Shown: positions 1 to 64,000 of the stretch, one piece after another
How the letters are laid out: every line of letters starts with the position of its first letter
Numbering within the stretch: position 1 is the first letter of the stretch
Assembly (NCBI GenBank): GCA_038253225.1
Contig: JBBSHH010000003.1
Coordinates: forward strand, 545 to 64,544
Reading direction: 5' to 3'
From: Mycobacteriales bacterium
GTDB taxonomy: Bacteria; Actinomycetota; Actinomycetes; JALYNC01
DNA length: 64,000 bases
The notes under the pieces: model-generated
What the model was told of the DNA's origin: nothing
The model's input: only the letters and a program-made list of their open reading frames with translations
Databases searched by the model: none
Program-made: the position numbers and the translations under genes

Positions 1-1
1 C

Positions 2-1057
2 ATGCTGGGCGGCCGCTTCGCCGGTCGCGTACCCTCAACAGTCGTGACCTCCCCCGTCGTACCGGCTCCCGCCGGGGTGCCGGCCGGCCCCGACGTACCC
101 GCTCGGCGGGTGCTGCTGGCCCGACCCCGCGGCTACTGCGCCGGCGTCGACCGGGCCATCGAGACCGTCGAGCGGGCCCTGGAGCTCTACGGCGCGCCCG
201 TCTACGTCCGGAAGCAGATCGTGCACAACGCGCACGTGGTGCGGAGGCTGGAGGCGCGGGGGGCGGTCTTCGTGGAGGAGACCACCGAGGTCCCCGAGGG
301 GGAGCTCGTCGTGTTCTCGGCGCACGGCGTCGCTCCGGTGGTGCATGACGAGGCGCGGCAGCGGCGGCTGCGGACGATCGACGCGACCTGCCCGCTGGTC
401 ACCAAGGTGCACCTCGAGGCCCGCCGGTTCGCCGCGGACGGCTACGACATCGTCCTGATCGGGCACGAGGGGCACGAGGAGGTGGTCGGTACGACGGGGG
501 AGGCACCGGAGAACATCCACCTCGTCGACGGCCCTGCGGAGGCGGCCAGCGTCGAGGTCCGCGATCCGGACCGGGTGGCCTACCTCTCCCAGACCACGCT
601 GTCCGTGGACGAGACCAACGCCACGGTGGACGCGCTGCGCAGGCGGTTCCCTCGGCTGCAGGGCCCGCCGAGTGCGGACATCTGCTACGCCACCCAGAAC
701 CGACAGGTGGCCGTCAAGGAGATCTCCACCCGAGCCGACCTGGTGCTCGTGGTCGGCTCGCCGAACTCGTCGAACTCCGTCCGGCTGGTCGAGGTGGCAC
801 TCGACGCCGGTGCCGGGGCGGCCCACCTGGTGGACGACGCCGGTCAGATCCCCGAGGCGTGGCTGGAGGGGGTCACGACGGTCGGCCTGACCAGCGGTGC
901 CTCGGTGCCGGAGGAGCTGGTCCGCCAGGTGCTGGACTGGCTGGCCGCCCGCGGCTGGTCCGACGTCGAGGAGGTCGAATCGGCTCGCGAGCACCTGCTG
1001 TTCGCGCTGCCGCAGGAGCTCCGCCGCGACCTGCGGGCAGCTGCGTCCGCGGGCTGA
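2..1057 (+). CDS. ispH: 4-hydroxy-3-methylbut-2-enyl diphosphate reductase (IspH/LytB); N-terminus may begin inside the window edge
   Basis: Motifs [19 protein letters not shown] and SAHGV, and overall LytB architecture with three conserved Cys regions. The ORF runs from the window start. Confidence 0.9.
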
Positions 1058-1083
1058 GCAACGGGCGGGGGTGACCGGGGAGG

Positions 1084-1479
1084 TCAGCGGCGGACGCCGG
1101 CCCGATGGGAGGCGAACCGCAGCAGCGCCAGCAGCGCCGCGGCGGCGGTGGCGAGGAACAGCACCGGCGCGCCGGTCACCATCGAGGTCGTCATCTCCAG
1201 CAGCTGCCGGGAGAGCCACGAGCCGGCGTATCCGGTGCTCTGCACCGCAGCCGCGAGCAGCGCCACCACCGCATAGAGCAGCGGCGGCATGACGACCGCC
1301 GCCAGCAGGTCCTCGCGGTGCACGAGCGCGGCGGCGGCGACGCAGCCGATGACGAAGCAGCCGGCGAACACCGTCCGCAGCCCCGGGCCGGTGAGCACGT
1401 CGACGCTGGCCCCGGCGAGAGCCAGCCCGAGCACCAGGGTCACCGCGCCGGCCGCCGTCAACCCGCGCCGGTCGGCCAC
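1084..1479 (-). CDS. hypothetical small polytopic membrane protein
   Basis: This is the C-terminal third of a 411-aa minus-strand ORF. Only this part is protein-like, with three hydrophobic helices (LVLGLALAGASV, CFVIGCVAAAALV, PVLFLATAAAALLALL) and a GTG at 1479. The upstream part is low-complexity. Confidence 0.3.
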   Translation of the reverse strand: MADRRGLTAAGAVTLVLGLALAGASVDVLTGPGLRTVFAGCFVIGCVAAAALVHREDLLAAVVMPPLLYAVVALLAAAVQSTGYAGSWLSRQLLEMTTSMVTGAPVLFLATAAAALLALLRFASHRAGVRR

Positions 1480-1698
1480 GTGCGCTGCGGGCGCCGGCCG
1501 GCGGCCAGCACGCAGGCCGGTCCCGGCCGCCGCCGCTCCGTGGAAGCTGCTCACCTGCTCGGCTCCGTCCGCCCCGCTGCCGACTGATCCCGGATCATCA
1601 AGCTTCGAGGTTATCCGCGGGCGACCCGGCACGGAGCCCCCCACGCCGTACCGGCGACGCAAATATCCCGGCGCGCCCACCGGACTAACCTCACCGGC

Positions 1699-1968
1699 GT
1701 GACACAGTCCGTTCCTGCCGGCTACGACCCGGACACGGTCGTCATGATCGCCTGCCAGCGGGACGCCGGTCTGGCTCCCGAGACCGCCCGGGCGCTGGCC
1801 GAGCTCGCCGGCCGGTTCCTGGCCGAGAACCCCACCGACGACCCGGCCGCGCTGGCGCGCCGGCTGCTGGCGGAGCGGGCTCCCGGCAGTCCGCCGCCGC
1901 CCGCCTCGGCCGCCACGGTGGTGGCCGCCGCCGCCGCCCAGACATGGGCAGCGGCCCTCGGCTCGTAG
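1699..1968 (+). CDS. hypothetical small protein (89 aa)
   Basis: GTG-initiated ORF with non-repetitive N-terminal composition (MTQSVPAGYDPDTVVMIACQRDAGLAPETARALAELAGRFLAENPTDDPA) in the ispH-rmuC gap. I recognise no domain. Confidence 0.3.
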   Translation: MTQSVPAGYDPDTVVMIACQRDAGLAPETARALAELAGRFLAENPTDDPAALARRLLAERAPGSPPPPASAATVVAAAAAQTWAAALGS

Positions 1969-2020
1969 TCGGGCCGGCGCCCAGCCCGGCAGGCGTGGCC
2001 CGATCCGGTCGGACGCCGGC

Positions 2021-3472
2021 TCAGCTGGTGGCGGCGACGTCGGCCGCGTCATCGGCGTCGTCGTCGGCGACCCCGCGCGCGGGGGCAGGCAACGCCACCA
2101 CGGTTCGCGCCTCATGAACCGCCGCCAGCAGCACCGGGGCGGACAGGCTCTTGGCCTGCGCCTCGACCGGACGGGGGGTGTCGAGCGGGCCGTCGACGAC
2201 CTTGAGCTCGGCCAGCTTGCGGGCCTGCACCAGCACCCTGGTCTCCAGCGAGCCGACGGTGCTGTTGTAGTCGGTGACGGCCCGGTTGAGCGAGCGGCCG
2301 AGCTTGTCGACATGCTCACCGAGCGTGCCGAGCCGCGCGTAGAGCTGCTTGCCGGCCTCGAAGACCTCCCGCGCGTTGTCGGTCAGCGCCGCCTGCTGCC
2401 AGGCGAAGGAGACCGTGCGCAGCATCGTCATCAACGTGGTCGGGGTCGCGATGACGACCCGCCGACCCATCGCGGACTCGAGCAGCGTCGGGTCCTGCTC
2501 CAGGGCCGGGGCGAGGAACGCCTCCCCCGGCACGAACAGCACAACGAACTCGGGCGAGGTGGGGAAGGCCGACCAGTAGGTCTTCGCCGCCAGTGCCTCC
2601 ACGTGGTTGCGCAGGTGCCGGGCGTGTGCCGCGAGGCGCTCCGCCCGCCGGTCGTCATCGGTGGCCTCCGCCGCCTCGAGGTACGCCGAGAGCGTCACCT
2701 TGGAGTCCACCACGACGTGCTTGCCGCCGGAGAGGTGCACGACCATGTCCGGTCGGGTCAGGGCGTCGTCGCGGAGCGCGCCGGCCTGCTCGGTGAAGTC
2801 GCAGTGCTCGACCATGCCGGCGATCTCGACCACCCGGCGCAGCTGCATCTCACCCCACCGGCCGCGGGTCTGCGGGGCCCGCAGCGCCGTCACCAGCGAC
2901 GAGGTCTGCGCCCGGAGCTGCTCGGAGCTCTCCCGAGCGAAACCGACCTGCTCCACCAGGCCGGCGTACGCCGCGGTCCGGGTCTGCTCCAGCTCGTGCA
3001 GCTGGGACTCGACCTTGGCGAGGGTCTCCCGCAGCGGCGCCACCAGGGTCTCCACCGCCTGCCGCCGCTGCTCGAGCTCCCCTGTCGCCGCGACGCTGCT
3101 CTCCCGTAGCCGGGTCTCGGCCAGCGTCAGGAAGCGCCGGCTGTTGGTCTCCAGCGCCTCCGCGGAGAGCACCTGGAACTGCTCGACCAGCCGGGACTGG
3201 CCCTCCCGCAGCGTCGCCAGCCGCTCCTCGGCCCGGCTGCGCTCGTGCGTGAGCGCGGCGCTGACCCGGCCGACCTCGACCTCCGCGGCGCCCGCGCGGG
3301 CGGCCAGCGCCTCCCGCTCGGCGTGCAGCCGATCCCGGTCGGCGAGCGCCGCGTCGCGGCCGACGACCAGGCCGGCGGTCCGGGCGGCCGCGGCGCCGCG
3401 AGCCAGGCGCCACCCGACCAGCAGACCGAGGACCAGCGCGGCGAGCCCCGTCAGCAACGTAGTGATGTCCAT
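2021..3472 (-). CDS. rmuC: DNA recombination protein RmuC
   Basis: N-terminal TM helix, then a long coiled-coil and a conserved RmuC C-terminal nuclease-like domain (FVVLFVPGEAFL, VVIATPTTLMTMLRTV). Confidence 0.9.
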   Translation of the reverse strand: MDITTLLTGLAALVLGLLVGWRLARGAAAARTAGLVVGRDAALADRDRLHAEREALAARAGAAEVEVGRVSAALTHERSRAEERLATLREGQSRLVEQFQVLSAEALETNSRRFLTLAETRLRESSVAATGELEQRRQAVETLVAPLRETLAKVESQLHELEQTRTAAYAGLVEQVGFARESSEQLRAQTSSLVTALRAPQTRGRWGEMQLRRVVEIAGMVEHCDFTEQAGALRDDALTRPDMVVHLSGGKHVVVDSKVTLSAYLEAAEATDDDRRAERLAAHARHLRNHVEALAAKTYWSAFPTSPEFVVLFVPGEAFLAPALEQDPTLLESAMGRRVVIATPTTLMTMLRTVSFAWQQAALTDNAREVFEAGKQLYARLGTLGEHVDKLGRSLNRAVTDYNSTVGSLETRVLVQARKLAELKVVDGPLDTPRPVEAQAKSLSAPVLLAAVHEARTVVALPAPARGVADDDADDAADVAATS

Positions 3473-3551
3473 GCCGACCAGGCTGGCAGCGGGATACGAC
3501 AGAATCGGGGTGCCGCGCCGGGGCGGCCGCGGGCTCGACCGCCTCGATCAC

Positions 3552-4604
3552 TCAGACGGCGAAGCGGATGTTCATCACGTCGCCCTCCGCGACGACGTAG
3601 TCCTTGCCCTCCACCCGCAGCCGCCCGGCCGCCTTCGCGGCGTCCCACGACCCGGCCGCCACCAGCTCCTCGTAGCCGACCACCTCGGCCCGGATGAAGC
3701 CCCGCTGCAGGTCGGAGTGGATCGCGCCGGCGGCCTCCGGGGCGGCCGCGCCCCGGCGCACCTCCCACGCCCGCGACTCGTCCTCGCCGGTCGTCAGGAA
3801 CGTCAGCAGGCCGAGCAGCCGGTACGCCGACGCGATCACCGCGGGCAGCGCCCCCACCGTGACGCCGAACTCGGCGAGCAGCTCGGCCGCCTCCGCCGGC
3901 GCCATGCCGCCCACCTCCGCCTCGAGCCGGGCGGGTACGGCGATGCCCTCCGCGTCCGGACCGAGGGTGGGCGCCAGCTTGCCGGCCAGTGCTGCGCCGG
4001 CCGCGGCGCCCTCGTCGTCGGTGTTGAGCACCAGCACCGCGGGCTTGAGGGTCAGTGGCGAGAAGTTGCGGAAGCGCGCCAGGTCCTCCGGCTCCCAGCC
4101 CTCGGCGCGCAGCGGGCGTCCGGCGTCGAGCAGCGTTCTGGCCCGGGCCAGCAGCGCCGCGTCCGCGGCGGCCTGCCGGTCGCCGGCGCGCGCCTTCTTC
4201 GCTGCCTTGTCGGCCGCGCCGGTGAGGGAGGTCAGGTCGGCCAGCGTGAGCTCGAGCAGCAGGTCGCCCAGCTCGGTGGCCGGGTCGGCGTCGTCGCCGT
4301 ACCCGCGGACCACGACGGCGAGCGCGTCGGCCTCGCGCAGCAGCCCGAGCGTCTGGCCGGAGAGCCCCTCGCCCGCGCCGGCACCCTTGGCCAGCCCGGC
4401 CACGTCGACGAACTTCAGCTGCGCGTACACAGACTTCTTCGACCGATGCAGCCCCGCCAGCTCGTCGACCCGCGGGTCCGGCACCGGCAGCACCGCGACG
4501 TTCGCGCGGCCCGCCGACCCCGGGACCGCACCGGCGTGGGTGAGGGCGTTGAAGAACGTCGTCTTCCCGCTATACGGCGCCCCGACGATCCCTACCTGTT
4601 TCAC
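3552..4604 (-). CDS. ychF: ribosome-binding ATPase YchF (Obg-family GTPase)
   Basis: P-loop GIVGAPYSGKTTFFNALT at the N-terminus and the YchF C-terminal TGS domain (DLQRGFIRAEVV...VVAEGDVMNIRFAV). Confidence 0.95.
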   Translation of the reverse strand: MKQVGIVGAPYSGKTTFFNALTHAGAVPGSAGRANVAVLPVPDPRVDELAGLHRSKKSVYAQLKFVDVAGLAKGAGAGEGLSGQTLGLLREADALAVVVRGYGDDADPATELGDLLLELTLADLTSLTGAADKAAKKARAGDRQAAADAALLARARTLLDAGRPLRAEGWEPEDLARFRNFSPLTLKPAVLVLNTDDEGAAAGAALAGKLAPTLGPDAEGIAVPARLEAEVGGMAPAEAAELLAEFGVTVGALPAVIASAYRLLGLLTFLTTGEDESRAWEVRRGAAAPEAAGAIHSDLQRGFIRAEVVGYEELVAAGSWDAAKAAGRLRVEGKDYVVAEGDVMNIRFAV

Positions 4605-4661
4605 GATGTCCCCTCGAGCCCGCCGCTGCGGTCGAGCCGGGACCGAGGGTAGACGTCGGCG

Positions 4662-5267
4662 TCAGGCCGGACGGTCGTCGTTCGGCCCGGGCGCCGTGCC
4701 CTGGCTGGCCACGCCCGGCTCCGGCTCGTCGGGCGCCGTGTCGGGGGTGGCGAGCCCAGGTTGCACCGTGCCGCCGGCCGCGGACGGTACGCCGACCAGC
4801 GGCTCGAGGTTGTCGATGTCGGCGTTGCCACCGGGCACCTGGCCGGATCGGCTGTCCTCCGCGACGACATCGGTGTCGCTGCGCTGGGCGCCGCCTTGAC
4901 GTCGGCCGGTCCCGACCGACCCGTCGCCGCTCCCGGCCGCGGTGGGGGCACCCGCGACGACGGTGGTGCCGTCGTCGCCGGACATCTGCAGCACCAGGTC
5001 GTCGATCCGCGAGGCGAAGGCGATGTCGAGCTCGGTCACACCGCCTTCGGAGTGTGTCCAGAGCACGAACGTGACCGCGTCGGTGTGGCGCTCGACCTCG
5101 GGGTGATGGTCCATCGCGTCGGCGGTGGCCGCGACCTCGCCGAGCAACTGCTCCTGCGCCGCGCCGGCCACCGAAACGGTCCGCTGGATGTGCTTGCCGT
5201 CTCCGCTCCAGTCGGTCAGCGCCCCGAGGGAGTCCGCGACGAGGTTGTCATCGAGCCGGGTGGGCAT
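4662..5267 (-). CDS. phhB: pterin-4a-carbinolamine dehydratase (PCD/PhhB) with low-complexity C-terminal tail
   Basis: N-terminal ~100 aa match the PCD fold motif (EVERHTDAVTFVLWTHSEGGVTELDIAFA). The C-terminal half is Gly/Ala/Pro/Asp-rich and may be an extension or an overcalled ORF. Confidence 0.75.
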   Translation of the reverse strand: MPTRLDDNLVADSLGALTDWSGDGKHIQRTVSVAGAAQEQLLGEVAATADAMDHHPEVERHTDAVTFVLWTHSEGGVTELDIAFASRIDDLVLQMSGDDGTTVVAGAPTAAGSGDGSVGTGRRQGGAQRSDTDVVAEDSRSGQVPGGNADIDNLEPLVGVPSAAGGTVQPGLATPDTAPDEPEPGVASQGTAPGPNDDRPA

Positions 5268-5378
5268 GGCCGCCTCCGTCGATCGTGGCTGGTCGCAACC
5301 GGCTGCCTATATGCCCTTCCTCGGCCGGTCAACGCCCCGTCTGATCGTCGAACCGCTCTCAGCGTGTCATCGTGCGCC

Positions 5379-5780
5379 GTGCCCGTTCCGATCGTCGTCG
5401 CCGCCGCGATCGTGACCGGCCGGCCGGGCGATCGCCGGGTGCTTGCCGCACAGCGAGCCGAGCCGCCCGAGTTGGCCGGCAGCTGGGGGCTGCCCCGCGG
5501 CAAGGTCGAGCCGGGCGAGTCCGAGGTGGTGGCGCTGGTGCGCGAGTGCCGGGCGGAGCTCGGGGTCGAGGTCGAACCGCTGCACCGGCTCGGCGCCGAC
5601 CTGGTGACCGCCGGTGGCGCGGCGCTGCACGTCTGGCTGGCCTGGCTCCCGCGCGGTGAGCCGCGAGCGCTGGAGCACCGGGCGCTGCGCTGGCTCGGCG
5701 CCGCCGAGCTTCATGCGGTCGACTGGCTGGCCGCCGACGTCCTGCTGCTGCCCGAACTGGCCGCAGCGCTTCGCGGCTAG
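5379..5780 (+). CDS. NUDIX hydrolase (MutT-like)
   Basis: Nudix box GKVEPGESEVVALVRECRAELGV. The start is placed at the GTG at 5379, giving VPVPIVVAAAIV, typical of MutT N-termini. The long upstream extension of the ORF track overlaps phhB and is low-complexity. Confidence 0.75.
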   Translation: MPVPIVVAAAIVTGRPGDRRVLAAQRAEPPELAGSWGLPRGKVEPGESEVVALVRECRAELGVEVEPLHRLGADLVTAGGAALHVWLAWLPRGEPRALEHRALRWLGAAELHAVDWLAADVLLLPELAAALRG

Positions 5781-6122
5781 TCGAGAACGATCGGCATCAG
5801 AAGAAGCGGCGCCGGCGCCGCTTGCCGGCCTGGAGGAAGCCGCCGGCCTGCCGCAGCCGCCGGCTGGCCGGGGTCGGGCCGCCGCGGCGCGCCTCCATCT
5901 CGGCGGCGGTCCGGTGCGCCACCCGGCCGAGCAGGGGGGCGAGCACGGTGACGAAGAGCCAGCGACGAAGCCAGAGAATGAACATGTCCGGGCTGGTACC
6001 CGGTCGGGGCGTTGCTGACGCCGGCCGGCCCCGCGCCGGTCGGGCCGGGCCGGCTGCCGACGTACCATGGAGATGGCCGTAGCTCGTCAGCACGGCCCCC
6101 CCAGCCGTTCGGAGCTCCGCTC

Positions 6123-8006
6123 GTGCCTGCCCGTACCGCCAGCCGTCGCGACCTTCGCAACGTCGCGATCGTCGCCCACGTCGATCACGGCAAGACCACG
6201 CTGGTCGACGCCATGTTGTGGCAGAGCGGCGCATTCTCCGCCCACCAGGCCGAGAACGACTCGGTTCGTGAGCGGGTGATGGACTCGATGGACCTCGAGC
6301 GCGAAAAGGGCATCACGATCCTCGCGAAGAACACCGCGGTCCGCTACGGCGACACGGTCATCAACATCGTCGACACCCCGGGCCACGCCGACTTCGGTGG
6401 CGAGGTGGAGCGCGGCCTGTCGATGGTCGACGGCGTGGTGCTGCTCGTCGATGCGAGCGAGGGGCCGCTGCCACAGACCCGGTTCGTCCTGCGCAAGGCG
6501 CTGGCGGCCAAGATGCCGGTCGTCCTGGTCGTCAACAAGGTCGACCGTGCCGACGCTCGCATCGCCGAGGTCCTCGACGAGACCTACGAGTTGTTCCTCG
6601 ACCTCGACGCGGACGAGACCCAGATCGACTTCCCGATCGTGTACTGCCAGGCCCGCACCGGACAGGCCTCGCTGCACCGGCCCGAGGACGGCACCAGCCC
6701 GGACGCGCCGGACCTCAAGGTGCTCTTCGAGGTGCTCCTCGAGGCGATCCCCGCGCCGTCCTACGAGCCGGGCGCTCCGCTGCAGGCCCACGTCACCAAC
6801 CTCGACGCCTCGCCGTACCTCGGCCGGCTGGCCCTGTGCCGGATCTACAACGGGCACCTCAGGAAGGGCCAGACCGTCGCCTGGTGCCGGACCGACGGCA
6901 CGGTCGAGCGGGTCAAGCTCACCGAGCTGCTCGGCACCGAGGCGCTGGACCGGGTGTCCATCGAATCTGCGGGGCCTGGCGACATCGTCGCGATCGCCGG
7001 CATCCCGGAGATCACGATCGGGGAGACGCTCACCGATCCGGACGACCCGCGGCCGCTGCCCGTCATCACGATCGACGAGCCGAGCCTGTCGATGACCGTC
7101 GGGATCAACACCTCACCGCTGGCCGGGGAGAGCGGCAAGAAGCTCACCGCCCGGCTGGTGAAGAACCGGCTGGATGTCGAGCTGGTCGGCAACGTCTCGA
7201 TCCGCGTGCTGCCGACCGAGCGCCCGGATACCTGGGAGGGGCAGGGTCGCGGCGAGCTGCAGCTCGCCGTCCTGGTCGAGATCATGCGACGGGAGGGCTT
7301 CGAGCTCACCGTCGGCAAGCCGCAGGTCGTGACCCGGCTCATCGACGGCAAGGTGCACGAGCCGATGGAGCGGCTGACTATCGACGCCCCCACCGACTAC
7401 CAGGGCGTGCTGATCCAGCTGATGGCGCTGCGCAAGGGCCGGATGGAGCAGATGGTCGACCACGGGACCGGCTGGATCCGGATGGAGTACATCGTGCCGG
7501 CCCGCGGGCTGATCGGCTTCCGCACCGAGTTCCTCACCGAGACCCGTGGCACCGGCCTGCTGCACCACGTGCACGAGCGGTACGAGCCCTGGCACGGCGA
7601 CCTGCGCACCCGGCCGACCGGCAGCCTGGTGGCCGACCGGCGCGGGCCGACGACCGGCTTCGCGCTGGCCAACCTGCAGGAGCGCGGCACGATGTTCGTC
7701 GGGCCGGGCACCGAGGTGTTCGAGGGCATGATCGTCGGCGAGAACTCCCGGGCGGACGACATGGACGTCAACCCGACCAAGGAGAAGAAGCTGACGAACA
7801 TGCGGCAGTCCTCCGGCGACGTGCTGGTGCCGCTGATCCCGCACCGGCAGCTCTCCCTCGAGCAGGCGCTGGACTTTTGCCGTGAGGACGAGTGCGTGGA
7901 GGTGACGCCCGCGACCGTGCGGATCCGCAAGGTCGAGCTGTCCGCGGCCGTACGGGAGCGCAGCCGCGGCCGCCGGGCCCGGGCCCGCCTGACGCCTGAC
8001 GCCTGA
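6123..8006 (+). CDS. typA: translational GTPase TypA/BipA
   Basis: [22 protein letters not shown]1 motif, [19 protein letters not shown], and full EF-G-like domain order. Start at the GTG at 6123, just upstream of the conserved N-terminus. Confidence 0.95.
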
Positions 8007-8022
8007 CGCCTGACGCCTGACG
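7988..8022. repeat. perfect heptanucleotide tandem repeat (CCTGACG)x5 spanning the typA stop codon
   Basis: Read directly from the sequence: cctgacg repeated five times. Every unit contains TGA, and the stop falls in all three frames. Confidence 0.9.
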
Positions 8023-8124
8023 CACACCATGCCCCGGGACGACAGCTTCGGCGTCCACAGACAGCGCCGTCGGGACGGATAGACCCGCGGAGTGCCAGGT
8101 GAGGCGCGGCATAGGGTTACGCGG

Positions 8125-9165
8125 ATGACGACGATCGACCCGCCACCGCAGGACGACCCGGCGCGGGCAACCCTGCAGGACGCATCGACGGCCGTGCTGG
8201 AGGCCGCCTCCGAGGCGCTCGGCGAGCTCGCCGCCGAGGCCGAGATGGTGCCGCTGGACAACCCGCGACGGCTGTTGCTGGTGCACGCGCACCCCGACGA
8301 CGAGACGATCGGCACCGGCGCCACGATGGCGAAGTACGCCGCCGAGGGCACCCTGGTGACGCTGGTCACCTGCACGCGCGGGGAAGAGGGCGAGGTGCTC
8401 GTTCCCGAGCTTGCCGAGCTGGCCGCGGACCGCACGGACAAGCTGGGGGAGCACCGGGTCGGCGAGCTCGCGGCGGCCTGCGAGGCCCTCGGGGTGGCGG
8501 ACCACCGCTTCCTCGGTGGTCCGGGCCGGTACCGCGACTCGGGCATGGCCGGCACGCCGGCGAACCACCGGCCAAACGTGTTCTGCAACGCCGACCTCGA
8601 CGAGGCGGCCGGTTCGTTGGTCGCGGTGATCCGCGAGATGCGACCACAGGTCGTGGTCACCTACGACCCGAACGGCGGGTACGGCCACCCCGACCACATC
8701 CGGGCCCACCAGGTCACGGTCGCCGCCGTGGCGGCGGCCGGCGATGCGGCTCGCTATCCCGACGCCGGGGTGCCGTGGTCGCCCGTGAAGTTCTACTACG
8801 CCGTGGTGCCCAAGTCGTTCATCCAGGCCAGCCTCGACTACTTCCGGGAGCACAGCGACGAGGTCGGTTTCTTCGAGGCGGGGGTGGAAAGGGCCGACGA
8901 CGTACCGTTCGGCGTGCCCGACGAGCAGGTCACGACCGAGATCGACGCGCGCGACCAGCTGCCGGCGAAGACCGCGGCGTTGCGGGCGCACAAGACCCAG
9001 GTGGCCCTCAACGGCCCGTTCTTCGCTCTCGCCGACGGCGTCGGCCGGCGGGCCCTCGGCCGCGAGCACTATGTGCTGGTGAGCGGCGAGCGCGGACCGG
9101 GAACCGGCCCGCACGGCTGGGAGAGCGACCTCTTCGCGGGGCTGGATCAACAGAAGTCGGACTGA
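8125..9165 (+). CDS. mshB: N-acetyl-1-D-myo-inositol-2-amino-2-deoxy-alpha-D-glucopyranoside deacetylase (MshB, LmbE family)
   Basis: [22 protein letters not shown] zinc-binding motif, the later HPDH motif, and overall LmbE/MshB similarity. ATG at 8125; an alternative GTG lies at 8092. Confidence 0.85.
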
Positions 9166-9166
9166 T

Positions 9167-9213
9167 CCACTACGCAGAGTAGTGGCTGGTGGCTCGACCG
9201 GGTGAACCCGGTC
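9167..9213. terminator. two tandem perfect GC-rich hairpins immediately after the mshB stop (CCACTAC-gcagag-GTAGTGG and GACCGGG-tgaa-CCCGGTC)
   Basis: Inverted repeats read from the sequence. There is no U-tract, so this is not a canonical intrinsic terminator. It overlaps the annotated GTG of the next ORF. Confidence 0.4.
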
Positions 9214-11259
9214 ACGGAACGTAGTTCGGCGCGCGGCGGCGATGCCAGACTCCGGTTACCGACTTCTCCGGGGGGACGCCAGATGCTCACTGCCCGCTCC
9301 GCGCAGCAGCTCCCTACCAGCGCCGCTGCCCTGTTCGACGCGGGCGGTACCACCGTGCTCGGCCGGGCCAGTGCCGACGTCAGCGCCAGCCGGGAGCGCC
9401 GGCGCCGGCGCCGGCTGTGGCGCATCGCGCTCGCCCTCGGACCGCCCACCGCGTACCTGCAGTGGCGCCTGCTCTCGGGTCATCCGGTGGACCTCTTCCA
9501 GCTCCCGTCGATCGACTGGACGCTCGCGACCCCGATCCTGTTCTTCGTGGCGCTGATCACGGTGCTCGTGGGCAGCCAGCTCGGCACCGGCCGGTCACCA
9601 CACGTGCTCTACCGACCGGAGCAGCTCGACGTACGCCTCTGCGATGTCGTCGGCATCGACGTCGTCAAGGACGAGGTGGTCCGCTCGTTGAACCTTTTCC
9701 TGGCGCACGAGACCTTCGCCGCCGAGATGGGCGGCCGGCCGCGGCGCGGGCTGCTGTTCGAGGGAGGCCCGGGCACCGGCAAGACGCACACCGCCAAGGC
9801 GATGGCCGCCGAGGCCGGGGTGCCGTTCCTGTTCGCGTCGGCGTCGTCGTTCCAGTCGTCCTTCTACGGTGCTACCGCGCGCAAGATCCGGTCGTACTTC
9901 AAGGCGCTGCGGGCGGCGGCCGAGCGGGAGGGTGGCGCGATCGGCTTCATCGACGAGTTCGACGCCATCGGCGGGACCCGCCGCGGCATGGAGATGACCG
10001 CGGCACCGTCGCTCACCGCCCCGCCGGCGCCGGCCGCGGCCGGCCTGGTCTGCTGCGGCGGGCTGGCCGGCCTCCCCGCCCGCTACCTGACCCTGGGTGG
10101 TGGCGCCGGTCCGGTCCGCTCCGGCTTCGGCACCGCCGACCTCGCCGGCCCGGTCGTCAACGAGTTGCTGGTGCAGATGCAGTCGTTCGAGACTCCCCGC
10201 GGCCCGCGCCGGGCGCTGAACTGGCTGGCCGACAAGGTGAACCTGCTGCTGCCCGAGCAGCGGCAGATCCCGAAGGCCGTCACCAGGCCGGCGAACATCA
10301 TGCTGATCGCGTCCACCAACCGGGCCGACGGGCTCGACCCGGCGCTGCTGCGGCCGGGCCGGTTCGACCGGCGGCTGACCTTCGAGGCGCCGACCAAGGC
10401 CGGCCGCCGCGCGCTGGTCGATCATTTCCTCGCCCGCAAGGCGCACGAGGCGGAGCTCGACGACCCGGACCACCGAGACGCGATCGCCGCGGTCACTACC
10501 GGCTACACCCCGGCCATGATCGAAGGCCTGCTGGACGAGGCCCTGATCAACTCGGTCCGCCGGCACGCCGGCGCGATGAGCCGCAAGGACGTCGAACAGG
10601 CCCGGCTCAGCACCGAGGTGGGGCTGGGCCAGCCGGTCGCGTACACGCCGCACGAGAAGCGGCTCATCGCCACCCACGAAGCGGGCCACGCCACGATCGC
10701 CCACCTGGTCGCCCCGCACCGGCGGCTCGAGGTCCTCACGATCATCAAGCGCCGCGAGGCGTTGGGGCTGCTGGCGCACGGCGACGCGGAGGACGTGTTC
10801 ACCCGCAGCCGGCCGGAGATGCTCGCGCTGATGCAGATCGCGATGGCCGGCCAGTGCGCCGAGGAGATCTTCTTCGGTGACATCTCCACCGGACCGGGCG
10901 GCGACCTGCTCTACGCCACCAACCTCGCCGCCGAGATGGTCGGCACGGTCGGCATGAGCGGATCCCTCATCTCCTACGCGGCCGTGCAGAACAGCGCGTT
11001 CAGCGACACCAACATCGTCGGCCGGGTGCTGGCCGACCCGGCCGGCCGGGCCGCGATCGAGGCGCTGCTCCAGCAGCAGAAGGCCATCGCCAAGGAGCTG
11101 CTCGAGACCAACGCGCATCTGGTCCGGGCGCTGCGGGACGCGCTGGTGGATCGCTCGGAGCTGATCGGACCGGAGATCCGCGAGGTGCTCGAGGCGGCCG
11201 GCCCGGCCCGGCCCGACCGGGTCCTCGACCTGCGGGACGGCGCCTCGTCTATCGACTGA
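9202..11259 (+). CDS. FtsH-like membrane AAA+ / M41 zinc metalloprotease paralog with an inserted segment in the AAA module
   Basis: Walker A GGPGTGKTHTAKAMA, Walker B FIDEFDAIGG, second region of homology LRPGRFDRRL, and zinc motif HEAGHATIAH. One N-terminal TM segment. About 60 extra residues lie between Walker B and the sensor region. The true start is probably downstream of 9202 (for example MLTARSAQQ). Confidence 0.8.
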   Translation: MNPVTERSSARGGDARLRLPTSPGGRQMLTARSAQQLPTSAAALFDAGGTTVLGRASADVSASRERRRRRRLWRIALALGPPTAYLQWRLLSGHPVDLFQLPSIDWTLATPILFFVALITVLVGSQLGTGRSPHVLYRPEQLDVRLCDVVGIDVVKDEVVRSLNLFLAHETFAAEMGGRPRRGLLFEGGPGTGKTHTAKAMAAEAGVPFLFASASSFQSSFYGATARKIRSYFKALRAAAEREGGAIGFIDEFDAIGGTRRGMEMTAAPSLTAPPAPAAAGLVCCGGLAGLPARYLTLGGGAGPVRSGFGTADLAGPVVNELLVQMQSFETPRGPRRALNWLADKVNLLLPEQRQIPKAVTRPANIMLIASTNRADGLDPALLRPGRFDRRLTFEAPTKAGRRALVDHFLARKAHEAELDDPDHRDAIAAVTTGYTPAMIEGLLDEALINSVRRHAGAMSRKDVEQARLSTEVGLGQPVAYTPHEKRLIATHEAGHATIAHLVAPHRRLEVLTIIKRREALGLLAHGDAEDVFTRSRPEMLALMQIAMAGQCAEEIFFGDISTGPGGDLLYATNLAAEMVGTVGMSGSLISYAAVQNSAFSDTNIVGRVLADPAGRAAIEALLQQQKAIAKELLETNAHLVRALRDALVDRSELIGPEIREVLEAAGPARPDRVLDLRDGASSID

Positions 11260-11290
11260 CGGGCCGCCCGGGCTGGCTACCCTCCCCGGT

Positions 11291-11716
11291 GTGACCCCGC
11301 CCGCCGCGGTCGACTCCCGCCGGCGGGACGTCCTCGCGACCACCGTGCTCGTCGGAGCGCTCGCGGCACTACTCGGGCTCGGCGTCGTGCTGGGCGTGGT
11401 CAGCTCGTTCCTGAGCCTCGCCCACGTTCGGCTCTTCGGTGTCCGGCTGCCGATCGGGCCGTTGGTCGCGGTCGTCGCCAACCTCACCGTCGGGCTGCTC
11501 GGCTCCCGCGGCACCGGCACCCGGGCCGGTGCGGTGCTCCCGGGCCTGGGCTGGCTCGGCGCGATCCTGCCGTTCGCGATGTTCCGACCGGAGGGCGACC
11601 TGGTGATCGACGGCTCGGCCCCGGCGCTGGCGTTCCTGCTGCTCGGTTCGCTGGCGTGGGCGGTAGCCGCCGGCCTCGGCCCCGGCCGGCCGGCCGGGGC
11701 CACACCCGCGAGCTAG
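11291..11716 (+). CDS. hypothetical polytopic membrane protein (141 aa)
   Basis: GTG-initiated ORF with 3-4 strongly hydrophobic helices and short charged loops. Its position between the FtsH-like gene and the flavin reductase is consistent with a real small membrane protein. Confidence 0.45.
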   Translation: MTPPAAVDSRRRDVLATTVLVGALAALLGLGVVLGVVSSFLSLAHVRLFGVRLPIGPLVAVVANLTVGLLGSRGTGTRAGAVLPGLGWLGAILPFAMFRPEGDLVIDGSAPALAFLLLGSLAWAVAAGLGPGRPAGATPAS

Positions 11717-11727
11717 GCTCGGCGGTC

Positions 11728-12261
11728 GTGCCAGACGACGCCCCGCGGCCCGCGGTCGACCCGCTCGCCTACCGGCGGACGATGGGCCGGTTCGCGACCG
11801 GCGTGACGCTCATCACGACCACGGCCGACGGCGTCGACCTCGCGATGACGGCGAACAGCCTCACGTCCGTGTCGCTGGACCCGGTGCTCGTGCTGATCTG
11901 CGTCGACCGGACGGCGCGCTTCCACGAGGCGGTGCTGGCCAGCAAGACCTGGGCGGTGTCGGTGCTCGGCGCCGGCCCCGACGCCGAGGCGGTTTCCCGG
12001 CACTACGCCCGGCGCGGGCGGCCCGACGCCGACCAGCTCGCCGCGGCCAGCTTCCTTCGTGCGGCGGTGACCGGTCTCCCGGTCCTGGCGGCCGCGATCG
12101 CCACCCTGGAGTGCCGCACCACCGCCGAGTACGACGGCGGCGACCACACGATCCTGCTCGGCGAGGTGCTCGCCGTCGGCGAGCCCGACCGGCCCCTGGT
12201 GCCGCTGGTGTGGTTCCACGGTCGCTACCGCGAGCTGCCGCCGCCGCGGCCCAGCGGCTGA
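11728..12261 (+). CDS. flavin reductase family protein (NADH:flavin oxidoreductase, HpaC-like)
   Basis: FRRTMGRFATGVTLITT and the flavin reductase-like split-barrel domain. Start at the GTG at 11728; the longer upstream extension is Arg/Pro-rich. Confidence 0.8.
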   Translation: MPDDAPRPAVDPLAYRRTMGRFATGVTLITTTADGVDLAMTANSLTSVSLDPVLVLICVDRTARFHEAVLASKTWAVSVLGAGPDAEAVSRHYARRGRPDADQLAAASFLRAAVTGLPVLAAAIATLECRTTAEYDGGDHTILLGEVLAVGEPDRPLVPLVWFHGRYRELPPPRPSG

Positions 12262-12312
12262 CCGGACGCACCGCAACGCACCGGCCACCGGGCCGCCGTG
12301 CTGCCCGGCCGG

Positions 12313-13773
12313 TCAGCGCAGGGTGGTCACCTGGCCGGTCGGGGTGTCGGTGACCGCCACGCCGAGAGCCCCGAGCTCGTCCCGCAGCCGGTCGGCGGTG
12401 CCCCAGTCCCTGGTCGACCGGGCGCGCTCCCGCGCCGCGAGTAGCCCGACGGCTTCGGCCGGCAGCTCCGGCGCGCTGCGGGGCCGGCCCACGTCGCGGG
12501 CCAGGTCGAGCCCGAGCAGCCCGTCGACCGAGGCGAACGTCTCGAACTTCGACCCCGGCGGGATCACGTCGTCGCGCTCGAGCTCCCGCAACGCCACCAG
12601 CGCGGTGGGGGTGTCCAGGTCGTCGTCGACCGCGTCGAGCACCCGGCCGAGGTAGTCCGCGCACATCGGCTTGGACGGCGACTCGGCCCACTCCGCGACC
12701 CGGCCGCGCCAGCGGCGCAGCGTCTTGTCCGCGGCGGCGATCGCGTCCCAGGACAGGTTCATCTGCTGGCGGTAGCGCCCCGAGAGGTACGCCAGCCGCA
12801 GCGCCAGCGGGTCGTACCCGCCGCCGGCGACGTCGTCGAGCAGCACCACGTTGCCGGTCGACTTGGCCATCTTGCGGCCCTCGAAGAGCAGGTGCTCGGC
12901 GTGCACCCAGTGCCGCACCACCTCGGCGCCGGCGACCGCGTCGGACTGCGCCCGCTCGTCCTCGTGGTGCGGGAAGCGCAGGTCGATCCCACCGGTGTGC
13001 ACGTCGATCGTGCGGCCGAGGAACTCCAGCGACATCGCCGAGCACTCGACGTGCCAGCCCGGGAACCCCGGTCCCCACGGGGAGTCCCAGACCCTCGCCC
13101 GGGCGGCGCCGGCCGACTTCCACAGCGCCCAGTCCGCGTGGAACCGCTTGCCGGCGGCGGTTCGCTCCCCGGCGGCTCCGGCGCCGGGGCGGACCTCATC
13201 CAGCCGGTTGCCCGAGATCGCGCCGTACGACGGGAACGAGCGGGCGTCGAAGAAGACCCCGACGCCGGGCGCCGCGTAGGCGTGCCCGGCGGCGATCAGC
13301 GCGGCGATGAGGTCGAGCATGAGGCCGATGCAGTCCGATGCCCGCGGGTACGCCGCCGCCGGTCGGATGTTCAGCGCCGCCAGGTCGCGGTGGAACGCGG
13401 CCTCGTAGAACCGGGCCACGTCGAACGCGGACTTGCCCTCCGCGCGGGCCTGGGCGAGCACCTTGTCCTCACCCTCGTCGAGGGTGTCGTCCTGCAGGTG
13501 GCCGACGTCGGTGATGTTCTGCACCAGCTCGACCCGCAGGTTGTGCCGCTCCGCGGCTCGCACGATCAGGTCGGAGAGCAGGTAGGTGCGCAGGTTGCCG
13601 ACGTGGGCGAAGCGGTAGACCGTCGGCCCGCAGGCGTAGACCTTGAGCAGCCCGGGAGTGGCGGGGCGGATCTCCTCGACGGAGCGGGTCCGGGTGTCGG
13701 TGAGGCGCAGCACGCCTACCGAGCCTAGGGCTCCCGGCGGTAGTGGTACCGGTGGTGTGGCCGGAAACCGCAT
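12313..13773 (-). CDS. cysS: cysteine--tRNA ligase (full-length CysRS with anticodon-binding C-terminus); HIGH and KMSKS signatures degenerate (HVGN, KMAKS)
   Basis: VYACGPTVY (zinc Cys), WHVECSAM, and HTGGIDLRFPHHEDE; KMAKSTGN replaces the KMSKS loop; the C-terminal DWxxADxLRDEL helix is typical of CysRS and absent from MshC. The start is ATG at 13773 or GTG at 13713. Confidence 0.85.
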   Translation of the reverse strand: MRFPATPPVPLPPGALGSVGVLRLTDTRTRSVEEIRPATPGLLKVYACGPTVYRFAHVGNLRTYLLSDLIVRAAERHNLRVELVQNITDVGHLQDDTLDEGEDKVLAQARAEGKSAFDVARFYEAAFHRDLAALNIRPAAAYPRASDCIGLMLDLIAALIAAGHAYAAPGVGVFFDARSFPSYGAISGNRLDEVRPGAGAAGERTAAGKRFHADWALWKSAGAARARVWDSPWGPGFPGWHVECSAMSLEFLGRTIDVHTGGIDLRFPHHEDERAQSDAVAGAEVVRHWVHAEHLLFEGRKMAKSTGNVVLLDDVAGGGYDPLALRLAYLSGRYRQQMNLSWDAIAAADKTLRRWRGRVAEWAESPSKPMCADYLGRVLDAVDDDLDTPTALVALRELERDDVIPPGSKFETFASVDGLLGLDLARDVGRPRSAPELPAEAVGLLAARERARSTRDWGTADRLRDELGALGVAVTDTPTGQVTTLR

Positions 13774-14705
13774 CCCGAGTAGAGCCCGAGCCCCGCCGCG
13801 TTGTCCGCGGCGACCTGCAGGTAGCCGCCGGTGGCGCCTCGATCGGCGCCCCAGCGGCACAACGCCGCGAGCACCAGCCGGCCGAGGCCCTGCCGGCGGG
13901 CGGCCGGCGCCACCTCCATCGCGGTGATGCCGACCCAGCCGGCGCCGATCGCGCCGCGGCCGATCGCGACCACCGCCCCATCTGCGTGGACGGAGGCGAA
14001 GACCTGCTCGGGCGCGCTGACCAGCAGCCGCCCGGCGACCGCTGGCAGCGTGGAGCCCCGGTAGTGGTACCGGGCCAGCCACTCGGCGTCCGGCTCGTCG
14101 GCGAGCTCCACCACCCGCCCGAGGGGCGCGCCGCCGGGAGCGCGCGCGCCGGCTGCCGCGACGGCTACCGGGTCGGCGGTCAGCACCAGCGTCGGGTTGT
14201 ACGCCGGCCAGCCGCGCCGCTCCAGCTCGGCATCGAGCTCGGCGGCGACCGGCAGCGGCAGCTGGAACATGGCCGGCAGGCCCCGGGCGGCGTACCAGCG
14301 GCGGGTCGCGGCCAGTGCCGACTCCACCGGCTGACCGGGGTCACCGAGCGGCAGCACCGAGTTCGCCCGGCCGGTGAAGCCGGCGCTGGCCCGCAGCCGC
14401 CAGCTCCCGAGCCGGTGCTGCTCGACCGGCTGCCAGCCCAGCGCCGCCCGTTCCTCCAGCGCGATGTCGGCGATCCCGTACGCCGAGGGCGGCACCCGGC
14501 GGCCCGCGACGATCGAGTGCTCGTCCAGCTCGACCAGCCGGCCGTCCCGGCGGCGGACCACCACCCGGCCGCCCCCCCACGACACCAGCTCGCCGACGAC
14601 GTCGCCGTACACCGCCCGGCCGGCTCGCGGTGCGAGCCGGCGGCGCACCGAGATCCGGGTGCCGACATCGGCCGGGCCGACCCCTGGGATGACGCGCTCC
14701 GGCAC
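13725..14705 (-). CDS. GNAT family N-acetyltransferase with non-GNAT N-terminal domain
   Basis: C-terminal GNAT motif A RRQGLGRLVLAAL and the acetyl-CoA pocket region LYSGCGF. The start is uncertain; the 14753 start of the ORF track would collide with the fdx RBS and start. Confidence 0.65.
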   Translation of the reverse strand: MPERVIPGVGPADVGTRISVRRRLAPRAGRAVYGDVVGELVSWGGGRVVVRRRDGRLVELDEHSIVAGRRVPPSAYGIADIALEERAALGWQPVEQHRLGSWRLRASAGFTGRANSVLPLGDPGQPVESALAATRRWYAARGLPAMFQLPLPVAAELDAELERRGWPAYNPTLVLTADPVAVAAAGARAPGGAPLGRVVELADEPDAEWLARYHYRGSTLPAVAGRLLVSAPEQVFASVHADGAVVAIGRGAIGAGWVGITAMEVAPAARRQGLGRLVLAALCRWGADRGATGGYLQVAADNAAGLGLYSGCGFRPHHRYHYRREP

Positions 14706-14754
14706 GAAAGCGATACTAGGCAGGGCAACCGCTAGCGGCACCGGGAGGAGCACC

Positions 14755-15081
14755 GTGACCTACGTCATCGCCGAACCGTGCGTCGACGTGCTCGACCGGG
14801 CCTGCATCGAGGAGTGCCCGGTCGACTGCATCTACGAGGGTGCCCGGATGCTCTACATCCACCCGGACGAGTGCGTCGACTGCGGCGCCTGCGAGCCCGT
14901 CTGCCCGGTCGAGGCGATCTTCTACGAGGACGACACGCCGGAGCAGTGGAAGGACTACTACAAGGCCAACGTCGAGTTCTTCGACGACCTGGGCTCGCCC
15001 GGCGGGGCCTCCAAGGTCGGCAAGCTCGACCGCGACCACCCCATCGTCGCGGCGCTGCCGCCGATGGGTGAGGCGCACTGA
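14755..15081 (+). CDS. fdxC: 7Fe ferredoxin (FdxA/FdxC type)
   Basis: VTYVIAEPCVDVLDRACIEECPVDCIY...CVDCGACEPVCPVEAIF gives [3Fe-4S] and [4Fe-4S] cysteine motifs. A strong SD, GGGAGGAG, lies 5 nt upstream of the GTG. Confidence 0.9.
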   Translation: MTYVIAEPCVDVLDRACIEECPVDCIYEGARMLYIHPDECVDCGACEPVCPVEAIFYEDDTPEQWKDYYKANVEFFDDLGSPGGASKVGKLDRDHPIVAALPPMGEAH

Positions 15082-16172
15082 CCGCAGTCTCCGCGCGGCT
15101 GCCCGAGTTCCCCTGGGACCGGCTGACGGCGTACGCCGACCAAGCCCGCCGGCACCCCGACGGTCTGGTCGACCTCTCCGTCGGCACGCCGGTGGACCCG
15201 ACCCCGGCCGTCGTGCGCGCCGCGCTCGCCGGCGCGGCGGACTCACCCGGCTACCCCTACACCGCCGGCACCGAGCGGCTGCGGGCGGCGGCGGCGGGCT
15301 GGCTGCGCCGGCGCTGCGGGGCCAACATCGAGCCGGCCGCGGTGCTGCCCACGGTGGGTTCCAAGGAGCTCGTCGCGCTGCTGCCGTGGCTGCTCGGGCT
15401 GGGCCCCGGTGACGTGGTGGCGCTGCCCCGCCTCGCCTACCCGACGTACGACATCGGCGCGCGGCTGGCCGGCGCGCGGCCGGTCGCGAGCGACGGCCTG
15501 CTGGAGCTCGGGCCGGCGCCGGTGCGGCTGGTGTGGCTCAACTCCCCGGCCAACCCCACCGGCCGGGTGCTGCCCGCCGCGCACCTGGCGAAGGTCGTCG
15601 GGTGGGCCCGGGAGCGCGGGGCGGTGGTCGTCAGCGACGAGTGCTACCTGGAGTTCGGCTGGGAGGTCGAGCCGGTCAGCGTGCTGCACCCACAGGTCTG
15701 CGGCGGCTCCCACGACGGCGTCCTCGCGATGCACTCGCTGTCCAAGCGGTCGAACCTGGCCGGCTACCGGGCCGGTTTCGTCGCCGGCGACCCGGCGCTG
15801 GTCGCCGAGCTGCTGGCGGTCCGTAGGCACGCCGGGCTGATGGTGCCGGCGCCGGTGCAGGCCGCCATGGTCGCCGCGCTCGACGACGACGCGCACGTGG
15901 GTGAGCAGCGCCGGCGCTACGCCGCCCGCCGGGCGGTGCTGCGACCGGCGCTGGCCGCCGCCGGCTTCCGGGTCGAGCACTCCGAGGCCGGCCTGTACCT
16001 GTGGGCGACCCGGGACGAGGACTGCTGGGTCGCCGTGGCCGAGCTGGCCGACCGCGGGGTACTGGTCGCCCCCGGGGACTTCTACGGCGCCGCGGGGGCC
16101 CGGCACGTCCGGGTCGCGCTGACCGCCACCGACGAGCGGGTCGCCGCCGCGGTCGCCCGGCTCCGGGCCTGA
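15078..16172 (+). CDS. dapC: N-succinyldiaminopimelate aminotransferase (DapC-type class I aminotransferase)
   Basis: Conserved N-terminus LPEFPWDRL...DLSVGTPVDP, then an aminotransferase class I fold with the PLP lysine region SLSKRSNLAGYR. The gene sits directly downstream of fdxC, as in Corynebacterium and Mycobacterium. There is no ATG/GTG/TTG upstream of the conserved N-terminus; a CTG at 15078 overlaps the fdx stop (CTGA). Confidence 0.85.
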   Translation: MTAVSARLPEFPWDRLTAYADQARRHPDGLVDLSVGTPVDPTPAVVRAALAGAADSPGYPYTAGTERLRAAAAGWLRRRCGANIEPAAVLPTVGSKELVALLPWLLGLGPGDVVALPRLAYPTYDIGARLAGARPVASDGLLELGPAPVRLVWLNSPANPTGRVLPAAHLAKVVGWARERGAVVVSDECYLEFGWEVEPVSVLHPQVCGGSHDGVLAMHSLSKRSNLAGYRAGFVAGDPALVAELLAVRRHAGLMVPAPVQAAMVAALDDDAHVGEQRRRYAARRAVLRPALAAAGFRVEHSEAGLYLWATRDEDCWVAVAELADRGVLVAPGDFYGAAGARHVRVALTATDERVAAAVARLRA

Positions 16173-16197
16173 CCGGCGGCGGTTAGGGTGGCCGGTC

Positions 16198-17025
16198 GTG
16201 ACCGCAACCAGCCCGCTGCCCGCCGCGGTCGATGAGCTGTGGGACCGACGGGACGGGCTCTCGCCCGCCGACGCGGACGCGCGCACGGTCGTGGTCGCCG
16301 CCGTGGACCAGCTCGACAGCGGCGCCGCCCGGGTCGCCCGGGTCGACGCCGATGACCGGGTGGTGGTCGACGAGCGGGCCAAGCGGGCGATCCTGCTGGC
16401 ATTCCGGGTGCTGCCGATGACCGAGTCGGCCGCCGGCGACTTCCACTACGCCGACCGGGTCCCGGTCAAGCGCCGGTTCGAGGGGGTGCGGGTGGTGCCC
16501 GGCGCGATCGCCCGGTGGGGCTGCTTCCTCGGTCGCGGCGTGGTGCTGATGCCCAGCTTCACCAACATCGGCGGGTACGTCGACGAAGGCACGCTGGTCG
16601 ACACCTGGGCAACGGTCGGCTCCTGCGCGCAGATCGGCCGACGGGTGCACCTCTCCGGCGGGGTCGGGATCGGTGGGGTGCTGGAGCCGCCGCAGGCCGC
16701 CCCCGTGGTGGTCGAGGACGACGCGTTCATCGGCTCCCGGTGCATGGTGGTCGAGGGTGCCCGGGTCCGGCGGGGCGGCAAGCTCGGCGCCGGGGCGATC
16801 CTCACCGCCTCCACCCGGGTCTTCGACGCCGAGACCGGTGCCGAGCTGGCCCGCGGTGAGGTGCCGGAGCGGGCGGTCGTCGTCGGCGCCAACCGGGTGA
16901 AGTCCTTCCCCGGCGGCGACTTCGGGCTGCCGTGCCTGCTGGTGCTGCGCCGGCTCGCCCCGGCCGAGGTGCACGACAAGCTGGCGCTCAACGAGGTCCT
17001 GCGCGAGCACGGGATCGCGCCGTGA
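16198..17025 (+). CDS. dapD: 2,3,4,5-tetrahydropyridine-2,6-dicarboxylate N-succinyltransferase
   Basis: Hexapeptide-repeat left-handed beta-helix ([11 protein letters not shown]...[13 protein letters not shown]) with an actinobacterial DapD N-terminal domain. Confidence 0.9.
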
Positions 17026-17038
17026 GGGCGATGTCCCG

Positions 17039-18205
17039 GTGACGCTGGACCTGCAGCTGCCCGGGGACGCGCTGACCGCCGCCCTCATCGACATACCGTC
17101 GGTGAGCGGCTCGGAGGATCGCATCGCCGGCGAGGTCGAGGACGCGCTGCGCGACCTGCCGCACCTCACCGTGGAGCGGGACGGCGACACGGTGGTGGCC
17201 CGGACGTTCCTGGGCCGGCCGTCGCGGGTGGTCCTGGCCGGACACCTCGACACGGTGCCGATCGCCGGGAACCTGCCGTCCCGCCGGGAGCGGGACCGGC
17301 TGCACGGCTGCGGCAGCACCGACATGAAGAGCGGGTTGGCGGTGATGCTGCGCCTCGCCGCGGCGCTGGCCACGCCGGTCCGCGACACGACGTACCTGTT
17401 CTACGACAACGAGGAGGTCGACGCCGACCGCAACGGGCTCGGCCGGATCGCCCGCAGCCGCCGGGACTGGCTCGAGGCGGACCTCGCGATCCTGCTGGAA
17501 CCGACCAGCGGTCGAGTCGAGGCGGGCTGCCAGGGGACCCTGCGGTTCCTCGTGGTGGTCACCGGCCGCCGCGCGCACACCGCCAGGGGCTGGCTGGGCG
17601 ACAACGCCATCCACGGCGCCGGGGAGCTGCTGCGCCGGCTCGCCGGCTACACCGGCCGGCACGTCGACATCGACGGGTTGACCTACCGGGAGGGACTCAA
17701 CGCGGTCCGCATCGAAGGCGGTGTCGCCGGCAACGTCGTCCCGGACCGGTGCACGGTGACGGTGAACTTCCGGTTCGCGCCGGACCGCAGCGAGGCGGCG
17801 GCGTTCTCGCACGTCCAGGACCTGCTGGCGCCCTACGAGTGCGTCCTGATCGACTCCGCGCCGGGAGCGCTGCCGGGCCTGACCGCCCCGGCGGCCGCGG
17901 ACTTCGTCGCCGCCACCCGCCGCGAGCCGGTGGCGAAGTACGGCTGGACCGACGTGGCGCGTTTCGTCGCGCTGGGCATTCCGGCCGTCAACTTCGGACC
18001 CGGCGACCCCAACCTCGCCCACACCCGGGAGGAGTACGTCGACACGCCGCGGATCGGGGAGTGCGAGCGGGTGCTGCGGGCCTGGCTCAGCGACGCCAGG
18101 CCGGCGGCACCCCCGGTCGGCCAGGAGCGGGGGGACGGCGTTGACCCGGCCACCACGGCCGGACCGCCGCCCCGAACATCGGAGGGCGAACCCGACGCTG
18201 GATAA
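17039..18205 (+). CDS. dapE: succinyl-diaminopimelate desuccinylase (M20 peptidase)
   Basis: M20 metal-binding motifs ([27 protein letters not shown]) and the dimerisation domain. The gene follows dapD. Confidence 0.9.
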
Positions 18206-18214
18206 CCTCCTGCC

Positions 18215-19066
18215 ATGACCGAAAGCCGGGGTACGCCGGCGGCGCCCCGCCCGATCGACCCGGACCGGCCACTCGCCGGGTCGGGCAGCGGCCCGGACGG
18301 CCACCCGCGGGAGAAGCAGCGCGGCCCGGTGACGCTGCGCCGGGGACAGGTGCAGGCCTCGACGACCGACCAGCGGCTTCTCGACACCCGCGGACCGTCC
18401 GACTGGGTGCACACCGACCCCTGGCGGGTGCTGCGCATCCAGTCCGAATTCGTCGAGGGTTTCGGCCTGCTGGCCGAGCTGCCCCGCGCCGTCAGCGTGT
18501 TCGGCTCGGCCCGCACGGTGCCGGGCACTCCCGACTACGTCGCCGGCGAGCTGCTCGGCGCGGCGCTGGCCCGGGCCGGCTACGCCGTCATCACCGGTGG
18601 CGGCCCCGGCGTGATGGAGGCCGCCAACAAGGGCGCCTGCGAGGCGGGCGGCATCTCGGTCGGGCTGGGGATCGAGCTGCCGTTCGAGCAGCGGATCAAC
18701 GACTGGGTCGACATCGGCGTCCAGTTCCGGTACTTCTTTGCCCGCAAGACGATGTTCCTCAAGTACGCGCAGGCGTTCGTCGTGCTGCCCGGCGGGTTCG
18801 GCACCCTCGACGAGCTGTTCGAGGCGCTCACGCTGGTGCAGACCCGCAAGGTCACGTCCTTTCCCGTGCTGCTCTACGGGTCGGCGTACTGGAGCGGCCT
18901 GCTGGAGTGGATCCGCGCGACGCTGCTCGCCGAGGGAAAGGTCGCCCCGGCCGACCTCGCGCTGCTGCAGGTCAGCGACGACGTGGACGAGATCGTCTCG
19001 ATCATCCGGCGGTCCGACGACGACCAGGACGAGGCTGAGCACCGCAGCGCGGCGGACCTGCCCTGA
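18215..19066 (+). CDS. LOG family protein, long (type II) form (cytokinin riboside 5-prime-monophosphate phosphoribohydrolase-like)
   Basis: SVFGSARTVPGTPDY and VLPGGFGTLDELFE are LOG / TIGR00730 Rossmann signatures. About 80 extra residues lie at the N-terminus. Confidence 0.85.
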   Translation: MTESRGTPAAPRPIDPDRPLAGSGSGPDGHPREKQRGPVTLRRGQVQASTTDQRLLDTRGPSDWVHTDPWRVLRIQSEFVEGFGLLAELPRAVSVFGSARTVPGTPDYVAGELLGAALARAGYAVITGGGPGVMEAANKGACEAGGISVGLGIELPFEQRINDWVDIGVQFRYFFARKTMFLKYAQAFVVLPGGFGTLDELFEALTLVQTRKVTSFPVLLYGSAYWSGLLEWIRATLLAEGKVAPADLALLQVSDDVDEIVSIIRRSDDDQDEAEHRSAADLP

Positions 19067-19653
19067 TGGCCGCCGTCTGCGTGTTCTGTGCCTCCAGCGA
19101 GCGGATAGACCGGCGCTACGTCGAGCTGGCGAGCGCGGTCGGCGCCGAGCTCGCCCACCGCGGTCACGAGCTGGTCACCGGCGGTGGCAGCGTCTCCTGC
19201 ATGGGGGCGGTGGCCCGGGCCGCCCGGGCCGGCGGCGCGCGCACCGTCGGGGTCATCCCGCGGGCGCTGCTCGACCTCGAGGTCGCCGACGACGACGCCG
19301 ACGAGCTGCTGGTCACCGAGGACATGCGCCAGCGCAAGGCCGAGATGGACCGCCGGGCCGACGCGTTCCTCACGCTGCCGGGCGGCATCGGCACGCTCGA
19401 GGAGCTGCTCGAGGTGTGGACCGCGCGCACCCTCGGACTGCACGACAAGCCGGTGGTGGTGCTGGACCCCGACGGGGCGTTCGGGCCGCTGCGGGCGCAG
19501 ATCGACCTGCTGGTCGGCGCCGGCTTCGCCCGCCCGGCGATCCACGACTCGATCCGGTGGGCCACCCGGGTGCCGGAGGCGTTCGACCTGCTCGAGGCCC
19601 GGCACCGGACGCTGCCACCCACGCCGGACGAGGTGCTCGAGGCCGAGCCGTAG
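19066..19653 (+). CDS. LOG family protein, short (type I) form
   Basis: VCVFCASS...VTGGGSVSCMGAVA...TLPGGIGTLEELLE. The start ATG overlaps the stop of the preceding LOG gene (TGATG). Confidence 0.85.
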   Translation: MAAVCVFCASSERIDRRYVELASAVGAELAHRGHELVTGGGSVSCMGAVARAARAGGARTVGVIPRALLDLEVADDDADELLVTEDMRQRKAEMDRRADAFLTLPGGIGTLEELLEVWTARTLGLHDKPVVVLDPDGAFGPLRAQIDLLVGAGFARPAIHDSIRWATRVPEAFDLLEARHRTLPPTPDEVLEAEP

Positions 19654-19716
19654 CCCGGCGGTCGGCCCTAGCCCCGCCGCCGGGCGCGGCGCCGGCCCGA
19701 TGTCGAGGGCCTGGTG

Positions 19717-20229
19717 TCAGGCGCCCGAGCGCACCGGCGCGGCCGGGCGCACCCGGACGGCGCGGGCGGTCAGCTGGCCGTCGGCCCTGGTGGCCAGCAC
19801 CTCGACCGACTGGCCGGCGGCCAGCGGGGTCACCGGGGTGGTGGCTCCGGCCGCCGGCTTGCCGGCCCGCACCCTGGTCGCTGCGGTCCGGACGTACGTC
19901 GCGGTGAAGCCGTCCGCGCTGCGTACGGTCAGCGACGTCGTGCTGACCGCGGTGACGAGGCCCTTCTGGACGTCCACGGTGGCGAACCCGCCGTGCTTGG
20001 TGCGCACCACGGCCTCTGCGTGCAGGGCCCGGTGGCCGAGGCGGTCCAGCGGCCCGCGCCGCCGGTCGGCGTCGGCCGCCTTGGGTGCGGCCGCTGCGGC
20101 GGCGGCGGCGGGCTGCGCGCCGGACCCGCCGGTCTTCGCCTGGGCGACCCCGGCGGCCAGCGCGACGCCGAGCACGGCGGCGGCGGTCCACGCGACGACC
20201 GAGGTGGCGGTGCGGGTGCGGAGCTTCAT
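19717..20229 (-). CDS. secreted hypothetical protein with signal peptide
   Basis: ATG at 20229 preceded by AAAGGA. Signal peptide MKLRTRTATSVVAWTAAAVLGVALAAGVAQA, then an Ala-rich linker and a beta-rich C-terminal domain. The upstream 60 codons of the track ORF are Arg/Pro junk. Confidence 0.5.
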   Translation of the reverse strand: MKLRTRTATSVVAWTAAAVLGVALAAGVAQAKTGGSGAQPAAAAAAAAPKAADADRRRGPLDRLGHRALHAEAVVRTKHGGFATVDVQKGLVTAVSTTSLTVRSADGFTATYVRTAATRVRAGKPAAGATTPVTPLAAGQSVEVLATRADGQLTARAVRVRPAAPVRSGA

Positions 20230-20427
20230 CGGGTGTCCTTTGGCGGGCGGGCAGGCCGGCGGGCAGGCAGGCAGGTGGGTCGGCGGGCGGACGCCGGCTG
20301 GCGATGCCCATCCTGCGGTGCGGCTGTGCGGCTCGGGTCGGCGCCGGGTTCGGGTTGTGTAAGGGCGACACCCCGACCCCCCTCGCCGCCGACCGGACCG
20401 GCCCGCTCGCCGTGGCACGATCGCCGG

Positions 20428-20763
20428 GTGGTCGCGCTCACGGCGGTGCTCGTCGCCCTCGTCCTGTTCGCGGTGGCGGCGGTGGCGGCCGGGCGGGGTG
20501 GCAGCTTGCAGATGGAGGACCGAGCGACCGGCGGCCGGCCGTTGCCGCTCGACCGACCGGTGGCGGCGGCGGACATCGCGGCGCTGCGGTTCGGGCTGGC
20601 GTTGCGCGGCTACCGGATGGCGGAGGTGGACGCCGCGTTGGACCGGCTCGGCAACGCGCTGCTCGACCGGGACGGTCGGATCGCGGCGTTGGAGGCCGAG
20701 CTCGGCCGCCCCGGCCGGGCCACCGGACCCGACGCATACCCCGAGGTGCCGCCGGCCGGCTGA
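20428..20763 (+). CDS. small membrane-anchored DivIVA-domain protein
   Basis: TM helix VVALTAVLVALVLFAVAAVAA, then the DivIVA N-terminal motif FGLALRGYRMAEVDAALDRL. GTG at 20428. Confidence 0.55.
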   Translation: MVALTAVLVALVLFAVAAVAAGRGGSLQMEDRATGGRPLPLDRPVAAADIAALRFGLALRGYRMAEVDAALDRLGNALLDRDGRIAALEAELGRPGRATGPDAYPEVPPAG

Positions 20764-20780
20764 CCGGCCACAATCCGGTC

Positions 20781-21245
20781 ATGGTCGAAGCCGGCATCGC
20801 CGAACTGCGTCTGCATGTCGACGTCGAGGCCGCACCGGCGGTGACGTGGGCGGCGATGACCGACTGGGACCGGCAGGGTGAGTGGATGCTCGCCACCTCG
20901 GTCCGGGGCACCGTCGCCGCCGGGCACGGCGTCGGCGGCCAACTGGTGGCGGTCACCGGCCGCCGCCCGTTGGCCTTCCGGGACCCGATGGTGATCACGA
21001 CGTGGGAGCCGCCGTACCGCTGCGTGGTGCGCCACACCGGCCGGTTGGTCCGCGGGGTGGGGATCTTCGAGGTCGCCGAGCTGCCGGGCGGCCGGTCCCG
21101 CTTCATCTGGGTCGAGCAGCTGGTGCTGCCGCTGGGGTGGCTCGGCGAGCTCGGCTTCGGGTTGCTGCGGCCGCTGGCGCGGGTCGGGGTCCGGTACTCC
21201 CTACGCCGGTTCGCCCGCTGGGCACCGACCCGAGGTGGGAGCTGA
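20781..21245 (+). CDS. SRPBCC family protein (polyketide cyclase/dehydrase-like, START fold)
   Basis: ATG at 20781. About 150 aa with SRPBCC pattern (AAMTDWDRQGEWM...VRHTGRLVRGVGIFEV). Confidence 0.7.
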   Translation: MVEAGIAELRLHVDVEAAPAVTWAAMTDWDRQGEWMLATSVRGTVAAGHGVGGQLVAVTGRRPLAFRDPMVITTWEPPYRCVVRHTGRLVRGVGIFEVAELPGGRSRFIWVEQLVLPLGWLGELGFGLLRPLARVGVRYSLRRFARWAPTRGGS

Positions 21246-21811
21246 CCGGTCTGCTGCTCGGCGGCGACGGCCGGGTCCGCTGCGGCTGGGCCGGCGCGGC
21301 CCCCGACTACACCGGCTACCACGACGACGAGTGGGGCCGGCCGGTCCGCGACGACGACGGCATCTACGAGCGGCTCTGCCTGGAGGCGTTCCAGTCGGGG
21401 CTGTCGTGGCTGACGATCCTGCGCAAGCGGCCGGCGTTGCGGGCCGCGTTCGCCGGCTTCGTCATCGACCGGGTCGCCGCGTTCACCGACGACGACGTAC
21501 GCCGGCTGCTGGCCGACCCCGGCATCGTCCGCAACCGGGCGAAGGTGGCGGCGGCGATCGGCAACGCCCGCGCGGCGGCGGCGGTGCCGGGCGGGGTGGC
21601 GGCGCTGGTCTGGTCGCACGCCCCCGGGCCGCGGCCGGCCCCGGCCACCCCGGCGGAGGTGCCGGCCCGGACGCCGGAGTCCGACGCCCTCGCCGCGGAG
21701 CTCAAGCGACGCGGGTTCTCCTTCGTGGGGCCGACGACGGCGTACGCCCTGATGCAGGCCTGCGGGCTGGTGGACGACCATCTCGCCGGTTGCTGGCGGC
21801 GCGGCGGCTGA
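21242..21811 (+). CDS. tag: DNA-3-methyladenine glycosylase I
   Basis: YHDDEWGRPVRDDDGIYERLCLEAFQSGLSWLTILRKR is a near-consensus Tag signature. There is no canonical start between the SRPBCC stop and the VRCGW region; the candidates are CTG at 21242 and GTG at 21137. Confidence 0.85.
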   Translation: MTGLLLGGDGRVRCGWAGAAPDYTGYHDDEWGRPVRDDDGIYERLCLEAFQSGLSWLTILRKRPALRAAFAGFVIDRVAAFTDDDVRRLLADPGIVRNRAKVAAAIGNARAAAAVPGGVAALVWSHAPGPRPAPATPAEVPARTPESDALAAELKRRGFSFVGPTTAYALMQACGLVDDHLAGCWRRGG

Positions 21812-22291
21812 CCCCTCGACCCGAGCAGCCAGCCGGTCGGCCGTCCCGGCGTGACCACCGGGAACGGTCGGGTTGGCGGGGACGCTGTTCGCAACCCGTA
21901 AGCGGGAGGCACCTGGCGTCGGTCGGCCGGGCATCGCAGGGTGGCACCCATGAGTCGTGGCGTCCGCGCAGTTGCCGCTCGCGGTGCGGCGGTCGCGGTG
22001 CTCGCCGCGGTCCTCACCCGGTTGCTGGGGCGGCTGGTGCCCCGGCTGGTGCCGAGCCCGCCAGCCGAGTGGGTGGCCGAGGCTCCACCGGTGGTCGAGC
22101 CCCGGCCGGGGGCCACCACGCCGACCACGCCGCCGGCGCTCCGCCCGGCCGCCGGCGGCAACTCCGGGCGGCGGGAAGCGCGCGGCGTCCCCCCGGCCAG
22201 CGCTCCCGCCGCCCCACCCGGTCCCCGCAGCTGTCGCCGCCGGCCGGCTATCCGGTCCCAGCGGTCTCAGCGGTCTCTGGGCGGCTGCCCG

Positions 22292-23422
22292 CTACCGAGC
22301 TAGCGGCGGCGCCGGCGGCGCCGACGGGACCATGTCGACAGCGGGCATCAGCAGCGCCGCCGCGGCGGCCCGGGCCCGGTCCGGCCGGCTCAGGACTTCG
22401 GTGCTGTCGACGAACTGATCGACCCCACCGACCATCGGCAACGCTCGTACCTCGGCGTCGGTGACCCCCTGCAGCAGCGCGACGCTGAACCGCCCGGCGC
22501 CGATCACCGCGAACGGCCGGTCGTAGTAGTCGCGGGTCGAGGGGTCCAGGGGTGCGGTGAGCGCGAGCTCGTTGTGGAGCCCGGCCGCCGATCGGTAGGC
22601 GCGGCCGAGGGCGGCCTCTCGGGCGGCCCACGGTCCGGCTCCCAAGGCGATGATCAGGTCGGGACCGAGCAGCGGTCCGGCCCGGGAGCCGGCGAACGCC
22701 GAACCCAGCCACTTGGTGTACGGCGGGTAGCGGCGAGACATGAGCAGGCACAGCCGCATCAGCTCCCGCCCCAGGCGGGCGGTCACCAGCCGTGCCCCGA
22801 GGTCGTCCCCCACCTCCGCGCACCGACCGGGGAAGGCCTCCTCCTGAGCGATCCGCTGCCACTGGCAGGCCAGCAGGTAGCGCCAGATGCTCTCCGGGTA
22901 CCAGCGCAGCAACGCCCGGGCCGCCGTCAGCTCGCCGGGTCCGTCGGTGCAGACCACGCCCCCGACCGTCTCGGCGAGCCGTTGCGTCGGCGTGGCCAGC
23001 CAGTCGAACGTGGCGACGCCGGACCTGGGGTCGAAGCCGAGCTGTCCGCGCAGCCAATCGCCGAGACCGGTGACGCCGACCCGGTGCGCGCGCGGACCGG
23101 CGGTCGCTTCGGCCCGGTGGGTCGCCGCGTCCGGCGACCCGAAGTCGGTCGGCCAGCCGTCGAAGACCGCCGGTAGTCGGACGGACAGCATCCGGGCGAC
23201 GTCCTCGGCCAGCCGCGGCGCGTCGTCGTCGTCGAGGAACACCGTCAGCCGCGGTCCCCAGTCGTGGTCGGTCGACCGCTCGGTGTCGAAGCCCAGGACG
23301 TCGGAGCCCGCACCCAGGTGCGCCACGGCGTAGCTCAGTTGGGGGAACGCGTCGTCGAGCAGCGGCCGGACAGCCTCCCGGAAGAACCGGCCGGCCAGCT
23401 CGAGGCCGGGTCGAAACGGCAT
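22292..23422 (-). CDS. hypothetical protein, DUF4037/nucleotidyltransferase-like
   Basis: 376-aa ORF with balanced, non-repetitive composition (Trp, Tyr, Cys, His present). The N-terminal region resembles the nucleotidyltransferase-fold GS...D motif. I recognise no firm family. Confidence 0.65.
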   Translation of the reverse strand: MPFRPGLELAGRFFREAVRPLLDDAFPQLSYAVAHLGAGSDVLGFDTERSTDHDWGPRLTVFLDDDDAPRLAEDVARMLSVRLPAVFDGWPTDFGSPDAATHRAEATAGPRAHRVGVTGLGDWLRGQLGFDPRSGVATFDWLATPTQRLAETVGGVVCTDGPGELTAARALLRWYPESIWRYLLACQWQRIAQEEAFPGRCAEVGDDLGARLVTARLGRELMRLCLLMSRRYPPYTKWLGSAFAGSRAGPLLGPDLIIALGAGPWAAREAALGRAYRSAAGLHNELALTAPLDPSTRDYYDRPFAVIGAGRFSVALLQGVTDAEVRALPMVGGVDQFVDSTEVLSRPDRARAAAAALLMPAVDMVPSAPPAPPLAR

Positions 23423-23434
23423 CGGCCGGCCGGC

Positions 23435-24229
23435 TCAGCGCCCGATGAAGACCGGGGCGGTCTTTGCGACGAACGCGGCGGTGGCGCTCCGGTGGTCGGC
23501 CGTCGCACCGGCCGCCGCCTGTTGGCGCGCCTCGTGCTCCAGCGCCGTGGGCAGGTCCGCGGCCGCGGAGTAGGCCAGCTGGGCCTTGATGGCGGCGTAC
23601 GCCGCGGTGGGTCCGGCCGCCAGCCGCCCGGCCAGCTCGGCGGCGGCGGCGGCCAGGTCGGCGGCCGGCAGCACCGCGTTGACCAGCCCCATCTCCAGGG
23701 CAGCCGGCGCACCGACCGGCTCGGCGAGCATGAGCAGCGCGGTGGCCCGGCCGTAGCCGACCAGCCGCTGCAGCGTCCACGACGCACCGGTGTCGGCTCC
23801 GAGCCCGACCCGGGCGAAGGCCAGCAGGAACGCTGCCGAATCCGCCGCCAGCCGGAAGTCGGCGGCGAACGCCAGCGACGCGCCGGCACCGGCCGCCATC
23901 CCGTTGACGGCGGCCAGCACCGGCTTCGGCATCGTCGCGACCGTCAGCGCGATCGGGTTGAAGTGCGCTCGAACCGTGTCCTCGACGCCGCGCCCGCCCG
24001 CGGCCAGGACCTCCGCGTGCTCGCGCAGGTCCTGACCGACGCAGAACGCCCGGCCGGCGCCGGTGAGCACGACCGCGCGGACCGAACCGTCGGCGTCGGC
24101 CCGGCGCAGAGCGGCGAGCAGCCCCTCCTTGACCGCCACCGACATCGCGTTGAGGCTGTCGGGGCGGTTCAGCGTCAGCGTCGCGACGCCGCCGGCGATG
24201 TCGTAGCGGACCGGGTCGGACACGGGCAC
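23435..24229 (-). CDS. enoyl-CoA hydratase/isomerase (crotonase family)
   Basis: VVLTGAGRAFCVGQDL oxyanion-hole motif, a second FRLAADSA...VGLGAD region, and crotonase-fold length. Confidence 0.9.
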   Translation of the reverse strand: MPVSDPVRYDIAGGVATLTLNRPDSLNAMSVAVKEGLLAALRRADADGSVRAVVLTGAGRAFCVGQDLREHAEVLAAGGRGVEDTVRAHFNPIALTVATMPKPVLAAVNGMAAGAGASLAFAADFRLAADSAAFLLAFARVGLGADTGASWTLQRLVGYGRATALLMLAEPVGAPAALEMGLVNAVLPAADLAAAAAELAGRLAAGPTAAYAAIKAQLAYSAAADLPTALEHEARQQAAAGATADHRSATAAFVAKTAPVFIGR

Positions 24230-24232
24230 TCC

Positions 24233-25018
24233 TTAGCCGCCGGGAACCAGGGCGGTGTCGACGAAGCGGTTCGCGGCCGGCCGCAACCGGCCCGACTCGG
24301 CGTCGAAGAACGCCGCCGCCTTCTCCGCCGGCCAGGCCGGCGACAGCAGGGGCCGGGGGAGCCCCGGGTCACGGAAGAGGAACTTGCGCCACTCGTGGAC
24401 CAGCCGGCTGCGGGCGGCGAACGCGGCTTCGTCGCTCGGCTCCGGGCCGGCCGTGTCGACGATCGCGGCGGCGTCGACCAGCCACCGTTCATAGGCGCGG
24501 GCGATGCCGTCGAGGTCCCACGCCCGGCTGACCAGCGTCAGCGAGTCGCCGTCGTGCGCCGCGGTGAAGCGCTCCGCCCGCACCGACTCGGCGCCCAGCA
24601 GCGCGTCGACCTCCGGCGAGGCCCGGGCCGCGATCCAGGTGGTGTCCTTCAGCGCCGCGTAGCCGAGGTAGGACATCCCGGACCGCAGCCGTTCCCGAGT
24701 CGAGCGGTCCGGGGGCCGGTCGGTGACGAGCAGGTGCCAGCGGCCGTCCCAGTCGGCGCTGCGGGTGCGGTAGACCCGGCTGGCGGCCTCCGCCAGCCGG
24801 CGCTGCGCCCGCGGTGTCACCGCGTACCCGGCCCCGCTGTCGAGCCGCCGGGGCGTCAGCCAACCCTGCCGCACCATCCGCGACACCGCGGTGCGGACCG
24901 CCGGAGCGGCCACGTCCAGCGGTGCCAGCAGCCGCACCAGCGCCGCGACCGGAGCGACCCCACCGCGGCCCACCAGGTGGTCGCCGTAGAGGTCGAACAG
25001 CGCCGAACGCGCGTTCAT
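24233..25018 (-). CDS. paaX: PaaX family transcriptional regulator
   Basis: MNARSALFDLYGDHL...LVRLLAPLDV...RTAVSRMVRQGWL is the PaaX N-terminal winged HTH, followed by the PaaX C-terminal domain. ATG at 25018; upstream track residues are junk. Confidence 0.8.
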   Translation of the reverse strand: MNARSALFDLYGDHLVGRGGVAPVAALVRLLAPLDVAAPAVRTAVSRMVRQGWLTPRRLDSGAGYAVTPRAQRRLAEAASRVYRTRSADWDGRWHLLVTDRPPDRSTRERLRSGMSYLGYAALKDTTWIAARASPEVDALLGAESVRAERFTAAHDGDSLTLVSRAWDLDGIARAYERWLVDAAAIVDTAGPEPSDEAAFAARSRLVHEWRKFLFRDPGLPRPLLSPAWPAEKAAAFFDAESGRLRPAANRFVDTALVPGG

Positions 25019-25194
25019 CGCAGGCTCTCCGGCCGCCCACGGGTCATGCCCGGCAGTATGGCCGGGCGCCGATCCGCGGGTCCAACACCCGCCCATTACC
25101 TTGCGGCGGCCTGAGCAGGGATAATCGTCACCGACGGTGTCGCCGGCCCCGACGGGACCGGCGGCACAACCGTGCATGAGGAAGGGGAGCAGGC

Positions 25195-25362
25195 ATGGCG
25201 GCCATGAAGCCGCGGACGGGTGACGGTCCGCTCGAGGTCACCAAAGAGGGACGCGGCATCGTGATGCGCGTCCCGCTCGAAGGCGGCGGACGGCTCGTCG
25301 TCGAGCTGTCGTCGGACGAGGCCAACAACCTGGGCGACGCGCTCAAGGAAGTCGCCGGCTGA
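25195..25362 (+). CDS. DUF3117 family small protein (55 aa), absent from the ORF track
   Basis: Read directly from the sequence: GAAGGGGAG SD, then ATG. MAAMKPRTGDGPLEVTKEGRGIVMRVPLEGGGRLVVELSSDEANNLGDALKEVAG matches a highly conserved actinobacterial small protein. Confidence 0.8.
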   Translation: MAAMKPRTGDGPLEVTKEGRGIVMRVPLEGGGRLVVELSSDEANNLGDALKEVAG

Positions 25363-25453
25363 CCCGCCGACCCGACCCCCGGAGACCGGTCCGGTCGGCG
25401 CCCCCGCGGGGCGCCGGTCCGGACCGGTCGCCTTCCTCGCCTGCGGAGGTACC

Positions 25454-26929
25454 ATGCCAGCCCCCCCCGAGATCCGGCTGACCACCGGGCCGCTGCTGGG
25501 CGCGCCCTCGCTGGCCGTACCGGTCCACCCGGGACCGGACGGCCCCCGGGTCGGGGCCGGCGCCACCGAGCTCGCCACCGAGCTCGGTCTCGACCTCGGC
25601 GCACACCTGACCCGTTCGGGAGCCACGGGGGAGCCGGGCGAGATCGGGCTGGTGCCGCTGCCGGGGGGTGGCGCCGGCGAGCTGCACCTGGTCGGGGTCG
25701 GCGACGCTTCCCCGGCGGCGCTGCGCAAGGCCGGCGCGGCGCTGGCCCGTGCCACCCGGGACCTCGAGGAGCTGCGCAGCACGGTGGTCAGCGGCTGCGA
25801 GCCGGCCGCGGTGGCGGCGTTCGCGGAGGGGCTGCTGCTCGCCTCGTACACCTACGACGCCGGACGGAGCAAGCCCAAGCCGGCCCGGCTGCGCCGGGTC
25901 GAGCTGGTGACCGAGGACGCCGCCGCCGCCCAGTCGCTGGAGCGGACCGCCCGGGTGGCGACCGCGGTGCGGTTCGCCCGCGACCTGGTCAACACCCCGT
26001 CGCTGGTCAAGACGCCGGCGTGGCTGGCCAACGAGGCCGTCCGGCTGGCCGCCACGAGCGGGCTGCACGTGACGGTGCGGGACGAGAGTGCCCTGGCCGC
26101 CGAGGGGTTCGGCGGGGTGCTGGCCGTCGGCGCCGGCTCCACCCGGCCGCCTCGGCTGGTCGAGCTCCGGTACGCACCACGCGGCGCCCGCCGACACGTG
26201 GTCCTGGTGGGCAAGGGGATCACCTTCGACTCCGGCGGCCTGTCGCTCAAGCCCAACGACGGCATGGTGGCGATGAAGACCGACATGGCCGGCGGCGCCG
26301 CGGTCATCGCGGTCATGTCGGCGCTGCGCGACCTCGGGGTCCGCGCCCGGGTGACGGGGCTGGTGCCTGCGGCGGAGAACCTCCCCTCCGGTACGGCCCA
26401 GCGCCCCGGTGACGTGATCCGGCACTACGGCGGCCGGACCGTGGAGGTGCTCAACACCGACGCCGAGGGCCGGCTGGTCCTCGCCGATGCGCTGGCCTAC
26501 GCCGACCTCCGGCTGCGGCCGGACTACCTCGTGGACATCGCGACCCTGACCGGTGCGGCCAGCCTGGGCCTGGGCAGGCGGCACGGCGCTCTCTACGCGA
26601 GCACCGACGAGCTCGCCGAGGAGCTGCTCGCCGCCGCGGCCGACGCCGGCGAGCGGCTCTGGCGGATGCCGCTGGTCGAGGACTACCGGGACGGCATCGA
26701 CTCCGAGGTGGCCGACCTCGCGAACATCGGCCGCCGGCCCTACCAGGGCGGCTCGATCATCGCCGCGCTGTTCCTGCGGGAGTTCACCGGCGGGCGGCCC
26801 TGGGCGCACCTCGACGTGGCCGGCCCGGCGCGGGCGGAGGGCGACGAGGACGATGTGACGAAGGGCGGCACCGGCTTCGGCGTCCGCCTGCTGCTGCGCT
26901 GGCTCGAGTCGCTGGAGGGCGGGTCCTGA
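25454..26929 (+). CDS. pepA: leucyl aminopeptidase (M17 family)
   Basis: M17 catalytic domain (VLVGKGITFDSGG, NTDAEGRL, metal-binding residues) and N-terminal domain. Confidence 0.9.
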   Translation: MPAPPEIRLTTGPLLGAPSLAVPVHPGPDGPRVGAGATELATELGLDLGAHLTRSGATGEPGEIGLVPLPGGGAGELHLVGVGDASPAALRKAGAALARATRDLEELRSTVVSGCEPAAVAAFAEGLLLASYTYDAGRSKPKPARLRRVELVTEDAAAAQSLERTARVATAVRFARDLVNTPSLVKTPAWLANEAVRLAATSGLHVTVRDESALAAEGFGGVLAVGAGSTRPPRLVELRYAPRGARRHVVLVGKGITFDSGGLSLKPNDGMVAMKTDMAGGAAVIAVMSALRDLGVRARVTGLVPAAENLPSGTAQRPGDVIRHYGGRTVEVLNTDAEGRLVLADALAYADLRLRPDYLVDIATLTGAASLGLGRRHGALYASTDELAEELLAAAADAGERLWRMPLVEDYRDGIDSEVADLANIGRRPYQGGSIIAALFLREFTGGRPWAHLDVAGPARAEGDEDDVTKGGTGFGVRLLLRWLESLEGGS

Positions 26930-27294
26930 TGTTCGGCCTCACTGTCCGATGGTCGTTGATGGGAGCGCCGGCCGGCGCCGCGCAGCGGCTGCGCGCCTAC
27001 GTCCGGGACGAGTCGCTGGCTCGGTTCACCGGGATGCCGGGCCTGCACCAGAAGATCTGGACGCTGCGCGAGGGCGGCTCGTTCTCCGGTACCTACATCT
27101 GGGCGAGCGAGCAGGCCCGCCGGGAGTTCGTGGAGAGGTTCCGCGCGAACCCGAGCGCGGTCACCGACATCATCGGGCAGAGTCCGGACGCGATGGAGGA
27201 GTTCGAGGTCGTCGCGGTCGCGGAGGGCGCCGAGGGCATGCAGGGGCTGACGGCGGCCGGGACGGCGTTCCGGGGTAGCCCCGCGCCCGCTTAG
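26929..27294 (+). CDS. YdhR-like putative monooxygenase (dimeric alpha/beta barrel)
   Basis: GLHQKIWTLREGGSFSGTYIWASEQARREF resembles the YdhR family. The ATG overlaps the pepA stop (TGATG). Confidence 0.6.
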   Translation: MFGLTVRWSLMGAPAGAAQRLRAYVRDESLARFTGMPGLHQKIWTLREGGSFSGTYIWASEQARREFVERFRANPSAVTDIIGQSPDAMEEFEVVAVAEGAEGMQGLTAAGTAFRGSPAPA

Positions 27295-28478
27295 CCCCCG
27301 AGCAGGCTCCGGTACAGCCGTGCGGTCCGCGCGGCGATCGCCGGCCAGCTGAAGTGCTGCACGGCCCGGTCCCGACCGGCCCGCCCCATCGCGGCAGCCC
27401 GGGCCGGGTCGGCGAGCAGCGCGTTGACCCGCTCGGCGATGGCGGCCGCGAAGCCGGCCGGGTCGCGGGGTTCACCGGTGCCGTCCTCGACCGGCTCGAT
27501 CGGGATCAGCAGCCCCGTCTCGCCGTCGGCGACCACCTCCGGGATGCCGCCGGTCGCGGTCGCGACGACCGCTGTCTGGCAGGCCATCGCCTCGAGGTTG
27601 ACGATGCCCATCGGCTCGTAGACCGAGGGGCAGACGAACACCGTCGCGCCGGTCAGCAACGAGATCACCTCCGGCTTGGGCAGCATCTCCTCGATCCACA
27701 CCACCCCGGCCCGGTCGCGGCGCAGCTCCCCGACCAGCCCGGCCACCTCCGCGCCGATCTCCGCGGTGTCGGGCGCTCCCGCGCAGAGCACGAGCTGGGC
27801 CTCCGGCGCGAAGCTGCGCGCCGCCCGCAGCAGGTGCGGCACGCCCTTCTGCCGGGTGATCCGGCCGACGAAGACCACGGACGGCCGGTCCGGGTCGACG
27901 CCGTAGCGCTCGGCCACCTCGGTGGAGTGGTCCGGTGCGTACTCGTCGGTGTCGATGCCGTTGTGGATCACCTGGACCTTGGCCGGGTCGACGGCGGGGT
28001 AGCTCGCCAGCACATCCCGCCGCATCCCGTCGCTGACCGCGATCACCGCGTCGGCGGCCTCGATCGCGGTGCGCTCGCACCACCCGGAGATCGCGTAGCC
28101 GCCGCCGAGCTGCTCGACCTTCCACGGCCGTAGCGGCTCCAGGCTGTGCGTCGTCACCACGTGCGGTACGCCGTGGAGCAGGTGGGCGAGGTGGCCGCCG
28201 AGGTTGGCATACCAGGTGTGGCTGTGCACCAGGTCGGCCGATCCCGCCGCGGCCGCGAGGGCGAGGTCGACCGACATCACCTGCAGCGCGGGGTTGGCCG
28301 CGGCCAGCCGCTGCCACGGACGCTCGGCCTGCGCGCCCGGGCGGTCGGCGCCGAAGCAGTGCACGTCGACATCGACGGCGGGTAGCCGGCCCAGCTCCCG
28401 GGCGAGGTACTCGACGTGCACGCCGGCTCCGCCGTACACCTCCGGCGGGTACTCCCGCGTCATCAGCCCGATCCGCAT
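27291..28478 (-). CDS. glgA: GT4 glycosyltransferase, GlgA/GlgM type (alpha-maltose-1-phosphate / glycogen synthase)
   Basis: [22 protein letters not shown] at the N-terminus, GT4 EX7E region ([33 protein letters not shown]), and divergent arrangement with glgC as in Rv1212c/Rv1213. Confidence 0.9.
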
Positions 28479-28542
28479 CCGCGGGACTCTAGCCACCGGC
28501 GGCCGCTGCCCTCACGCCGGCAACACCGTTAGGGTGCCGGCT

Positions 28543-29778
28543 ATGGCCGCCGCCCGGGTGCTCGGGATCGTCCTCGCCGGCGGCGAGGGAAAGCGGTTGG
28601 CGCCGCTAACCGCCGACCGGGCCAAGCCGGCGGTGCCGTTCGGCGGGGTGTACCGGCTGGTCGACTTCGTGCTCTCGAACCTCGTCAACGCCGGCTACCT
28701 GCGCATCGTCGTGCTGACCCAGTACAAGAACCACAGCCTGGATCGGCACATCACCACGACCTGGCGGATGTCGACGCTGCTCGGCAACTATGTCACGCCG
28801 GTGCCGGCCCAGCAGCGGCTCGGACCGCGCTGGTTCGCCGGCTCCGCGGACGCGATCTACCAGAGCCTGAACCTTGTTCACGACGACGCGCCGGACTACA
28901 TCTGCGTGTTCGGCGCCGACCACATCTACCGCATGGACGCCAAGCAGATGGTGGACCACCACATCGCCTCCGGCGCCGGTGTCACGGTGGCCGGGATCCG
29001 CCAGCCCATCGAGGAGGCGTACCAGTTCGGGGTCATCGAGACCGCGCCGGACGGCCGCGCCATCTCCCGGTTCCGCGAGAAGCCCAGCGACCCGGTGGGG
29101 CTGCCCGACGCGCCGGAGCAGATCTATGCCTCGATGGGCAACTACGTTTTCACGACCAGGACGCTCATCGACGCGGTGACCGCCGATGCGGCGGACGAGT
29201 CCAGCAAGCACGATCTCGGCGGCAACATCATCCCCATGCTGGTGGGTGCGGGTGAGGCGCAGGTCTATGACTTCCTGGACAACGACGTGCCGGGCGCCAC
29301 CGACCGCGACCGCGGCTACTGGCGGGACGTCGGCACGCTCGACTCGTTCTACGAGGCCCACATGGACCTCATCTCGGTGCACCCGGTCTTCAACCTCTAC
29401 AACCGCCAGTGGCCGATCTACACCTCGCTGCCCCCGCTGCCGCCGGCCAAGTTCGTGCTCGCCGAGCCGGGGCGAACCGGGCAGGCGCTCGACTCCATGG
29501 TCAGCGCGGGGGTGGTGATCTCGGGTGGGACCGTACGCACCTCGGTGCTCTCACCCGGCACTACCGTGCACTCCTACGCGCACGTCACCGGTTCGGTGCT
29601 CCTCGACAACGTCCAGGTCGGCCGGCACGCGGTCGTCCAGAACGCGATCGTCGACAAGAACGTCACGATCCCGGCGGGCGCCCAGATCGGCGTCGACCTC
29701 GAGCGCGACCGTGGCCGGTTCACCGTGTCGGCGAAGGGCATCGTGGTCATCGGCAAGGGCCAGCAGGTCGACCGCTAG
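28543..29778 (+). CDS. glgC: glucose-1-phosphate adenylyltransferase
   Basis: [31 protein letters not shown], and the full GlgC C-terminal beta-helix. ATG at 28543. Confidence 0.95.
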
Positions 29779-29805
29779 GGCCCGGCGACAGCCGAGCAGC
29801 GGACC

Positions 29806-30192
29806 TCAGCGCACGATCTCCCGATCGGCGGCGATCTTGAGGATGATCCGCTCGCTGCCGATCGGGCTGCTGTACGGGCCGCCGGTGTACTTCCGCGCCA
29901 GCGTGTCGATGTGGGCCCGTCCTTCGGGGCCGCCGACGACCTCGACCACCCGCCCGCGGACCTCTGCCGTGTCGTAGGGGTCGTCCGCCGCGACCAGCAG
30001 CACGCTGACCCGGGGGTCGCGGGCGACGTTGTGGCTGCGCTGACGCTCGCGCTCGGTGTTGACCAGCAGGTGCTCCCCGTCGGTGTCGATCCACACCAGC
30101 TGCGCCTGCGGAGAACCGTCGGGCATCAACGTGACCACGGTGGCGAAGTTCTTCCCGGCCGCGAGTCGCCGGACGTGTTCGTGCAAGGGCAT
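29806..30192 (-). CDS. PPOX class F420-dependent oxidoreductase (pyridoxamine 5-prime-phosphate oxidase-like)
   Basis: 128 aa. FATVVTLMPDGSPQAQLVW split-barrel signature. ATG at 30192 with GGAGG SD. The rest of the 394-aa track ORF is low-complexity. Confidence 0.8.
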   Translation of the reverse strand: MPLHEHVRRLAAGKNFATVVTLMPDGSPQAQLVWIDTDGEHLLVNTERERQRSHNVARDPRVSVLLVAADDPYDTAEVRGRVVEVVGGPEGRAHIDTLARKYTGGPYSSPIGSERIILKIAADREIVR

Positions 30193-30239
30193 GGTACCTC
30201 CACGATTGGCGACGTCGGCACGTCCGGTCGGCGCGCCGC

Positions 30240-31781
30240 TCAGATCCGGTCGGCGAACTCCGCCGTGAAGTCGGGCAGGGTGTCCAGTGAGACGCCCAGA
30301 CCGTCGGCGACCCGCCGGCCGTACTCCGCGTCGCACTGGGTGAAGTGCCAAATCATCCGCTCCTGCACGGACTTCTCGCACTGGCCGAGCAGCGTGGTGA
30401 AGTTCAGCACGAGGTCGTCCTTCTCGGCCTCGGAGAGCTCGTAGCCGACCAGTTCTCCGCGCCAGCGCTGGCCGACCTGGCCGTAGGGGTTCTTCCGGTC
30501 GATCGCCTTGCGCTGCAGCGGGCCGGAGATCTCCGGCTCGTACGCCGCGCCGCCGGGCGTAGCCTCGCGCAGCCCGGCGAGGCCGGACGGCTCGAAGTTG
30601 ATGTGCGGGTTGGCACCGACGTTGTCCCGGCCGTAGGACATCAGCCCACCGGTCTGGTTGGTGCTGACCGGGATGCCCTCCGCGGGCCGGTTGACCGGCA
30701 GCTGCTGGTAGTTCGGCCCGACCCGGTAGCGCTGGGTGTCGGAGTAGGAGAACGTCCGGCCGACCAGCATCTTGTCGTCGGAGAAGTCCAGCCCGTCGAC
30801 CAGTACGCCGGTGCCGAACGCGACCTGCTCGTTTTCGTCGTGGTGGCTGGTGACGTTGCGGTTGAGCGTCATGACGCCGACCGGGAGCAGCGGGAACTGG
30901 TCCTCGGGCCAGACCTTGGTGTCGTCGAGCGGGTCGAAGTCGAGCTCCGGGTGCTCGTCGTCGCTCATGACCTGGACGCAGAGCTCCCACTGCGGGAAGT
31001 CCCCGCTCTCGATCGCCTCGTAGATGTCCCTGGAGGCGTGGCCGAGCTCGGTCGCCTGGACGGCGTCGGCCTGGGCCTGGGTCAGCGACTCGATCCCCTG
31101 TCGAGTCTTCCAGTGGTACTTGACCAGCACCGCCTCCCCGGCGGCGTTGACCATCGTGTAGGTGTTGACCCCGAAGCCGTCCATGTGCCGGTAGTCCGCG
31201 GGTATGCCGCGCGTGCTGAACAGAAACGAGAGCATGTGCATGCTCTCCGGCGTCTGCGACATGAAGTCGAAGATGCGGTTGGGCTCCTGGCGGAAGGTCA
31301 CCGGGTCCGGCTTGAGGGAGTGGATGACGTCCGGGAACTTGATCGCGTCGCGGATGAAGAACACCGCGAGGTCGTTGCCGACCAGGTCCCAGTTGCCGTC
31401 CTCGGTGCGCAGCTTGACCGCGAAGCCACGCGGGTCACGGGACACCTCGGAGGAGTCGCGGCCACCGATGACCGTGGAGAGGCGGATCGTGACCGGGGTC
31501 TTGGTGCCCTTGTCCTGGAACAGCTTCGCCCGGGTGTAGGTCGACGCTGGCTGGTCGCCGATGGTGCCGTTGGCCTCGAACTCGCCGTGCGCGACGAACC
31601 CGCGGGCGTGCACCACCCGCTCGGGAATCCGCTCCCGGTCGAAGTGGCTGATCTTCTCGAGGAAGTGGTAGTTCTCCAGCGTCGCCGGGCCGCGGCGCCC
31701 GACGGTGCGCTGGTTCTGGTTGTCGACGATCGGGTGTCCCTGCCGGTCGGTCAGGACGTCGCGGCTCTCTTGGGTGGTCAT
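30240..31781 (-). CDS. katA: monofunctional heme catalase
   Basis: [13 protein letters not shown] (distal His), [21 protein letters not shown], and [14 protein letters not shown] (proximal Tyr region). ATG at 31781, 4-nt overlap with the fur stop. Confidence 0.95.
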
Positions 31782-32251
31782 GCTGTTCCCCTCTCGTCGG
31801 ACGTGGTCCCGGACGGCGTCTCGATCCGGGCCGTGCAGGCCTGGCAGCGGCCCCAGAACGTCACCTCTGCCTCGTCCACCACGAAGCCGGCCGCACCGGA
31901 GGGGTCGAGGCAGGGCGCCGACCCGACCGCGCAGTCGATGTCGGCGGTGGCGCCGCAGTCGCGGCACACGACGTGGTGGTGGTTGTCGCCGACCCGGGCC
32001 TCGAACAGCGCAGGGCTTCCGGCCGGCTCGATCCGGCGAACCAACCCGGCGGTCGTGAACGCCCGCAGGATGTCGTAGACGGCCTGCGTGGACAACGACC
32101 CCAACCGCTCCCGGGCGGCGCCGGCGATCGTCTCGACGTCCCGATGCTGCCCCTCGGGCAGCGCCGCGAAGACGGCCAGTCGGGGGGCGGTCACCCGCAG
32201 GCCGGCGGCCCGGACCCGACTGGCGACGTCCATGGGCTCGACCGGAGTCAT
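31778..32251 (-). CDS. fur: Fur family transcriptional regulator (FurA/CatR-like peroxide-responsive regulator)
   Basis: [26 protein letters not shown]...C-x2-C metal site. Immediately upstream of the catalase and co-directional. Confidence 0.85.
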
Positions 32252-32323
32252 TGCGCGCAGCCTGCCACGGCTAACTTGATCGAGTCAAATCAGCGAACCG
32301 GTCAACGGGCAGCCGGCCGGGCG

Positions 32324-32968
32324 TCAGCCGCGTTTGACCGCCACCAGCAGCCCGTCACCGACCGGCAGCAGCGCCGGCACCAGCCGCTCGTCGTCGCGCA
32401 TGCTCCGGCCCAGTTCCCGCACCACGGTGGTCTCCGGGTCCCGCGCGGAGGGGTCGGCGACCCGGTCGTGCCACAGCGCGTTGTCGAACGCCGCCACCCC
32501 GCCCGGGCGCAGCAGCCGCAGCGCCTCGGTGAGATAGTCGGCGTACTCCGTCTTCTCGCCGTCACAGAAGACGAGGTCGTAGCCGCCGTCGGTCAGCCGC
32601 GGCAAGACCTCGAGGGCCGGCCCGTTGATCATCCGGACCCGCCCGGGTGGGAAGCCGGCCTCGGTGTAGCTCTGGCGGGCCAGCCGCTGGTGCTCGGCCT
32701 CGATGTCGACGCTGGTCAGGACGCTGTCGGTCGGCATGCCGCGGAGCAGCCAGATGCCGGACACACCGCAGCCGGTGCCGATCTCGACCACGTGTCGGGC
32801 CCGGAGCGTGGCTGCGAGGAACCGCAGCGTCGCCCCGCCACCGGCGCCGATCGGGACCGCACCGACCTCGGTGCCGCGCTGGCGGGCCGCCGCGAGCGCG
32901 GCGTCCTCCGGCAGGTAGGCGTCGGCGTAGTCGCGGCTGGCCTGCGCCCCCGCTGGTCCCGTGCTGAT
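32324..32968 (-). CDS. class I SAM-dependent O-methyltransferase (family 3, Rv1220c-like)
   Basis: [19 protein letters not shown] motif [10 protein letters not shown], and LLRPGGV. The conserved N-terminus ([21 protein letters not shown]) extends upstream of the only canonical start, GTG at 32791. An in-frame stop lies at 33002-33004. Confidence 0.8.
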
Positions 32969-33016
32969 GGCGGCCTCCCCGGATCGACTCGGACCGCGAG
33001 CCTAGCGGGGACGGCG

Positions 33017-33042
33017 GGAACCCGGTCCCGGCGCGTTCCGTT
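33017..33042 (+). promoter_or_regulatory. ECF sigma-E type promoter (GGAAC-N17-CGTT) upstream of sigE, predicted autoregulatory
   Basis: gGGAACccggtcccggcgcgttcCGTTgg lies about 60 nt upstream of the sigE ATG and matches the ECF02/SigE consensus in sequence and spacer length. Confidence 0.6.
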
Positions 33043-33100
33043 GGCTGAGGACGGGGTTCGACCGGGTGGCCCGTGGCCCGCGGCGCAGGAAGGCGGCACC

Positions 33101-33739
33101 ATGGTGGGGACGGATGTGGTGCCCGGTTCCGACGCCCGGCCGGCGGGAGGTGTCTTCGTGGTGGAGCGTCCCGAGCCCGCCGACCTCCCCGTCGAGTGGA
33201 CTCCGCCGAGCTGGGACGAAGTGGTCCGCACCCATTCGGCCCGGGTGTACCGGCTGGCCTACCGGCTGACCGGCAACCAGCATGACGCCGAGGACCTCAC
33301 CCAGGAGGTCTTCGTCCGGGTCTTCCGGTCGTTGGGGTCCTACACGCCTGGCACGTTCGAGGGTTGGCTGCACCGCATCACCACGAACCTGTTTCTCGAC
33401 CTGGTCCGCCGGCGGGCCAGGATCCGGTTCGAGGGTCTGCCGGAGGACGCCGAGCGGATCCCCGGTCGCGAGCGCACCCCGGCACAGGTCTACGACGACA
33501 CCCACCTCGACGGCGACGTGCAGGCGGCGCTGGACGGCCTGCTCCCGGAGTTCCGGGCCGCCGTGGTGCTCTGCGACATCGAGGGCCTGTCCTACGAGGA
33601 GATCGCCGCGACGCTCGGGATCAAGCTGGGTACGGTCCGCAGCCGCATCCACCGGGGCCGGGCGGCGTTGCGCGCCGCCCTCGGGCACCGGGCCCCGGAG
33701 CCCGACGGGGACCGCACGGCCGATGGAGGTTCCGCGTGA
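33101..33739 (+). CDS. sigE: ECF RNA polymerase sigma factor SigE
   Basis: Region 2 ([17 protein letters not shown]...[15 protein letters not shown]) and region 4 ([25 protein letters not shown]). ATG at 33101 with AGGAAGG SD. Confidence 0.9.
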
Positions 33740-34302
33740 GCATCCGTCCCTCCCCCAGCTCCCGGGCGCACCTGGGGGAGACCGCGGCGCCCCTGGTCGA
33801 CGGCGAGCTCGGCCACGCCGCCCGCGACGCCGCGTTGGCGCACCTGGCCGGCTGCGCCCGGTGCCGCGCCGAGGTCGACAGCCAGCGTCGGGCCAAGGTC
33901 CGGATCTCCGGCCTGACCGGCCCGGTCCCCGGCGCCGATCTGCTCGCCCGGCTGCAGGCCATCGGCTCCGACGCCGACCGGCCGCCGCCCCGCCCGTCCC
34001 CGCCGCCGCGGCGGCCGCGGCTGATCGGTCGACGGCCGCTACCCGCCCGCCCGCCCGCCCGCCGCCCGGCCGGCGGCCGGAGCCGGCTGCGCTACACCGT
34101 CGCCGGCGCGACGTCGGTGGTGCTGCTCAGCGTCGGGATGTCGCTGCTCGGCGCCGGGGAGAACGACCCGGGCCAGCGGATCACCCCCGCGGTCGACCGG
34201 TTCGCCGAGGAGCATGCCGCCACCACCGGCGAGGTGCCGTTCACCGAGCCGGCCGTCGGGGCGGCGGTGTCCGTCTCGTTCGCCACGTCGGCGCGGCCGT
34301 GA
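33736..34302 (+). CDS. rseA: anti-sigma-E factor RseA (zinc-associated anti-sigma, HxxxCxxC)
   Basis: GTG overlaps the sigE stop (GTGA). [12 protein letters not shown] motif. Pro/Arg-rich linker, then a TM helix ([14 protein letters not shown]). Confidence 0.8.
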
Positions 34303-35414
34303 GCGCAGCCGGCCTCGCGCCGCGGCCGGCGCGGGTCCGGGCGCTCATACTCGCCGCCGGCCTGGGCACGGTGAGCAGCGTCGGGCTGCTCAGCGAGCCC
34401 GGCCTCGCCGCCGGTCCGCCGCTGGTGACCCGGGCTGCGCCCGCGGCCGGCGACCCGGGGGCGCTCGCCCTGCTCCGGCGCGCCTCCAGGGCGGCCTACG
34501 GGACGTCCTACCGCGGGGTGCAGTACGTCTCGTCGTGGGGCGACGGGGCGGCCACCAGCGTCGTCGTGGAGGTCGCGCACCGGGCCGGGGCGGGTTCGCT
34601 GGTCCGGGTCGAGTCCACGGCGGCGGGCGGCGGGGTGAGCGTCTACGAGAGCGACTCGCGGGCGGGGGCGGCCGAGGTGGACGCGCCCGGGGGCGCGCTG
34701 GCCCTGCTGGAACGCAACTTCGTCGTACGGATGGGCTGGCCGGACCAGGTCGCCGGCCACCGCGCCGACGTGGTGGAGGTCCGCCGCCCGGCCGGCTCGC
34801 TCGCGGCCCGGCTCTGGCTCGACCACCGCACCGGCCTGGTGCTGCGTCGGGAGGTGCACGACACGCACGGGCGGCTGGTCCGGGCCAGTGCGTTCGTGCA
34901 GCTCGACGTCGGCGAACCCGGCGCCGTACCGCAACCGGTGGCCGACCGCGGCCAGGCCCTGCCACCGCCGTGGGGAGCGCGGCTGACCGCGGCCCAGCTG
35001 GCTGGGATGCGCACGGCCGGCTGGGCGGTGCCGCAGTCGCTGCCGCCGGACCTCAGCCGCTACGACGCACGGGCCCGGACCGCCGGCGGCCGGCAGGTGC
35101 TGCACCTGTCCTACTCCGACGGGCTGTCCACGGTGTCGATGTTCGAGCAGCGCGGCCGGCTGGCCGATGCGGACCTGCACGACTGGCGCAAGACCCGGCT
35201 GGCCGGCGCCACCGTCTACGTCCGGGACACCCTCCCGCAGCGGCTGTCCTGGGCCAGCCGTGGGATGGTGTACACCCTGATCGCCGACGCCCCACCGGAG
35301 ACGGTCGAGGCGGTGGTGCGCAGCTTGCCGCACGGGAGAAGGTCGGTGGGGTTCGTGACCCGGGTGCACCGCGGACTGGTGCGGATCGGGTCGTGGTTCA
35401 ACCCGTTCGGCTGA
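34299..35414 (+). CDS. MucB/RseB-like sigma-E regulatory protein
   Basis: GTG overlaps the rseA stop (GTGA). N-terminal signal or TM segment. The core LLERNFVVRMGWPDQVAGHRADVVEVRRPAGSLAARLWLDHRTGLVLRREVHDTHGRLVRASAFVQLDVG parallels the E. coli RseB region LERSYQL...LWVDRDTGLLLK..V....G.L.E...F.SL. Confidence 0.7.
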   Translation: MSAAGLAPRPARVRALILAAGLGTVSSVGLLSEPGLAAGPPLVTRAAPAAGDPGALALLRRASRAAYGTSYRGVQYVSSWGDGAATSVVVEVAHRAGAGSLVRVESTAAGGGVSVYESDSRAGAAEVDAPGGALALLERNFVVRMGWPDQVAGHRADVVEVRRPAGSLAARLWLDHRTGLVLRREVHDTHGRLVRASAFVQLDVGEPGAVPQPVADRGQALPPPWGARLTAAQLAGMRTAGWAVPQSLPPDLSRYDARARTAGGRQVLHLSYSDGLSTVSMFEQRGRLADADLHDWRKTRLAGATVYVRDTLPQRLSWASRGMVYTLIADAPPETVEAVVRSLPHGRRSVGFVTRVHRGLVRIGSWFNPFG

Positions 35415-35432
35415 TCGACCCCGCCCGACCGG

Positions 35433-36902
35433 TTGTCGGGCCGCCCGACGCCTCGAGGAAACGACACCGCGATGACTGACGACGACCGCACCGAGCGCCT
35501 TCCCGGCGCGGACCCGCAGGCCGCCCCGTGGTGGTCGCGCCCCGCGGCGGAGGACCCGTGGCGCCCGCCGGCCGAGCCCCCCGCCGACGCCCCGACGTAC
35601 ACCGACACCGCACCGATCCCCCCGGTCGGCGGCGGCTCGCAGCCCGGCGCGACCCGGATCGACCCGGCTCCCGGCCCGACCGGCACGGCGACGCGTCCGG
35701 TCGAGGGCTGGGGGTATCCGGTCGACACGGTCGGGCGGCCGGTCGGCGGTACCCGGCGGTCCCTGCTGTGGCTGCTGCTGCCGGTGGCGCTGATCGCCTC
35801 GCTGGTCGGCGGCGGCATCGGGGGGTGGGTGGGTTACCGCAGCGCGGACCGTTCCCGCTCCGGTCCGCTGACCGACCAGAATGCGACGCTCGGGGCACCC
35901 ACCGGTACCACGGCCGGCTCGGCCTCTAGGCCGCCGGACTCGGTCGCCGGGATCGCCCGCAAGGTGCTGCCGAGCGTGGTCTCGATCAGCGTCCGGTCCA
36001 GCAGCAGCGCCGGCACCGGATCCGGGGTGATCCTGCGCTCGGACGACTACATCCTGACGAACAACCACGTGGTCGCCGAGGCCGGCAGCGGCGGTCGCAT
36101 CGATGTCACCTACAGCGACAACCGCACCAGCAGCGCCCGGATCGTCGGGGTCGATCCGAAGTCCGACCTGGCCGTGATCAAGGCGGCGCAGCGCGGCGGC
36201 ACGCCGGCCGAGCTCGGCAACTCCGACGACCTGGTGGTCGGTGACCCGGTGATCGCGATCGGCTCGCCGCTCGGCCTGCAGGGCACGGTGACCTCGGGCA
36301 TCGTCAGCGCCAAGAACCGGCCGGTCACCCCGAACGGCGAGGCCGGCAGCAGCAACGACGCGTTCTTCAGCGCGATCCAGACCGATGCTGCCGTCAACCC
36401 GGGCAACTCCGGCGGCCCGCTGGTCAACTCACGCGGCCAGGTCGTCGGGATCAACTCCGCGATCGCCACCCTCGGCGCCAGCAACCCCTTCGGCGGGCAG
36501 TCGGGCTCGATCGGTCTCGGCTTCGCGATCCCGATCGACCAGGCCCGCTCGGTCGCCGAGCAGCTCATTCGGACCGGCAAGGCCGCCCACCCGGTGCTCG
36601 GCGTCCGGGCGACCACGCTGAGCCCGCAGCAGGCCGAGTCGATGCCCGGGTCGCAGCCCGGCGCATTGATCTCCGGCTCCGGCACCCAGCCGGGGATCGT
36701 CTCGGGTGGGCCCGCCGACAAGGCCGGCTTGCGGGCCGGGGACATCATCGTGGCGATCGACCGCGAGCGGGTCACCGGCATCGATGAGCTGATCGTCGCG
36801 GTCCGCGCGCACCAGGTGGGAGACGTCGTCACGGTGACGTACCTGCGCGGCGGCACGTCCCACCGCGCGCGGGTCACGCTCGGCAGCGACAGTGGCGGCT
36901 GA
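35433..36902 (+). CDS. htrA: HtrA/DegP family serine protease (PepD-like) with a single PDZ domain
   Basis: Pro-rich cytoplasmic N-terminus, a TM helix, a trypsin-like domain (GTGSGVIL...TNNHVV, DLAVIK, GNSGGPLVN catalytic triad) and a PDZ domain. Confidence 0.9.
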   Translation: MSGRPTPRGNDTAMTDDDRTERLPGADPQAAPWWSRPAAEDPWRPPAEPPADAPTYTDTAPIPPVGGGSQPGATRIDPAPGPTGTATRPVEGWGYPVDTVGRPVGGTRRSLLWLLLPVALIASLVGGGIGGWVGYRSADRSRSGPLTDQNATLGAPTGTTAGSASRPPDSVAGIARKVLPSVVSISVRSSSSAGTGSGVILRSDDYILTNNHVVAEAGSGGRIDVTYSDNRTSSARIVGVDPKSDLAVIKAAQRGGTPAELGNSDDLVVGDPVIAIGSPLGLQGTVTSGIVSAKNRPVTPNGEAGSSNDAFFSAIQTDAAVNPGNSGGPLVNSRGQVVGINSAIATLGASNPFGGQSGSIGLGFAIPIDQARSVAEQLIRTGKAAHPVLGVRATTLSPQQAESMPGSQPGALISGSGTQPGIVSGGPADKAGLRAGDIIVAIDRERVTGIDELIVAVRAHQVGDVVTVTYLRGGTSHRARVTLGSDSGG

Positions 36903-36985
36903 CCGGCCGTACCCTCGGGGGTCGTGCGCCGGCGGTGCGCCCACCGCAGCGCCGCTGGTCGCGGTGATCCACCTCCGACTCCGTC

Positions 36986-37336
36986 GTGACGGGAGGCCAG
37001 GTGCTCGACCATCTCGGCGCTGGCGAGCTCGTCGTCATCGTGCTCGTCGGCCTGTTCGTGTTCGGCCCGGAGCGGCTGCCGCAGGTGGCCGCCGACTTCG
37101 GCCGGGCGCTGCGCCGCTTCCGCCAGATCGCCCAGGGGGCGACCGCCGAGCTGAAGTCCGAGCTCGGGCCGGAGATGGCCGACCTCGACCTCGCCTCGCT
37201 GAACCCGCGGACGTTCGTCCAGAAGCACCTGTTCGACGACGACGACGGGCAGTCGGCACCGACCGCCGTGGCTCGGGCCACCCAGCAGCCGCTGGCCGAG
37301 GGGGAGCGCCCGCCCTACGACCCCGACGCCACCTGA
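36986..37336 (+). CDS. tatB: Sec-independent protein translocase TatB
   Basis: LGAGELVVIVLVGLFVFGPERLP is the TatA/B N-terminal helix. An amphipathic helix and an acidic tail follow. An alternative GTG start lies at 37001. Confidence 0.85.
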   Translation: MTGGQVLDHLGAGELVVIVLVGLFVFGPERLPQVAADFGRALRRFRQIAQGATAELKSELGPEMADLDLASLNPRTFVQKHLFDDDDGQSAPTAVARATQQPLAEGERPPYDPDAT

Positions 37337-37369
37337 GGGGTCCGGTCCGAACCGTCCGGTCGGCGCGCG

Positions 37370-38509
37370 CTACCGGCCGGCCGGGGTGAGCCGCAGCGGG
37401 CGGCCGACCAGCCCGCGGGCGCGGCCGCCGAGCCGGTCCGCGACGGCCCGCAGCTCCTTCGACGCCGGCGCGTCGGGGTCATCGAGGACCAGCGGCCGGC
37501 CGGAGTCGCCGCCCTCCCGCAGCCGGATGTCGATCGGTACCGAGCCGAGCAAAGGGACCGTCGCGCCGGTGGCGGTGCTCAGCGCCGCCGCCACCGCGGC
37601 CCCGCCGCCGGAGCCGAACACCTCGACCAGCTCGCCGCAGTGCGGGCAGGGCAGTCCGGCCATGTTCTCCACAACGCCGGCGATGGCCTGGTGGGTCTGC
37701 AACGCCACGGTCCCGGCCCGCTCCGCCACCTCCCGGGCGGCGAGCTGCGGTGTCGTGACGACCAGCAGCTCCGCACTCGGGACCAGCTGCGCCACCGAGA
37801 TCGCGATGTCGCCGGTCCCGGGCGGCAGGTCCATCAGCAGCACGTCCAAGTCACCCCAGTAGACGTCGGCGAGGAACTGCTGCAGCGCCCGGTGCAGCAT
37901 CGGCCCGCGCCACACGACGGGGCTGTTCCCCTGCACGAACATGCCGATCGAGATGACTTTGACGCCGTACGCCGACGGCGGCATGATCATGCTCTCGACC
38001 TGGGTCGGCCGGCCGGTGACACCGAGCATCCGGGGCACCGAGTGGCCGTAGATGTCGGCGTCGACCACTCCGACCGACAGGCCGCCGGCGGCCATCGCCA
38101 CGGCGAGGTTCACCGTCACCGACGACTTGCCGACCCCGCCCTTGCCGCTGGCGACGGCGTAGACCCGGGTCAGCGAGGACGGCTGCGCGAAGGGGATCTC
38201 CCGGCTGGGTGAGTCGCCGCGCAGCTGGGTCTGCAGCGTCCGGCGTTGCTCCTCGGACATGACGTCGAGCTCGACCGCCACCCCGGTGACACCGGGCAGG
38301 GCGGCCACCGCCGCGGTCACGTCCTTGGTGATCCGGTCCTTGAGCGGGCAGCCGCTGACCGTGAGATAGATGGCGACCTGGACCCGGCCGTCGACGCCGA
38401 CCGCCACCGACTTCACCATGCCCAGCTCGGTGATCGGGCGGTGGATCTCCGGGTCGGACACGGTCGCGAGCGCGGCCAGCACGGCGTCGTTCGCAGGGGG
38501 AGTAGGCAT
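37370..38509 (-). CDS. mrp: Mrp/ApbC/NBP35 family iron-sulfur cluster carrier ATPase
   Basis: N-terminal DUF59 (MIP18-like) domain, ParA-type P-loop VASGKGGVGKSSVTVNLA, and a conserved CPxC (GLPCPHCGE). Confidence 0.9.
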   Translation of the reverse strand: MPTPPANDAVLAALATVSDPEIHRPITELGMVKSVAVGVDGRVQVAIYLTVSGCPLKDRITKDVTAAVAALPGVTGVAVELDVMSEEQRRTLQTQLRGDSPSREIPFAQPSSLTRVYAVASGKGGVGKSSVTVNLAVAMAAGGLSVGVVDADIYGHSVPRMLGVTGRPTQVESMIMPPSAYGVKVISIGMFVQGNSPVVWRGPMLHRALQQFLADVYWGDLDVLLMDLPPGTGDIAISVAQLVPSAELLVVTTPQLAAREVAERAGTVALQTHQAIAGVVENMAGLPCPHCGELVEVFGSGGGAAVAAALSTATGATVPLLGSVPIDIRLREGGDSGRPLVLDDPDAPASKELRAVADRLGGRARGLVGRPLRLTPAGR

Positions 38510-38608
38510 CGCCGGTACATGCTACGGGGCAGCGAGCCCGGCGACGGCAAGCACCAAGGCGGCCACGTGGCGGTGCGAACCGGTCACCCAAGGTCATAGC
38601 ATCGTCCG

Positions 38609-39106
38609 GTGCCGGTAACGCGGGTGAGGGATCGGGGTCGCTCGGTGCCCGCGCCCGACGAGCTGGTGATGTGGCGTGCGTTCCTGCGCGCCCACGCGGT
38701 GCTGACCCGGCGGCTCGAGGCGGATCTGATGGTCGAGTGCGGGCTGCCGCTGCCGTGGTACGACGTGCTGCTCCAGCTCGCCGAGGCCCCCCAGCGGCGG
38801 CTGCGGATGACCGAGCTCGCCGACCGGGTGCTGCTCTCCCGAAGCGGGCTGACCCGGCTGGTCGATCGGTTGCAGCAGGACCGGCTGGTCCGGCGGGAGC
38901 CCTGCCCGAGCGACGCCCGCGGCACGTTCACGGTCCTGACCGACGGCGGCCTGGCCCGGCTCCGGGCCGCCTCACCCGTCCACCTGAACGGCATCGCCAC
39001 CGCGGTGACCGGCCGGTACTCCCCGGTCGAGCTCGCCACGCTGGGCCAGCTGCTGTCCCGGCTCGGCACGGCACCGTCGGAGTGGCCCGACTCAGGCGCG
39101 AAGTAG
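38609..39106 (+). CDS. MarR family transcriptional regulator
   Basis: Winged-helix region MTELADRVLLSRSGLTRLVDRLQQDRLVRRE. Confidence 0.8.
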   Translation: MPVTRVRDRGRSVPAPDELVMWRAFLRAHAVLTRRLEADLMVECGLPLPWYDVLLQLAEAPQRRLRMTELADRVLLSRSGLTRLVDRLQQDRLVRREPCPSDARGTFTVLTDGGLARLRAASPVHLNGIATAVTGRYSPVELATLGQLLSRLGTAPSEWPDSGAK

Positions 39107-41422
39107 CGCCGCCACCCCGTGCTCGAGGGCGGCTGCCCCGACCGGCTTGGCCAGGGTCGCGTCGGCGCCGGAACCGGTGAGCTCCGCCGTTCCGGTGCCG
39201 GCCTCGTCGACGAAGGCGAGGATCGGTAGCGGGTCCCCGTCGGCGGCCCGCAGCCGGCGCAGCAGCGCGGGTGCGGGAAGGTCCGCCAGCTCGCTGTCCA
39301 CGAGGACTCCGGCGTAGTCGCCGCCGGCGGCGAGCTGGAGCGCCTCTTCCGCGGTGCCGACCGCGTCCACCTCGGCGGAGCCGGTCAGTGCGGCGCTGAC
39401 GAACGAGCGGAAGCCCGGGTCGTGGCTGGCCAGCAGCACCCGCGGTGCGAGCACCTGTTCGAGGGCGGCGGTTCGCCCGGCGGCGACCGGCGCCGGCGCG
39501 GGGGTGCGGCAGTACGGGCACACCTTCCAGCTGGCGTCGAGCGGGCGGGCGCAGCTGTCGCAGCGGCCGCGACCGACCGGGGTGGTGCACCAGGGGCAGA
39601 CGACCATGTCGTCGGTGACGCCGTTGCGGCAGCTCGGGCAGTGCGCCCCGGCGCCGTCGTCGACCTGGGTGACCCGCAGGACCTCCTCGAACGTCGTCTC
39701 GCCGCGGCGGGCCTTGGCCAGCCCGGAGCCCCGCATGGTCACCATCCCGGCCGCCCGGGCGGCCGTCGCCACCGCGGCCTCGGTCGGGTTCTCCAGCAGC
39801 ACCGCACGCATCGTCGCGGTCACCACGAGCACCTCGAACACGCCCAGTCGGCCCTTGTAGCCGGTGCCGCCGCAGTCCGAGCAGCCGCGACCGCGCCGCG
39901 GTGTGTCCTCGGCGAGGTCGGCGGCGGTGAGCCCCAGCAGCTGCAGCACCCGGGCGGAGGGGATGTAGGGCTCGGCGCAGGCCGCACACGGCCGCCGGAC
40001 CAGCCGCTGACCGACCACGAGGGAGAGCGACGAGGCGACGAGGAAGGGCTCGACACCCATGTCGACGAGCCGGGTCAGCGCCGCCGGTGCGTTGTTCGTG
40101 TGCAGGGTCGTCAGCACGAGGTGGCCGGTGAGCGAGGCCTCCAGCGCCAGCTTCGCCGTCTCGGTGTCCCGGACCTCGCCGACCAGCACCACGTCGGGGT
40201 CCTGCCGCAGGATCGAACGCAGCCCGCGGGCGAAGCTCAGGCCGGCCTTGTCGTTGGTCTGCACCTGGGTGATCCCCGGCACCTGGATCTCGACGGGGTC
40301 CTCGAGCGTGACGATGTTCCGCTCCGGCGTGCGGATGTGGTTGATCGCCGAGTACAGCGTGTTCGTCTTGCCGGAGCCGGTCGGGCCGGTGATGAGCACG
40401 AGGCCCTGCGGCGAGGCCAGCGAGGTCAGCAGCCCCTCCAGCTGCTCACCCTCGATGCCCATCCGCTGGATCGCCGGCACCGAGTCGGCTCGGGTGAGCA
40501 GCCGGACGACAATCTTCTCGCCGTGGACGGCGGGCAGCGTGCTGACCCGGCAGTCGATCTTCTGGCCGTCCACGAGCAGCTGGGTGCGGCCGTCCTGCGG
40601 TACCCGCCGCTCGGCGATGTCCAGGCCGGCCACCACCTTCACCCGGCTCACCAGCCCGGCGGCGGCCGACTTCGGCACGGTCATCACGTCGCGCAGGACG
40701 CCGTCGACGCGGTAGCGGATCCGGACCTCCTTGGCCTCGGGCTGCACGTGCACGTCGCTGGCGTTGGCGCGGACCGCGTCGGCGAGCACCACGTTGACCA
40801 GCCGGACCAGCGGCGCGTCGTCGATGGAGCCGGCGCCGGCCGGGTCCAGCTCGGAGGTGTCGGGCTCGAGCTCCTCGAAGAAGCCGACCATGTCGGGGTT
40901 GCTCTCCGACAGCGACCACGCCCGGCCCAGGTAGTCGCGCAGCTGGCTCTCCGTCGCGACGACCACGCTGAGGTCGGCCACCCCGGTGTAGAGCTTGACG
41001 TCGTCAAGAGCCACGACGTTCGTCGGGTCGACGCAGGCCACCCGCAGGCCGCTGCCGGTCCGGTCCAGGACCAGCACGCCGCTGCGATGCGCGACCGCCT
41101 GCGGCAGCAGCCGCACCAGCTCCTGATTGATCGAGGTGCGGCCGAGATCGACCAACGGCAGGTTCAGGGCGCTCGCGAGCGCGCTCGCGAGCGCCCGCTC
41201 GTCGGTGAAACCGCTCTCGATCAGCACCTGCCCCAACCGCCGCCGCCGGGTGCCGGCGGGGGTCTCCGCCTGTGTCCGCAGCGCCTCGTGCAGCTGGCTC
41301 TCGGTGATCGCCCCCTGCTCCAGAAGCACCTCACCGAGCCGGCGACGACGGCGCTCCGCGGCCGGCGCCGGCGCCGGCGGGGTCGGCAGGCGGTCGGTGG
41401 TGCCGAAATGGGGCGGAGTCAC
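39092..41422 (-). CDS. orphan PilB/GspE-type secretion ATPase with N-terminal MshEN-like domain, extra C-terminal zinc ribbons and a CheY-like receiver-like domain
   Basis: The N-terminus carries two RLGxxLLxxGxIxxxxLxxALxxQ-like repeats (RRLGEVLLEQGAITESQLHEALRTQ and RRLGQVLIESGFTDERALASALASAL). The ATPase core has Walker A GPTGSGKT, Asp-box/Walker B DPDVVLVGEVRD, His box LVLTTLHTNNA, and the tetracysteine CAAC...CSDC. Next come CPSC...CPWC and CDSC...CPYC zinc ribbons. The tail (VLLASHD, VLVDSELADLP, LAKP) has a REC fold. Confidence 0.85.
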   Translation of the reverse strand: MTPPHFGTTDRLPTPPAPAPAAERRRRRLGEVLLEQGAITESQLHEALRTQAETPAGTRRRRLGQVLIESGFTDERALASALASALNLPLVDLGRTSINQELVRLLPQAVAHRSGVLVLDRTGSGLRVACVDPTNVVALDDVKLYTGVADLSVVVATESQLRDYLGRAWSLSESNPDMVGFFEELEPDTSELDPAGAGSIDDAPLVRLVNVVLADAVRANASDVHVQPEAKEVRIRYRVDGVLRDVMTVPKSAAAGLVSRVKVVAGLDIAERRVPQDGRTQLLVDGQKIDCRVSTLPAVHGEKIVVRLLTRADSVPAIQRMGIEGEQLEGLLTSLASPQGLVLITGPTGSGKTNTLYSAINHIRTPERNIVTLEDPVEIQVPGITQVQTNDKAGLSFARGLRSILRQDPDVVLVGEVRDTETAKLALEASLTGHLVLTTLHTNNAPAALTRLVDMGVEPFLVASSLSLVVGQRLVRRPCAACAEPYIPSARVLQLLGLTAADLAEDTPRRGRGCSDCGGTGYKGRLGVFEVLVVTATMRAVLLENPTEAAVATAARAAGMVTMRGSGLAKARRGETTFEEVLRVTQVDDGAGAHCPSCRNGVTDDMVVCPWCTTPVGRGRCDSCARPLDASWKVCPYCRTPAPAPVAAGRTAALEQVLAPRVLLASHDPGFRSFVSAALTGSAEVDAVGTAEEALQLAAGGDYAGVLVDSELADLPAPALLRRLRAADGDPLPILAFVDEAGTGTAELTGSGADATLAKPVGAAALEHGVAALLRA

Positions 41423-41494
41423 CTCATGTCTCTCGGCCGCCGGGCGGCCGGAGTGAAGAGCCGGCGCCGACCCTTTCGCGATCGGCCGTCCGGG

Positions 41495-42040
41495 CTACCC
41501 GCCCCCGGCGACCGGGTGATCCTGCGGTAGCCGCAGCCCGTCGCCGTCCCGCGCCTCGAGCAGGTCCTCGGCCAGTCGTTGCAGCTCCGAGCGGAGGAAG
41601 TCGCGGGTGGCGACCTCCCCGAGCGCGATCCGCAGCCCGGCGACCTCGCGGGTGAGGTACTCGGTGTCGGCGATCGCCCGCGAGTTGACCGACCGGTCCT
41701 GGTCGAGGTTGACCCGGTCCCTGTCGTCCTGCCGGTTCTGCGCCAGCAGGATCAGCGGCGCGGCGTACGCCGCCTGCAGGGACAGCACCAGGGTGAGGAA
41801 CTGGAACGGGTAGCGGTCGAAGCCGCGGTAGACCGCGGCGGGCAGCACGTTGACCACGATCCAGATCGCGATCATGACGCTCTGGATGACCAGGAAGCGA
41901 GCGGTGCCGATGAAGCGGGCGATGGTCTCGGCCAGCCGCCCGAACGCGTCCGGGGAGTAGTGCGGCCGGGGCACGACCTGCCGGCGGATCTCCCGCGGCT
42001 GGTCGAGCCGCGGCTCCCGCCGACGGTCAGCCCGAGTCAC
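41495..42040 (-). CDS. DUF1003 domain membrane protein
   Basis: YSPDAFGRLAETIARFIGTARFLVIQSVMIAIWIVVNV, then a second TM helix and a coiled-coil tail. Typically paired with the MgtE-N/CBS protein upstream. Confidence 0.75.
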   Translation of the reverse strand: MTRADRRREPRLDQPREIRRQVVPRPHYSPDAFGRLAETIARFIGTARFLVIQSVMIAIWIVVNVLPAAVYRGFDRYPFQFLTLVLSLQAAYAAPLILLAQNRQDDRDRVNLDQDRSVNSRAIADTEYLTREVAGLRIALGEVATRDFLRSELQRLAEDLLEARDGDGLRLPQDHPVAGGG

Positions 42041-43325
42041 GCACCCGGCCGTCCTCTTCGGCGGTGCTGTCGCGCCAGTTGTCCGGCAGCAGGTGGTCCA
42101 GGACGTCGTCGACGGTGACCGCACCGAGGAGGTGGTCGTTGTCGTCCACGATCGGTACCGCGACAAGGTTGTACGTCGCCAGGTAGCTGGTCAGCTGCTG
42201 CAGCGCGGTGTCGGGGCGCAACGGGCCGATATCGGTGTCCATCACCCCGCTGACCAGCGCGGAGGGCGGCTCGCGCAGCAGCCGCTGCATGTGCGCGATG
42301 CCGAGGTACCTCCCGGTCGGAGTCTCGGTGGGTGACCGGCAGACGTAGACCTGGCTGGCCAGCGCCGGGCTCACCTCCGGGTTGCGGACCCTGGCCAGGG
42401 CCTCCGCCACCGTGGCGTCCGGCGCCAGGATGATCGGTTCGGAGGTCATCATGCCGCCGGCGGTGTCGTCGGAGTAGCTCAGCAACCGGCGGACCGGCGC
42501 CGCCTCGTCCGGCTCCATCAGCGCCAGCAGCCGCTCCGCCTCGTCGGTGGGCAGCTCGGCCAGTAGGTCGGCCGCGTCGTCCGGGGCCATCGCCTCGAGC
42601 ACGTCCGCGGCCCGGACGTCCTCGAGCTTGCCGAGGATCTCGACCTGGTCGTCCTCCGGCAGCTCCTCGAGCACGTCGGCGAGCCGCTCGTCGTCGAGGG
42701 CGGCGGCGACCTCGGCCCGGCGCTTCGGGGACAGCTCGTGGAGCACGTTCGCCAGGTCCGCCGGGCGCAGCTGGTCGAAGGCCGCCAGCAGGTTCGCCGC
42801 CCCCTGGCCCTGCTCCTCGAGCGAGAAGCCGGTCACCGCGTCCCAGTCGACGATCGTGACGTGCGCGCGGCGGCGCATCCCGCCGGCCGGGCGGACCGCG
42901 ACCTTGGTCACGATCCAGTCCCGGGCCCTGGTCTGCTCCATGCCGGCGTCGACGACGATCAACGCCGCCTTGTCCTCCAGCCGGGTGACGCGGCGGTCCA
43001 ACAGCTCGCCGAGGACCAGCGTCTCGCCGGTCCGCTGCTCGAACCGGCGCAGGCTCACCGTGCCGGTGATGATCACCGCGTCGGCCTCGAACGTGGTGAC
43101 CCGGCCGATCGGGACGAACACCCGTCGGCGGGGCTGCATCTCGACGACCAGCCCGAGCACCCGCGGTGGCTGCCGGCCGATGCGCAGCGCGACGACGACG
43201 TCGCGCACCCGGCCCACCTGGTCGCCGTTCGGGTCGAACACGGCCAGGTCGGCGAGGCGCGCGACGAACACCCTCGTCGGCGGCCCGCTCACGGGGGCTG
43301 AGGTTACCGCCGTTCTGGCCGGCAC
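42027..43325 (-). CDS. soluble MgtE N-terminal domain / tandem CBS domain protein (no transporter TM domain), with PRC-barrel-like N-terminus
   Basis: MgtE_N acidic helices (LAELPTDEAERLLALMEPDEAAPVRRLL) and a CBS pair (MTSEPIILAPDATVAEALARV...LVAVPIVDDNDHLLGAVTVDDVL). No hydrophobic C-terminal domain. Confidence 0.8.
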   Translation of the reverse strand: MPARTAVTSAPVSGPPTRVFVARLADLAVFDPNGDQVGRVRDVVVALRIGRQPPRVLGLVVEMQPRRRVFVPIGRVTTFEADAVIITGTVSLRRFEQRTGETLVLGELLDRRVTRLEDKAALIVVDAGMEQTRARDWIVTKVAVRPAGGMRRRAHVTIVDWDAVTGFSLEEQGQGAANLLAAFDQLRPADLANVLHELSPKRRAEVAAALDDERLADVLEELPEDDQVEILGKLEDVRAADVLEAMAPDDAADLLAELPTDEAERLLALMEPDEAAPVRRLLSYSDDTAGGMMTSEPIILAPDATVAEALARVRNPEVSPALASQVYVCRSPTETPTGRYLGIAHMQRLLREPPSALVSGVMDTDIGPLRPDTALQQLTSYLATYNLVAVPIVDDNDHLLGAVTVDDVLDHLLPDNWRDSTAEEDGRVRDSG

Positions 43326-43345
43326 AACCGATCTAGGGTGCCGGC

Positions 43346-44263
43346 ATGGCCGGGTTGCCCTACGACGTCGTCGACGTCTTCACCGACACGCCCTACGCCG
43401 GCAACCCGCTGGCGGTGGTGCTCGACAGTGACGACCTGCCCATGGCTGCGCTGCAGGCGCTGGCGCGGGAGTTCCAGCTGTCCGAGACGGCGTTCCCGCA
43501 GCGGCCGGACCGGGCCGACGCCGACTACCGGTTGCGGATCTTCACACCGCAGGTCGAGCTGCCGTTCGCGGGTCACCCCTCGGTCGGGACCGCGTGGGTG
43601 CTGGCCCGGCGAGGCCGGGTCTCGCCGGGAGTGCTGCGGCAGTCCTGCGGGGCCGGCCTGCTGTCCCTGACGGTGGCACCGGGGCCGGGCCGGGTGCAGC
43701 TCACCGGGGGGACACCACGGGCGGGTGCGCCGGTGCCGGCGGAGCCGCTGCTCGCCGCGGTCGGCCTGAGCCCGGCCGACCTGGCCGGCCCGGCACCGCG
43801 GGCCTGCGGCGCCGGTCTGGACTTCGGCTACCTCTGCGTGCGCGACGACGCGGTCGCCCGGGCCGAGCCGGATCACCGGGCGCTGCGCCGGCTGGCCGGC
43901 TCCGGCGCCGCCCCGGCCGGGCTGTCGGTGTTCGGCTGGGCGGCCGGGGTCGCGCACGCCCGGGTCTTCGCCGCCGAGGTCGGGGTGAGCGAGGATCCGG
44001 CCACCGGCTCGGCCGCGCTCGGTCTCGGCGTCTGGCTGGTCGCCGCCGGGCTGCTGCCCGGCGAGGGCGAGTCGGCGTACGTCGTGCGTCAGGGCGGCGA
44101 GATCGGCCGGCCCGCCACGCTGGACTGCGGGGTCGAGGCGGCCGGCGGCCGGGCTCGCCGCGTGCGGGTGGCCGGGTCCGTGGTGCCGATAGCCAGTGGC
44201 GAGATCGTCCGACCACCCACCGAGCCGGTGGCGTCCAGCCGGACGACGAGGCGAGCGGGCTAG
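43346..44263 (+). CDS. PhzF family phenazine-biosynthesis-like isomerase
   Basis: DVFTDTPYAGNPLAVV and FQLSETAF motifs, about 300-aa DAP-epimerase-like fold. Confidence 0.85.
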   Translation: MAGLPYDVVDVFTDTPYAGNPLAVVLDSDDLPMAALQALAREFQLSETAFPQRPDRADADYRLRIFTPQVELPFAGHPSVGTAWVLARRGRVSPGVLRQSCGAGLLSLTVAPGPGRVQLTGGTPRAGAPVPAEPLLAAVGLSPADLAGPAPRACGAGLDFGYLCVRDDAVARAEPDHRALRRLAGSGAAPAGLSVFGWAAGVAHARVFAAEVGVSEDPATGSAALGLGVWLVAAGLLPGEGESAYVVRQGGEIGRPATLDCGVEAAGGRARRVRVAGSVVPIASGEIVRPPTEPVASSRTTRRAG

Positions 44264-44796
44264 AGGCGCTTACGTCGGGGCCGCCGGTGCAGGGTGAACG
44301 GGACCCGGACCCGGGTGGTGGCCGGGGTGTCCGCCGGCTCGGCGGCGTGCGAGGACGTCGAGAGCCGGTCCGGGCTCTCCAGCAGCTCACCGGCCGGCGC
44401 CAGCCGGTGCAGCACCGACTCGCGGGCCCACCGGGCCGGCGCCTCGTCGCCGTCGGGCGGGTTCAACCGCTTGGCCTGCAGCAGCGGCACCACCGCGGCC
44501 CAGTCGGCGCTGCCCGGCGCCACCGCCGCGACCGCGGCGGGCCAGGTCACCAGCCGGCCGCCGGTGTCCTTGCTGGCCACCGTCACGCTCACCGGCCGGC
44601 CCCCGGTCGCCGCGGCGGCCATCCCGGGCAGCTCCTGCTCGCGGCCGCCGGTGAGGACGTACGCCGCGCCCTCGTGCCAGATGTGCCACACCGGTCGGGG
44701 GCGGCCGCCCGGCACCGTCACCCAGACCAGCCCGCTCTTCCGGGTTGCTTCGGCGACCAACGCCTGGTCCCGGCCGGCAGGGTCGGCGACACCGAC
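44260..44796 (-). CDS. hypothetical protein (about 178 aa)
   Basis: C-terminal portion of a 308-aa minus ORF with protein-like composition (VWVTVPGGRPRPVWHIWHEGAAYVLTGG...). The upstream part is Ser/Ala-rich junk. The plus-strand alternative is clearly spurious. Confidence 0.35.
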   Translation of the reverse strand, partial: VGVADPAGRDQALVAEATRKSGLVWVTVPGGRPRPVWHIWHEGAAYVLTGGREQELPGMAAAATGGRPVSVTVASKDTGGRLVTWPAAVAAVAPGSADWAAVVPLLQAKRLNPPDGDEAPARWARESVLHRLAPAGELLESPDRLSTSSHAAEPADTPATTRVRVPFTLHRRPRRKRL

Positions 44797-44965
44797 GGGC
44801 GGCTCCGTGGTGCCCCGGTCGCTCACCGGGTCAAGCCTGCCACGTCGAGCCGATACTGGTGCGGTGCGCGCCGACCCGGGCGGTACGGCGCTCGGCGCCG
44901 ACCGCCGACCGCTGCCCGGCCCCGCGCGCGCCGGGGTGCACCGCCCGCCCGGCGCTGACGTCGCG

Positions 44966-45838
44966 GTGCTGACGGTCGCGGTGCTCGCGGTCAGCACCTC
45001 GGGACCGCTGATCGCCGCCTGCGCCGCGCCGGCGCTGGCGATCGCGTTCTGGCGCAACGCGATGGCCAGTGGCGTGCTGCTGCCATGGGCGCTGCTCCGG
45101 CACCGCGGTGAGCTACGCCGCCTCGACGCCCGCGAGTGCGGGCTTGCGCTGCTGGCCGGCGCGGCGCTGGCCGGGCACTTCGCCACCTGGGTGCCGAGCC
45201 TGTCCTATACCTCGGTCGCGAGCGCCACCGCGCTGGTCGCGACCCAGCCGATCTGGGCGGCGCTGATCGCCCGCTCCCGGGGCCACCACATCCCGGTCAA
45301 CGCCTGGGGCGGCATCCTGCTCGCGGTGCTCGGCGCGGTGCTGCTTTCCGGGGTGGACTTCGCCGCCGACCGCCGCGCGCTGGTCGGCGACGGGCTGGCG
45401 TTGGTCGGAGGGCTGCTCGCCGCGGTGTACATGGCCACCGGCAGCGAGGTCCGCCGGAGCGTCAGCACCACGACGTACACGACGGTCTGCTACACCACCG
45501 CGGCGGCGCTGCTGCTCGGCTGCTGCGGGGTCGCCGGCGCCTCCCTCACCGGTTACTCCGCCCGGACCTGGTGGCAGCTCGCCGCGCTGACCGCCGGCGC
45601 CCAGCTGCTCGGCCACTCGCTGATCAACCGGGTGCTGCGCACCAGCAGCGCCACCGTGGTGTCGCTGTCGATCCTGTTCGAGATCCCCGGCGCGGCCCTG
45701 ATCGCTGCGGTGTTCCTCGCGCAGCGACCCCCGGCGGCGGCCATCCCGGCCGCCCTGCTGCTGGTCGCCGGGGTGGCGCTCGTCGTCGGACGCGGCGACC
45801 GCACCGAGCCGTCCCCGCCGGCCGCGCCGGTGGAGTGA
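44966..45838 (+). CDS. EamA/DMT family transporter
   Basis: Ten predicted TM helices in two EamA repeats. GTG at 44966. The upstream part of the track ORF is S/T/A/G-rich junk. Confidence 0.8.
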   Translation: MLTVAVLAVSTSGPLIAACAAPALAIAFWRNAMASGVLLPWALLRHRGELRRLDARECGLALLAGAALAGHFATWVPSLSYTSVASATALVATQPIWAALIARSRGHHIPVNAWGGILLAVLGAVLLSGVDFAADRRALVGDGLALVGGLLAAVYMATGSEVRRSVSTTTYTTVCYTTAAALLLGCCGVAGASLTGYSARTWWQLAALTAGAQLLGHSLINRVLRTSSATVVSLSILFEIPGAALIAAVFLAQRPPAAAIPAALLLVAGVALVVGRGDRTEPSPPAAPVE

Positions 45839-45892
45839 GCCCGGCTGCTCTTACGCTCGCCGCACCCGGCCGGCAGCCGCGAAGGAGGTCCC

Positions 45893-46840
45893 GTGCCGCC
45901 GCCCGCCCGCGCCCGCCGCTCCTGCCTCGCCGTCCCGGGCAGCTCCCCGAAAATGCTCGCCAAGGCGCCCGGCCTGGCTGCCGACATGGTGTTCCTCGAC
46001 CTCGAGGACGCGGTCGCCCCGCAGGCCAAGGAGGCGGCCCGGTCCAACGTCGTCGCGGCGCTCAACGGCGGCGGCTGGCGAGCCGGCACGCTGGCCGTGC
46101 GGGTCAACGACCTGACCACGCCGTGGACCTACCGGGACGTCGTGACCGTGGTCGAGGGCGCCGGCGCGAACCTCGACTGCCTGCTGCTGCCCAAGGTCTG
46201 CTCGGCCGAGCAGGTGCACTGGCTCGACATCCTGCTCACCCAGATCGAAGCGGCGACGGGTCTCGGGCACCGGATCGGCATCGAGGCTCAGATCGAGAGC
46301 GCCCGCGGGCTGGTCGAGGTGGACCGGATCGCGGCCGCCTCCGATCGGCTCGAGACGCTGGTCTTCGGCCCCGCCGACTTCATGGCCTCGCTGGCCATGC
46401 CGAATCTGGTGGTCGGGCGGCTGGACCCGGACTACCCCGGCGACCCGCTGCACTACGCGCTGCTGCGGATCCTGGTCGCCGCGCGGGCGGCCGGTCTGCA
46501 GGCCATCGACGGGCCGTACCTGCACATTCCCGACCTCGACGGGTTCCGGGCCGGCGCCCGGCGCTCGGCGGCGTTGGGCTACGACGGGAAGTGGGTGCTG
46601 CACCCGAGCCAGATCGCCGCGGCGAACGAGATCTACGCACCGCGGCAGGACGACTACGAGCGCGCCGAGCTGATCCTCGACGCCTACGACCACATCACCC
46701 AGGTGGAGGGCCGCGGTGCCGCCATGCTCGACGACGAGATGATCGACGAGGCGTCCCGCAAGATGGCGCTGGTCATCGCGGGCAAGGGACGGGCCGCCGG
46801 GCTGCGCCGGACCGGTCGGTTCTCCCTGCCGGCCGGCTGA
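45893..46840 (+). CDS. citE: HpcH/HpaI aldolase / citrate lyase beta-subunit (CitE) family protein
   Basis: SCLAVPGSSPKMLAKA...DMVFLDLEDAV, typical of the CitE N-terminus. SD GAAGGAGG upstream of the GTG. Confidence 0.85.
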   Translation: MPPPARARRSCLAVPGSSPKMLAKAPGLAADMVFLDLEDAVAPQAKEAARSNVVAALNGGGWRAGTLAVRVNDLTTPWTYRDVVTVVEGAGANLDCLLLPKVCSAEQVHWLDILLTQIEAATGLGHRIGIEAQIESARGLVEVDRIAAASDRLETLVFGPADFMASLAMPNLVVGRLDPDYPGDPLHYALLRILVAARAAGLQAIDGPYLHIPDLDGFRAGARRSAALGYDGKWVLHPSQIAAANEIYAPRQDDYERAELILDAYDHITQVEGRGAAMLDDEMIDEASRKMALVIAGKGRAAGLRRTGRFSLPAG

Positions 46841-46860
46841 CCCGAAGCCGAGCGGCCCGG

Positions 46861-47172
46861 TCAGCCGAACCGGGTGACGAAGACGATCGCGCCCGCGACG
46901 GTCGTCACCAGGCCCATCGCGATGCTGGCGCCGCCGAGCGTCCGATCGCCGGCCCGCAGCGACAGCGCGCCCAGGGTGCTGGCGACGGTCCCGAACACCA
47001 GCGCGACGATCGCGGCACCGTTGTTGCGGATGATCAGGAAACCGACGGTGGCGGCGCAGATGCCGCTGATCCCCAGCCCCCACCCGGGCGGGGCTACGAA
47101 CGGCTCCCGCCGGCCGCGCTTGCGCTGTGCCACGCCGACCTCCGCTTCCGCCGGAGGCCCATTCTGCCGCAC
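46861..47172 (-). CDS. small membrane protein, possibly GlsB/YeaQ/YmgE-like
   Basis: Gly-rich paired TM helices (GWGLGISGICAATVGFLII, AIVALVFGTVASTLGAL, IAMGLVTTVAGAIVFV). The N-terminal 25 aa are uncertain. Confidence 0.45.
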   Translation of the reverse strand: MRQNGPPAEAEVGVAQRKRGRREPFVAPPGWGLGISGICAATVGFLIIRNNGAAIVALVFGTVASTLGALSLRAGDRTLGGASIAMGLVTTVAGAIVFVTRFG

Positions 47173-47195
47173 CCCGGACCTGCCACGATCGGTTC

Positions 47196-48251
47196 ATGCC
47201 TGACCCGAACCCCCAGCCCTACGACAGTGGCCCGCTGGTCGAGCGGCTGTCGCCGGCCGGTTGGCTGGGTGACCGGGCGCCGTTGTACGCCGCGCTGCTG
47301 ACCGGCGCGGCGCACGACGTCGCCGCTGGCGGGGTCACCGCCCGGGTCTTCGCCGGGCTGGAGGGGCCGCCGGGCAGCGTGCCGGGCCTGCGGCTGATGG
47401 CCGCGCTGCACCGACTGGTGATCTCCCGGCAGGTTCCCGAACTGGCGCTGCACTACCCGAGCGTCGGCGGGACTGCGGCGCCGGCGGGCGCGTGGGCGCC
47501 GGCCCGGCGGGTCATCGAGGAGCGGACCGATGAGCTGCGCGAGCTGGTCGCCCGGCCGGTGCAGACCAACGAGGTGGGCCGGTCGGCGGTGCTGCTCACC
47601 GGGTTGCTGCACATCGCGGCTCGCACCGGAGCACCGCTGCGACTGCTGGAGATCGGTGCGAGCGGCGGGCTGAACCTCAACGTCGACCGCTACCGCTACA
47701 CCGCCGGCGGCAGTGGCTACGGTCCGCCGGATGCCCCGCTGACGTTGGTCGAGCCCTGGGACGGTCCGACGGCGGACCTGACGGCGGACCTGCGGATCGT
47801 GGAGCGGCTGGGCTGTGACCCGGCACCGGTCGACCCGACCACGCCGGAGGGGCGCCTGACCCTGTCCAGCTGCGTCTGGGCCGACCACGTGGAGCGGTTC
47901 CAGCGGCTCACGGCGGCGTTCACGGTGGCGGCGGCGTATCCGGTTCGGGTGGACAAGGCCCGCGCGCTGGACTGGCTCCGGGACCGGTTGGCCGCGCCGC
48001 CGGTCGGGCCCGGCACCACCGTGGTGTGGCACAGCGTCATGCTGCAGTACGTCGACCCGGCCGAGCGGGTGGCGCTCGACCGGCTGCTCGCCGGCGCCGA
48101 CGTCGTCCGGCTCTCGATGGAGCCGGCCGCGCAGGACCCCGGCCGGTTCCCGCTCCGGCTGCGCTGGCCCGACGGGGCCGTCGAGCACGTGGCCGACGCG
48201 CTCGGACACGGGCCGCCGATCACCCTGCGGCCAGCACGCCCCACGCCGTGA
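47196..48251 (+). CDS. DUF2332 domain protein
   Basis: ATG at 47196. LLEIGASGGLNLNVDRYRY and the following conserved blocks match the DUF2332 family. Confidence 0.7.
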   Translation: MPDPNPQPYDSGPLVERLSPAGWLGDRAPLYAALLTGAAHDVAAGGVTARVFAGLEGPPGSVPGLRLMAALHRLVISRQVPELALHYPSVGGTAAPAGAWAPARRVIEERTDELRELVARPVQTNEVGRSAVLLTGLLHIAARTGAPLRLLEIGASGGLNLNVDRYRYTAGGSGYGPPDAPLTLVEPWDGPTADLTADLRIVERLGCDPAPVDPTTPEGRLTLSSCVWADHVERFQRLTAAFTVAAAYPVRVDKARALDWLRDRLAAPPVGPGTTVVWHSVMLQYVDPAERVALDRLLAGADVVRLSMEPAAQDPGRFPLRLRWPDGAVEHVADALGHGPPITLRPARPTP

Positions 48252-48657
48252 GCGTCTCGACCAGCCCGTCGGTCAGCGCCAGCCCGTCGAGGTCGGCCCG
48301 GGTGAACCAGCGGGCAGCTGCGGCGTCATCCCCGGCGGCCAGCGTCCCCCCGATCGGTCTGACGGCGTAGTCCGCGATGGCGTAGAGCACCCCAGCGCCG
48401 GCCGGCCAGTCCGCCCGCCCCACCAGCGGCCCGATGTCGACCACCAGCCCTGTCTCCTCCAGCACCTCCCGGGCCAGCGCCGCCGCCTCGCTCTCGCCCG
48501 GCTCGACCCGACCGCCCGGGAGCGACCAGCGACCCGCCGCCGGTGGCCGGCCCCGGCGGACCAGCAGCAGCCGGCCCTGCTGATCGATCGCGACGCCACC
48601 GACGCACGGCACCCGCACGGGCGCCGCCGCGGCGCCGGGTGGGGGGTTGGTGTCCAC
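48220..48657 (-). CDS. NUDIX hydrolase
   Basis: Nudix box GGRVEPGESEAAALAREVLEETGL. Overlaps the 3-prime end of the DUF2332 gene by 32 nt. Confidence 0.8.
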   Translation of the reverse strand: MDTNPPPGAAAAPVRVPCVGGVAIDQQGRLLLVRRGRPPAAGRWSLPGGRVEPGESEAAALAREVLEETGLVVDIGPLVGRADWPAGAGVLYAIADYAVRPIGGTLAAGDDAAAARWFTRADLDGLALTDGLVETLTAWGVLAAG

Positions 48658-48752
48658 GCCGGGAGACTAGGCGGGGACACCGGCCCCGAGGTCGGCGGCC
48701 GGGCGTCCGTCCCGCCGAGCCGAGCCGAACCGGAGCGAGGCATGCTGGAGCG

Positions 48753-49751
48753 ATGACCCGGCGACGTGCTGTGCTGGCTGGCGCGAGCGCTGCCGCGCTG
48801 GTCGGCGCCGCGCTCGTCACGGGCGGGGTGGTGCTGGCGACGCAGGACCGGTCCGTCCACGTGCGCAGCCCAGCCGCCCCGGTCGTCCGCACACCGGGGC
48901 CGGCCCCCGCCGGGCGCACCGCCTCGGGGTCGGCGCCGGCCGCGCCGCGGCGGACCTCGGTCGTCGTCCTGGTGGAGGAGAACCACGAGTACGCGCGCAT
49001 CATCGGCTCCCCGTCGGCGCCGTTCCTCACCGCGCTGGCCACGCACGGGACGCGGCTCTCGGCGTACTACGGCATCCGGCACCCGTCGCTGCCCAACTAT
49101 CTGGCCATGATCGGCGGGGACACGTTCGGCGTGCACAGCGACTGCACCCGCTGCCGGGTCCGCGCCACCGACCTGGTCCACCAGCTGGAGGCGGCGCACA
49201 TCTCCTGGGCGGGGTACTTCCAGGGGCTGCCGGCGCCGTGCTCGGATGTCGCCTCGGCCGGGGCCTACGCCAAGAAGCACAACCCGTTCATGTACTTCGA
49301 CGACATCCGCACGGACCCGGCCCGCTGCCGACACGTCGTCCCGATCGACGACTTCGGTCGCGACGCCGCCGCCGGCCGGCTGCCACGGTTCGCGTTCGTG
49401 GTGCCGGACCTCGACCACGACATGCACGACGGCTCGGTGGCGACCGGGGACCGCTGGGCGCAGGCGCTGTACGGGCAGCTGTCCGCGGCGCCGACGTGGG
49501 GCGCCGGCAGCCGGCTGGTCGTCACCTTCGACGAGGGAAGCTCCGACGCCGGCTGCTGCCGGCCGCCCGCGGCCGGCGGCCACGTCGTCACGATCGTGGC
49601 CGGCCCGGGGGCGCCGGCCGGTGTCGTCGACGCCACCCCCTACGACCATTACTCGCTGCTCGCCTCGATCGAGTCGGCGTTCGGCCTGTCCAGGCTCGGC
49701 TACGCCGCCGCGGCGGGTGTTACGACGATCCCCGCCCTGGCATCGTCGTGA
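48753..49751 (+). CDS. secreted phosphoesterase family protein (acid phosphatase / phospholipase C-like, PF04185)
   Basis: Signal peptide MTRRRAVLAGASAAALVGAALV after GGAG and ATG at 48753. SLPNYLAMIGGDT, HDMHDG and FDEGSSD motifs. Confidence 0.8.
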   Translation: MTRRRAVLAGASAAALVGAALVTGGVVLATQDRSVHVRSPAAPVVRTPGPAPAGRTASGSAPAAPRRTSVVVLVEENHEYARIIGSPSAPFLTALATHGTRLSAYYGIRHPSLPNYLAMIGGDTFGVHSDCTRCRVRATDLVHQLEAAHISWAGYFQGLPAPCSDVASAGAYAKKHNPFMYFDDIRTDPARCRHVVPIDDFGRDAAAGRLPRFAFVVPDLDHDMHDGSVATGDRWAQALYGQLSAAPTWGAGSRLVVTFDEGSSDAGCCRPPAAGGHVVTIVAGPGAPAGVVDATPYDHYSLLASIESAFGLSRLGYAAAAGVTTIPALASS

Positions 49752-49831
49752 CCCAGCGTGGCTCGACCGAACCTGGTCGTGACAGTTCCACCCAGTTCGG
49801 GGGTTGACGGGCGGCCGGAGCGGCCGCACCG

Positions 49832-50470
49832 TTGACGAACATGAGGCCGGAGCCGACCTGCCCGCGGTGCGCCGGACCACTACGGCCGCCGGGCCTGTGG
49901 TCGAGCTCCTGGCAGTGCCAGTGGCACGGCAACGTCCACCCCTACCAGGTCATGCCGCGGATCGGCGCCGAGGCGCTCGAGCATGTGGTGGCCCGCTCCG
50001 AGGTGCCGTTCTGGCTGCCGTGGCCGATGCCGGCCGGCTGGCTGGTCAGCGGCGCGGCGTACGCCGGGGACGAGCGCACCGGGGCCCGGGCGACCGTGCT
50101 GGCCTGCTCCGGTCCGGCCCCCCTCGGCGGCGCCGCCGACCTGCTGCTGATCGCGGAGGAGCCGGGGGTCGGGCTCGGCGCCCGCTACGCCGGGCTGCCG
50201 GCGGCCGACCCGGGCGATGTCGCCGCCGAGCCGCCGCATGCCAAGGTCGAGGCCTGCGGGCACCCGACCCCGATGTGGCACTTGCCCAGCCCCAACGACT
50301 GCGCGGCCTACGTCGGCGAGGCCCGGGGGTGCTGGCTGTGGTCGGTGCTCTGGCCCAGCGCCGCCGGTGTGCTGCTGCTGGAGAACCTCGCGCTGCTCGA
50401 CCTGCGTGACGAACGGCCGGAGCTGGAGTACGGCGCGCCGTCGCCGCTGCTCGCCGGCGCGCTGGACTGA
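49832..50470 (+). CDS. hypothetical protein with N-terminal CxxC...H zinc-ribbon-like motif (conserved actinobacterial)
   Basis: CPRCAGPLRPPGLWSSSWQCQWHGNVHP. Protein-like composition rich in Trp and Cys. Confidence 0.6.
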   Translation: MTNMRPEPTCPRCAGPLRPPGLWSSSWQCQWHGNVHPYQVMPRIGAEALEHVVARSEVPFWLPWPMPAGWLVSGAAYAGDERTGARATVLACSGPAPLGGAADLLLIAEEPGVGLGARYAGLPAADPGDVAAEPPHAKVEACGHPTPMWHLPSPNDCAAYVGEARGCWLWSVLWPSAAGVLLLENLALLDLRDERPELEYGAPSPLLAGALD

Positions 50471-50707
50471 CCGCGGCCGCGGTCGGGAGGTCAGCGCAGC
50501 AGGTCGACGAGCACGACGGCGATCGCGCCGGCGGTCAGGGCGACCCGCAGAGCGAGGCGACGCCAGCGCAGCTGGCGTTGGGGAAGGAGCGCCATGACGG
50601 CGCAGGGTAGGGCAACCCGCCCCGGTCGCCGATAGCGGCGCGCCGGCCGGTGCACGCCCGGGTCGTTACGATCACCCAGTCCGCGAGCGACAGACCGGAG
50701 CACCGCC

Positions 50708-51565
50708 CTGCGTATCGACCTGCACGCCCACAGCAGCGCCTCGGACGGGACGACGCCGCCCGCGGAGCTGGTCCGGCTGGCCGGGGCCGACCGGCTCGAC
50801 GTGCTGGCGCTCACCGATCACGACACGACCGCCGGTTGGGCGGAGGCGGTGGCGGCCCTGCCGCCGGGGCTGACGCTGGTCCGCGGGGCGGAGCTGTCCT
50901 GCGTCGCCGAGACCGCCACCGGCCGGGTGTCGCTGCACCTGCTCGGCTACCTGTTCGACCCCGCCGAGCCGGCGTTGGCCGCCGAGCTGGCCCGGCTGCG
51001 CGCCGACCGCGACCGGCGCGGCGCCGCGATGGTCGCTCGGCTCGTGGACCTCGGGGCCCCGGTGAGCTGGGAGCAGGTGCAAGCGATCGCCGCCGGTGGC
51101 ACGGTGGGCCGTCCGCACGTCGGTCGCGCGCTGGTGGACGCCGGGGTCGTGCCGGACCTGGCGTCGGCGTTCAGCCGCGACTGGATCGGTGCCGGTGGGC
51201 GCGCGTACGTGCCCAAGCGGGCGCTGGAGCCCGCCGCCGCGATCGGGTTGGTCCGGGCGGCGGGCGGGGTCACGGTGCTGGCGCACCCCGGTGCCGACGG
51301 CCGCGGGCCGGTCGTCGCCGACGGGGTGGTCTCGGCGCTGGCAGCCGCCGGCCTCGACGGCCTCGAGGTCGACCATCCGGACCACTCGCCGGCCGTGCGG
51401 GGCCGGCTGCGCTCCCTCGCGGCCGGGCTCGGACTGGTCGTCACCGGCAGCAGCGACTTCCACGGTGCCAACAAGTCCGTGCGGCTCGGCGAGAACCTCA
51501 CCGCGGCCGCGGCGTACGAGGCGCTGGTCGACCGGGCGCGGGGCGTGGCACCGATCGCCGCATGA
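50708..51565 (+). CDS. PHP family metal-dependent phosphoesterase (TrpH/YciV-like)
   Basis: RIDLHAHSSASDGT (PHP motif I), LALTDHDTTAGW, and downstream His/Asp motifs. The first canonical start, GTG at 50801, lies downstream of motif I. A CTG at 50708 would give MRIDLHAHS. Confidence 0.85.
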   Translation: MRIDLHAHSSASDGTTPPAELVRLAGADRLDVLALTDHDTTAGWAEAVAALPPGLTLVRGAELSCVAETATGRVSLHLLGYLFDPAEPALAAELARLRADRDRRGAAMVARLVDLGAPVSWEQVQAIAAGGTVGRPHVGRALVDAGVVPDLASAFSRDWIGAGGRAYVPKRALEPAAAIGLVRAAGGVTVLAHPGADGRGPVVADGVVSALAAAGLDGLEVDHPDHSPAVRGRLRSLAAGLGLVVTGSSDFHGANKSVRLGENLTAAAAYEALVDRARGVAPIAA

Positions 51566-52179
51566 GCTCCGTCGTCAACGCGCGACTGTTCGGCGAGGTG
51601 TTCGTCACGCTGTCGGTGATCATGGATCCGCTCGGCACGATCCCGTTGTTCCTCGGGCTCACCGGCGGCCGCAGCCGGCGGGCGCGGCGCCGGCTGGCGT
51701 GGCAGGCGGTGACGGTCTCCGGCTTCGTCATCACGGTGTTCGCGCTGTTCGGCCAGCAGATCCTGAGCTACCTCGGCATCAGCGTGCCGGCGCTGCAGGG
51801 GGCCGGCGGGCTGCTGTTGATCATCGTGGCGCTGGAGCTGCTCACCGACAACCAGGACACGCCGACCCAGACCCAGGACGTCAACGTCGCGCTGGTCCCG
51901 CTGGGAACGCCGCTGCTGGCCGGCCCGGGCGCGATCGTCGCGACGATCGTGTTCGTCCGGCGGGCCGACGGCGTCCCGGACGGCGTCGCGATCGCGGCCG
52001 GAGTGCTCGCCGTGCACCTCGTGCTCTGGCTGGCGCTGCGGTTCGCGGTCGGCATCCTGCGGATCATCCGGGAGAGCGGCGTGCTGCTGCTGACCCGCAT
52101 CTCCGGGCTGCTGCTGTCCGCGATCGCCGTCCAGCTCATCGCGGACGCGGTGACCGCCTTTGTCCGATCCGGTCGCTGA
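51562..52179 (+). CDS. marC: MarC family (UPF0056) membrane protein
   Basis: Six TM helices with conserved MDPLGTIPLF. The ATG overlaps the PHP stop (ATGA). Confidence 0.85.
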   Translation: MSSVVNARLFGEVFVTLSVIMDPLGTIPLFLGLTGGRSRRARRRLAWQAVTVSGFVITVFALFGQQILSYLGISVPALQGAGGLLLIIVALELLTDNQDTPTQTQDVNVALVPLGTPLLAGPGAIVATIVFVRRADGVPDGVAIAAGVLAVHLVLWLALRFAVGILRIIRESGVLLLTRISGLLLSAIAVQLIADAVTAFVRSGR

Positions 52180-52241
52180 GCCGGCGATGAGCCGCCGCTG
52201 GCTAGGCTGCCCGGGATCTCGTCCGCCGGTTCGGAGGCCGC

Positions 52242-53327
52242 ATGAGCAGGCAGGTCCAGGCCGTGGTCGCCCGCGAGAAGGGAGCTCCGGTCCGGCTCGA
52301 GACCGTCGTCGTGCCGGACCCGGGGCCGGGTGAGGCGGTGGTGCGGGTGCAGGCCTGCGGGGTCTGCCACACCGACCTGCACTACCGGGATGGCGCCATC
52401 ACCGACGGCTTCCCGTTCCTGCTCGGACACGAGGCCGCTGGCGTGGTGGCGGCCGTCGGCGACGGGGTCGGGGAGGTGGCGGCCGGCGACTACGTCGTGA
52501 TCGCCTGGCGGGCGCCGTGCGGCGCCTGCCGGTCCTGTCGGCGTGGTCGGCCGTGGTACTGCTTCGACAGCCGCAACGCCGCCCAGCCGATGACGCTGGA
52601 GGACGGCACCCCGCTCTCGCCGGCGCTCGGCATCGGCGCGTTCGCCGAGTACACGCTGGTCGCCGCGGCCCAGTGCGTGCCGGTGGCCGCGGCGGCGCGT
52701 CCCGAGGCGGCCGGCCTGATCGGCTGCGGCGTGATGGCGGGTTTCGGGGCGGCCGTCAACACCGGCAACGTCGGCCGCGGCGACACCGTCGCGGTGATCG
52801 GCTGCGGCGGCGTCGGGAACGCGGCCATCGCCGGGGCGGCGATCGCCGGCGCCCGTACGGTCATCGCGGTCGACATCGACCCCCGCAAGCTCGAGTGGGC
52901 CCGCCGGTTCGGCGCGACCGAGGTGGTGAACGCCGGTGAGTCCGACCCGGTCGAGGCGATCCGGGCGCTGACCGGCGGCTTCGGCGCCGACGTCGTCATC
53001 GAGGCGGTCGGCCGGCCGGAGACCTACCGGCAGGCGTTTCTCGCCCGCGACCTCGCCGGCACGCTGGTGCAGGTCGGCGTCCCCGACCCGTCGATGACGG
53101 TCGAGCTGCCGATGATCGAGCTGTTCGGTCGCGGCGGCGCGCTGAAGTCCTCCTGGTACGGCGACTGCCTGCCGAGCCGCGACTTCCCGATGCTGATCGA
53201 CCTCTACCTCTCCGGTCGCCTCGACCTCGACGGCTTCGTCTCCGACACGATCGGCCTCGGCGACGTCGAGTCGGCGTTCGCCAGGATGGCGCGTGGCGAG
53301 GTGCTCCGCTCGGTCGTGGTGCTGTGA
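52242..53327 (+). CDS. class III zinc alcohol dehydrogenase / S-(hydroxymethyl)mycothiol dehydrogenase-like
   Basis: [17 protein letters not shown], structural-zinc [15 protein letters not shown], and [13 protein letters not shown] Rossmann motif. Confidence 0.9.
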
Positions 53328-53381
53328 AGGATCGACAACAACGGGTGGCTGGTCGGGGACGACGTTGGGGTTTGACCCGGG

Positions 53382-54011
53382 TCAGCCCCGGGCGAGCAGT
53401 TGTCGCACCAGGAGATCCGCCAGCCAGTCTTCGTACCGGGTCGGTGACCAACGCCGGTCGAGCACAAGGGTTCGGTAGGCCTCGGCGAGGGTGCAGGCGA
53501 CGTACACGTCGACCGCGGTGGTCCGCGTCAGCCCCGGCGCGAGGTGCCCGTCGAGGGAGGCGATGAGGCTGTCGATGGCGTGGTCGCGGCCGGCCTGGAC
53601 CCGGCGCCACTCCTGCGCCATGGCGGGGTCGGTGCGGGCCGCCTCCTGATAGATCGCGATGACGTCATGGCCGAGCTCCATCTGCCGTCGGTGCCAATGC
53701 GCAGCCATCTGCAGGCGTCGCACCGGGTCGGGCTGGGCCAGCGCCTCGTCGTGCTGGCGCTCGACGTCGGAGTCGGCGATCCACATCCGCCGGATCTCGG
53801 CGAGGACTCCGGCCTTGCTGCCCAGCGCGGAGTAGATCGTCGGTGCCGGGACGTCGGCGGCCTGCGCGATGGCCTGCAGGGTGGTGGCGACGTAGCCCTG
53901 CTCGGCGAACAGTGCCCGAGCGGCCCGGGCGACCTGCTCGCGGGTGGCGAGGGCCTGGCGGCCGCGGTGACCCGGCGGGAGGGGCTTGACAGCCATGTCG
54001 ACATAGTACAA
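53382..54011 (-). CDS. TetR/AcrR family transcriptional regulator
   Basis: HTH TREQVARAARALFAEQGYVATTLQAIAQAADVPAPTIY. Confidence 0.85.
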   Translation of the reverse strand: MYYVDMAVKPLPPGHRGRQALATREQVARAARALFAEQGYVATTLQAIAQAADVPAPTIYSALGSKAGVLAEIRRMWIADSDVERQHDEALAQPDPVRRLQMAAHWHRRQMELGHDVIAIYQEAARTDPAMAQEWRRVQAGRDHAIDSLIASLDGHLAPGLTRTTAVDVYVACTLAEAYRTLVLDRRWSPTRYEDWLADLLVRQLLARG

Positions 54012-54046
54012 CTGTACTCGTCATAGTCTCACTATGAGGAGGGACG

Positions 54047-55243
54047 ATGGACGCTCCGACGGTCGGCGCCACGAGGGGCCATGGGAGTGGGACCCCTCCG
54101 CGGGATCCGCGACCGGGTCTCGGCGCGGCGGAGCTGGCCGACGACGACCTGACGGCGGTCGTGCAGGCGGCGTTGGGTCGCCCGGTGCGGCTGGGCGGGT
54201 GGCAGCTGACGCCGGTGGGCGCGCCGGTCACAGCCATCTCCACCGAGGCCGTGCTGAAGGTCCACGGCGTGGCGTACGACGGCGAGGCGGAGCGGCCGTG
54301 GGCGGTGCTGGTCAAGGTTCTGCGCTCGGCTCGGCACTGGCCCCTCCTGGACGTCGTCCCGGCCTCGGTCCGCCAGGACTTCGTCGACAGCTTCCAGTGG
54401 CGGGTCGAGGCGGACGTCCTGGGCTCCGACCTCCCCGGCCGCCTGCCTGCGGGAATGCGCACCCCCCGGGTGTTCCGCATCGACGACCTGGGGGACGACC
54501 GCGTCGCGCTGTGGGTGGAGTACGTCGACGTGGCGGACGTGGAGTGGGACCGCGCCCGGTTCGCCCGTGCGGCCCGGCTGCTGGGGCGCTGGGCGGCCCG
54601 GACGGCCGCCGCGCCGCCGGCCCGACCGGCCGGTGCGATGACCGGGTCGGGCCTGCGGCTCATGGCCGCCGGCCCGCTGGCCCGCAACGTCTTCCCGCAA
54701 CTGCGGGAGGACGGCGTGTGGAGCCACCCGCTGGTCGCCGCGGCCGCGGACCCGGCGCTGCGCCAGGACCTGATCGCGCTCGCTGACCGGGTCCCCGCGA
54801 TGCTCGACCGGCTCGACGCGCTGCCGGGCGCCACCGGCCACGGCGACGCCTGCCCGCAGAACCTGCTGGTCCCCGACGACTCGCCGGAGACCTTCGTCGC
54901 GATCGACATCTCCTGGCAGCAGCCGGAAGCACTCGGCTTCGACCTCGGGCAGCTCCTCGTCGGGCGGGCGCACTCCGGGGACCTGCCGGCGGCCGCCCTC
55001 CCCGAGCTGCACGACATCATGCTCACTGCCCATCTTCGGGGACTGCGCGAGGAAGGGTGCGCAGCCGACCCGGCCCAGGTCCGCTACGGCTTCGACGCCG
55101 CGCTGGTCATCCGCAGCGGTTTCACCGCCCTCCCGCTGGACCAGCTGGCGCAGCCACCCACGCCCGCGCTGCGCGCCGAGGTCGCTCGTCGGGTCGCGCT
55201 CACCCGTTACATCGCGGACGTCGGTCTGCGCCTCGATCCGTGA
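54047..55243 (+). CDS. phosphotransferase enzyme family protein (APH/choline kinase-like)
   Basis: Catalytic loop HGDACPQNLLV and DxSWQQ region. Divergent from the TetR gene. Confidence 0.8.
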   Translation: MDAPTVGATRGHGSGTPPRDPRPGLGAAELADDDLTAVVQAALGRPVRLGGWQLTPVGAPVTAISTEAVLKVHGVAYDGEAERPWAVLVKVLRSARHWPLLDVVPASVRQDFVDSFQWRVEADVLGSDLPGRLPAGMRTPRVFRIDDLGDDRVALWVEYVDVADVEWDRARFARAARLLGRWAARTAAAPPARPAGAMTGSGLRLMAAGPLARNVFPQLREDGVWSHPLVAAAADPALRQDLIALADRVPAMLDRLDALPGATGHGDACPQNLLVPDDSPETFVAIDISWQQPEALGFDLGQLLVGRAHSGDLPAAALPELHDIMLTAHLRGLREEGCAADPAQVRYGFDAALVIRSGFTALPLDQLAQPPTPALRAEVARRVALTRYIADVGLRLDP

Positions 55244-55382
55244 CGCGTGATTCGTCCCCTGGCGTCGGTGGCGCGGCGGGCGGGCTCGGCCGCGGCGCTG
55301 GCGGCGTGGGACGCGGGATCGACAAGGGCTACCTTCCCGGCGTGCAGTTTGGAGCATCAGGTGATGTCCACGGAGGCCCGTC

Positions 55383-55796
55383 GTGACCACGCCGCCCGCG
55401 CCCACGTTGGCGACCGGCAAGATCTGCTACCTGGAGATCCCCGCTGTCGACGTCGGGCGGTCAGCGGAGTTTTACCGGCGGGCCTTCGGTTGGCAGATCC
55501 GACCGCGCGGCGACGGCGCGACGGCCTTCGACGACACCGTCAACCAGGTGAGCGGCGCCTGGGTGCTCGGGCGGCCGCCGGCGTCCGAGCCCGGCCTCAT
55601 GATCTACATCATGGTGGCCAGCGCCGCGGCTGCGGTCGAGGCGGTCGTCGCGGCGGGTGGCGAGATCGTGGCGCCGATCGACCCGAACGACGCCGAGGTC
55701 GTCGCGAGGTTCCGCGACCCGGCGGGCAACGTGCTCGGCCTCTACCAGCAGCCCGGACTGGCTGAGACGGAGGCTCGAGTGACCTCCGCCGGCTGA
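55383..55796 (+). CDS. VOC family protein (glyoxalase/bleomycin-resistance fold)
   Basis: ICYLEIPAVDVGRSAEFYRRAFGW and a C-terminal RFRDPAGNVLGLYQ paired beta-alpha-beta-beta-beta module. Confidence 0.8.
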   Translation: MTTPPAPTLATGKICYLEIPAVDVGRSAEFYRRAFGWQIRPRGDGATAFDDTVNQVSGAWVLGRPPASEPGLMIYIMVASAAAAVEAVVAAGGEIVAPIDPNDAEVVARFRDPAGNVLGLYQQPGLAETEARVTSAG

Positions 55797-55803
55797 GCAC
55801 CTG

Positions 55804-56688
55804 CTACGTCCCCCAGCCGGCCCGCATCAGCACGCTGGCCCAGGTGCGGTACGGGCGCCAGCGCTCGGCCACCCGGGCCAGCTCGGCCGCCGTCCCCGCG
55901 ACGCCGTACGCGGCCGCGACCGCCGCGAGCAGTCGGCGCTCCTGTCTGGGCGCGGCGTCCGGGTCGCCGGCGCCGCGCAGCAGGATCAGCTCGGCCGAGA
56001 ACGGGCCGATGCCGTCGAGGGTCTGCAGCCCGGTCAGCGCGTCGGCTCGGGGCTGCGACCGGAGCCGGTCGGCGTCGAGCCGGCCGGCCATCGTCGCCTC
56101 GGCCAGCGACCGTAGCCAGCCCACCTTCCGGTCGCTCAGCCCGGGAAACCCGGTCAGCTCGGCCAGCCGCTGTGGCGCCGGGAACGCCGGCACCAGCCGG
56201 CCGTCGAGCTCGACCGGCTGACCGAGCTCGGCCGCCATTCGGCCCTTGACCGCAGCCGCCTGACGCATCGAGATCCGCTGACCGATCAGGGCCCAGGCGG
56301 CCGCTTCGTACGGCGACCAGAAGCAGACCGGCCGCAGCCCCGGGAAACGGGCCTGCAGCGCCCCGATCACGGGGTCGCGCCGACCGACCGCCGGGAACTC
56401 CGACCCGTTGATGTCGAGGCTGAGGATCCGGGCCACCTGCGCGGCGACCGTGCCCGGCGGGGCGGTGCCGACGATCTCGGCCACGACCGCGCCGCCGTCC
56501 GCACGGACCACCGCCCCCGCGGTGGACCAGTGCCCCTCCACCGGGAACGCCAGCCGCAGCCGGGCGCCGCCGTCGGCGGCCGGCTCGGTGCTGTGTGTCA
56601 TCGCCCCGCCGAAGGCGGCCAGGAAATCCACCGCCGCGGACAAGGAGAACGGGCCGCGGACCGGGATGGAGACCGTGCTCGACGTCAT
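55804..56688 (-). CDS. alkA: DNA-3-methyladenine glycosylase II (AlkA, HhH-GPD superfamily)
   Basis: AlkA N-terminal domain, HhH-GPD motif LTGLQTLDGIGPFSAELILLRGAGDPDAAP with the catalytic Asp. ATG at 56688; upstream track residues are junk. Confidence 0.85.
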   Translation of the reverse strand: MTSSTVSIPVRGPFSLSAAVDFLAAFGGAMTHSTEPAADGGARLRLAFPVEGHWSTAGAVVRADGGAVVAEIVGTAPPGTVAAQVARILSLDINGSEFPAVGRRDPVIGALQARFPGLRPVCFWSPYEAAAWALIGQRISMRQAAAVKGRMAAELGQPVELDGRLVPAFPAPQRLAELTGFPGLSDRKVGWLRSLAEATMAGRLDADRLRSQPRADALTGLQTLDGIGPFSAELILLRGAGDPDAAPRQERRLLAAVAAAYGVAGTAAELARVAERWRPYRTWASVLMRAGWGT

Positions 56689-56764
56689 ACCCGAGGGGTA
56701 GCAGGCGGGTCCGACACAATCGCTCCCGCCCCGTCCAGCCGCCGATCGTCCGAGGGAGCTCGCC

Positions 56765-57976
56765 ATGACCGAACCCCGCCTGAGCACCGGAGCGGCGACG
56801 GCGCCGACCGCGCGGCGCGGGTGGGTGAGCGCGAAGGCGGAGACCTTCACCGAGTCGGTGATCCGCGAGATGACCCGGTTGTGCCTGCAGCACGACGGGG
56901 TGAACCTGGCGCAGGGTTTCCCCGACTTCGCCTGCCCACCGGAGCTGAAGGCGGCGGCCAAGGCCGCGATCGACGCGGACGTCAACCAGTACGCCATCAC
57001 CTGGGGGGCGCGGGAGTTCCGGTCGGCCATCGCCGCGAAGGTGGCCACGACCTACCCGGGGTGGGCGGTCGACCCGGAACGGGAGATCTGCGTGACCTGC
57101 GGGTCGACCGAGGCCATGATCGCGACGCTGCTCGCGACCGTCGACCCCGGCGACGAGGTGGTGGTGTTCGAGCCGTACTACGAGAACTACGGCCCGGACG
57201 CGATCCTGTCCGGCGCGGTGCCCCGCTACGTTGCGCTGCACCCTCCGGACTGGTCGATCGACGAGGCCGAGCTGCGGGCGGCGTTCTCCACGCGCACCCG
57301 GGCGATCATCGTCAACACCCCGCACAACCCGACCGGCAAGGTGTTCAGCCGGAGCGAGCTGGAGCTGGTCGCCGAGCTCTGCCAGCACCACGACGTGCTC
57401 TGCGTGACCGACGAGATCTATGAGCACATCCACTACCTCGGCCCCGGTGGACATGTCCCGCCGGCGACCGTCCCCGGGCTCGAGGACCGGACCGTGACGA
57501 TCAACGCGCTGTCCAAGACCTACGCGGTCACCGGCTGGCGGGTCGGCTGGACCATCGCGAGCCCCGAGCTCACCGGGGCGATCCGCAAGGTGCACGACTT
57601 CCTGACCGTGGGGGCCGCCGCCCCGCTCCAGCAGGGCGGGGTGGCCGCGATGGGCCTGCCAGCGACGTACTACGAGGCGCTGGCCGCCGCCTACCGCGAG
57701 CGCCGGGACCTGCTCTGCGAGCTGTTGGCCGGTGCCGGCCTGCGGTTCCACACCCCCGACGGGGCCTACTACGTCCTGTGCGACACCACCGCGGTCGACC
57801 CGGCGCGCGACGATGTCGCCTTCGCCCGCCGGCTCGTCACCGACGTCGGCATCGCCGCCGTACCCGGGTCGTCGTTCTACGCCGACCCGTCGCTCGGGGC
57901 CGGCCAGATCCGGTTCGCGTTTCCCAAGCGGCTCGAGACGCTGCGAGCCGCCGGCGAGCGGCTGGCCAAGTTGTAG
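56765..57976 (+). CDS. pyridoxal-phosphate-dependent aminotransferase, class I (methionine/kynurenine aminotransferase-like)
   Basis: NLAQGFPDF, IIVNTPHNPTGKVF, SKTYAVTGWRVGW (PLP lysine). Confidence 0.9.
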   Translation: MTEPRLSTGAATAPTARRGWVSAKAETFTESVIREMTRLCLQHDGVNLAQGFPDFACPPELKAAAKAAIDADVNQYAITWGAREFRSAIAAKVATTYPGWAVDPEREICVTCGSTEAMIATLLATVDPGDEVVVFEPYYENYGPDAILSGAVPRYVALHPPDWSIDEAELRAAFSTRTRAIIVNTPHNPTGKVFSRSELELVAELCQHHDVLCVTDEIYEHIHYLGPGGHVPPATVPGLEDRTVTINALSKTYAVTGWRVGWTIASPELTGAIRKVHDFLTVGAAAPLQQGGVAAMGLPATYYEALAAAYRERRDLLCELLAGAGLRFHTPDGAYYVLCDTTAVDPARDDVAFARRLVTDVGIAAVPGSSFYADPSLGAGQIRFAFPKRLETLRAAGERLAKL

Positions 57977-57989
57977 TGGCCGCCGGCAG

Positions 57990-58862
57990 TCAGCGCTCGA
58001 CCGCGGCGAGCGGGCGAACCGGTGGCTGCGCTCCGGCCAACCGGGCCCGCGCCGCCTTCACGTGCGGGCCGTCCCGCAGCGCCGGCGGTACGGCGAGCAG
58101 GCTCGTTCGCAGCGCCCGGCCGGCCATCGACGCCGTGACATCGGTGGTGGGCAGGCCCGGCAGCGCGAACATCCGCCGCGCCCAGCGCGGCAGCATCGCG
58201 AACGCGAGCGAGGCCATGCCGGCCCACGCGGGCCGCGCCGGGGTTCCGACCGACACCCACGCCGGCATCGGTGGGAACAGCACGAACCGCGCCGCCCGCC
58301 GCGCCTCGGCCGTCATCTTCAGCTGCGGCCGCAGCGCCCGGAAGTACGTCTCCAGCCCGGCCTCGCTGTCGGGCACCTCGTCCGGTCCGAGCCCGACGAG
58401 GCGGGCGGCGACGGTCTGCTCGGCGACGTAGTCGTCGGCTTCCCAGCGGCGCAGCCGGCCGCCGCAGCGACGGTAGGTCGACAGGAACGAGTCGACCTCG
58501 CAGCAGTGCACCCAGCGCAGCAGCTCCGGGTCGTCGGCGCGGTAGGGCTGGCCGCTCTCCGGCTCGATCCCGCGCACCCGGCGGTGAATGCCGCGGACCC
58601 GGGCCGCGACGCGCTCCGCCTCGACCGTCGTGCCGTAGCTGATCGTCGCGACGTACTCGGCGGTGCGGAGCAGCCGGCCCCACGGGTCGACCCGGAAGTC
58701 CGAGTGCGCCGCGACCCCGGCCATCGCCAGCGGGTGCAGGCTCTGCAACAGCAGCGCGCGCAGCCCGGCGAGCGGCATCGACGGGTCGGCGTGCAGCCGC
58801 CAGGTGACCGAGTCGGGGCCGAACAGCCCGGGGTCGGGGGACATCACCGTCGAGGGTTGCAC
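57990..58862 (-). CDS. DUF2236 domain protein (MpaB-like oxygenase family)
   Basis: GPDSVTWRLHADPSM...LLQSLHPLAMAGVAAHS is a typical DUF2236 N-terminus. Confidence 0.8.
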   Translation of the reverse strand: MQPSTVMSPDPGLFGPDSVTWRLHADPSMPLAGLRALLLQSLHPLAMAGVAAHSDFRVDPWGRLLRTAEYVATISYGTTVEAERVAARVRGIHRRVRGIEPESGQPYRADDPELLRWVHCCEVDSFLSTYRRCGGRLRRWEADDYVAEQTVAARLVGLGPDEVPDSEAGLETYFRALRPQLKMTAEARRAARFVLFPPMPAWVSVGTPARPAWAGMASLAFAMLPRWARRMFALPGLPTTDVTASMAGRALRTSLLAVPPALRDGPHVKAARARLAGAQPPVRPLAAVER

Positions 58863-58932
58863 GGGTACGGCGTACCCGCTCGGTGGCCGGTGACCGCCGC
58901 CGCGCCGGAGACGGTCGGCGTGGACACCGCGG

Positions 58933-59808
58933 TCAGCCGGTCGCGGTGCCGGCGTCGACGGCCCGCCAAAAGGCGAGCAGGGTGTCCGCGGTCGCCTCCG
59001 GTGCCTCGGCGGCGGGGGAGTGCACCGCGTCGGGGACGGCCACGTAGCGGGCGCCGAGCCGTCGCGCCATCTCGGCCTGCACCGCCCCGGGCCACGCGTC
59101 GTCGTCCTCGCCGTGGGCCACCAGGATCGGTACGCCGCTGCGCCGCAGCTCCTCCACCGTGTCCGGCTCGGTGAGCAGTGTCTCGCCCATGACCTTCATG
59201 CCGGCCGCGGAGCTGGCGAGGAAACGCCGCTCGAGGAACTCCTGCATCTCCGGCGGTTGCGCTGCGGCCCTGGGGTCGCCGGCGCTGAGCGCCTTGGTGG
59301 CGGCCCAGACGGCGGGTACGCCGCCCTGCCGCAGCACCGATCGGAGCCGGCGCAGCCACACCGACCGCTGGCCGGGGATCGCCGCCGGCCCGGAACCCAG
59401 CAGCACCAGGGAGCGGAAGCACTGGGGGGCGTTCAGCACCGCCCGCCGGGCCACCAGCCCGCCGAAGGAATGACCGAGCAGGTGCACCGGGGCCCCGCCC
59501 ATCCAGGCCACCACGGCCAGCACGTCGGCGGCCAGCGCGTCGACGGTGTAGGCGCTGTCCTCCTCGGGCCCGACCGACTCGTACTGACCGCGCTGGTCGT
59601 AGGCGACGACGTGCCGCCCGTCCGCCGCGATCGCCCCGAGGACGGCGATGAAGTCCTCCTTGCTGCCGGTGAACCCGGGCACCAGCACGACGCCGGTGCG
59701 CTGCGTACCCGGGCGGCCGGCTTCCAGCAGGGCCAGCCGGCCGGCAGCGGTGTCGACGTGGGCGCTCGTCACGCCGACGGGCGGGCGGAGGTAGGGCGGC
59801 ACGCTCAC
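58933..59808 (-). CDS. alpha/beta hydrolase
   Basis: Nucleophile elbow GHSFGG, with the HG oxyanion region VVLVPGFTGS. The GTG start overlaps the stop of the upstream metallophosphoesterase (GTGA). The upstream 380 codons of the track ORF are Arg/Pro/Gly junk. Confidence 0.85.
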   Translation of the reverse strand: MSVPPYLRPPVGVTSAHVDTAAGRLALLEAGRPGTQRTGVVLVPGFTGSKEDFIAVLGAIAADGRHVVAYDQRGQYESVGPEEDSAYTVDALAADVLAVVAWMGGAPVHLLGHSFGGLVARRAVLNAPQCFRSLVLLGSGPAAIPGQRSVWLRRLRSVLRQGGVPAVWAATKALSAGDPRAAAQPPEMQEFLERRFLASSAAGMKVMGETLLTEPDTVEELRRSGVPILVAHGEDDDAWPGAVQAEMARRLGARYVAVPDAVHSPAAEAPEATADTLLAFWRAVDAGTATG

Positions 59809-60347
59809 GACGCGGCTCCGGCGCGCTGGGCGGCCCGCGCGGGGCCTTGGGACGGCGGCAGGCGGTGCAGCTCGACGTCGTGCAGGCCGCCGGCGCGCAC
59901 GGTGGCGGTCAGGTAGGTGGCGGTCGGCTGTCGCCGCCGGTCGGTGGGTGAGCCCGGGTTGAGCAGGCGCAGTCCGCCCGGGGCGACGCTGTCCCACGGG
60001 ATGTGGCTGTGCCCGAAGATCACCACGTCGGCATCCGGAAACCGCTCGGCGCAGCGGCGCTCCCGGCCTGCCGCCGGCCCGGTCTCGTGCACGACGGCGA
60101 CGCGCAACCCGGCCAGGTCCGCGGTGGCGACCTGGGGCAGCCGGGCTCGCAGCGCCGCGCCGTCGTTGTTCCCGACGACCCCGATCAGCCGCCGGCTGCG
60201 ACCGGCCAGCGCATCGAGCGCGGCGAGCTCGACCCAGTCCCCGGCGTGGACCACCACGTCGGCTCGGTCGACCTCCGCCCACACCTCGGCCGGCAGCTCC
60301 CGGGCGCGGACCGGCAGGTGGGTGTCGGCGAGAACCAGCAGCCGCAC
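59805..60347 (-). CDS. metallophosphoesterase (YfcE-like)
   Basis: MRLLVLADTHL, GDWV, GNND, and GHSH motifs of the calcineurin-like phosphoesterase fold. Confidence 0.85.
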   Translation of the reverse strand: MRLLVLADTHLPVRARELPAEVWAEVDRADVVVHAGDWVELAALDALAGRSRRLIGVVGNNDGAALRARLPQVATADLAGLRVAVVHETGPAAGRERRCAERFPDADVVIFGHSHIPWDSVAPGGLRLLNPGSPTDRRRQPTATYLTATVRAGGLHDVELHRLPPSQGPARAAQRAGAAS

Positions 60348-60350
60348 GGC

Positions 60351-62057
60351 TCAGCCGGTGTCGGCGCGCGGCGCGTCGGTGGGTCCGGTGGCGCCGTCGG
60401 ACTGCCCGCGACCCCGGCTGCGCCGGCGGCGGCTCGGCGCGGCGGTCGTCGGGTCGGGCGAACCGTCCGGTCCGGAGCGAGCGGATCCGCTGGCCTCGGC
60501 GCCGACCGGGCCGCCGGCGGCCGGGGCGCCGCCGGTGCCCGCTGCGCCGTTCTCGCCGCCGCCTCGGGTCCGGCGGCGGGCGCGGCTGCGACCGGCCGGA
60601 CGCGCGCTGTCCGGGCTCGGACCCGGGCCGCCGCGCGGCGCCGTCGGAGTGCGGCGGGAGCGGGCCCGGCCGGTCTCGCCGAGATCCTCGATCTCCTCCG
60701 CGCCGAGCCCCACCCGGGTCCGCTGCGCCCGCGGCAGCCGACCGGTGACGCCGGTCGGGATGTCGAGCTCGGCGTAGAGGGACTCCGAGGTGGAGTAGGT
60801 CTCCGGCGGCTCCGGGTACGGCAGCCCCAGGGCGGTGTTGATCATCGACCAGCGGGGGAGGTCGTCCCAGTCGACGAACGTCACCGCAATGCCCGACCCA
60901 CCGGCCCGGCCGGTGCGTCCGATCCGGTGCAGGTAGGTCTTCTCGTCCTCGGGGCACTGGTAGTTGACGACGTGGGTCACGCCGGTGACGTCGATGCCGC
61001 GGGCCGCGACGTCGGTGGCGACCAGCACGTCGATCTTGCCGGACCGGAACGCGCGCAGCGCCTGCTCGCGCTGTCCCTGGCCGAGGTCCCCGTGCACCGC
61101 GGCGGCGGCGAACCCGCGGCCCACCAGGTCCTCGGCGACCTTGTCGCAGGTGCGTTTGGTCCGGCAGAACACCATGGTCAGGCCCCGGTCACGGGCCTGC
61201 AGGATGCGGGCCAGCATCTCGGCCTTGTCCATGGCGTGCGCCCGCAGCACGTGCTGCGAGGTCTCCGGCACGGTCGCGAGCTCGTCCGGTTGCTCGGCCC
61301 GGACGTGCGTCGGCTGCCGCAGGTAGCGCCGCGAGAGGGCCACCACCGGGGCTGGCATCGTCGCCGAGAACAGCATGGTCTGCCGCTCGGTGGCGGTCAG
61401 CATGAGGATGCGCTCGACGTCGGGCAGGAAGCCGAGGTCGAGCATCTCGTCGGCTTCGTCGAGCACCAGCATCCGTACGCCGGACAGGTCGAGCGTGCCC
61501 TGCCGGGCCAGGTCGAGCAGCCGGCCGGGCGTGCCGACCACGACCTCGACACCGGCCTTGAGCTTCTCGACCTGCGGCTCGTAGGACCGGCCGCCGTAAA
61601 TGGCGATGACCCGGACGCCGCGGGTCCGGCCGGCGGCGGCGATGTCACCGGCCACCTGCGTGCACAGCTCTCTGGTCGGGACGACGACGAGAGCCTGCGG
61701 CCGACCGGGCCCCGGCATCGTGACCCGCTGCAGCAGCGGCACGCCGAACGCGAGCGTCTTGCCGGTGCCGGTGCGGGCCTGGCCGATCAGGTCGTGGCCG
61801 TCGAGGGCGAGCGGGATCGCCAGGGTCTGGATGGCGAACGGGGTGATGATGTCGAGCGCGGCTAGCGCCTCAACTGTCTCGGGCAGGACCCCGAGCTCGG
61901 CGAACGTCTTCAGCGGTACAGCCTCTCCGCAGGGCGGAGACCCGGTATGCCGGCGCGCCGGCCCGCACCCGGAAACGTCGAGACACACGCGCCGGGGGGC
62001 TGACGGTTGCGCCGAGAACGGCTGCTCCGCGGTTTTCTGGCGTGGCCGACCGGCCAC
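60351..62057 (-). CDS. deaD: DEAD-box ATP-dependent RNA helicase with Arg/Gly-rich C-terminal tail
   Basis: Q motif FAELG, AQTGTGKT-type Walker A (ARTGTGKT), DEAD (LDEADEML), SAT, and HRIGRTGRAG. The start is uncertain: track start 62057, or CTG/GTA near 61913-61919, which would give MKTFAELG. Confidence 0.9.
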   Translation of the reverse strand: MAGRPRQKTAEQPFSAQPSAPRRVCLDVSGCGPARRHTGSPPCGEAVPLKTFAELGVLPETVEALAALDIITPFAIQTLAIPLALDGHDLIGQARTGTGKTLAFGVPLLQRVTMPGPGRPQALVVVPTRELCTQVAGDIAAAGRTRGVRVIAIYGGRSYEPQVEKLKAGVEVVVGTPGRLLDLARQGTLDLSGVRMLVLDEADEMLDLGFLPDVERILMLTATERQTMLFSATMPAPVVALSRRYLRQPTHVRAEQPDELATVPETSQHVLRAHAMDKAEMLARILQARDRGLTMVFCRTKRTCDKVAEDLVGRGFAAAAVHGDLGQGQREQALRAFRSGKIDVLVATDVAARGIDVTGVTHVVNYQCPEDEKTYLHRIGRTGRAGGSGIAVTFVDWDDLPRWSMINTALGLPYPEPPETYSTSESLYAELDIPTGVTGRLPRAQRTRVGLGAEEIEDLGETGRARSRRTPTAPRGGPGPSPDSARPAGRSRARRRTRGGGENGAAGTGGAPAAGGPVGAEASGSARSGPDGSPDPTTAAPSRRRRSRGRGQSDGATGPTDAPRADTG

Positions 62058-62180
62058 GACACGAGCAACACTCTACCGGCCGCTGCGCTTCCGCCGACGG
62101 TGGCGCCGCCGCGCCGCCGTAGGGTCACGCGATGGCTTCCGGGTGCCGGGGGACGCCGTGGGGAGGCGAGGGAGGCCGAG

Positions 62181-62858
62181 GTGAGCGAGTCCGGAGGCCG
62201 ACCGGTCGACCCGGCCGCGGCAGATCCCGCGGTGGTCGACCTGCTCGGTGTGCTCGCCTACGCCGAGCTCACCGCCTTCGAGCGGCTCGCCGACGACGCC
62301 CGGTTCGCCCCGACGCTCGAGGACAAGGCGGCGCTCGGTGAGATGGCGGTGGCGGAGTTCGGACACTTCCGCCGGCTGCACACCCGGTTGCACGAGCTCG
62401 GGGTCGATCCGGCCGCGGCGATGCAGCCGTTCGCCGCGCCGCTGGACGCCTTCCACGACTCCACGGCGCCGGGTGACTGGCTGGAGGGTCTGGTCAAGGC
62501 CTACGTCGGTGACGGGATCGCGACCGACTTCTACCGCGAGGTAGCGGCGTACGTCGATGAGCCGACCCGGAGCCTGGTCCTCGACGTCCTCGCCGACACC
62601 GGCCACGCCGCCTTCGCCGTGGACCGGGTCCGGGCCGCCATCGCCGCCGACCCCTCGATCGCCGGCCGGCTGGCGCTATGGGGCCGTCGGCTCGTCGGGG
62701 AGGCGCTGACCCAGGCGCAGCGGGTGGCGGTCGACCGGGACGCGCTCGCGACGCTGCTCGTCGGAGGTCGCGGCGACCTCGCCGAGGTGGTCGCGGTGCT
62801 GGCCCGGATCACCGAGGCGCATCAGCAGCGGATGGTCCGGCTCGGGCTGTCCGGTTGA
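62181..62858 (+). CDS. ferritin-like domain protein (conserved actinobacterial)
   Basis: GTG at 62181 after GGGAGGCCGAG. Four-helix-bundle pattern with E/H-containing helices (YAELTAFERL, AEFGHFRRLH). Confidence 0.65.
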   Translation: MSESGGRPVDPAAADPAVVDLLGVLAYAELTAFERLADDARFAPTLEDKAALGEMAVAEFGHFRRLHTRLHELGVDPAAAMQPFAAPLDAFHDSTAPGDWLEGLVKAYVGDGIATDFYREVAAYVDEPTRSLVLDVLADTGHAAFAVDRVRAAIAADPSIAGRLALWGRRLVGEALTQAQRVAVDRDALATLLVGGRGDLAEVVAVLARITEAHQQRMVRLGLSG

Positions 62859-62921
62859 CCGGGGCACGTCGAAGCCGCCGGACCCCGCGGGGACCGGCGG
62901 CTTCGCAACGCGACTGGGTCG

Positions 62922-63185
62922 TTACAAGCGGCTGCGGCTACCGCGTGCGGAGCCGCTGACGAGTGCGACGAGGAGTGCCGCGATGACCACGGAGACGATC
63001 AGCGTGATGATGCCGTGCCCGCTACCGACCACGGCCCGGGTGATCAGGCCGCCGACGAGGGCACCGACGACGCCGAGCCCGATGGTCAGGGCGATTCCCA
63101 TGCTCTGACGGCCCGGTACAGCCAGTCGGGCCAGGGCACCGACGATGGCCCCGATGACGATGTAGCTGATGATCAGACCGATCAT
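62922..63185 (-). CDS. GlsB/YeaQ/YmgE family stress-response membrane protein
   Basis: MIGLIISYIVIGAIVGALARLAVPG...GIALTIGLGVVGALVGGLI is a near-consensus transglycosylase-associated protein. Confidence 0.8.
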   Translation of the reverse strand: MIGLIISYIVIGAIVGALARLAVPGRQSMGIALTIGLGVVGALVGGLITRAVVGSGHGIITLIVSVVIAALLVALVSGSARGSRSRL

Positions 63186-63295
63186 TGTGCCCTCCTCGAG
63201 AAGACGAACTGTTGGCCGCGGTATTACCCGCGCACTTCCCGGGTGAATCAGCCCGACCCGTGGTGGCAGGCGAAACTTCCCTGGACGCTAGACCG

Positions 63296-63523
63296 CTACA
63301 TCGCCCCGAAGCCGACCCGGCGTGACTCGACCTCGGCAATCTCGACGTAGGCAATCTTCTCGGCCGGCACGAGCACCCGCCGGCCCTTCTCGTCGACCAG
63401 CGACAGGACGCCGCCGCCGTCCTCGAGCGCGGTCGCGACGGCCCGCTCGATCTCATCCGGTGACTGTCCGCTCTCCAGCACTATCTCTCGGGGGGCGTAC
63501 TGCACGCCGATCTTGACTTCCAC
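63296..63523 (-). CDS. DUF3107 family protein
   Basis: VEVKIGVQYAPREIVLESGQSPDEIERAVA...KIAYVEI. GTG at 63523 preceded by GAGAGG. The upstream 26 codons of the track ORF are probably untranslated. Confidence 0.8.
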   Translation of the reverse strand: MEVKIGVQYAPREIVLESGQSPDEIERAVATALEDGGGVLSLVDEKGRRVLVPAEKIAYVEIAEVESRRVGFGAM

Positions 63524-63634
63524 TGCTGACCTCTCGGTTCGGCACGGTGCCCGGGGGCGCTGGACTCCGGTTCCGAGGTTAGTGGACGGCGGCCGCCGCA
63601 CCGCCGGTCCGGCCGTACGCCGACCGCGAACGGC

Positions 63635-64000
63635 TCACCCGGTGCGCGGAAAACCGGACAGCCCCCGCCAGGCCAGCCCCGCGAGCAGTCGGACCGCGTC
63701 GTCCTTTGGGACCCGGCCGGCCGAGGACAACCACCAGCGGGCGCTGACCTCGGCCAGTCCGGCCAGCCCGACGGAGAGCAGCCGGGCCTCGTCCGGTCCG
63801 GCGCCGGTGTCGTCGGCGATGGCGGTGGCGATGGCCTCCACGCTGCGGTCCAGTGAACGCTCCACCCGCTCGCGGACCGCCGGCTCGTTGCGCAGGTCGG
63901 ACTCGAAGACCAGCCGGAACGCCTCGCCCTCGCGGTCGACGAAGTCGAAGTACGCGGCGATGCTGGCGGCCACCCTGGCCCGGTTGTCGTCGGTGGCCTG
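63635..64000 (-). CDS. TetR-family regulator, C-terminal ligand-binding domain (partial; gene continues past the window end)
   Basis: Helical C-terminal domain composition. The ORF is open to the window edge, so the N-terminal HTH is presumably beyond 64000. Confidence 0.45.
   Translation of the reverse strand, partial: QATDDNRARVAASIAAYFDFVDREGEAFRLVFESDLRNEPAVRERVERSLDRSVEAIATAIADDTGAGPDEARLLSVGLAGLAEVSARWWLSSAGRVPKDDAVRLLAGLAWRGLSGFPRTG

Follow-up and report, generated by a model that had tools for sequence, protein, structure and literature searches.

The sigE locus of this Mycobacteriales bacterium raises the question of whether an actinobacterial envelope-stress operon encodes a genuine RseB-type regulator and, if so, what such a protein would do there. 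The window, as the whole 64-kb stretch of DNA analysed is called here, contains a gene unit in the order promoter, sigE, zinc-type anti-sigma gene, RseB-like gene, htrA, and tatB. This unit is bordered by a divergent class-3 O-methyltransferase gene (32324..32968, -; Pfam Methyltransf_3, 114.5 bits; start codon uncertain from the N-terminal alignment), the conserved left neighbour of sigE, and ends with a tatB-like gene (36986..37336, +) assigned through tblastn synteny and related-locus homologues that match Pfam TatA_B_E. The resulting synteny is O-methyltransferase / sigE-rseA-(rseB)-htrA-tatB / mrp. The mycobacterial sigE locus is not known to contain RseB. The sigE-rseA-htrA-tatB locus of M. 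tuberculosis (Rv1221-Rv1224) shares with the window the flanks O-methyltransferase, htrA, tatB, and mrp and, further out, dapD/dapE, GT4, and glgC. The same backbone (O-methyltransferase / sigE-antisigma-...-tatB / mrp) is present in Streptomyces and Corynebacterium, and the promoter consensus is common to M. tuberculosis and the window (PMC10012870).

The first gene, sigE (33101..33739, +), is preceded by the ribosome-binding site GGAAGG and encodes an ECF sigma factor of 212 aa that matches Pfam Sigma70_r2 and r4_2. It exceeds the cut-off of the NCBIfam SigE equivalog NF007229 (341 bits, cut-off 265), as expected of an ortholog of M. tuberculosis SigE, and falls below that of the RpoE equivalog (83 bits, cut-off 236), so that it is of the mycobacterial SigE type, unlike the RpoE-type factors of E. 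coli and P. aeruginosa. The sigE stop and rseA start share GTGA at 33736-33739, and the rseA stop and the start of the RseB-like gene share GTGA at 34299-34302; both overlaps, already pointed out in an earlier note on this DNA, are real. Gene calls place 4-nt overlaps at both junctions in five related loci as well, while rseA and rseB do not overlap in the Actinopolymorpha locus. Translational coupling of sigE, rseA, and the RseB-like gene is thus supported, and over 40 loci preserve their order.

The promoter (33017..33042, +) consists of a -35 element GGAAC (33017-33021), a 17-nt spacer, and a -10 element CGTT (33039-33042), which lies 59 nt before the sigE ATG (33101), with transcription predicted to start near 33049. 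When both strands of the window were scanned for GGAAC-N15-18-CGTT, this was the single match; since 0.83 matches are expected by chance anywhere in the window, the weight rests on the position and conservation of the motif. Of 70 related loci, 64 have the motif no further than 330 nt ahead of sigE, where the background would yield 0.005 per 330 nt; the spacers there are 17 or 18 nt long and unrelated in sequence. The near-consensus ECF promoter proposed previously is therefore borne out. It also agrees with the experimentally defined actinobacterial sigma-E/sigma-H consensus, GGAAC-N17-18-cGTT (PMC10012870), though SigH also reads GGAAC/CGTT promoters in corynebacteria and mycobacteria (PMC10012870).

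The third gene (34299..35414, +) encodes a protein of 371 aa in which residues 13-33 form a signal sequence or anchor, ~53-205 a LolA-like N-domain, and ~231-345 a C-domain. The N-terminal hydrophobic segment agrees with the prior description of the protein as membrane-anchored or secreted, and the protein contains no Cys and hence no lipobox Cys. Pfam MucB_RseB (PF03888) matches the N-domain above its cut-off (33.3 bits, cut-off 22.3), whereas MucB_RseB_C remains below (23.7 bits, E=5e-5, cut-off 30.1), and among the NCBIfam models run on the protein no RseB model matches. Built from 41 homologues, a family profile recovers MucB with E=4.7e-13 and, more weakly, RseB of E. coli (1e-5), and the stretch LLERNF...VAGHRADVVEVRR...LWLDHRTGLVLRREVHD, which the earlier note had aligned to RseB/MucB by eye, is the section that HMMER aligns to MucB. 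The protein shares only 14-21% identity with MucB and RseB. Its AF2 model (pLDDT 82.5) returns MucB/RseB structures as all of its best 15 Foldseek matches in the PDB, in alignments that span both domains (309-331 columns, E=5e-15 to 4e-11). LolA-type folds (LolA, LprG, and related lipid carriers) follow at 5e-5 or weaker, 10 orders of magnitude behind, which speaks against a fold that is LolA-like only. On profile and predicted-structure evidence, the third protein is thus a genuine two-domain MucB/RseB homologue and not merely LolA-like.

The window has 75% GC, and long spurious ORFs in all frames are to be expected at such a composition, so that the RseB likeness could be a chance or compositional artefact of an ORF that is no real gene. 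Homologues over the full length number in the hundreds and keep 33 positions invariant, which refutes this; the confident fold prediction, the significant PDB matches, and the conserved synteny point the same way, and the probability left to an artefact is negligible. The protein also ends distinctively. A basic amphipathic helix (residues 352-361) precedes the C-terminal motif SWFNPFG (35391..35411, +), which is invariant or nearly so in the homologue alignment, and W-x-N-P-[FLYW] with at most three trailing residues forms the C-terminal end of 100 of 150 family representatives. This conserved helix and SWxNPFx end are additions relative to the E. coli and P. aeruginosa proteins.

The presumed partner of this protein is encoded by the rseA-like gene (33736..34302, +), whose product of 188 aa has its zinc-type anti-sigma domain (zf-HC2, 24.4 bits, cut-off 22.2) at the N-terminus and continues through a Pro/Arg-rich linker into a single transmembrane helix and an outer tail of ~47 aa. 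The zinc-binding motif H36-x3-C40-x2-C43 (HLAGCARC; 33841..33864, +), read from the translation, falls within the zf-HC2 match. The transmembrane helix (residues 120-141; 34093..34158, +) reaches a maximum of 1.84 in a Kyte-Doolittle 19-residue window, and a hydrophobic segment is found in all related RseA proteins. Behind it lies a conserved extracytoplasmic motif (34177..34239, +) with the family consensus PGP.VTP.V....VEHA.TTG.VP, whose mean conservation (0.61) approaches that of the anti-sigma domain (0.70) and exceeds that of the linker (0.42) and the C-end (0.29). Mycobacterial RseA is cytoplasmic; the window protein, by contrast, crosses the membrane once and bears a conserved tail outside it, and only its zinc domain matches the mycobacterial RseA model (29.8 bits, cut-off 165). 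Control of the mycobacterial protein occurs through phosphorylation by PknB and degradation by ClpC1P2 (PMC3062566).

Two lines of evidence tie the RseB-like protein to RseA. First, four divergent natural fusion proteins (P0335, P0337, P0338, and P0339) carry an anti-sigma domain, a transmembrane helix, and an RseB-like domain in one chain. P0337 is placed exactly between sigE and htrA, and P0335 aligns to both the window RseA (E=8e-11) and the window RseB (E=4e-38); the SWFNPFG motif is altered in these fused forms. Second, the RseA tail motif was present in 19/20 held-out loci with RseB and in 2/8 loci without, both degenerate (Fisher p=5e-4, uncorrected for phylogeny). It is absent from the anti-sigma factor of Streptomyces sp. 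NPDC059373, a protein of 302 aa with a long Ser/Pro-rich outer tail from a locus without RseB. Hydropathy places the RseA tail, the RseB-like protein, and the catalytic and PDZ domains of HtrA all outside the membrane. The AF2 model of P0335 has pLDDT <50 in its transmembrane and tail region, so the tail is not predicted to dock on the RseB domain. Together, the fusions and the co-occurrence of the tail motif strengthen, at the level of sequence, the case for a functional RseA-RseB partnership.

These observations also bear on whether the RseB-like protein is instead a LolA-superfamily carrier of lipids or lipoproteins that shares a transcript with sigE only as a regulon output and never contacts RseA. 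Its N-domain has the open beta-barrel fold of LolA, LolB, LprG, and LppX, with LolA and LprG among the weaker structural matches, and the envelope-maintenance genes htrA and tatB share its operon. However, those proteins are single-domain carriers, whereas the RseB-like protein adds an RseB-type C-domain, and the whole two-domain fold is specific to MucB/RseB (E near 1e-14). Unlike those carriers, it lacks a lipobox Cys and is tied to an anti-sigma factor, to which it is covalently fused in some proteins; the RseA tail motif follows its presence, and its gene always lies directly 3' of rseA. A mere carrier role is therefore improbable. The shared open beta-barrel nonetheless suggests a hydrophobic ligand.

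The preferred reading, to which we assign a probability of roughly 0.6, is that this actinobacterial SigE envelope-stress operon retains an extracytoplasmic sensing module in which the RseB-like protein keeps SigE off via the RseA tail. The RseB-type lock that the earlier note saw on proteolysis of RseA is plausible. The single-pass zinc-type RseA-like factor would hold SigE at the membrane, and its short outer tail, bearing the conserved motif VEHAxTTGxVP, would be bound by the exported RseB-like protein, most likely shielding it from a site-1 protease. An envelope-derived and probably lipidic ligand entering the LolA-like N-domain may then release the RseB-like protein, after which cleavage of the tail, intramembrane cleavage, and cytoplasmic degradation would free SigE, which would in turn amplify expression of its operon through GGAAC-N17-CGTT. 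In E. coli, the ligand is LPS. These bacteria presumably lack LPS, and the releasing signal must then differ from that of E. coli. An envelope without LPS or outer-membrane-protein logic would also suit a protein that acts positively, as the detachable sensor of a split anti-sigma factor that relays ligand binding to RseA by conformational change or protease recruitment and so switches SigE on. In layout, the fusions look like any anti-sigma factor that carries a large sensor domain outside the membrane, and they fit a sensor as well as a shield, as does the co-occurrence of the tail motif. Nothing in the sequence speaks for a reversed sign, however, and the two homologues that have been characterised, RseB of E. 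coli and MucB of P. aeruginosa, protect their anti-sigma factor as negative regulators (PMC8103513), which makes a positive role rather unlikely.

For the lock on RseA proteolysis, the adjacent htrA gene (35472..36902, +) provides a candidate, though not obligatory, site-1 protease. Its product, an HtrA-type serine protease of 476 aa (Pfam Trypsin_2, 116 bits; PDZ_2, 49.8 bits), by hydropathy starts in the cytoplasm, crosses the membrane with one helix (residues 94-121), and exposes the protease domain and one PDZ on the outside, with the catalytic-triad motifs TNNHV, DLAV, and GNSGGP read from the translation. This topology would suit a dedicated DegS-like protease of RseA gated by RseB, that is, the full E. 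coli RseA-RseB-DegS logic. The gene is also adjacent in 10/23 RseB-carrying loci, and 12/13 loci with htrA, compared with 10/19 without, retain the W in the C-terminal motif of RseB. On the other hand, the remaining 13/23 have no htrA between rseB and tatB, and the gene does occur in loci without RseB, so that cis-encoded HtrA is no universal site-1 protease. The DegS equivalog scores 167 bits (cut-off 423), and mycobacterial HtrA is known to act on other substrates; a dedicated DegS-like role is possible but doubtful.

Compared with E. coli RpoE-RseA-RseB(-RseC)/DegS/RseP and P. aeruginosa AlgU-MucA-MucB/AlgW, the window system has in common an operon that runs from an ECF sigma factor through a single-pass anti-sigma factor to an exported two-domain RseB/MucB protein of the same fold, an available membrane-anchored HtrA-family protease with PDZ, and a self-amplifying type of promoter with GGAAC at -35. 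It differs from both in its zinc-type anti-sigma factor (HxxxCxxC) with a tail of only ~47 aa and in that the protease gene, where present, lies inside the same operon, and from E. coli in lacking rseC.

The earlier note knew of no actinobacterial SigE system with an RseB, but the implied rarity does not stand. Among 28 related sigE loci whose sequence continues for 3 kb or more past rseA, 23 (~80%) carry the RseB-like gene, and clustering the family at 50% identity gives at least 627 clusters (E<=1e-30). The model genera are indeed without RseB: the Streptomyces sp. NPDC059373 locus reads sigE-antisigma-htrA-tatB, with no RseB ORF within 15 kb, and that of C. glutamicum is sigE-cseE-tatB (PMC10012870). 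The JGI and NCBI pipelines already name the family 'sigma-E factor negative regulatory protein RseB' or 'RseB domain-containing protein', as in the cultured carrier Actinopolymorpha pittospori. Thus, an RseB homologue in the actinobacterial sigE operon, on which no paper was found in the literature, is nevertheless common and already annotated automatically.

In the window, whose GC content is approximately 75%, sigE (33101-33739), an anti-sigma gene resembling rseA (33736-34302), a gene of 371 codons encoding an RseB-like protein (34299-35414), htrA (35472-36902), and tatB (36986-37336) follow one another on the forward strand, downstream of a GGAAC-N17-CGTT element on the same strand (33017-33042). 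The sigE/rseA and rseA/rseB junctions both read GTGA, a 4-nt overlap of stop and start, in agreement with the coupling described in the earlier note. The order of sigE, a membrane-spanning anti-sigma gene, and an RseB-like gene is kept in more than 40 related loci, and the sigE-rseA-rseB-htrA unit is a genuine one. It is bordered on the left by a divergent O-methyltransferase gene and at the right end by a convergent mrp gene, whose product is 80-83% identical to proteins from MAGs of uncultured "Mycobacteriales," "Frankiaceae," and "Frankiales." These identities place the source among uncultured actinomycetes close to Frankiales. The outer neighbors include dapD, dapE, LOG-family genes, a GT4 glycosyltransferase gene, and a glgC-like gene, a setting which, by Rv numbering, is also that of the mycobacterial sigE locus on the chromosome. 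The window gave no matches to Rfam and no tRNAs, and a scan of 32700-37500 for terminators and sigma-70 promoters found none, a result that says nothing at a GC content of 75%.

The assignment of the third gene to RseB, which had been made by eye, is solid. The N-domain model PF03888 (MucB_RseB) matches residues 137-207 with 33.3 bits (E = 4.6e-8), above its gathering cut-off of 22.3, whereas the C-domain model PF17188 reaches 23.7 bits over residues 241-343 (E = 5.2e-5), under its gathering score of 30.1; many homologs carry a precomputed PF17188 match. When a profile built from an alignment of 41 RseB-like homologs was compared with all PDB sequences, Pseudomonas aeruginosa MucB was matched at E = 4.7e-13 (profile positions 43-271) and Escherichia coli RseB at E = 1e-5. 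The AlphaFold2 (AF2) model of the protein (pLDDT 82.5, pTM 0.77) agrees with the profile, as its best 15 Foldseek matches in the PDB are all MucB/RseB chains (E = 5e-15 to 4e-11; target-normalized TM-score 0.49-0.66), aligned over 309-331 columns and therefore across both domains. An NCBIfam scan of the 371-amino acid protein returned no family at E ≤ 1, and so no curated RseB naming model; it belongs to a distant subfamily and is no equivalog of E. coli RseB.

Other identities for this protein have been ruled out. A LolA fold alone is rejected, as NE2245, LprG, and LolA, single-domain members of that superfamily, appear in the Foldseek results only from E = 5e-5 onward, far behind the two-domain MucB/RseB chains. 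In the N-terminus, as in the family consensus, a basic stretch precedes a hydrophobic segment spanning residues 13-33 (KD 1.76); the protein contains neither a Cys nor a lipobox, which excludes a lipoprotein. Hydropathy predicts that the protein is exported by means of a cleaved signal or an anchor. A spurious open reading frame is also excluded through the homology searches and the conservation seen in the alignment.

The neighboring proteins differ in how closely they follow known families. SigE scores 341 bits against the mycobacterial-type SigE model NF007229 (cut-off 265). RseA passes the zf-HC2 model PF13490 (24.4 bits, cut-off 22.2), and the zinc motif HxxxCxxC can be read as H36-x3-C40-x2-C43. 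Its match to the mycobacterial RseA model NF041468 is limited to the zinc domain (residues 9-57) and, at 29.8 bits, lies well below the cut-off of 165. Unlike mycobacterial RseA, the window RseA has a transmembrane helix, placed by hydropathy at residues 120-141, followed by a tail of 47 amino acids. This predicted topology places the RseA tail, RseB, and the catalytic and PDZ domains of HtrA on one side of the membrane. HtrA possesses the general architecture of Trypsin_2, PDZ_2, and a membrane anchor, but it scores 166.6 bits against the DegS model TIGR02038 (cut-off 423) and is also well under the mycobacterial HtrA equivalog cut-off.

The RseA tail points to a partnership with RseB. Among the 41 RseA proteins from RseB-carrying loci, a segment at residues 148-168 with the consensus PGP.VTP.V....VEHA.TTG.VP is almost as conserved as the zinc domain (mean conservation 0.61 and 0.70, respectively), compared with 0.42 for the linker and 0.29 for the C-terminal end. 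An HMM of the tail trained on half of the RseB-carrying loci detected the motif in 19/20 held-out RseB-carrying loci vs. 2/8 loci without RseB (Fisher p = 5e-4, uncorrected for phylogeny), and in the two RseB-less loci with a match the motif is visibly degenerate. The Streptomyces anti-sigma factor (locus L091) scores -10 bits against the same HMM. L085 and L089, two loci without RseB, carry a decayed tail motif (TPSVDVLVVPHENLNG...), which resembles what a recent loss of RseB would leave behind.

Fusion of neighboring genes within one syntenic slot is a classical sign of physical or functional partnership, and such fusions occur in this family. Four divergent proteins of 475-505 amino acids (P0335, P0337, P0338, and P0339) join a zinc anti-sigma domain, a transmembrane helix, and an RseB-like domain. 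P0337 is encoded exactly between sigE and htrA (locus L010, 5001-6518), in the slot occupied elsewhere by rseA and rseB, while P0335 aligns with the window RseA over residues 2-148 (E = 8e-11) and with the window RseB over residues 193-495 (E = 4e-38). The AF2 model of P0335, taken in place of the complex, is confident in the anti-sigma and RseB domains, and residues 63-172, comprising the transmembrane helix and tail, have a pLDDT below 50. Together, the fusions and the conserved tail argue that RseB acts on the RseA tail or together with it, a reading to which we assign a probability of roughly 0.8.

A second conserved element lies at the end of the RseB-like protein, where S-W-[LFIV]-N-P-F-x (window 35391-35411, residues 365-371) comes after a basic amphipathic helix and directly before the stop codon. 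The 41-homolog alignment shows no or almost no variation at these positions. W-x-N-P-[FLYW] with at most three further residues forms the end of 100/150 family representatives, and most of the remainder end in close variants. The fused anti-sigma::RseB proteins have a different C-terminus that lacks SWxNPFx, which would fit a docking or tethering element made needless by covalent fusion. It was also considered whether this C-terminus is a PDZ ligand for the neighboring HtrA; this has no specific support, since the [N/D]PFx end is kept with or without an adjacent htrA.

The sigE-rseA-rseB-htrA arrangement is widespread, already labeled by annotation pipelines, and no exception. The earlier note had stated that no actinobacterial SigE system is known to include RseB. 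This is true of the model organisms that have been studied: the Streptomyces isolate carrying L091 encodes sigE, a 302-amino acid anti-sigma factor, htrA, and tatB, with no RseB-like open reading frame within 15 kb, and the Corynebacterium glutamicum locus is sigE-cseE-tatB (PMC10012870). As a statement on the phylum, however, it does not stand. An initial homology search gave 264 clusters, all from Actinomycetota, and a profile search of 1.84 billion representatives found at least 627 clusters (50% identity) at E ≤ 1e-30, the best 150 matches all being full-length RseB-like proteins. Many homologs are named "sigma-E factor negative regulatory protein RseB" by JGI, and NCBI uses "RseB domain-containing protein" and "MucB/RseB C-terminal domain-containing protein." A cultured carrier exists in Actinopolymorpha pittospori, whose locus (L008) has the gene order of the window. 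A literature search, with most subscription journals outside its reach, returned no publication on actinobacterial RseB.

The frequency of the arrangement was estimated from 80 metagenomic loci anchored on SigE, 28 of which extend at least 3 kb downstream of rseA. Of these loci, 23/28 carry RseB, in a sample biased to SigE proteins sharing 69% identity or more with that of the window. Downstream of sigE-rseA, 13 loci have rseB and tatB, nine have rseB, htrA, and tatB, and one has rseB and htrA with tatB unmatched; two have the mycobacterial or Streptomyces type of htrA and tatB, one has tatB alone, and two have none of the three genes. Thus, in 13/23 RseB-carrying loci (L001, L029, L035, L042, L045, and L047 among others) rseB is directly followed by tatB with htrA absent between them, which indicates that rseB is linked more tightly than htrA to sigE-rseA.

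The element upstream of sigE, proposed on sight as an ECF promoter with a 17-nt spacer, occurs once in the 64 kb of the window, and a second site, such as one ahead of htrA, is absent. Given that approximately one chance match is expected per window, the lone occurrence is weak by itself and its conservation was tested. GGAAC-N17/18-CGTT is found within 330 nt upstream of sigE in 64/70 related loci with enough upstream sequence, against a background of 0.005 per 330 nt in these loci, and the spacers differ among loci as unrelated sequences. Sigma-E-dependent promoters of C. glutamicum have the experimental consensus GGAAC-N17-18-cGTT, with which the mycobacterial sigma-E consensus is stated to be identical, and SigH also recognizes promoters of this form (PMC10012870). 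From this conservation and the match to the experimental consensus, the element at 33017-33042 is very probably a real ECF promoter, used by SigE, SigH, or both.

Several features of the surrounding sequence were recorded as well. The O-methyltransferase frame (32324-33001, reverse strand) lacks any ATG, GTG, or TTG ahead of codon 71, and homology to its orthologs begins near codon 20. The only two start candidates are ATC (codon 12, 32966-32968) and CTG (codon 30); the gene calls in L005 and L091 likewise start on an Ile codon. The gene may therefore use a non-canonical start, approximately 49 nt from the sigE promoter. Between it and the glgC-like gene lies a catalase-Fur pair (30240-32251, reverse strand). 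Relatives have catalase-Fur (L002), a KatG-type peroxidase with Fur (L005, L006), or nothing (L003, L004, L008) at this spot, and this oxidative-stress cassette is a variable insertion beside the sigE locus. A 776-amino acid type II/IV secretion ATPase (T2SSE; 39092-41422, reverse strand) combines an MshEN domain, a double zinc ribbon, and a C-terminal extension, at which the L005 ortholog has a receiver-domain match; its position adjoining mrp/marR is conserved in several relatives. Two slightly overlapping LOG-family (Lysine_decarbox/SLOG) genes (18206-19653, forward strand) lie downstream of dapD and dapE. A 697-amino acid FtsH-like protein (9166-11259, forward strand) with a Peptidase_M41 domain matches the AAA model only in part (positions 1-73 of 131) and could be an FtsH paralog that has diverged or degenerated. 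A GC3-based gene filter made no calls in 11260-13724, 19654-22291, 44264-45838, and 57977-59804.

In E. coli, RseB blocks site-1 cleavage of the anti-sigma factor until it is freed by a lipid signal, LPS (PMC8103513). We infer the binding of RseA by RseB, the negative sign of the control, and the protease cascade by analogy with E. coli and P. aeruginosa (PMC8103513). By this analogy, a full RseB-type lock on proteolysis, as put forward in the earlier note, would be the somewhat favored mechanism; the observations in that note have been confirmed in full and its interpretation in part, the claim of rarity being wrong. The HtrA encoded in cis is a candidate for the site-1 protease, and its architecture is DegS-like. 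This role is unlikely, however, since the protein scores well short of the equivalog cut-offs for both DegS and mycobacterial HtrA, htrA is missing from 13/23 RseB-carrying loci, and htrA also occurs in loci without RseB.

The system differs from its proteobacterial counterparts in several respects. Its ECF sigma factor comes from another group, its anti-sigma factor is of the zinc type with a short motif-bearing tail, and natural anti-sigma::RseB fusions occur. RseB itself has an apparently extra C-terminal motif. The envelope is presumably free of LPS, which would exclude LPS as the RseB ligand. A lipid ligand may be speculated upon from the LolA-like pocket of the model and the distant structural matches to LprG and LolA. 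These features can be joined in a single scheme, which we regard as decidedly doubtful. The RseA tail and RseB would constitute the ancestral extracytoplasmic sensor of actinobacterial SigE, lost in Mycobacterium, Corynebacterium, and Streptomyces as other inputs were adopted. With its LolA-like pocket the sensor would detect an envelope lipid other than LPS or a lipid-linked precursor, and SWxNPFx would signal docking to the RseA tail, the membrane, or an HtrA PDZ domain, becoming dispensable upon fusion.

To our knowledge, RseB/MucB is understood in Gram-negative bacteria only, where it responds to LPS or lipid signals and controls whether the anti-sigma factor is cleaved. Actinobacterial SigE is a major regulator of envelope stress and virulence, and its known control in mycobacteria is cytoplasmic, through PknB and Clp. 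As the locus is common and automatically annotated, the value of the finding lies in the unstudied system and not in this window. Many actinomycetes retain an RseB homolog tied to an RseA that spans the membrane and bears a dedicated motif in its tail, and a culturable carrier in Actinopolymorpha, along with the occasional fusions, opens the way to tests. What signal an RseB-type sensor receives in an LPS-free envelope, and how and why the model genera lost extracytoplasmic sensing, are now testable questions.

Follow-up and report, generated by a model that had tools for sequence, protein, structure and literature searches.

What might a PilB-type ATPase drive when the genes of a pilus or secretion machinery are missing from its surroundings? 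The question is raised by a minus-strand gene in the window, i.e., the whole stretch of 64,000 nucleotides analysed here, taken from a contig of 65,062 bases. A sequence-only reading had described a 776-residue multi-domain ATPase at 39092-41422 that lacks partner genes, and this observation is confirmed by ORF, profile and structure-prediction work. Its interpretation is partly supported: the architecture, the orphan status and the folds stand, while the novelty of the fusion and the singularity of the protein do not, and phosphorylation in the window copy is doubtful. The gene belongs to a conserved, uncharacterised subfamily of PilB/MshE-type ATPases (type IV filament extension class), the named members of which come from uncultured Frankiales/Mycobacteriales-type Actinomycetota. 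The gene and its parts are:

39092..41422, minus strand: entire gene for the 776-aa PilB/MshE-type ATPase that ends in a double zinc ribbon and a receiver (ORF list, translation, Pfam, NCBIfam)
41168..41341, minus strand: MshEN_N four-helix bundle, residues 28-85 (NF053729, motif conservation, AlphaFold2, 5HTL match)
40904..41167, minus strand: N1E-like C-terminal subdomain of MshEN, residues 86-173, and behind it a disordered linker, residues 174-198 (Pfam MshEN, AlphaFold2)
39674..40822, minus strand: ATPase core (N2E and CTD), residues 201-583 (Pfam T2SSE, invariant motifs, 6OLJ match, Foldseek)
39509..39640, minus strand: double zinc ribbon, residues 595-638 (Pfam DZR, Cys conservation, AlphaFold2)
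39095..39442, minus strand: receiver (REC) fold with degenerate active site, residues 661-776 (AlphaFold2, Foldseek, Pfam, comparison with 116 homologues)

The ORF starts with GTG and ends with a stop codon at 39092-39094, and an identical 776-aa product is present among public gene calls. Its codon-position GC (GC1/2/3 = 0.76/0.52/0.94) is in line with genuine genes of this 75% GC window. The domain order is an MshEN c-di-GMP domain, an N1E-like subdomain, a flexible linker, the N2E/CTD core with its Cys4 site, the double zinc ribbon and the receiver.

The core is matched by Pfam T2SSE (PF00437) over residues 201-583 with 432 bits (cut-off 24.9). It contains the Walker A motif G346PTGSGKT353 (window 40364-40387) and, as read from the translation, the Asp box TLEDPVE (residues 372-378), the Walker B region DPDVVLVGEVRD (residues 408-419) and the His box TGHLVLTTLHTN (residues 432-443). 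In 87 aligned homologues, the Walker A core G346-T353, the Asp-box residues E374, D375 and E378, the Walker B residue E416 and the histidines H434 and H441 are invariant, as are C479, C482, C514 and C517 of the core Cys4 zinc site. The catalytic core of the T2SSE/PilB class is thus complete, as the sequence-only reading had stated. The best NCBIfam match is the PilB equivalog TIGR02538, yet its cut-off is not reached (585 versus 675.65 bits), and neither is that of the GspE equivalog TIGR02533 (552 versus 630.25 bits). Two further proteins of the family likewise miss both cut-offs; against the PilB equivalog, P0027 scores 561.5 bits and P0211 588.2 bits.

At the N-terminus, the NCBIfam c-di-GMP motif domain NF053729 matches residues 28-83 (51.7 bits, cut-off 38), Pfam MshEN matches residues 86-168 (64.5 bits, cut-off 23.1), and the solved MshEN structure 5HTL is matched over residues 24-167 (78 bits, E = 4e-21). 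AlphaFold2 places helices at residues 29-35, 41-52, 63-69 and 75-85 of the bundle, with pLDDT mostly >90, and gives the linker 174-198 a pLDDT <50. The published motif RLGxx(L/V/I)(L/V/I)xxG(L/V/I)(L/V/I)xxxxLxxxLxxQ occurs in two copies that are separated by five residues (PMC5013675). The ATPase contains two tandem 24-residue motifs, motif I (R28-Q51) and motif II (R62-A85), with a spacer of 10 residues, twice the published length. Motif I fits except for Ala38 at one hydrophobic position, where the relaxed version of the motif permits Ala (PMC5013675). Motif II keeps the R, L, G, G and both Leu residues, with Arg, Leu and Gly conserved in the family; its hydrophobic position 12 is T73 in the window copy and Ala across the family, and its last residue is Ala instead of Gln in 104 of 117 family members, the window protein included. 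The terminal Gln hydrogen-bonds c-di-GMP, and the relaxed set at this position, [QNKRYWST], does not contain Ala (PMC5013675); PilF GSPII-B tolerates single motif deviations (PMC11731258). Without the terminal Gln in motif II and with a doubled spacer, c-di-GMP binding by the N-terminus is predicted but not assured. Of the two repeats that had been said to fit the MshEN motif, motif I does so, and the profile scores above its cut-off, while motif II (Thr, terminal Ala) and the spacer deviate. The presence of MshEN on this ATPase is not the unusual fusion that had been proposed but the standard arrangement in PilB/MshE-type ATPases (PMC5013675).

The C-terminus carries the two additional Cys4 ribbons that had been reported, with the pattern C595-x2-C598…C609-x2-C612 and C621-x2-C624…C635-x2-C638, and Pfam DZR (PF12773) matches residues 595-638 above its cut-off (32.1 versus 27.3 bits). 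Across 117 sequences, seven of the eight cysteines never vary; the remaining position, 612, holds a Cys in 53 of them and an Asp in the other 64. The AlphaFold2 model of residues 585-776 (pLDDT 88.5) has the β-hairpins of the zinc ribbons first and then a (βα)5 domain, the latter with pLDDT >92. The best Foldseek matches of this domain in the PDB are receiver domains (7c1j with E = 2e-8, MtrA, VanR and CheY), and almost all of the top 50 are receivers as well. The N-terminal repeats align to MshEN in profile searches, and the C-terminal domain is predicted by structure modelling to fold as a receiver.

Pfam Response_reg (PF00072) covers residues 662-768 of the window protein with 24.2 bits, below the cut-off of 30.2; most homologues carry a precomputed PF00072 match, and distant members score 55-117 bits. 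The active-site positions of the window receiver are S666, H667, D668, D709, A736 and K759, with A736 adjoining a 5-aa insertion. Of the three acidic residues, two have therefore been lost, as has the conserved Thr, while the acceptor Asp D709 and the Lys are kept. The family consensus ([D/E]-D-D, D, T, K) is canonical in 103 of 117 members (about 88%). In the closest relatives, P0001 and P0002, the acceptor Asp is gone too and the receiver is truncated. The comparison of S-H-D…D…A…K in the window with [D/E]DD…D…T…K in the family indicates that the window copy probably has a pseudo-receiver. The proposed CheY-like layout is consistent with the predicted (βα)5 fold, D709 and K759-P760, but the supposed acidic pocket VLLASHD ends in S666-H667-D668, where the family has VV[D/E]DD. 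A phosphorylation input, which had been suggested, is plausible for the family and doubtful in the window copy.

The protein is not the singular case it had seemed but one of a large family in public data. More than 100 homologues with 57-74% identity have a common architecture, which all of the top 120 matches share, and the nearest relatives are 73-74% identical to the window protein and free of frameshifts. The named homologues all come from Frankiales/Mycobacteriales-type MAGs. Among the top 150 cluster representatives (50% identity), a C-terminal REC is found in 37 and DZR in 55, and the C-terminal module persists in distant members, at identities as low as 38-45%. Public annotations label family members 'type IV pilus assembly protein PilB', and a literature search found no paper on the family and no experiment on any member.

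About 65 candidate ORFs from the whole 64 kb were compared with Pfam, and none matched T2SSF/PilC, PilM/N/O, Peptidase_A24 or pilin. A six-frame search of the window found no prepilin motif, and PilC, PilD, PilM and PilN gave no tblastn match in it. The absence of platform, PilM/N/O, prepilin and peptidase genes, claimed for 20 kb, therefore holds for the entire 64 kb. It extends to the relatives: a PilC, PilM, PilD or pilin gene was found in none of 26 loci, comprising the window and 25 related loci, 17 of which are at least 12 kb long. PilC is nearby in 0/26 loci of this class versus 55/65 plain PilB loci (Fisher p = 6e-15), and in the positive-control plain PilB operons partner genes were seen beside pilB. 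Proteins of this architecture that are more distant and lie in other gene contexts are orphans as well; the lack of partner genes nearby is a real feature of the class and a conserved one. A C-terminal extension >32 aa occurs in 0/65 plain PilB loci, which, together with the missed PilB and GspE equivalog cut-offs, bears out the claim that the architecture is not that of a classical PilB/GspE.

The genes around the ATPase are:

42027..43292, minus strand: soluble 421-aa PRC/SH3-like, MgtE_N and CBS protein, first gene of the likely operon (Pfam)
41495..42040, minus strand: DUF1003 membrane protein, about 181 aa, GTG start at 42040, two hydrophobic helices (Pfam DUF1003 119.7 bits, hydropathy)
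38609..39106, plus strand: MarR-family regulator, convergent (Pfam MarR_2 58 bits, MarR 39 bits)
33197..38509, both strands: conserved flanking block mrp-tatB-htrA-rseB-anti-σ-sigE (Pfam, tblastn, relatives), with the following six genes
37370-38509, minus strand: Mrp/ApbC (Pfam)
36986-37336, plus strand: TatB (Pfam)
35433-36902, plus strand: HtrA-like protease (Pfam)
about 34356-35414, plus strand: RseB-like protein (Pfam, tblastn with L002 RseB)
about 33742-34302, plus strand: zf-HC2 anti-sigma factor (Pfam, tblastn with L002 anti-sigma)
about 33197-33694, plus strand: SigE-like ECF sigma factor (Pfam, tblastn with L002 SigE)

Because the ATPase is encoded on the minus strand, the genes for MgtE_N/CBS and DUF1003 lie upstream of it and are co-directional, instead of downstream as had been stated; nor are they and MarR its only neighbours, because the conserved mrp to sigE block also adjoins. 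The end of the MgtE_N/CBS gene runs 14 nt into the start of DUF1003, a 72-nt gap separates DUF1003 from the ATPase start, and no terminator-like site was found between the three genes, which likely form one operon. The 3' ends of the MarR and ATPase genes overlap by 15 nt. The 421-aa product, 100% identical to P0276, matches MgtE_N (93.8 bits) and CBS (50 bits) and, weakly, PRC and FliG_M in Pfam; NCBIfam mgtE reaches 119 bits against a cut-off of 232.75, as the cytosolic part alone is matched.

The order MgtE_N/CBS, DUF1003, ATPase beside mrp-tatB-htrA-rseB-anti-σ-sigE is common to the relatives, and the array is co-directional in nearly all relatives of 55-78% identity with enough upstream flank. 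The DUF1003-ATPase gaps among the window and its relatives range from -1 to 112 nt, and MarR is at the same place in many relatives, but not all. MgtE_N/CBS and DUF1003 are missing beside the ATPase in L017, L087, L089, L090, L095 and L096, of which all but L017 are more distant REC-bearing members. L017 has genes for REC-PAS-HK, REC-HATPase_c_2 and PAS-GAF-SpoIIE proteins as neighbours, and L095 three REC proteins and a hybrid kinase.

We tentatively propose that the protein is a c-di-GMP-gated hexameric motor, the membrane partner of which is not encoded beside the gene. By homology, it would form an ATP-driven hexamer, and c-di-GMP on the N-terminal four-helix bundle would gate its activity or assembly, as it does for MshE and PilB. 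The C-terminal receiver of most family members may add a phosphorylation input from an unlinked kinase, while in the window copy it would most likely be a phosphorylation-independent pseudo-receiver that serves docking or autoinhibition. The mechanical output would go to a membrane platform encoded away from the gene. Given a core that shares collinearity and 47% identity with bona fide PilBs, the most likely single partner, judged from sequence, is a PilC-type platform that belongs to a type IV filament system elsewhere in the genome; Thermus pilF is presumably likewise unlinked from pilC. With no PilC, PilM, PilD or pilin gene in the 26 loci, the presumed partner has not been seen, and these genomes may lack it altogether. 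Another partner is hinted at by the conserved array of co-directional MgtE_N/CBS and DUF1003 genes, which counts against a PilC-type platform, as do the missed PilB and GspE equivalog cut-offs.

That array would gain a direct meaning if the ATPase had left the type IV filament machinery and now worked on, or were controlled by, the upstream DUF1003 and MgtE_N/CBS proteins. The two-TM DUF1003 protein, the PRC/SH3-MgtE_N-CBS protein (Mg2+/nucleotide-sensor-like) and the ATPase would then constitute a new motor-platform unit, tied to a SigE/HtrA/Tat envelope locus. This possibility, to which we give some weight while holding it to be unlikely, is suggested by the co-directional array in the window and nearly all relatives with enough flank, by the short DUF1003-ATPase gaps and the absence of terminator-like sites, by the lack of a PilC-type platform in all 26 loci, and by the weak FliG_M-like match of MgtE_N, a motor-associated fold. 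However, the link is not universal, as the six loci listed above show, MgtE_N/CBS far exceeds the ATPase in conservation (72-83% versus 57-74% identity among top matches), and its translational coupling is to DUF1003 and not to the ATPase. Furthermore, a MgtE_N/CBS-DUF1003 pair beside mrp is, we assume, present in actinobacteria that lack this ATPase (Rv1232c-Rv1231c in M. tuberculosis), so the adjacency could reflect insertion into an old synteny block. The consistent orphan state and the repeated location among signalling genes (L017, L095), together with the regulatory-type domains at the C-terminus, could also point to a platform-free signalling ATPase, i.e., a c-di-GMP/nucleotide-state sensor with output by protein contacts of the DZR/REC tail and no mechanical work on a membrane platform. 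PMC5544727 and PMC6957770 provide precedents in a reported signalling role of PilB (M. xanthus PilB, exopolysaccharide regulation) and in allosteric c-di-GMP/ADP coupling. We consider this role distinctly improbable: the catalytic and hexamer-forming core is as strongly conserved as in working motors, no output partner was identified, and the N1E-like subdomain is retained. In homologues, the N1E subdomain contacts GspL or PilM.

The PilB labels in public annotations and the best NCBIfam match would fit an ordinary pilus or secretion ATPase with cosmetic extra domains and a pilC/pilM/pilin/peptidase cluster just outside the window. Such a cluster is very hard to reconcile with a window that spans nearly its whole contig and with the 25 related loci, none of which has these genes (55/65 plain PilB loci do have PilC), and the conservation of the C-terminal module down to 38-45% identity speaks against cosmetic domains. 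There is equally little reason to see the gene as a decaying relic that is losing its function. The receiver of this subclade lacks key residues and is also truncated in P0001 and P0002, but the erosion is confined to the receiver active site; the ORF is intact with a coding-type GC3 of 0.94, no ATPase, zinc-site or MshEN motif-I residue has been lost, and 73-74% identity to the relatives is maintained without frameshifts.

The window protein has close counterparts among several known systems. Its REC domain resembles CheY-type receivers (PA1611 REC 7C1J, MtrA 3NHZ and CheY 1CHN; target-normalised TM 0.80-0.91, rmsd 1.4-2.3 Å) and keeps the acceptor-position D709 and K759-P760, but it is located at the C-terminus of an ATPase instead of N-terminal to an output domain, and it has Ser and His where the acidic pair would be and Ala, beside the 5-aa insertion, in place of the Thr. 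GspE/EpsE (1P9R, 4KSR, 4PHT) belongs to the same ATPase superfamily, shares the zinc site and is matched with 374-384 bits over residues 174-593; unlike GspE systems, the window ATPase has no gspF, gspL, pseudopilin or secretin gene nearby, and its host is a monoderm-type actinobacterium. It also carries the c-di-GMP motif that a Xanthomonas GspE homologue has lost (PMC5013675). Vibrio cholerae MshE (5HTL) shares the MshEN domain, with motif I apart from Ala38 and with the R, L, G, G and Leu positions of motif II, but is encoded in the MSHA pilus operon, whereas the window ATPase is an orphan with Ala at the end of motif II and a spacer of 10 instead of 5. The type IVa extension ATPases compared were PilB of Geobacter metallireducens/sulfurreducens (5TSG, 6OLJ, 5ZFR) and Myxococcus xanthus, and Thermus thermophilus PilF. 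The protein is collinear with Geobacter PilB 6OLJ over residues 24-589 (about 490 bits), its predicted core superposes on PilF/PilB with TM 0.86-0.89 at 47-48% identity (Foldseek), and it shares their Walker A, Asp box, Walker B, His box, Cys4 site and N-terminal MshEN/GSPII domain. In contrast to the nearest plain PilBs, members of this class do not lie beside pilT, pilC, pilD, pilM or a pilin gene, and the window protein is extended by about 190 C-terminal residues, the double zinc ribbon and receiver, which are absent in 65/65 plain PilB loci.

The gene at 39092-41422 on the minus strand is an ORF of 776 codons with a GTG start in the ORF list of the window, and its GC content by codon position (0.76/0.52/0.94) resembles that of real genes in this window of approximately 75% GC. 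Public contigs carry the identical 776-aa product. One of them, a 65,062-bp NCBI contig, also encodes the exact Mrp and PhzF neighbours, which indicates that the window represents nearly the whole of that contig, probably one from a MAG. The product is divided as follows:

Residues 28-83: MshE-type c-di-GMP motif domain (NCBIfam, 51.7 bits, cut-off 38)
Residues 86-168: MshEN (Pfam)
Residues 201-583: T2SSE (Pfam)
Residues 595-638: DZR, double zinc ribbon (Pfam, 32.1 bits, above the 27.3 cut-off)
Residues 662-768: Response_reg, receiver (REC) (Pfam, 24.2 bits, below the 30.2 cut-off)

The top full-length NCBIfam models are PilB (585 bits, equivalog cut-off 675.65) and GspE (552 bits, cut-off 630.25), and both cut-offs are missed. 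In the full-length AlphaFold2 model (mean pLDDT 85), a four-helix bundle (residues 29-85) is followed by an α/β subdomain, a disordered linker (174-198), a two-lobed ATPase, zinc-ribbon hairpins and a (βα)5 domain. The Walker A core G346-T353, the Asp box residues E374, D375 and E378, the Walker B residue E416, the His box residues H434 and H441 and the core Cys4 residues C479, C482, C514 and C517 are invariant in an alignment of 87 sequences. The protein thus described joins a PilB-type motor, intact and strongly conserved, to an MshEN sensor in front and a DZR-REC tail behind; the sequence-only reading had recognised a PilB-class ATPase with MshEN, extra zinc ribbons and a receiver-like tail, and this is borne out by Pfam, NCBIfam and AlphaFold2.

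The fusion of MshEN to an ATPase is in itself ordinary. The published MshEN motif consists of two copies of RLGxx(L/V/I)(L/V/I)xxG(L/V/I)(L/V/I)xxxxLxxxLxxQ, separated by a 5-residue joint (PMC5013675). The tandem repeats had been said to fit this motif, which holds for the first copy but only partly for the second. Motif I (R28-Q51) agrees with it, one hydrophobic position being taken by Ala38, and is almost invariant across the family, i.e., the homologues sharing this architecture. Motif II (R62-A85) keeps the Arg, Leu, both Gly and both further Leu residues, but has Thr73 and ends in Ala instead of Gln; the terminal Ala is shared by 104 of 117 family sequences, and the inter-motif spacer comprises 10 residues across the whole family. 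The Gln side chains of the motif form hydrogen bonds with the ribose and phosphate of c-di-GMP, and single motif deviations can be tolerated, while more degenerate domains do not bind (PMC11731258). On these grounds, c-di-GMP binding by the window protein is a good prediction from sequence, but no certainty.

A separate AlphaFold2 model of residues 585-776 (mean pLDDT 88.5) has the hairpins of the zinc ribbons, then a short linker of low confidence and, with pLDDT > 92, a domain folded like a receiver. In the full-length model the receiver is predicted alike, and the zinc ribbon is of lower confidence (pLDDT 57-77). The top Foldseek matches in the PDB are receiver domains, namely the PA1611 REC domain (E = 2e-8), MtrA, VanR, FixJ and CheY, and isolated receiver domains reach target-normalised TM values of 0.8-0.9 against the tail. 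By both methods the tail is predicted to adopt a receiver fold, so that the condition under which the fusion had been called cosmetic does not apply to it. The proposed CheY-like layout stands for the (βα)5 fold and for D709 and K759, but not for the acidic pocket. The family consensus [D/E]666-D667-D668, D709, T736 and K759 is intact in 103 of 117 aligned homologues, whereas the window protein has S666-H667-D668, D709, A736 beside a 5-residue insertion, K759, and Ala at several further consensus positions. In P0001 and P0002, which of all relatives are nearest to it (73-74% identity), the acceptor Asp and the β5-Lys region are gone, and other members of its clade have no precomputed Pfam REC match. 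These residue patterns suggest that the receiver is decaying in the subclade of the window protein, and that phosphorylation, plausible as a means of control in the family, is unlikely to control this copy.

The best 120 database matches share 57-74% identity, are mostly 750-800 aa long and all contain MshEN and T2SSE; Response_reg is present in nearly all and DZR in many. Those named by organism are all Frankiales, Frankiaceae, Mycobacteriales or generic Actinomycetota MAGs. A genome-collection search returned no relative above 64% identity, and every family match was a MAG. Among the closest 150 representatives of a library clustered at 50% identity, 37 have a C-terminal REC and 55 a DZR. 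The order MshEN-T2SSE-(DZR)-REC was confirmed by Pfam in ten of these, some of which score 100-117 bits for REC and some of which are approximately 1,500 aa long; one of the ten, P0194, is annotated to a deltaproteobacterial MAG. P0194 (L096:10001-14587), P0235, P0204 and P0233 are MshEN-T2SSE-DZR-REC proteins of 1,180-1,530 aa, and a Pfam scan found no domain in the 400-750 residues past the receiver in P0194, P0204 and P0235. In a neighbour-joining tree of the ATPase cores, which is crude and taken as a hint only, DZR/REC forms stand apart from plain PilBs and the presence of REC is patchy. No NCBIfam equivalog covers the family and literature searches found no paper on it; it is a subfamily of PilB-type ATPases that is widespread, uncharacterised and restricted to MAGs, and the public names of its members ('PilB', 'TadA', 'T2SS/T4P/T4SS family') are unverified guesses.

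The absence of platform, pilin and peptidase genes, proposed earlier for the vicinity of the gene, extends to the whole window and recurs at related loci. When approximately 65 candidate ORFs from all parts of the window were scanned with Pfam, T2SSF, PilM/N/O, Peptidase_A24 and N_methyl domains were all missing, and no prepilin-type motif occurs in any frame. The plain PilBs that come nearest, from two Exiguobacterium loci (L032 and L024, 43-48% identity), served as positive control and lie in textbook pilB-pilT-pilC-pilin-pilD-pilM/N operons, whose PilC, PilD, PilM and PilN proteins served as tblastn queries for partner genes. Within the fetched flanks, PilC was found in 55 of 65 loci encoding plain PilBs, i.e., without the DZR/REC tail, and in 0 of 26 loci of the DZR/REC class, of which the window is one (Fisher p = 6e-15). 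Given this distribution and the lack of pilus domains and prepilin motifs in the window, it is very unlikely that the case is routine, with a pilus cluster just outside the window. Across many genomic contexts, the family is consistently unlinked from any platform gene. L019, a short contig of a Mycobacteriales MAG, is alone among the loci in having two T2SSE-type ATPase genes next to each other: the family ATPase is followed, just downstream, by a fragment of another (L019:2687-3061) that is 39% identical to PilT queries.

The surroundings of the gene are as follows:

43346-44263, plus strand: PhzF-like, divergent
43292→42027, minus strand: PRC/SH3-MgtE_N-CBS, 421 aa
42040→41495, minus strand: DUF1003, two TM helices, 14-nt overlap with the upstream gene
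41494-41423: gap of 72 nt between DUF1003 and ATPase genes
41422→39092, minus strand: ATPase, gene under study
38609-39106, plus strand: MarR, convergent, 15-nt overlap with the ATPase gene
30240-38509: conserved block of Mrp/ApbC, TatB, HtrA, RseB-like, zf-HC2 anti-sigma, SigE-like ECF sigma, O-methyltransferase and catalase

The MgtE_N/CBS and DUF1003 genes, previously placed downstream, are thus upstream of the ATPase, which is encoded on the minus strand. In the operon region, a sigma-70 and terminator scan, of a type ill-suited to actinobacterial promoters, was uninformative: it gave no promoter-like sites and one terminator-like site, within the ATPase gene on the opposite strand. The MgtE_N/CBS protein (42027-43292, minus strand) far exceeds the ATPase in conservation, with 72-83% identity among its best 120 matches. 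It lacks a transmembrane part, and its match to the mgtE model is confined to the cytosolic half; its homologues carry the JGI names 'Mg/Co/Ni transporter MgtE', 'MotE chaperone' and 'YlmC PRC-barrel protein'.

The gene order of the window recurs in relatives, in some of which MarR is swapped for AzlCD. The same synteny accompanies an ATPase core with DZR and no REC in four loci (L013, L015, L016 and L021), and a bare core in a Sporichthyaceae locus (L020), where mrp follows 54 nt later. In L017, MarR-Mrp is kept downstream of the ATPase and MgtE_N/DUF1003 upstream is replaced by three signalling genes. These genes (L017:5038-9610, upstream of the ATPase at L017:10001-12142) encode a REC-PAS-HisKA-HATPase hybrid kinase, a REC-HATPase_c_2 protein and a PAS-GAF-SpoIIE phosphatase, and the hybrid kinase is a candidate partner for the receiver of the L017 ATPase. 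Among distant REC-bearing loci, L089 adjoins Mrp-TatB-HtrA-RseB-SigE without MgtE_N/DUF1003, L087 has the ATPase in an mfd-eno-divIC-ppx region, L095 places it among response regulators and a hybrid kinase, and L090 and L096 have unrelated metabolic surroundings.

Elsewhere in the window, 18206-19066 and 19039-19653 (both plus strand) are adjacent, slightly overlapping paralogues of the LOG/'lysine decarboxylase' (SLOG) family. The following stretch of approximately 2.6 kb (19700-22290, 77% GC) holds several long overlapping ORFs on both strands, e.g., 20438-21934 (minus), 19714-20763 (plus) and 21364-22266 (minus), with no Pfam match and no clean coding GC pattern. Three further long ORFs lack a Pfam match: 48273-49880 (minus), which failed the coding-type GC filter and may not be a gene, 54038-55243 (plus) and 55804-57051 (minus), which overlaps an aminotransferase gene (56702-57976). 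An FtsH-like protein (9166-11259, plus; AAA, matched in two separate stretches, and Peptidase_M41) is followed by a DUF6113 gene (11165-11716, plus). Close together lie a PIG-L deacetylase (8083-9165, plus), a class-I Cys-tRNA-synthetase-type ligase (12313-14340, minus) and an Rv0428c-like GNAT acetyltransferase (13725-14759, minus); the last two ORFs overlap as called and their boundaries are provisional. The deacetylase may be an MshB-like gene of the mycothiol pathway, and the ligase an MshC- or CysS-like one.

The window protein would act as an ATP-driven hexamer gated by c-di-GMP. In most family members phosphorylation of the receiver would add a second input, while in this copy the domain would be a phosphorylation-independent pseudo-receiver. 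The signal integration suggested earlier is thus retained for a c-di-GMP-linked, non-classical orphan, with phosphorylation kept for the family and probably not for the window copy. The first-ranked of four options, still held tentatively, is that output goes to a PilC-type platform encoded elsewhere in the genome, which is favoured by a core that shares 47% identity with bona fide PilBs, by complete collinearity with them and by a retained N1E-like subdomain; Thermus pilF is presumably likewise unlinked from pilC. The co-directional MgtE_N/CBS-DUF1003-ATPase array argues instead for a new output partner encoded beside the gene, a possible but doubtful reading, since MgtE_N/CBS and DUF1003 are absent beside distant members and the ATPase may well have been inserted into an older synteny block; M. 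tuberculosis Rv1232c-Rv1231c-mrp, which is not known to include such an ATPase, supports the latter argument. A platform-free signalling role is improbable, and an ordinary pilus ATPase highly so. That the protein is a relic is equally hard to credit. The family keeps a fully conserved motor and a c-di-GMP sensor and adds the zinc-ribbon/receiver tail. A role in anti-phage defence was rejected, PADLOC giving only a marginal P-loop match.

Two outcomes differ in meaning: in family-bearing genomes with pili, c-di-GMP and two-component signalling would meet at the assembly of pili in little-known soil Actinomycetota, while in genomes without pili a motor of the secretion superfamily would have a new job. 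A bolder and rather unlikely proposal is that a PilB-derived hexameric ATPase of a deep uncultured-Actinomycetota lineage, detached from the type IV filament machinery, drives or gates the DUF1003 two-helix protein and the MgtE_N/CBS cytosolic sensor under control of c-di-GMP, and in most members also of phosphorylation, as a unit inside a SigE/HtrA/Tat/Mrp envelope-stress locus. If true, the secretion-ATPase superfamily would gain a new pair of motor and platform, and DUF1003 its first functional handle. The core alone, the core with ribbon, and the forms with added canonical or decayed receiver constitute a natural series for tail control of the hexamer.

PilB/GspE-type ATPases are known nearly only for driving machines of pilus assembly, secretion or competence, and their genes usually adjoin the gene for the PilC/GspF platform. 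PilBs with only a DZR inside pilus operons were sought among the 65 plain PilB loci and none was found; no C-terminal extension there exceeds 32 aa, and this comparison class is therefore missing from the sample. By sequence, the closest solved protein is Geobacter PilB (490 bits over residues 24-589 of the window protein), with Thermus PilF and Myxococcus PilB also among the closest, and residues 24-167 are matched by the MshEN domain of V. cholerae MshE in isolated form. Superposed on the PilF/PilB structures, the ATPase core reaches TM values up to 0.89 at 47-48% identity.
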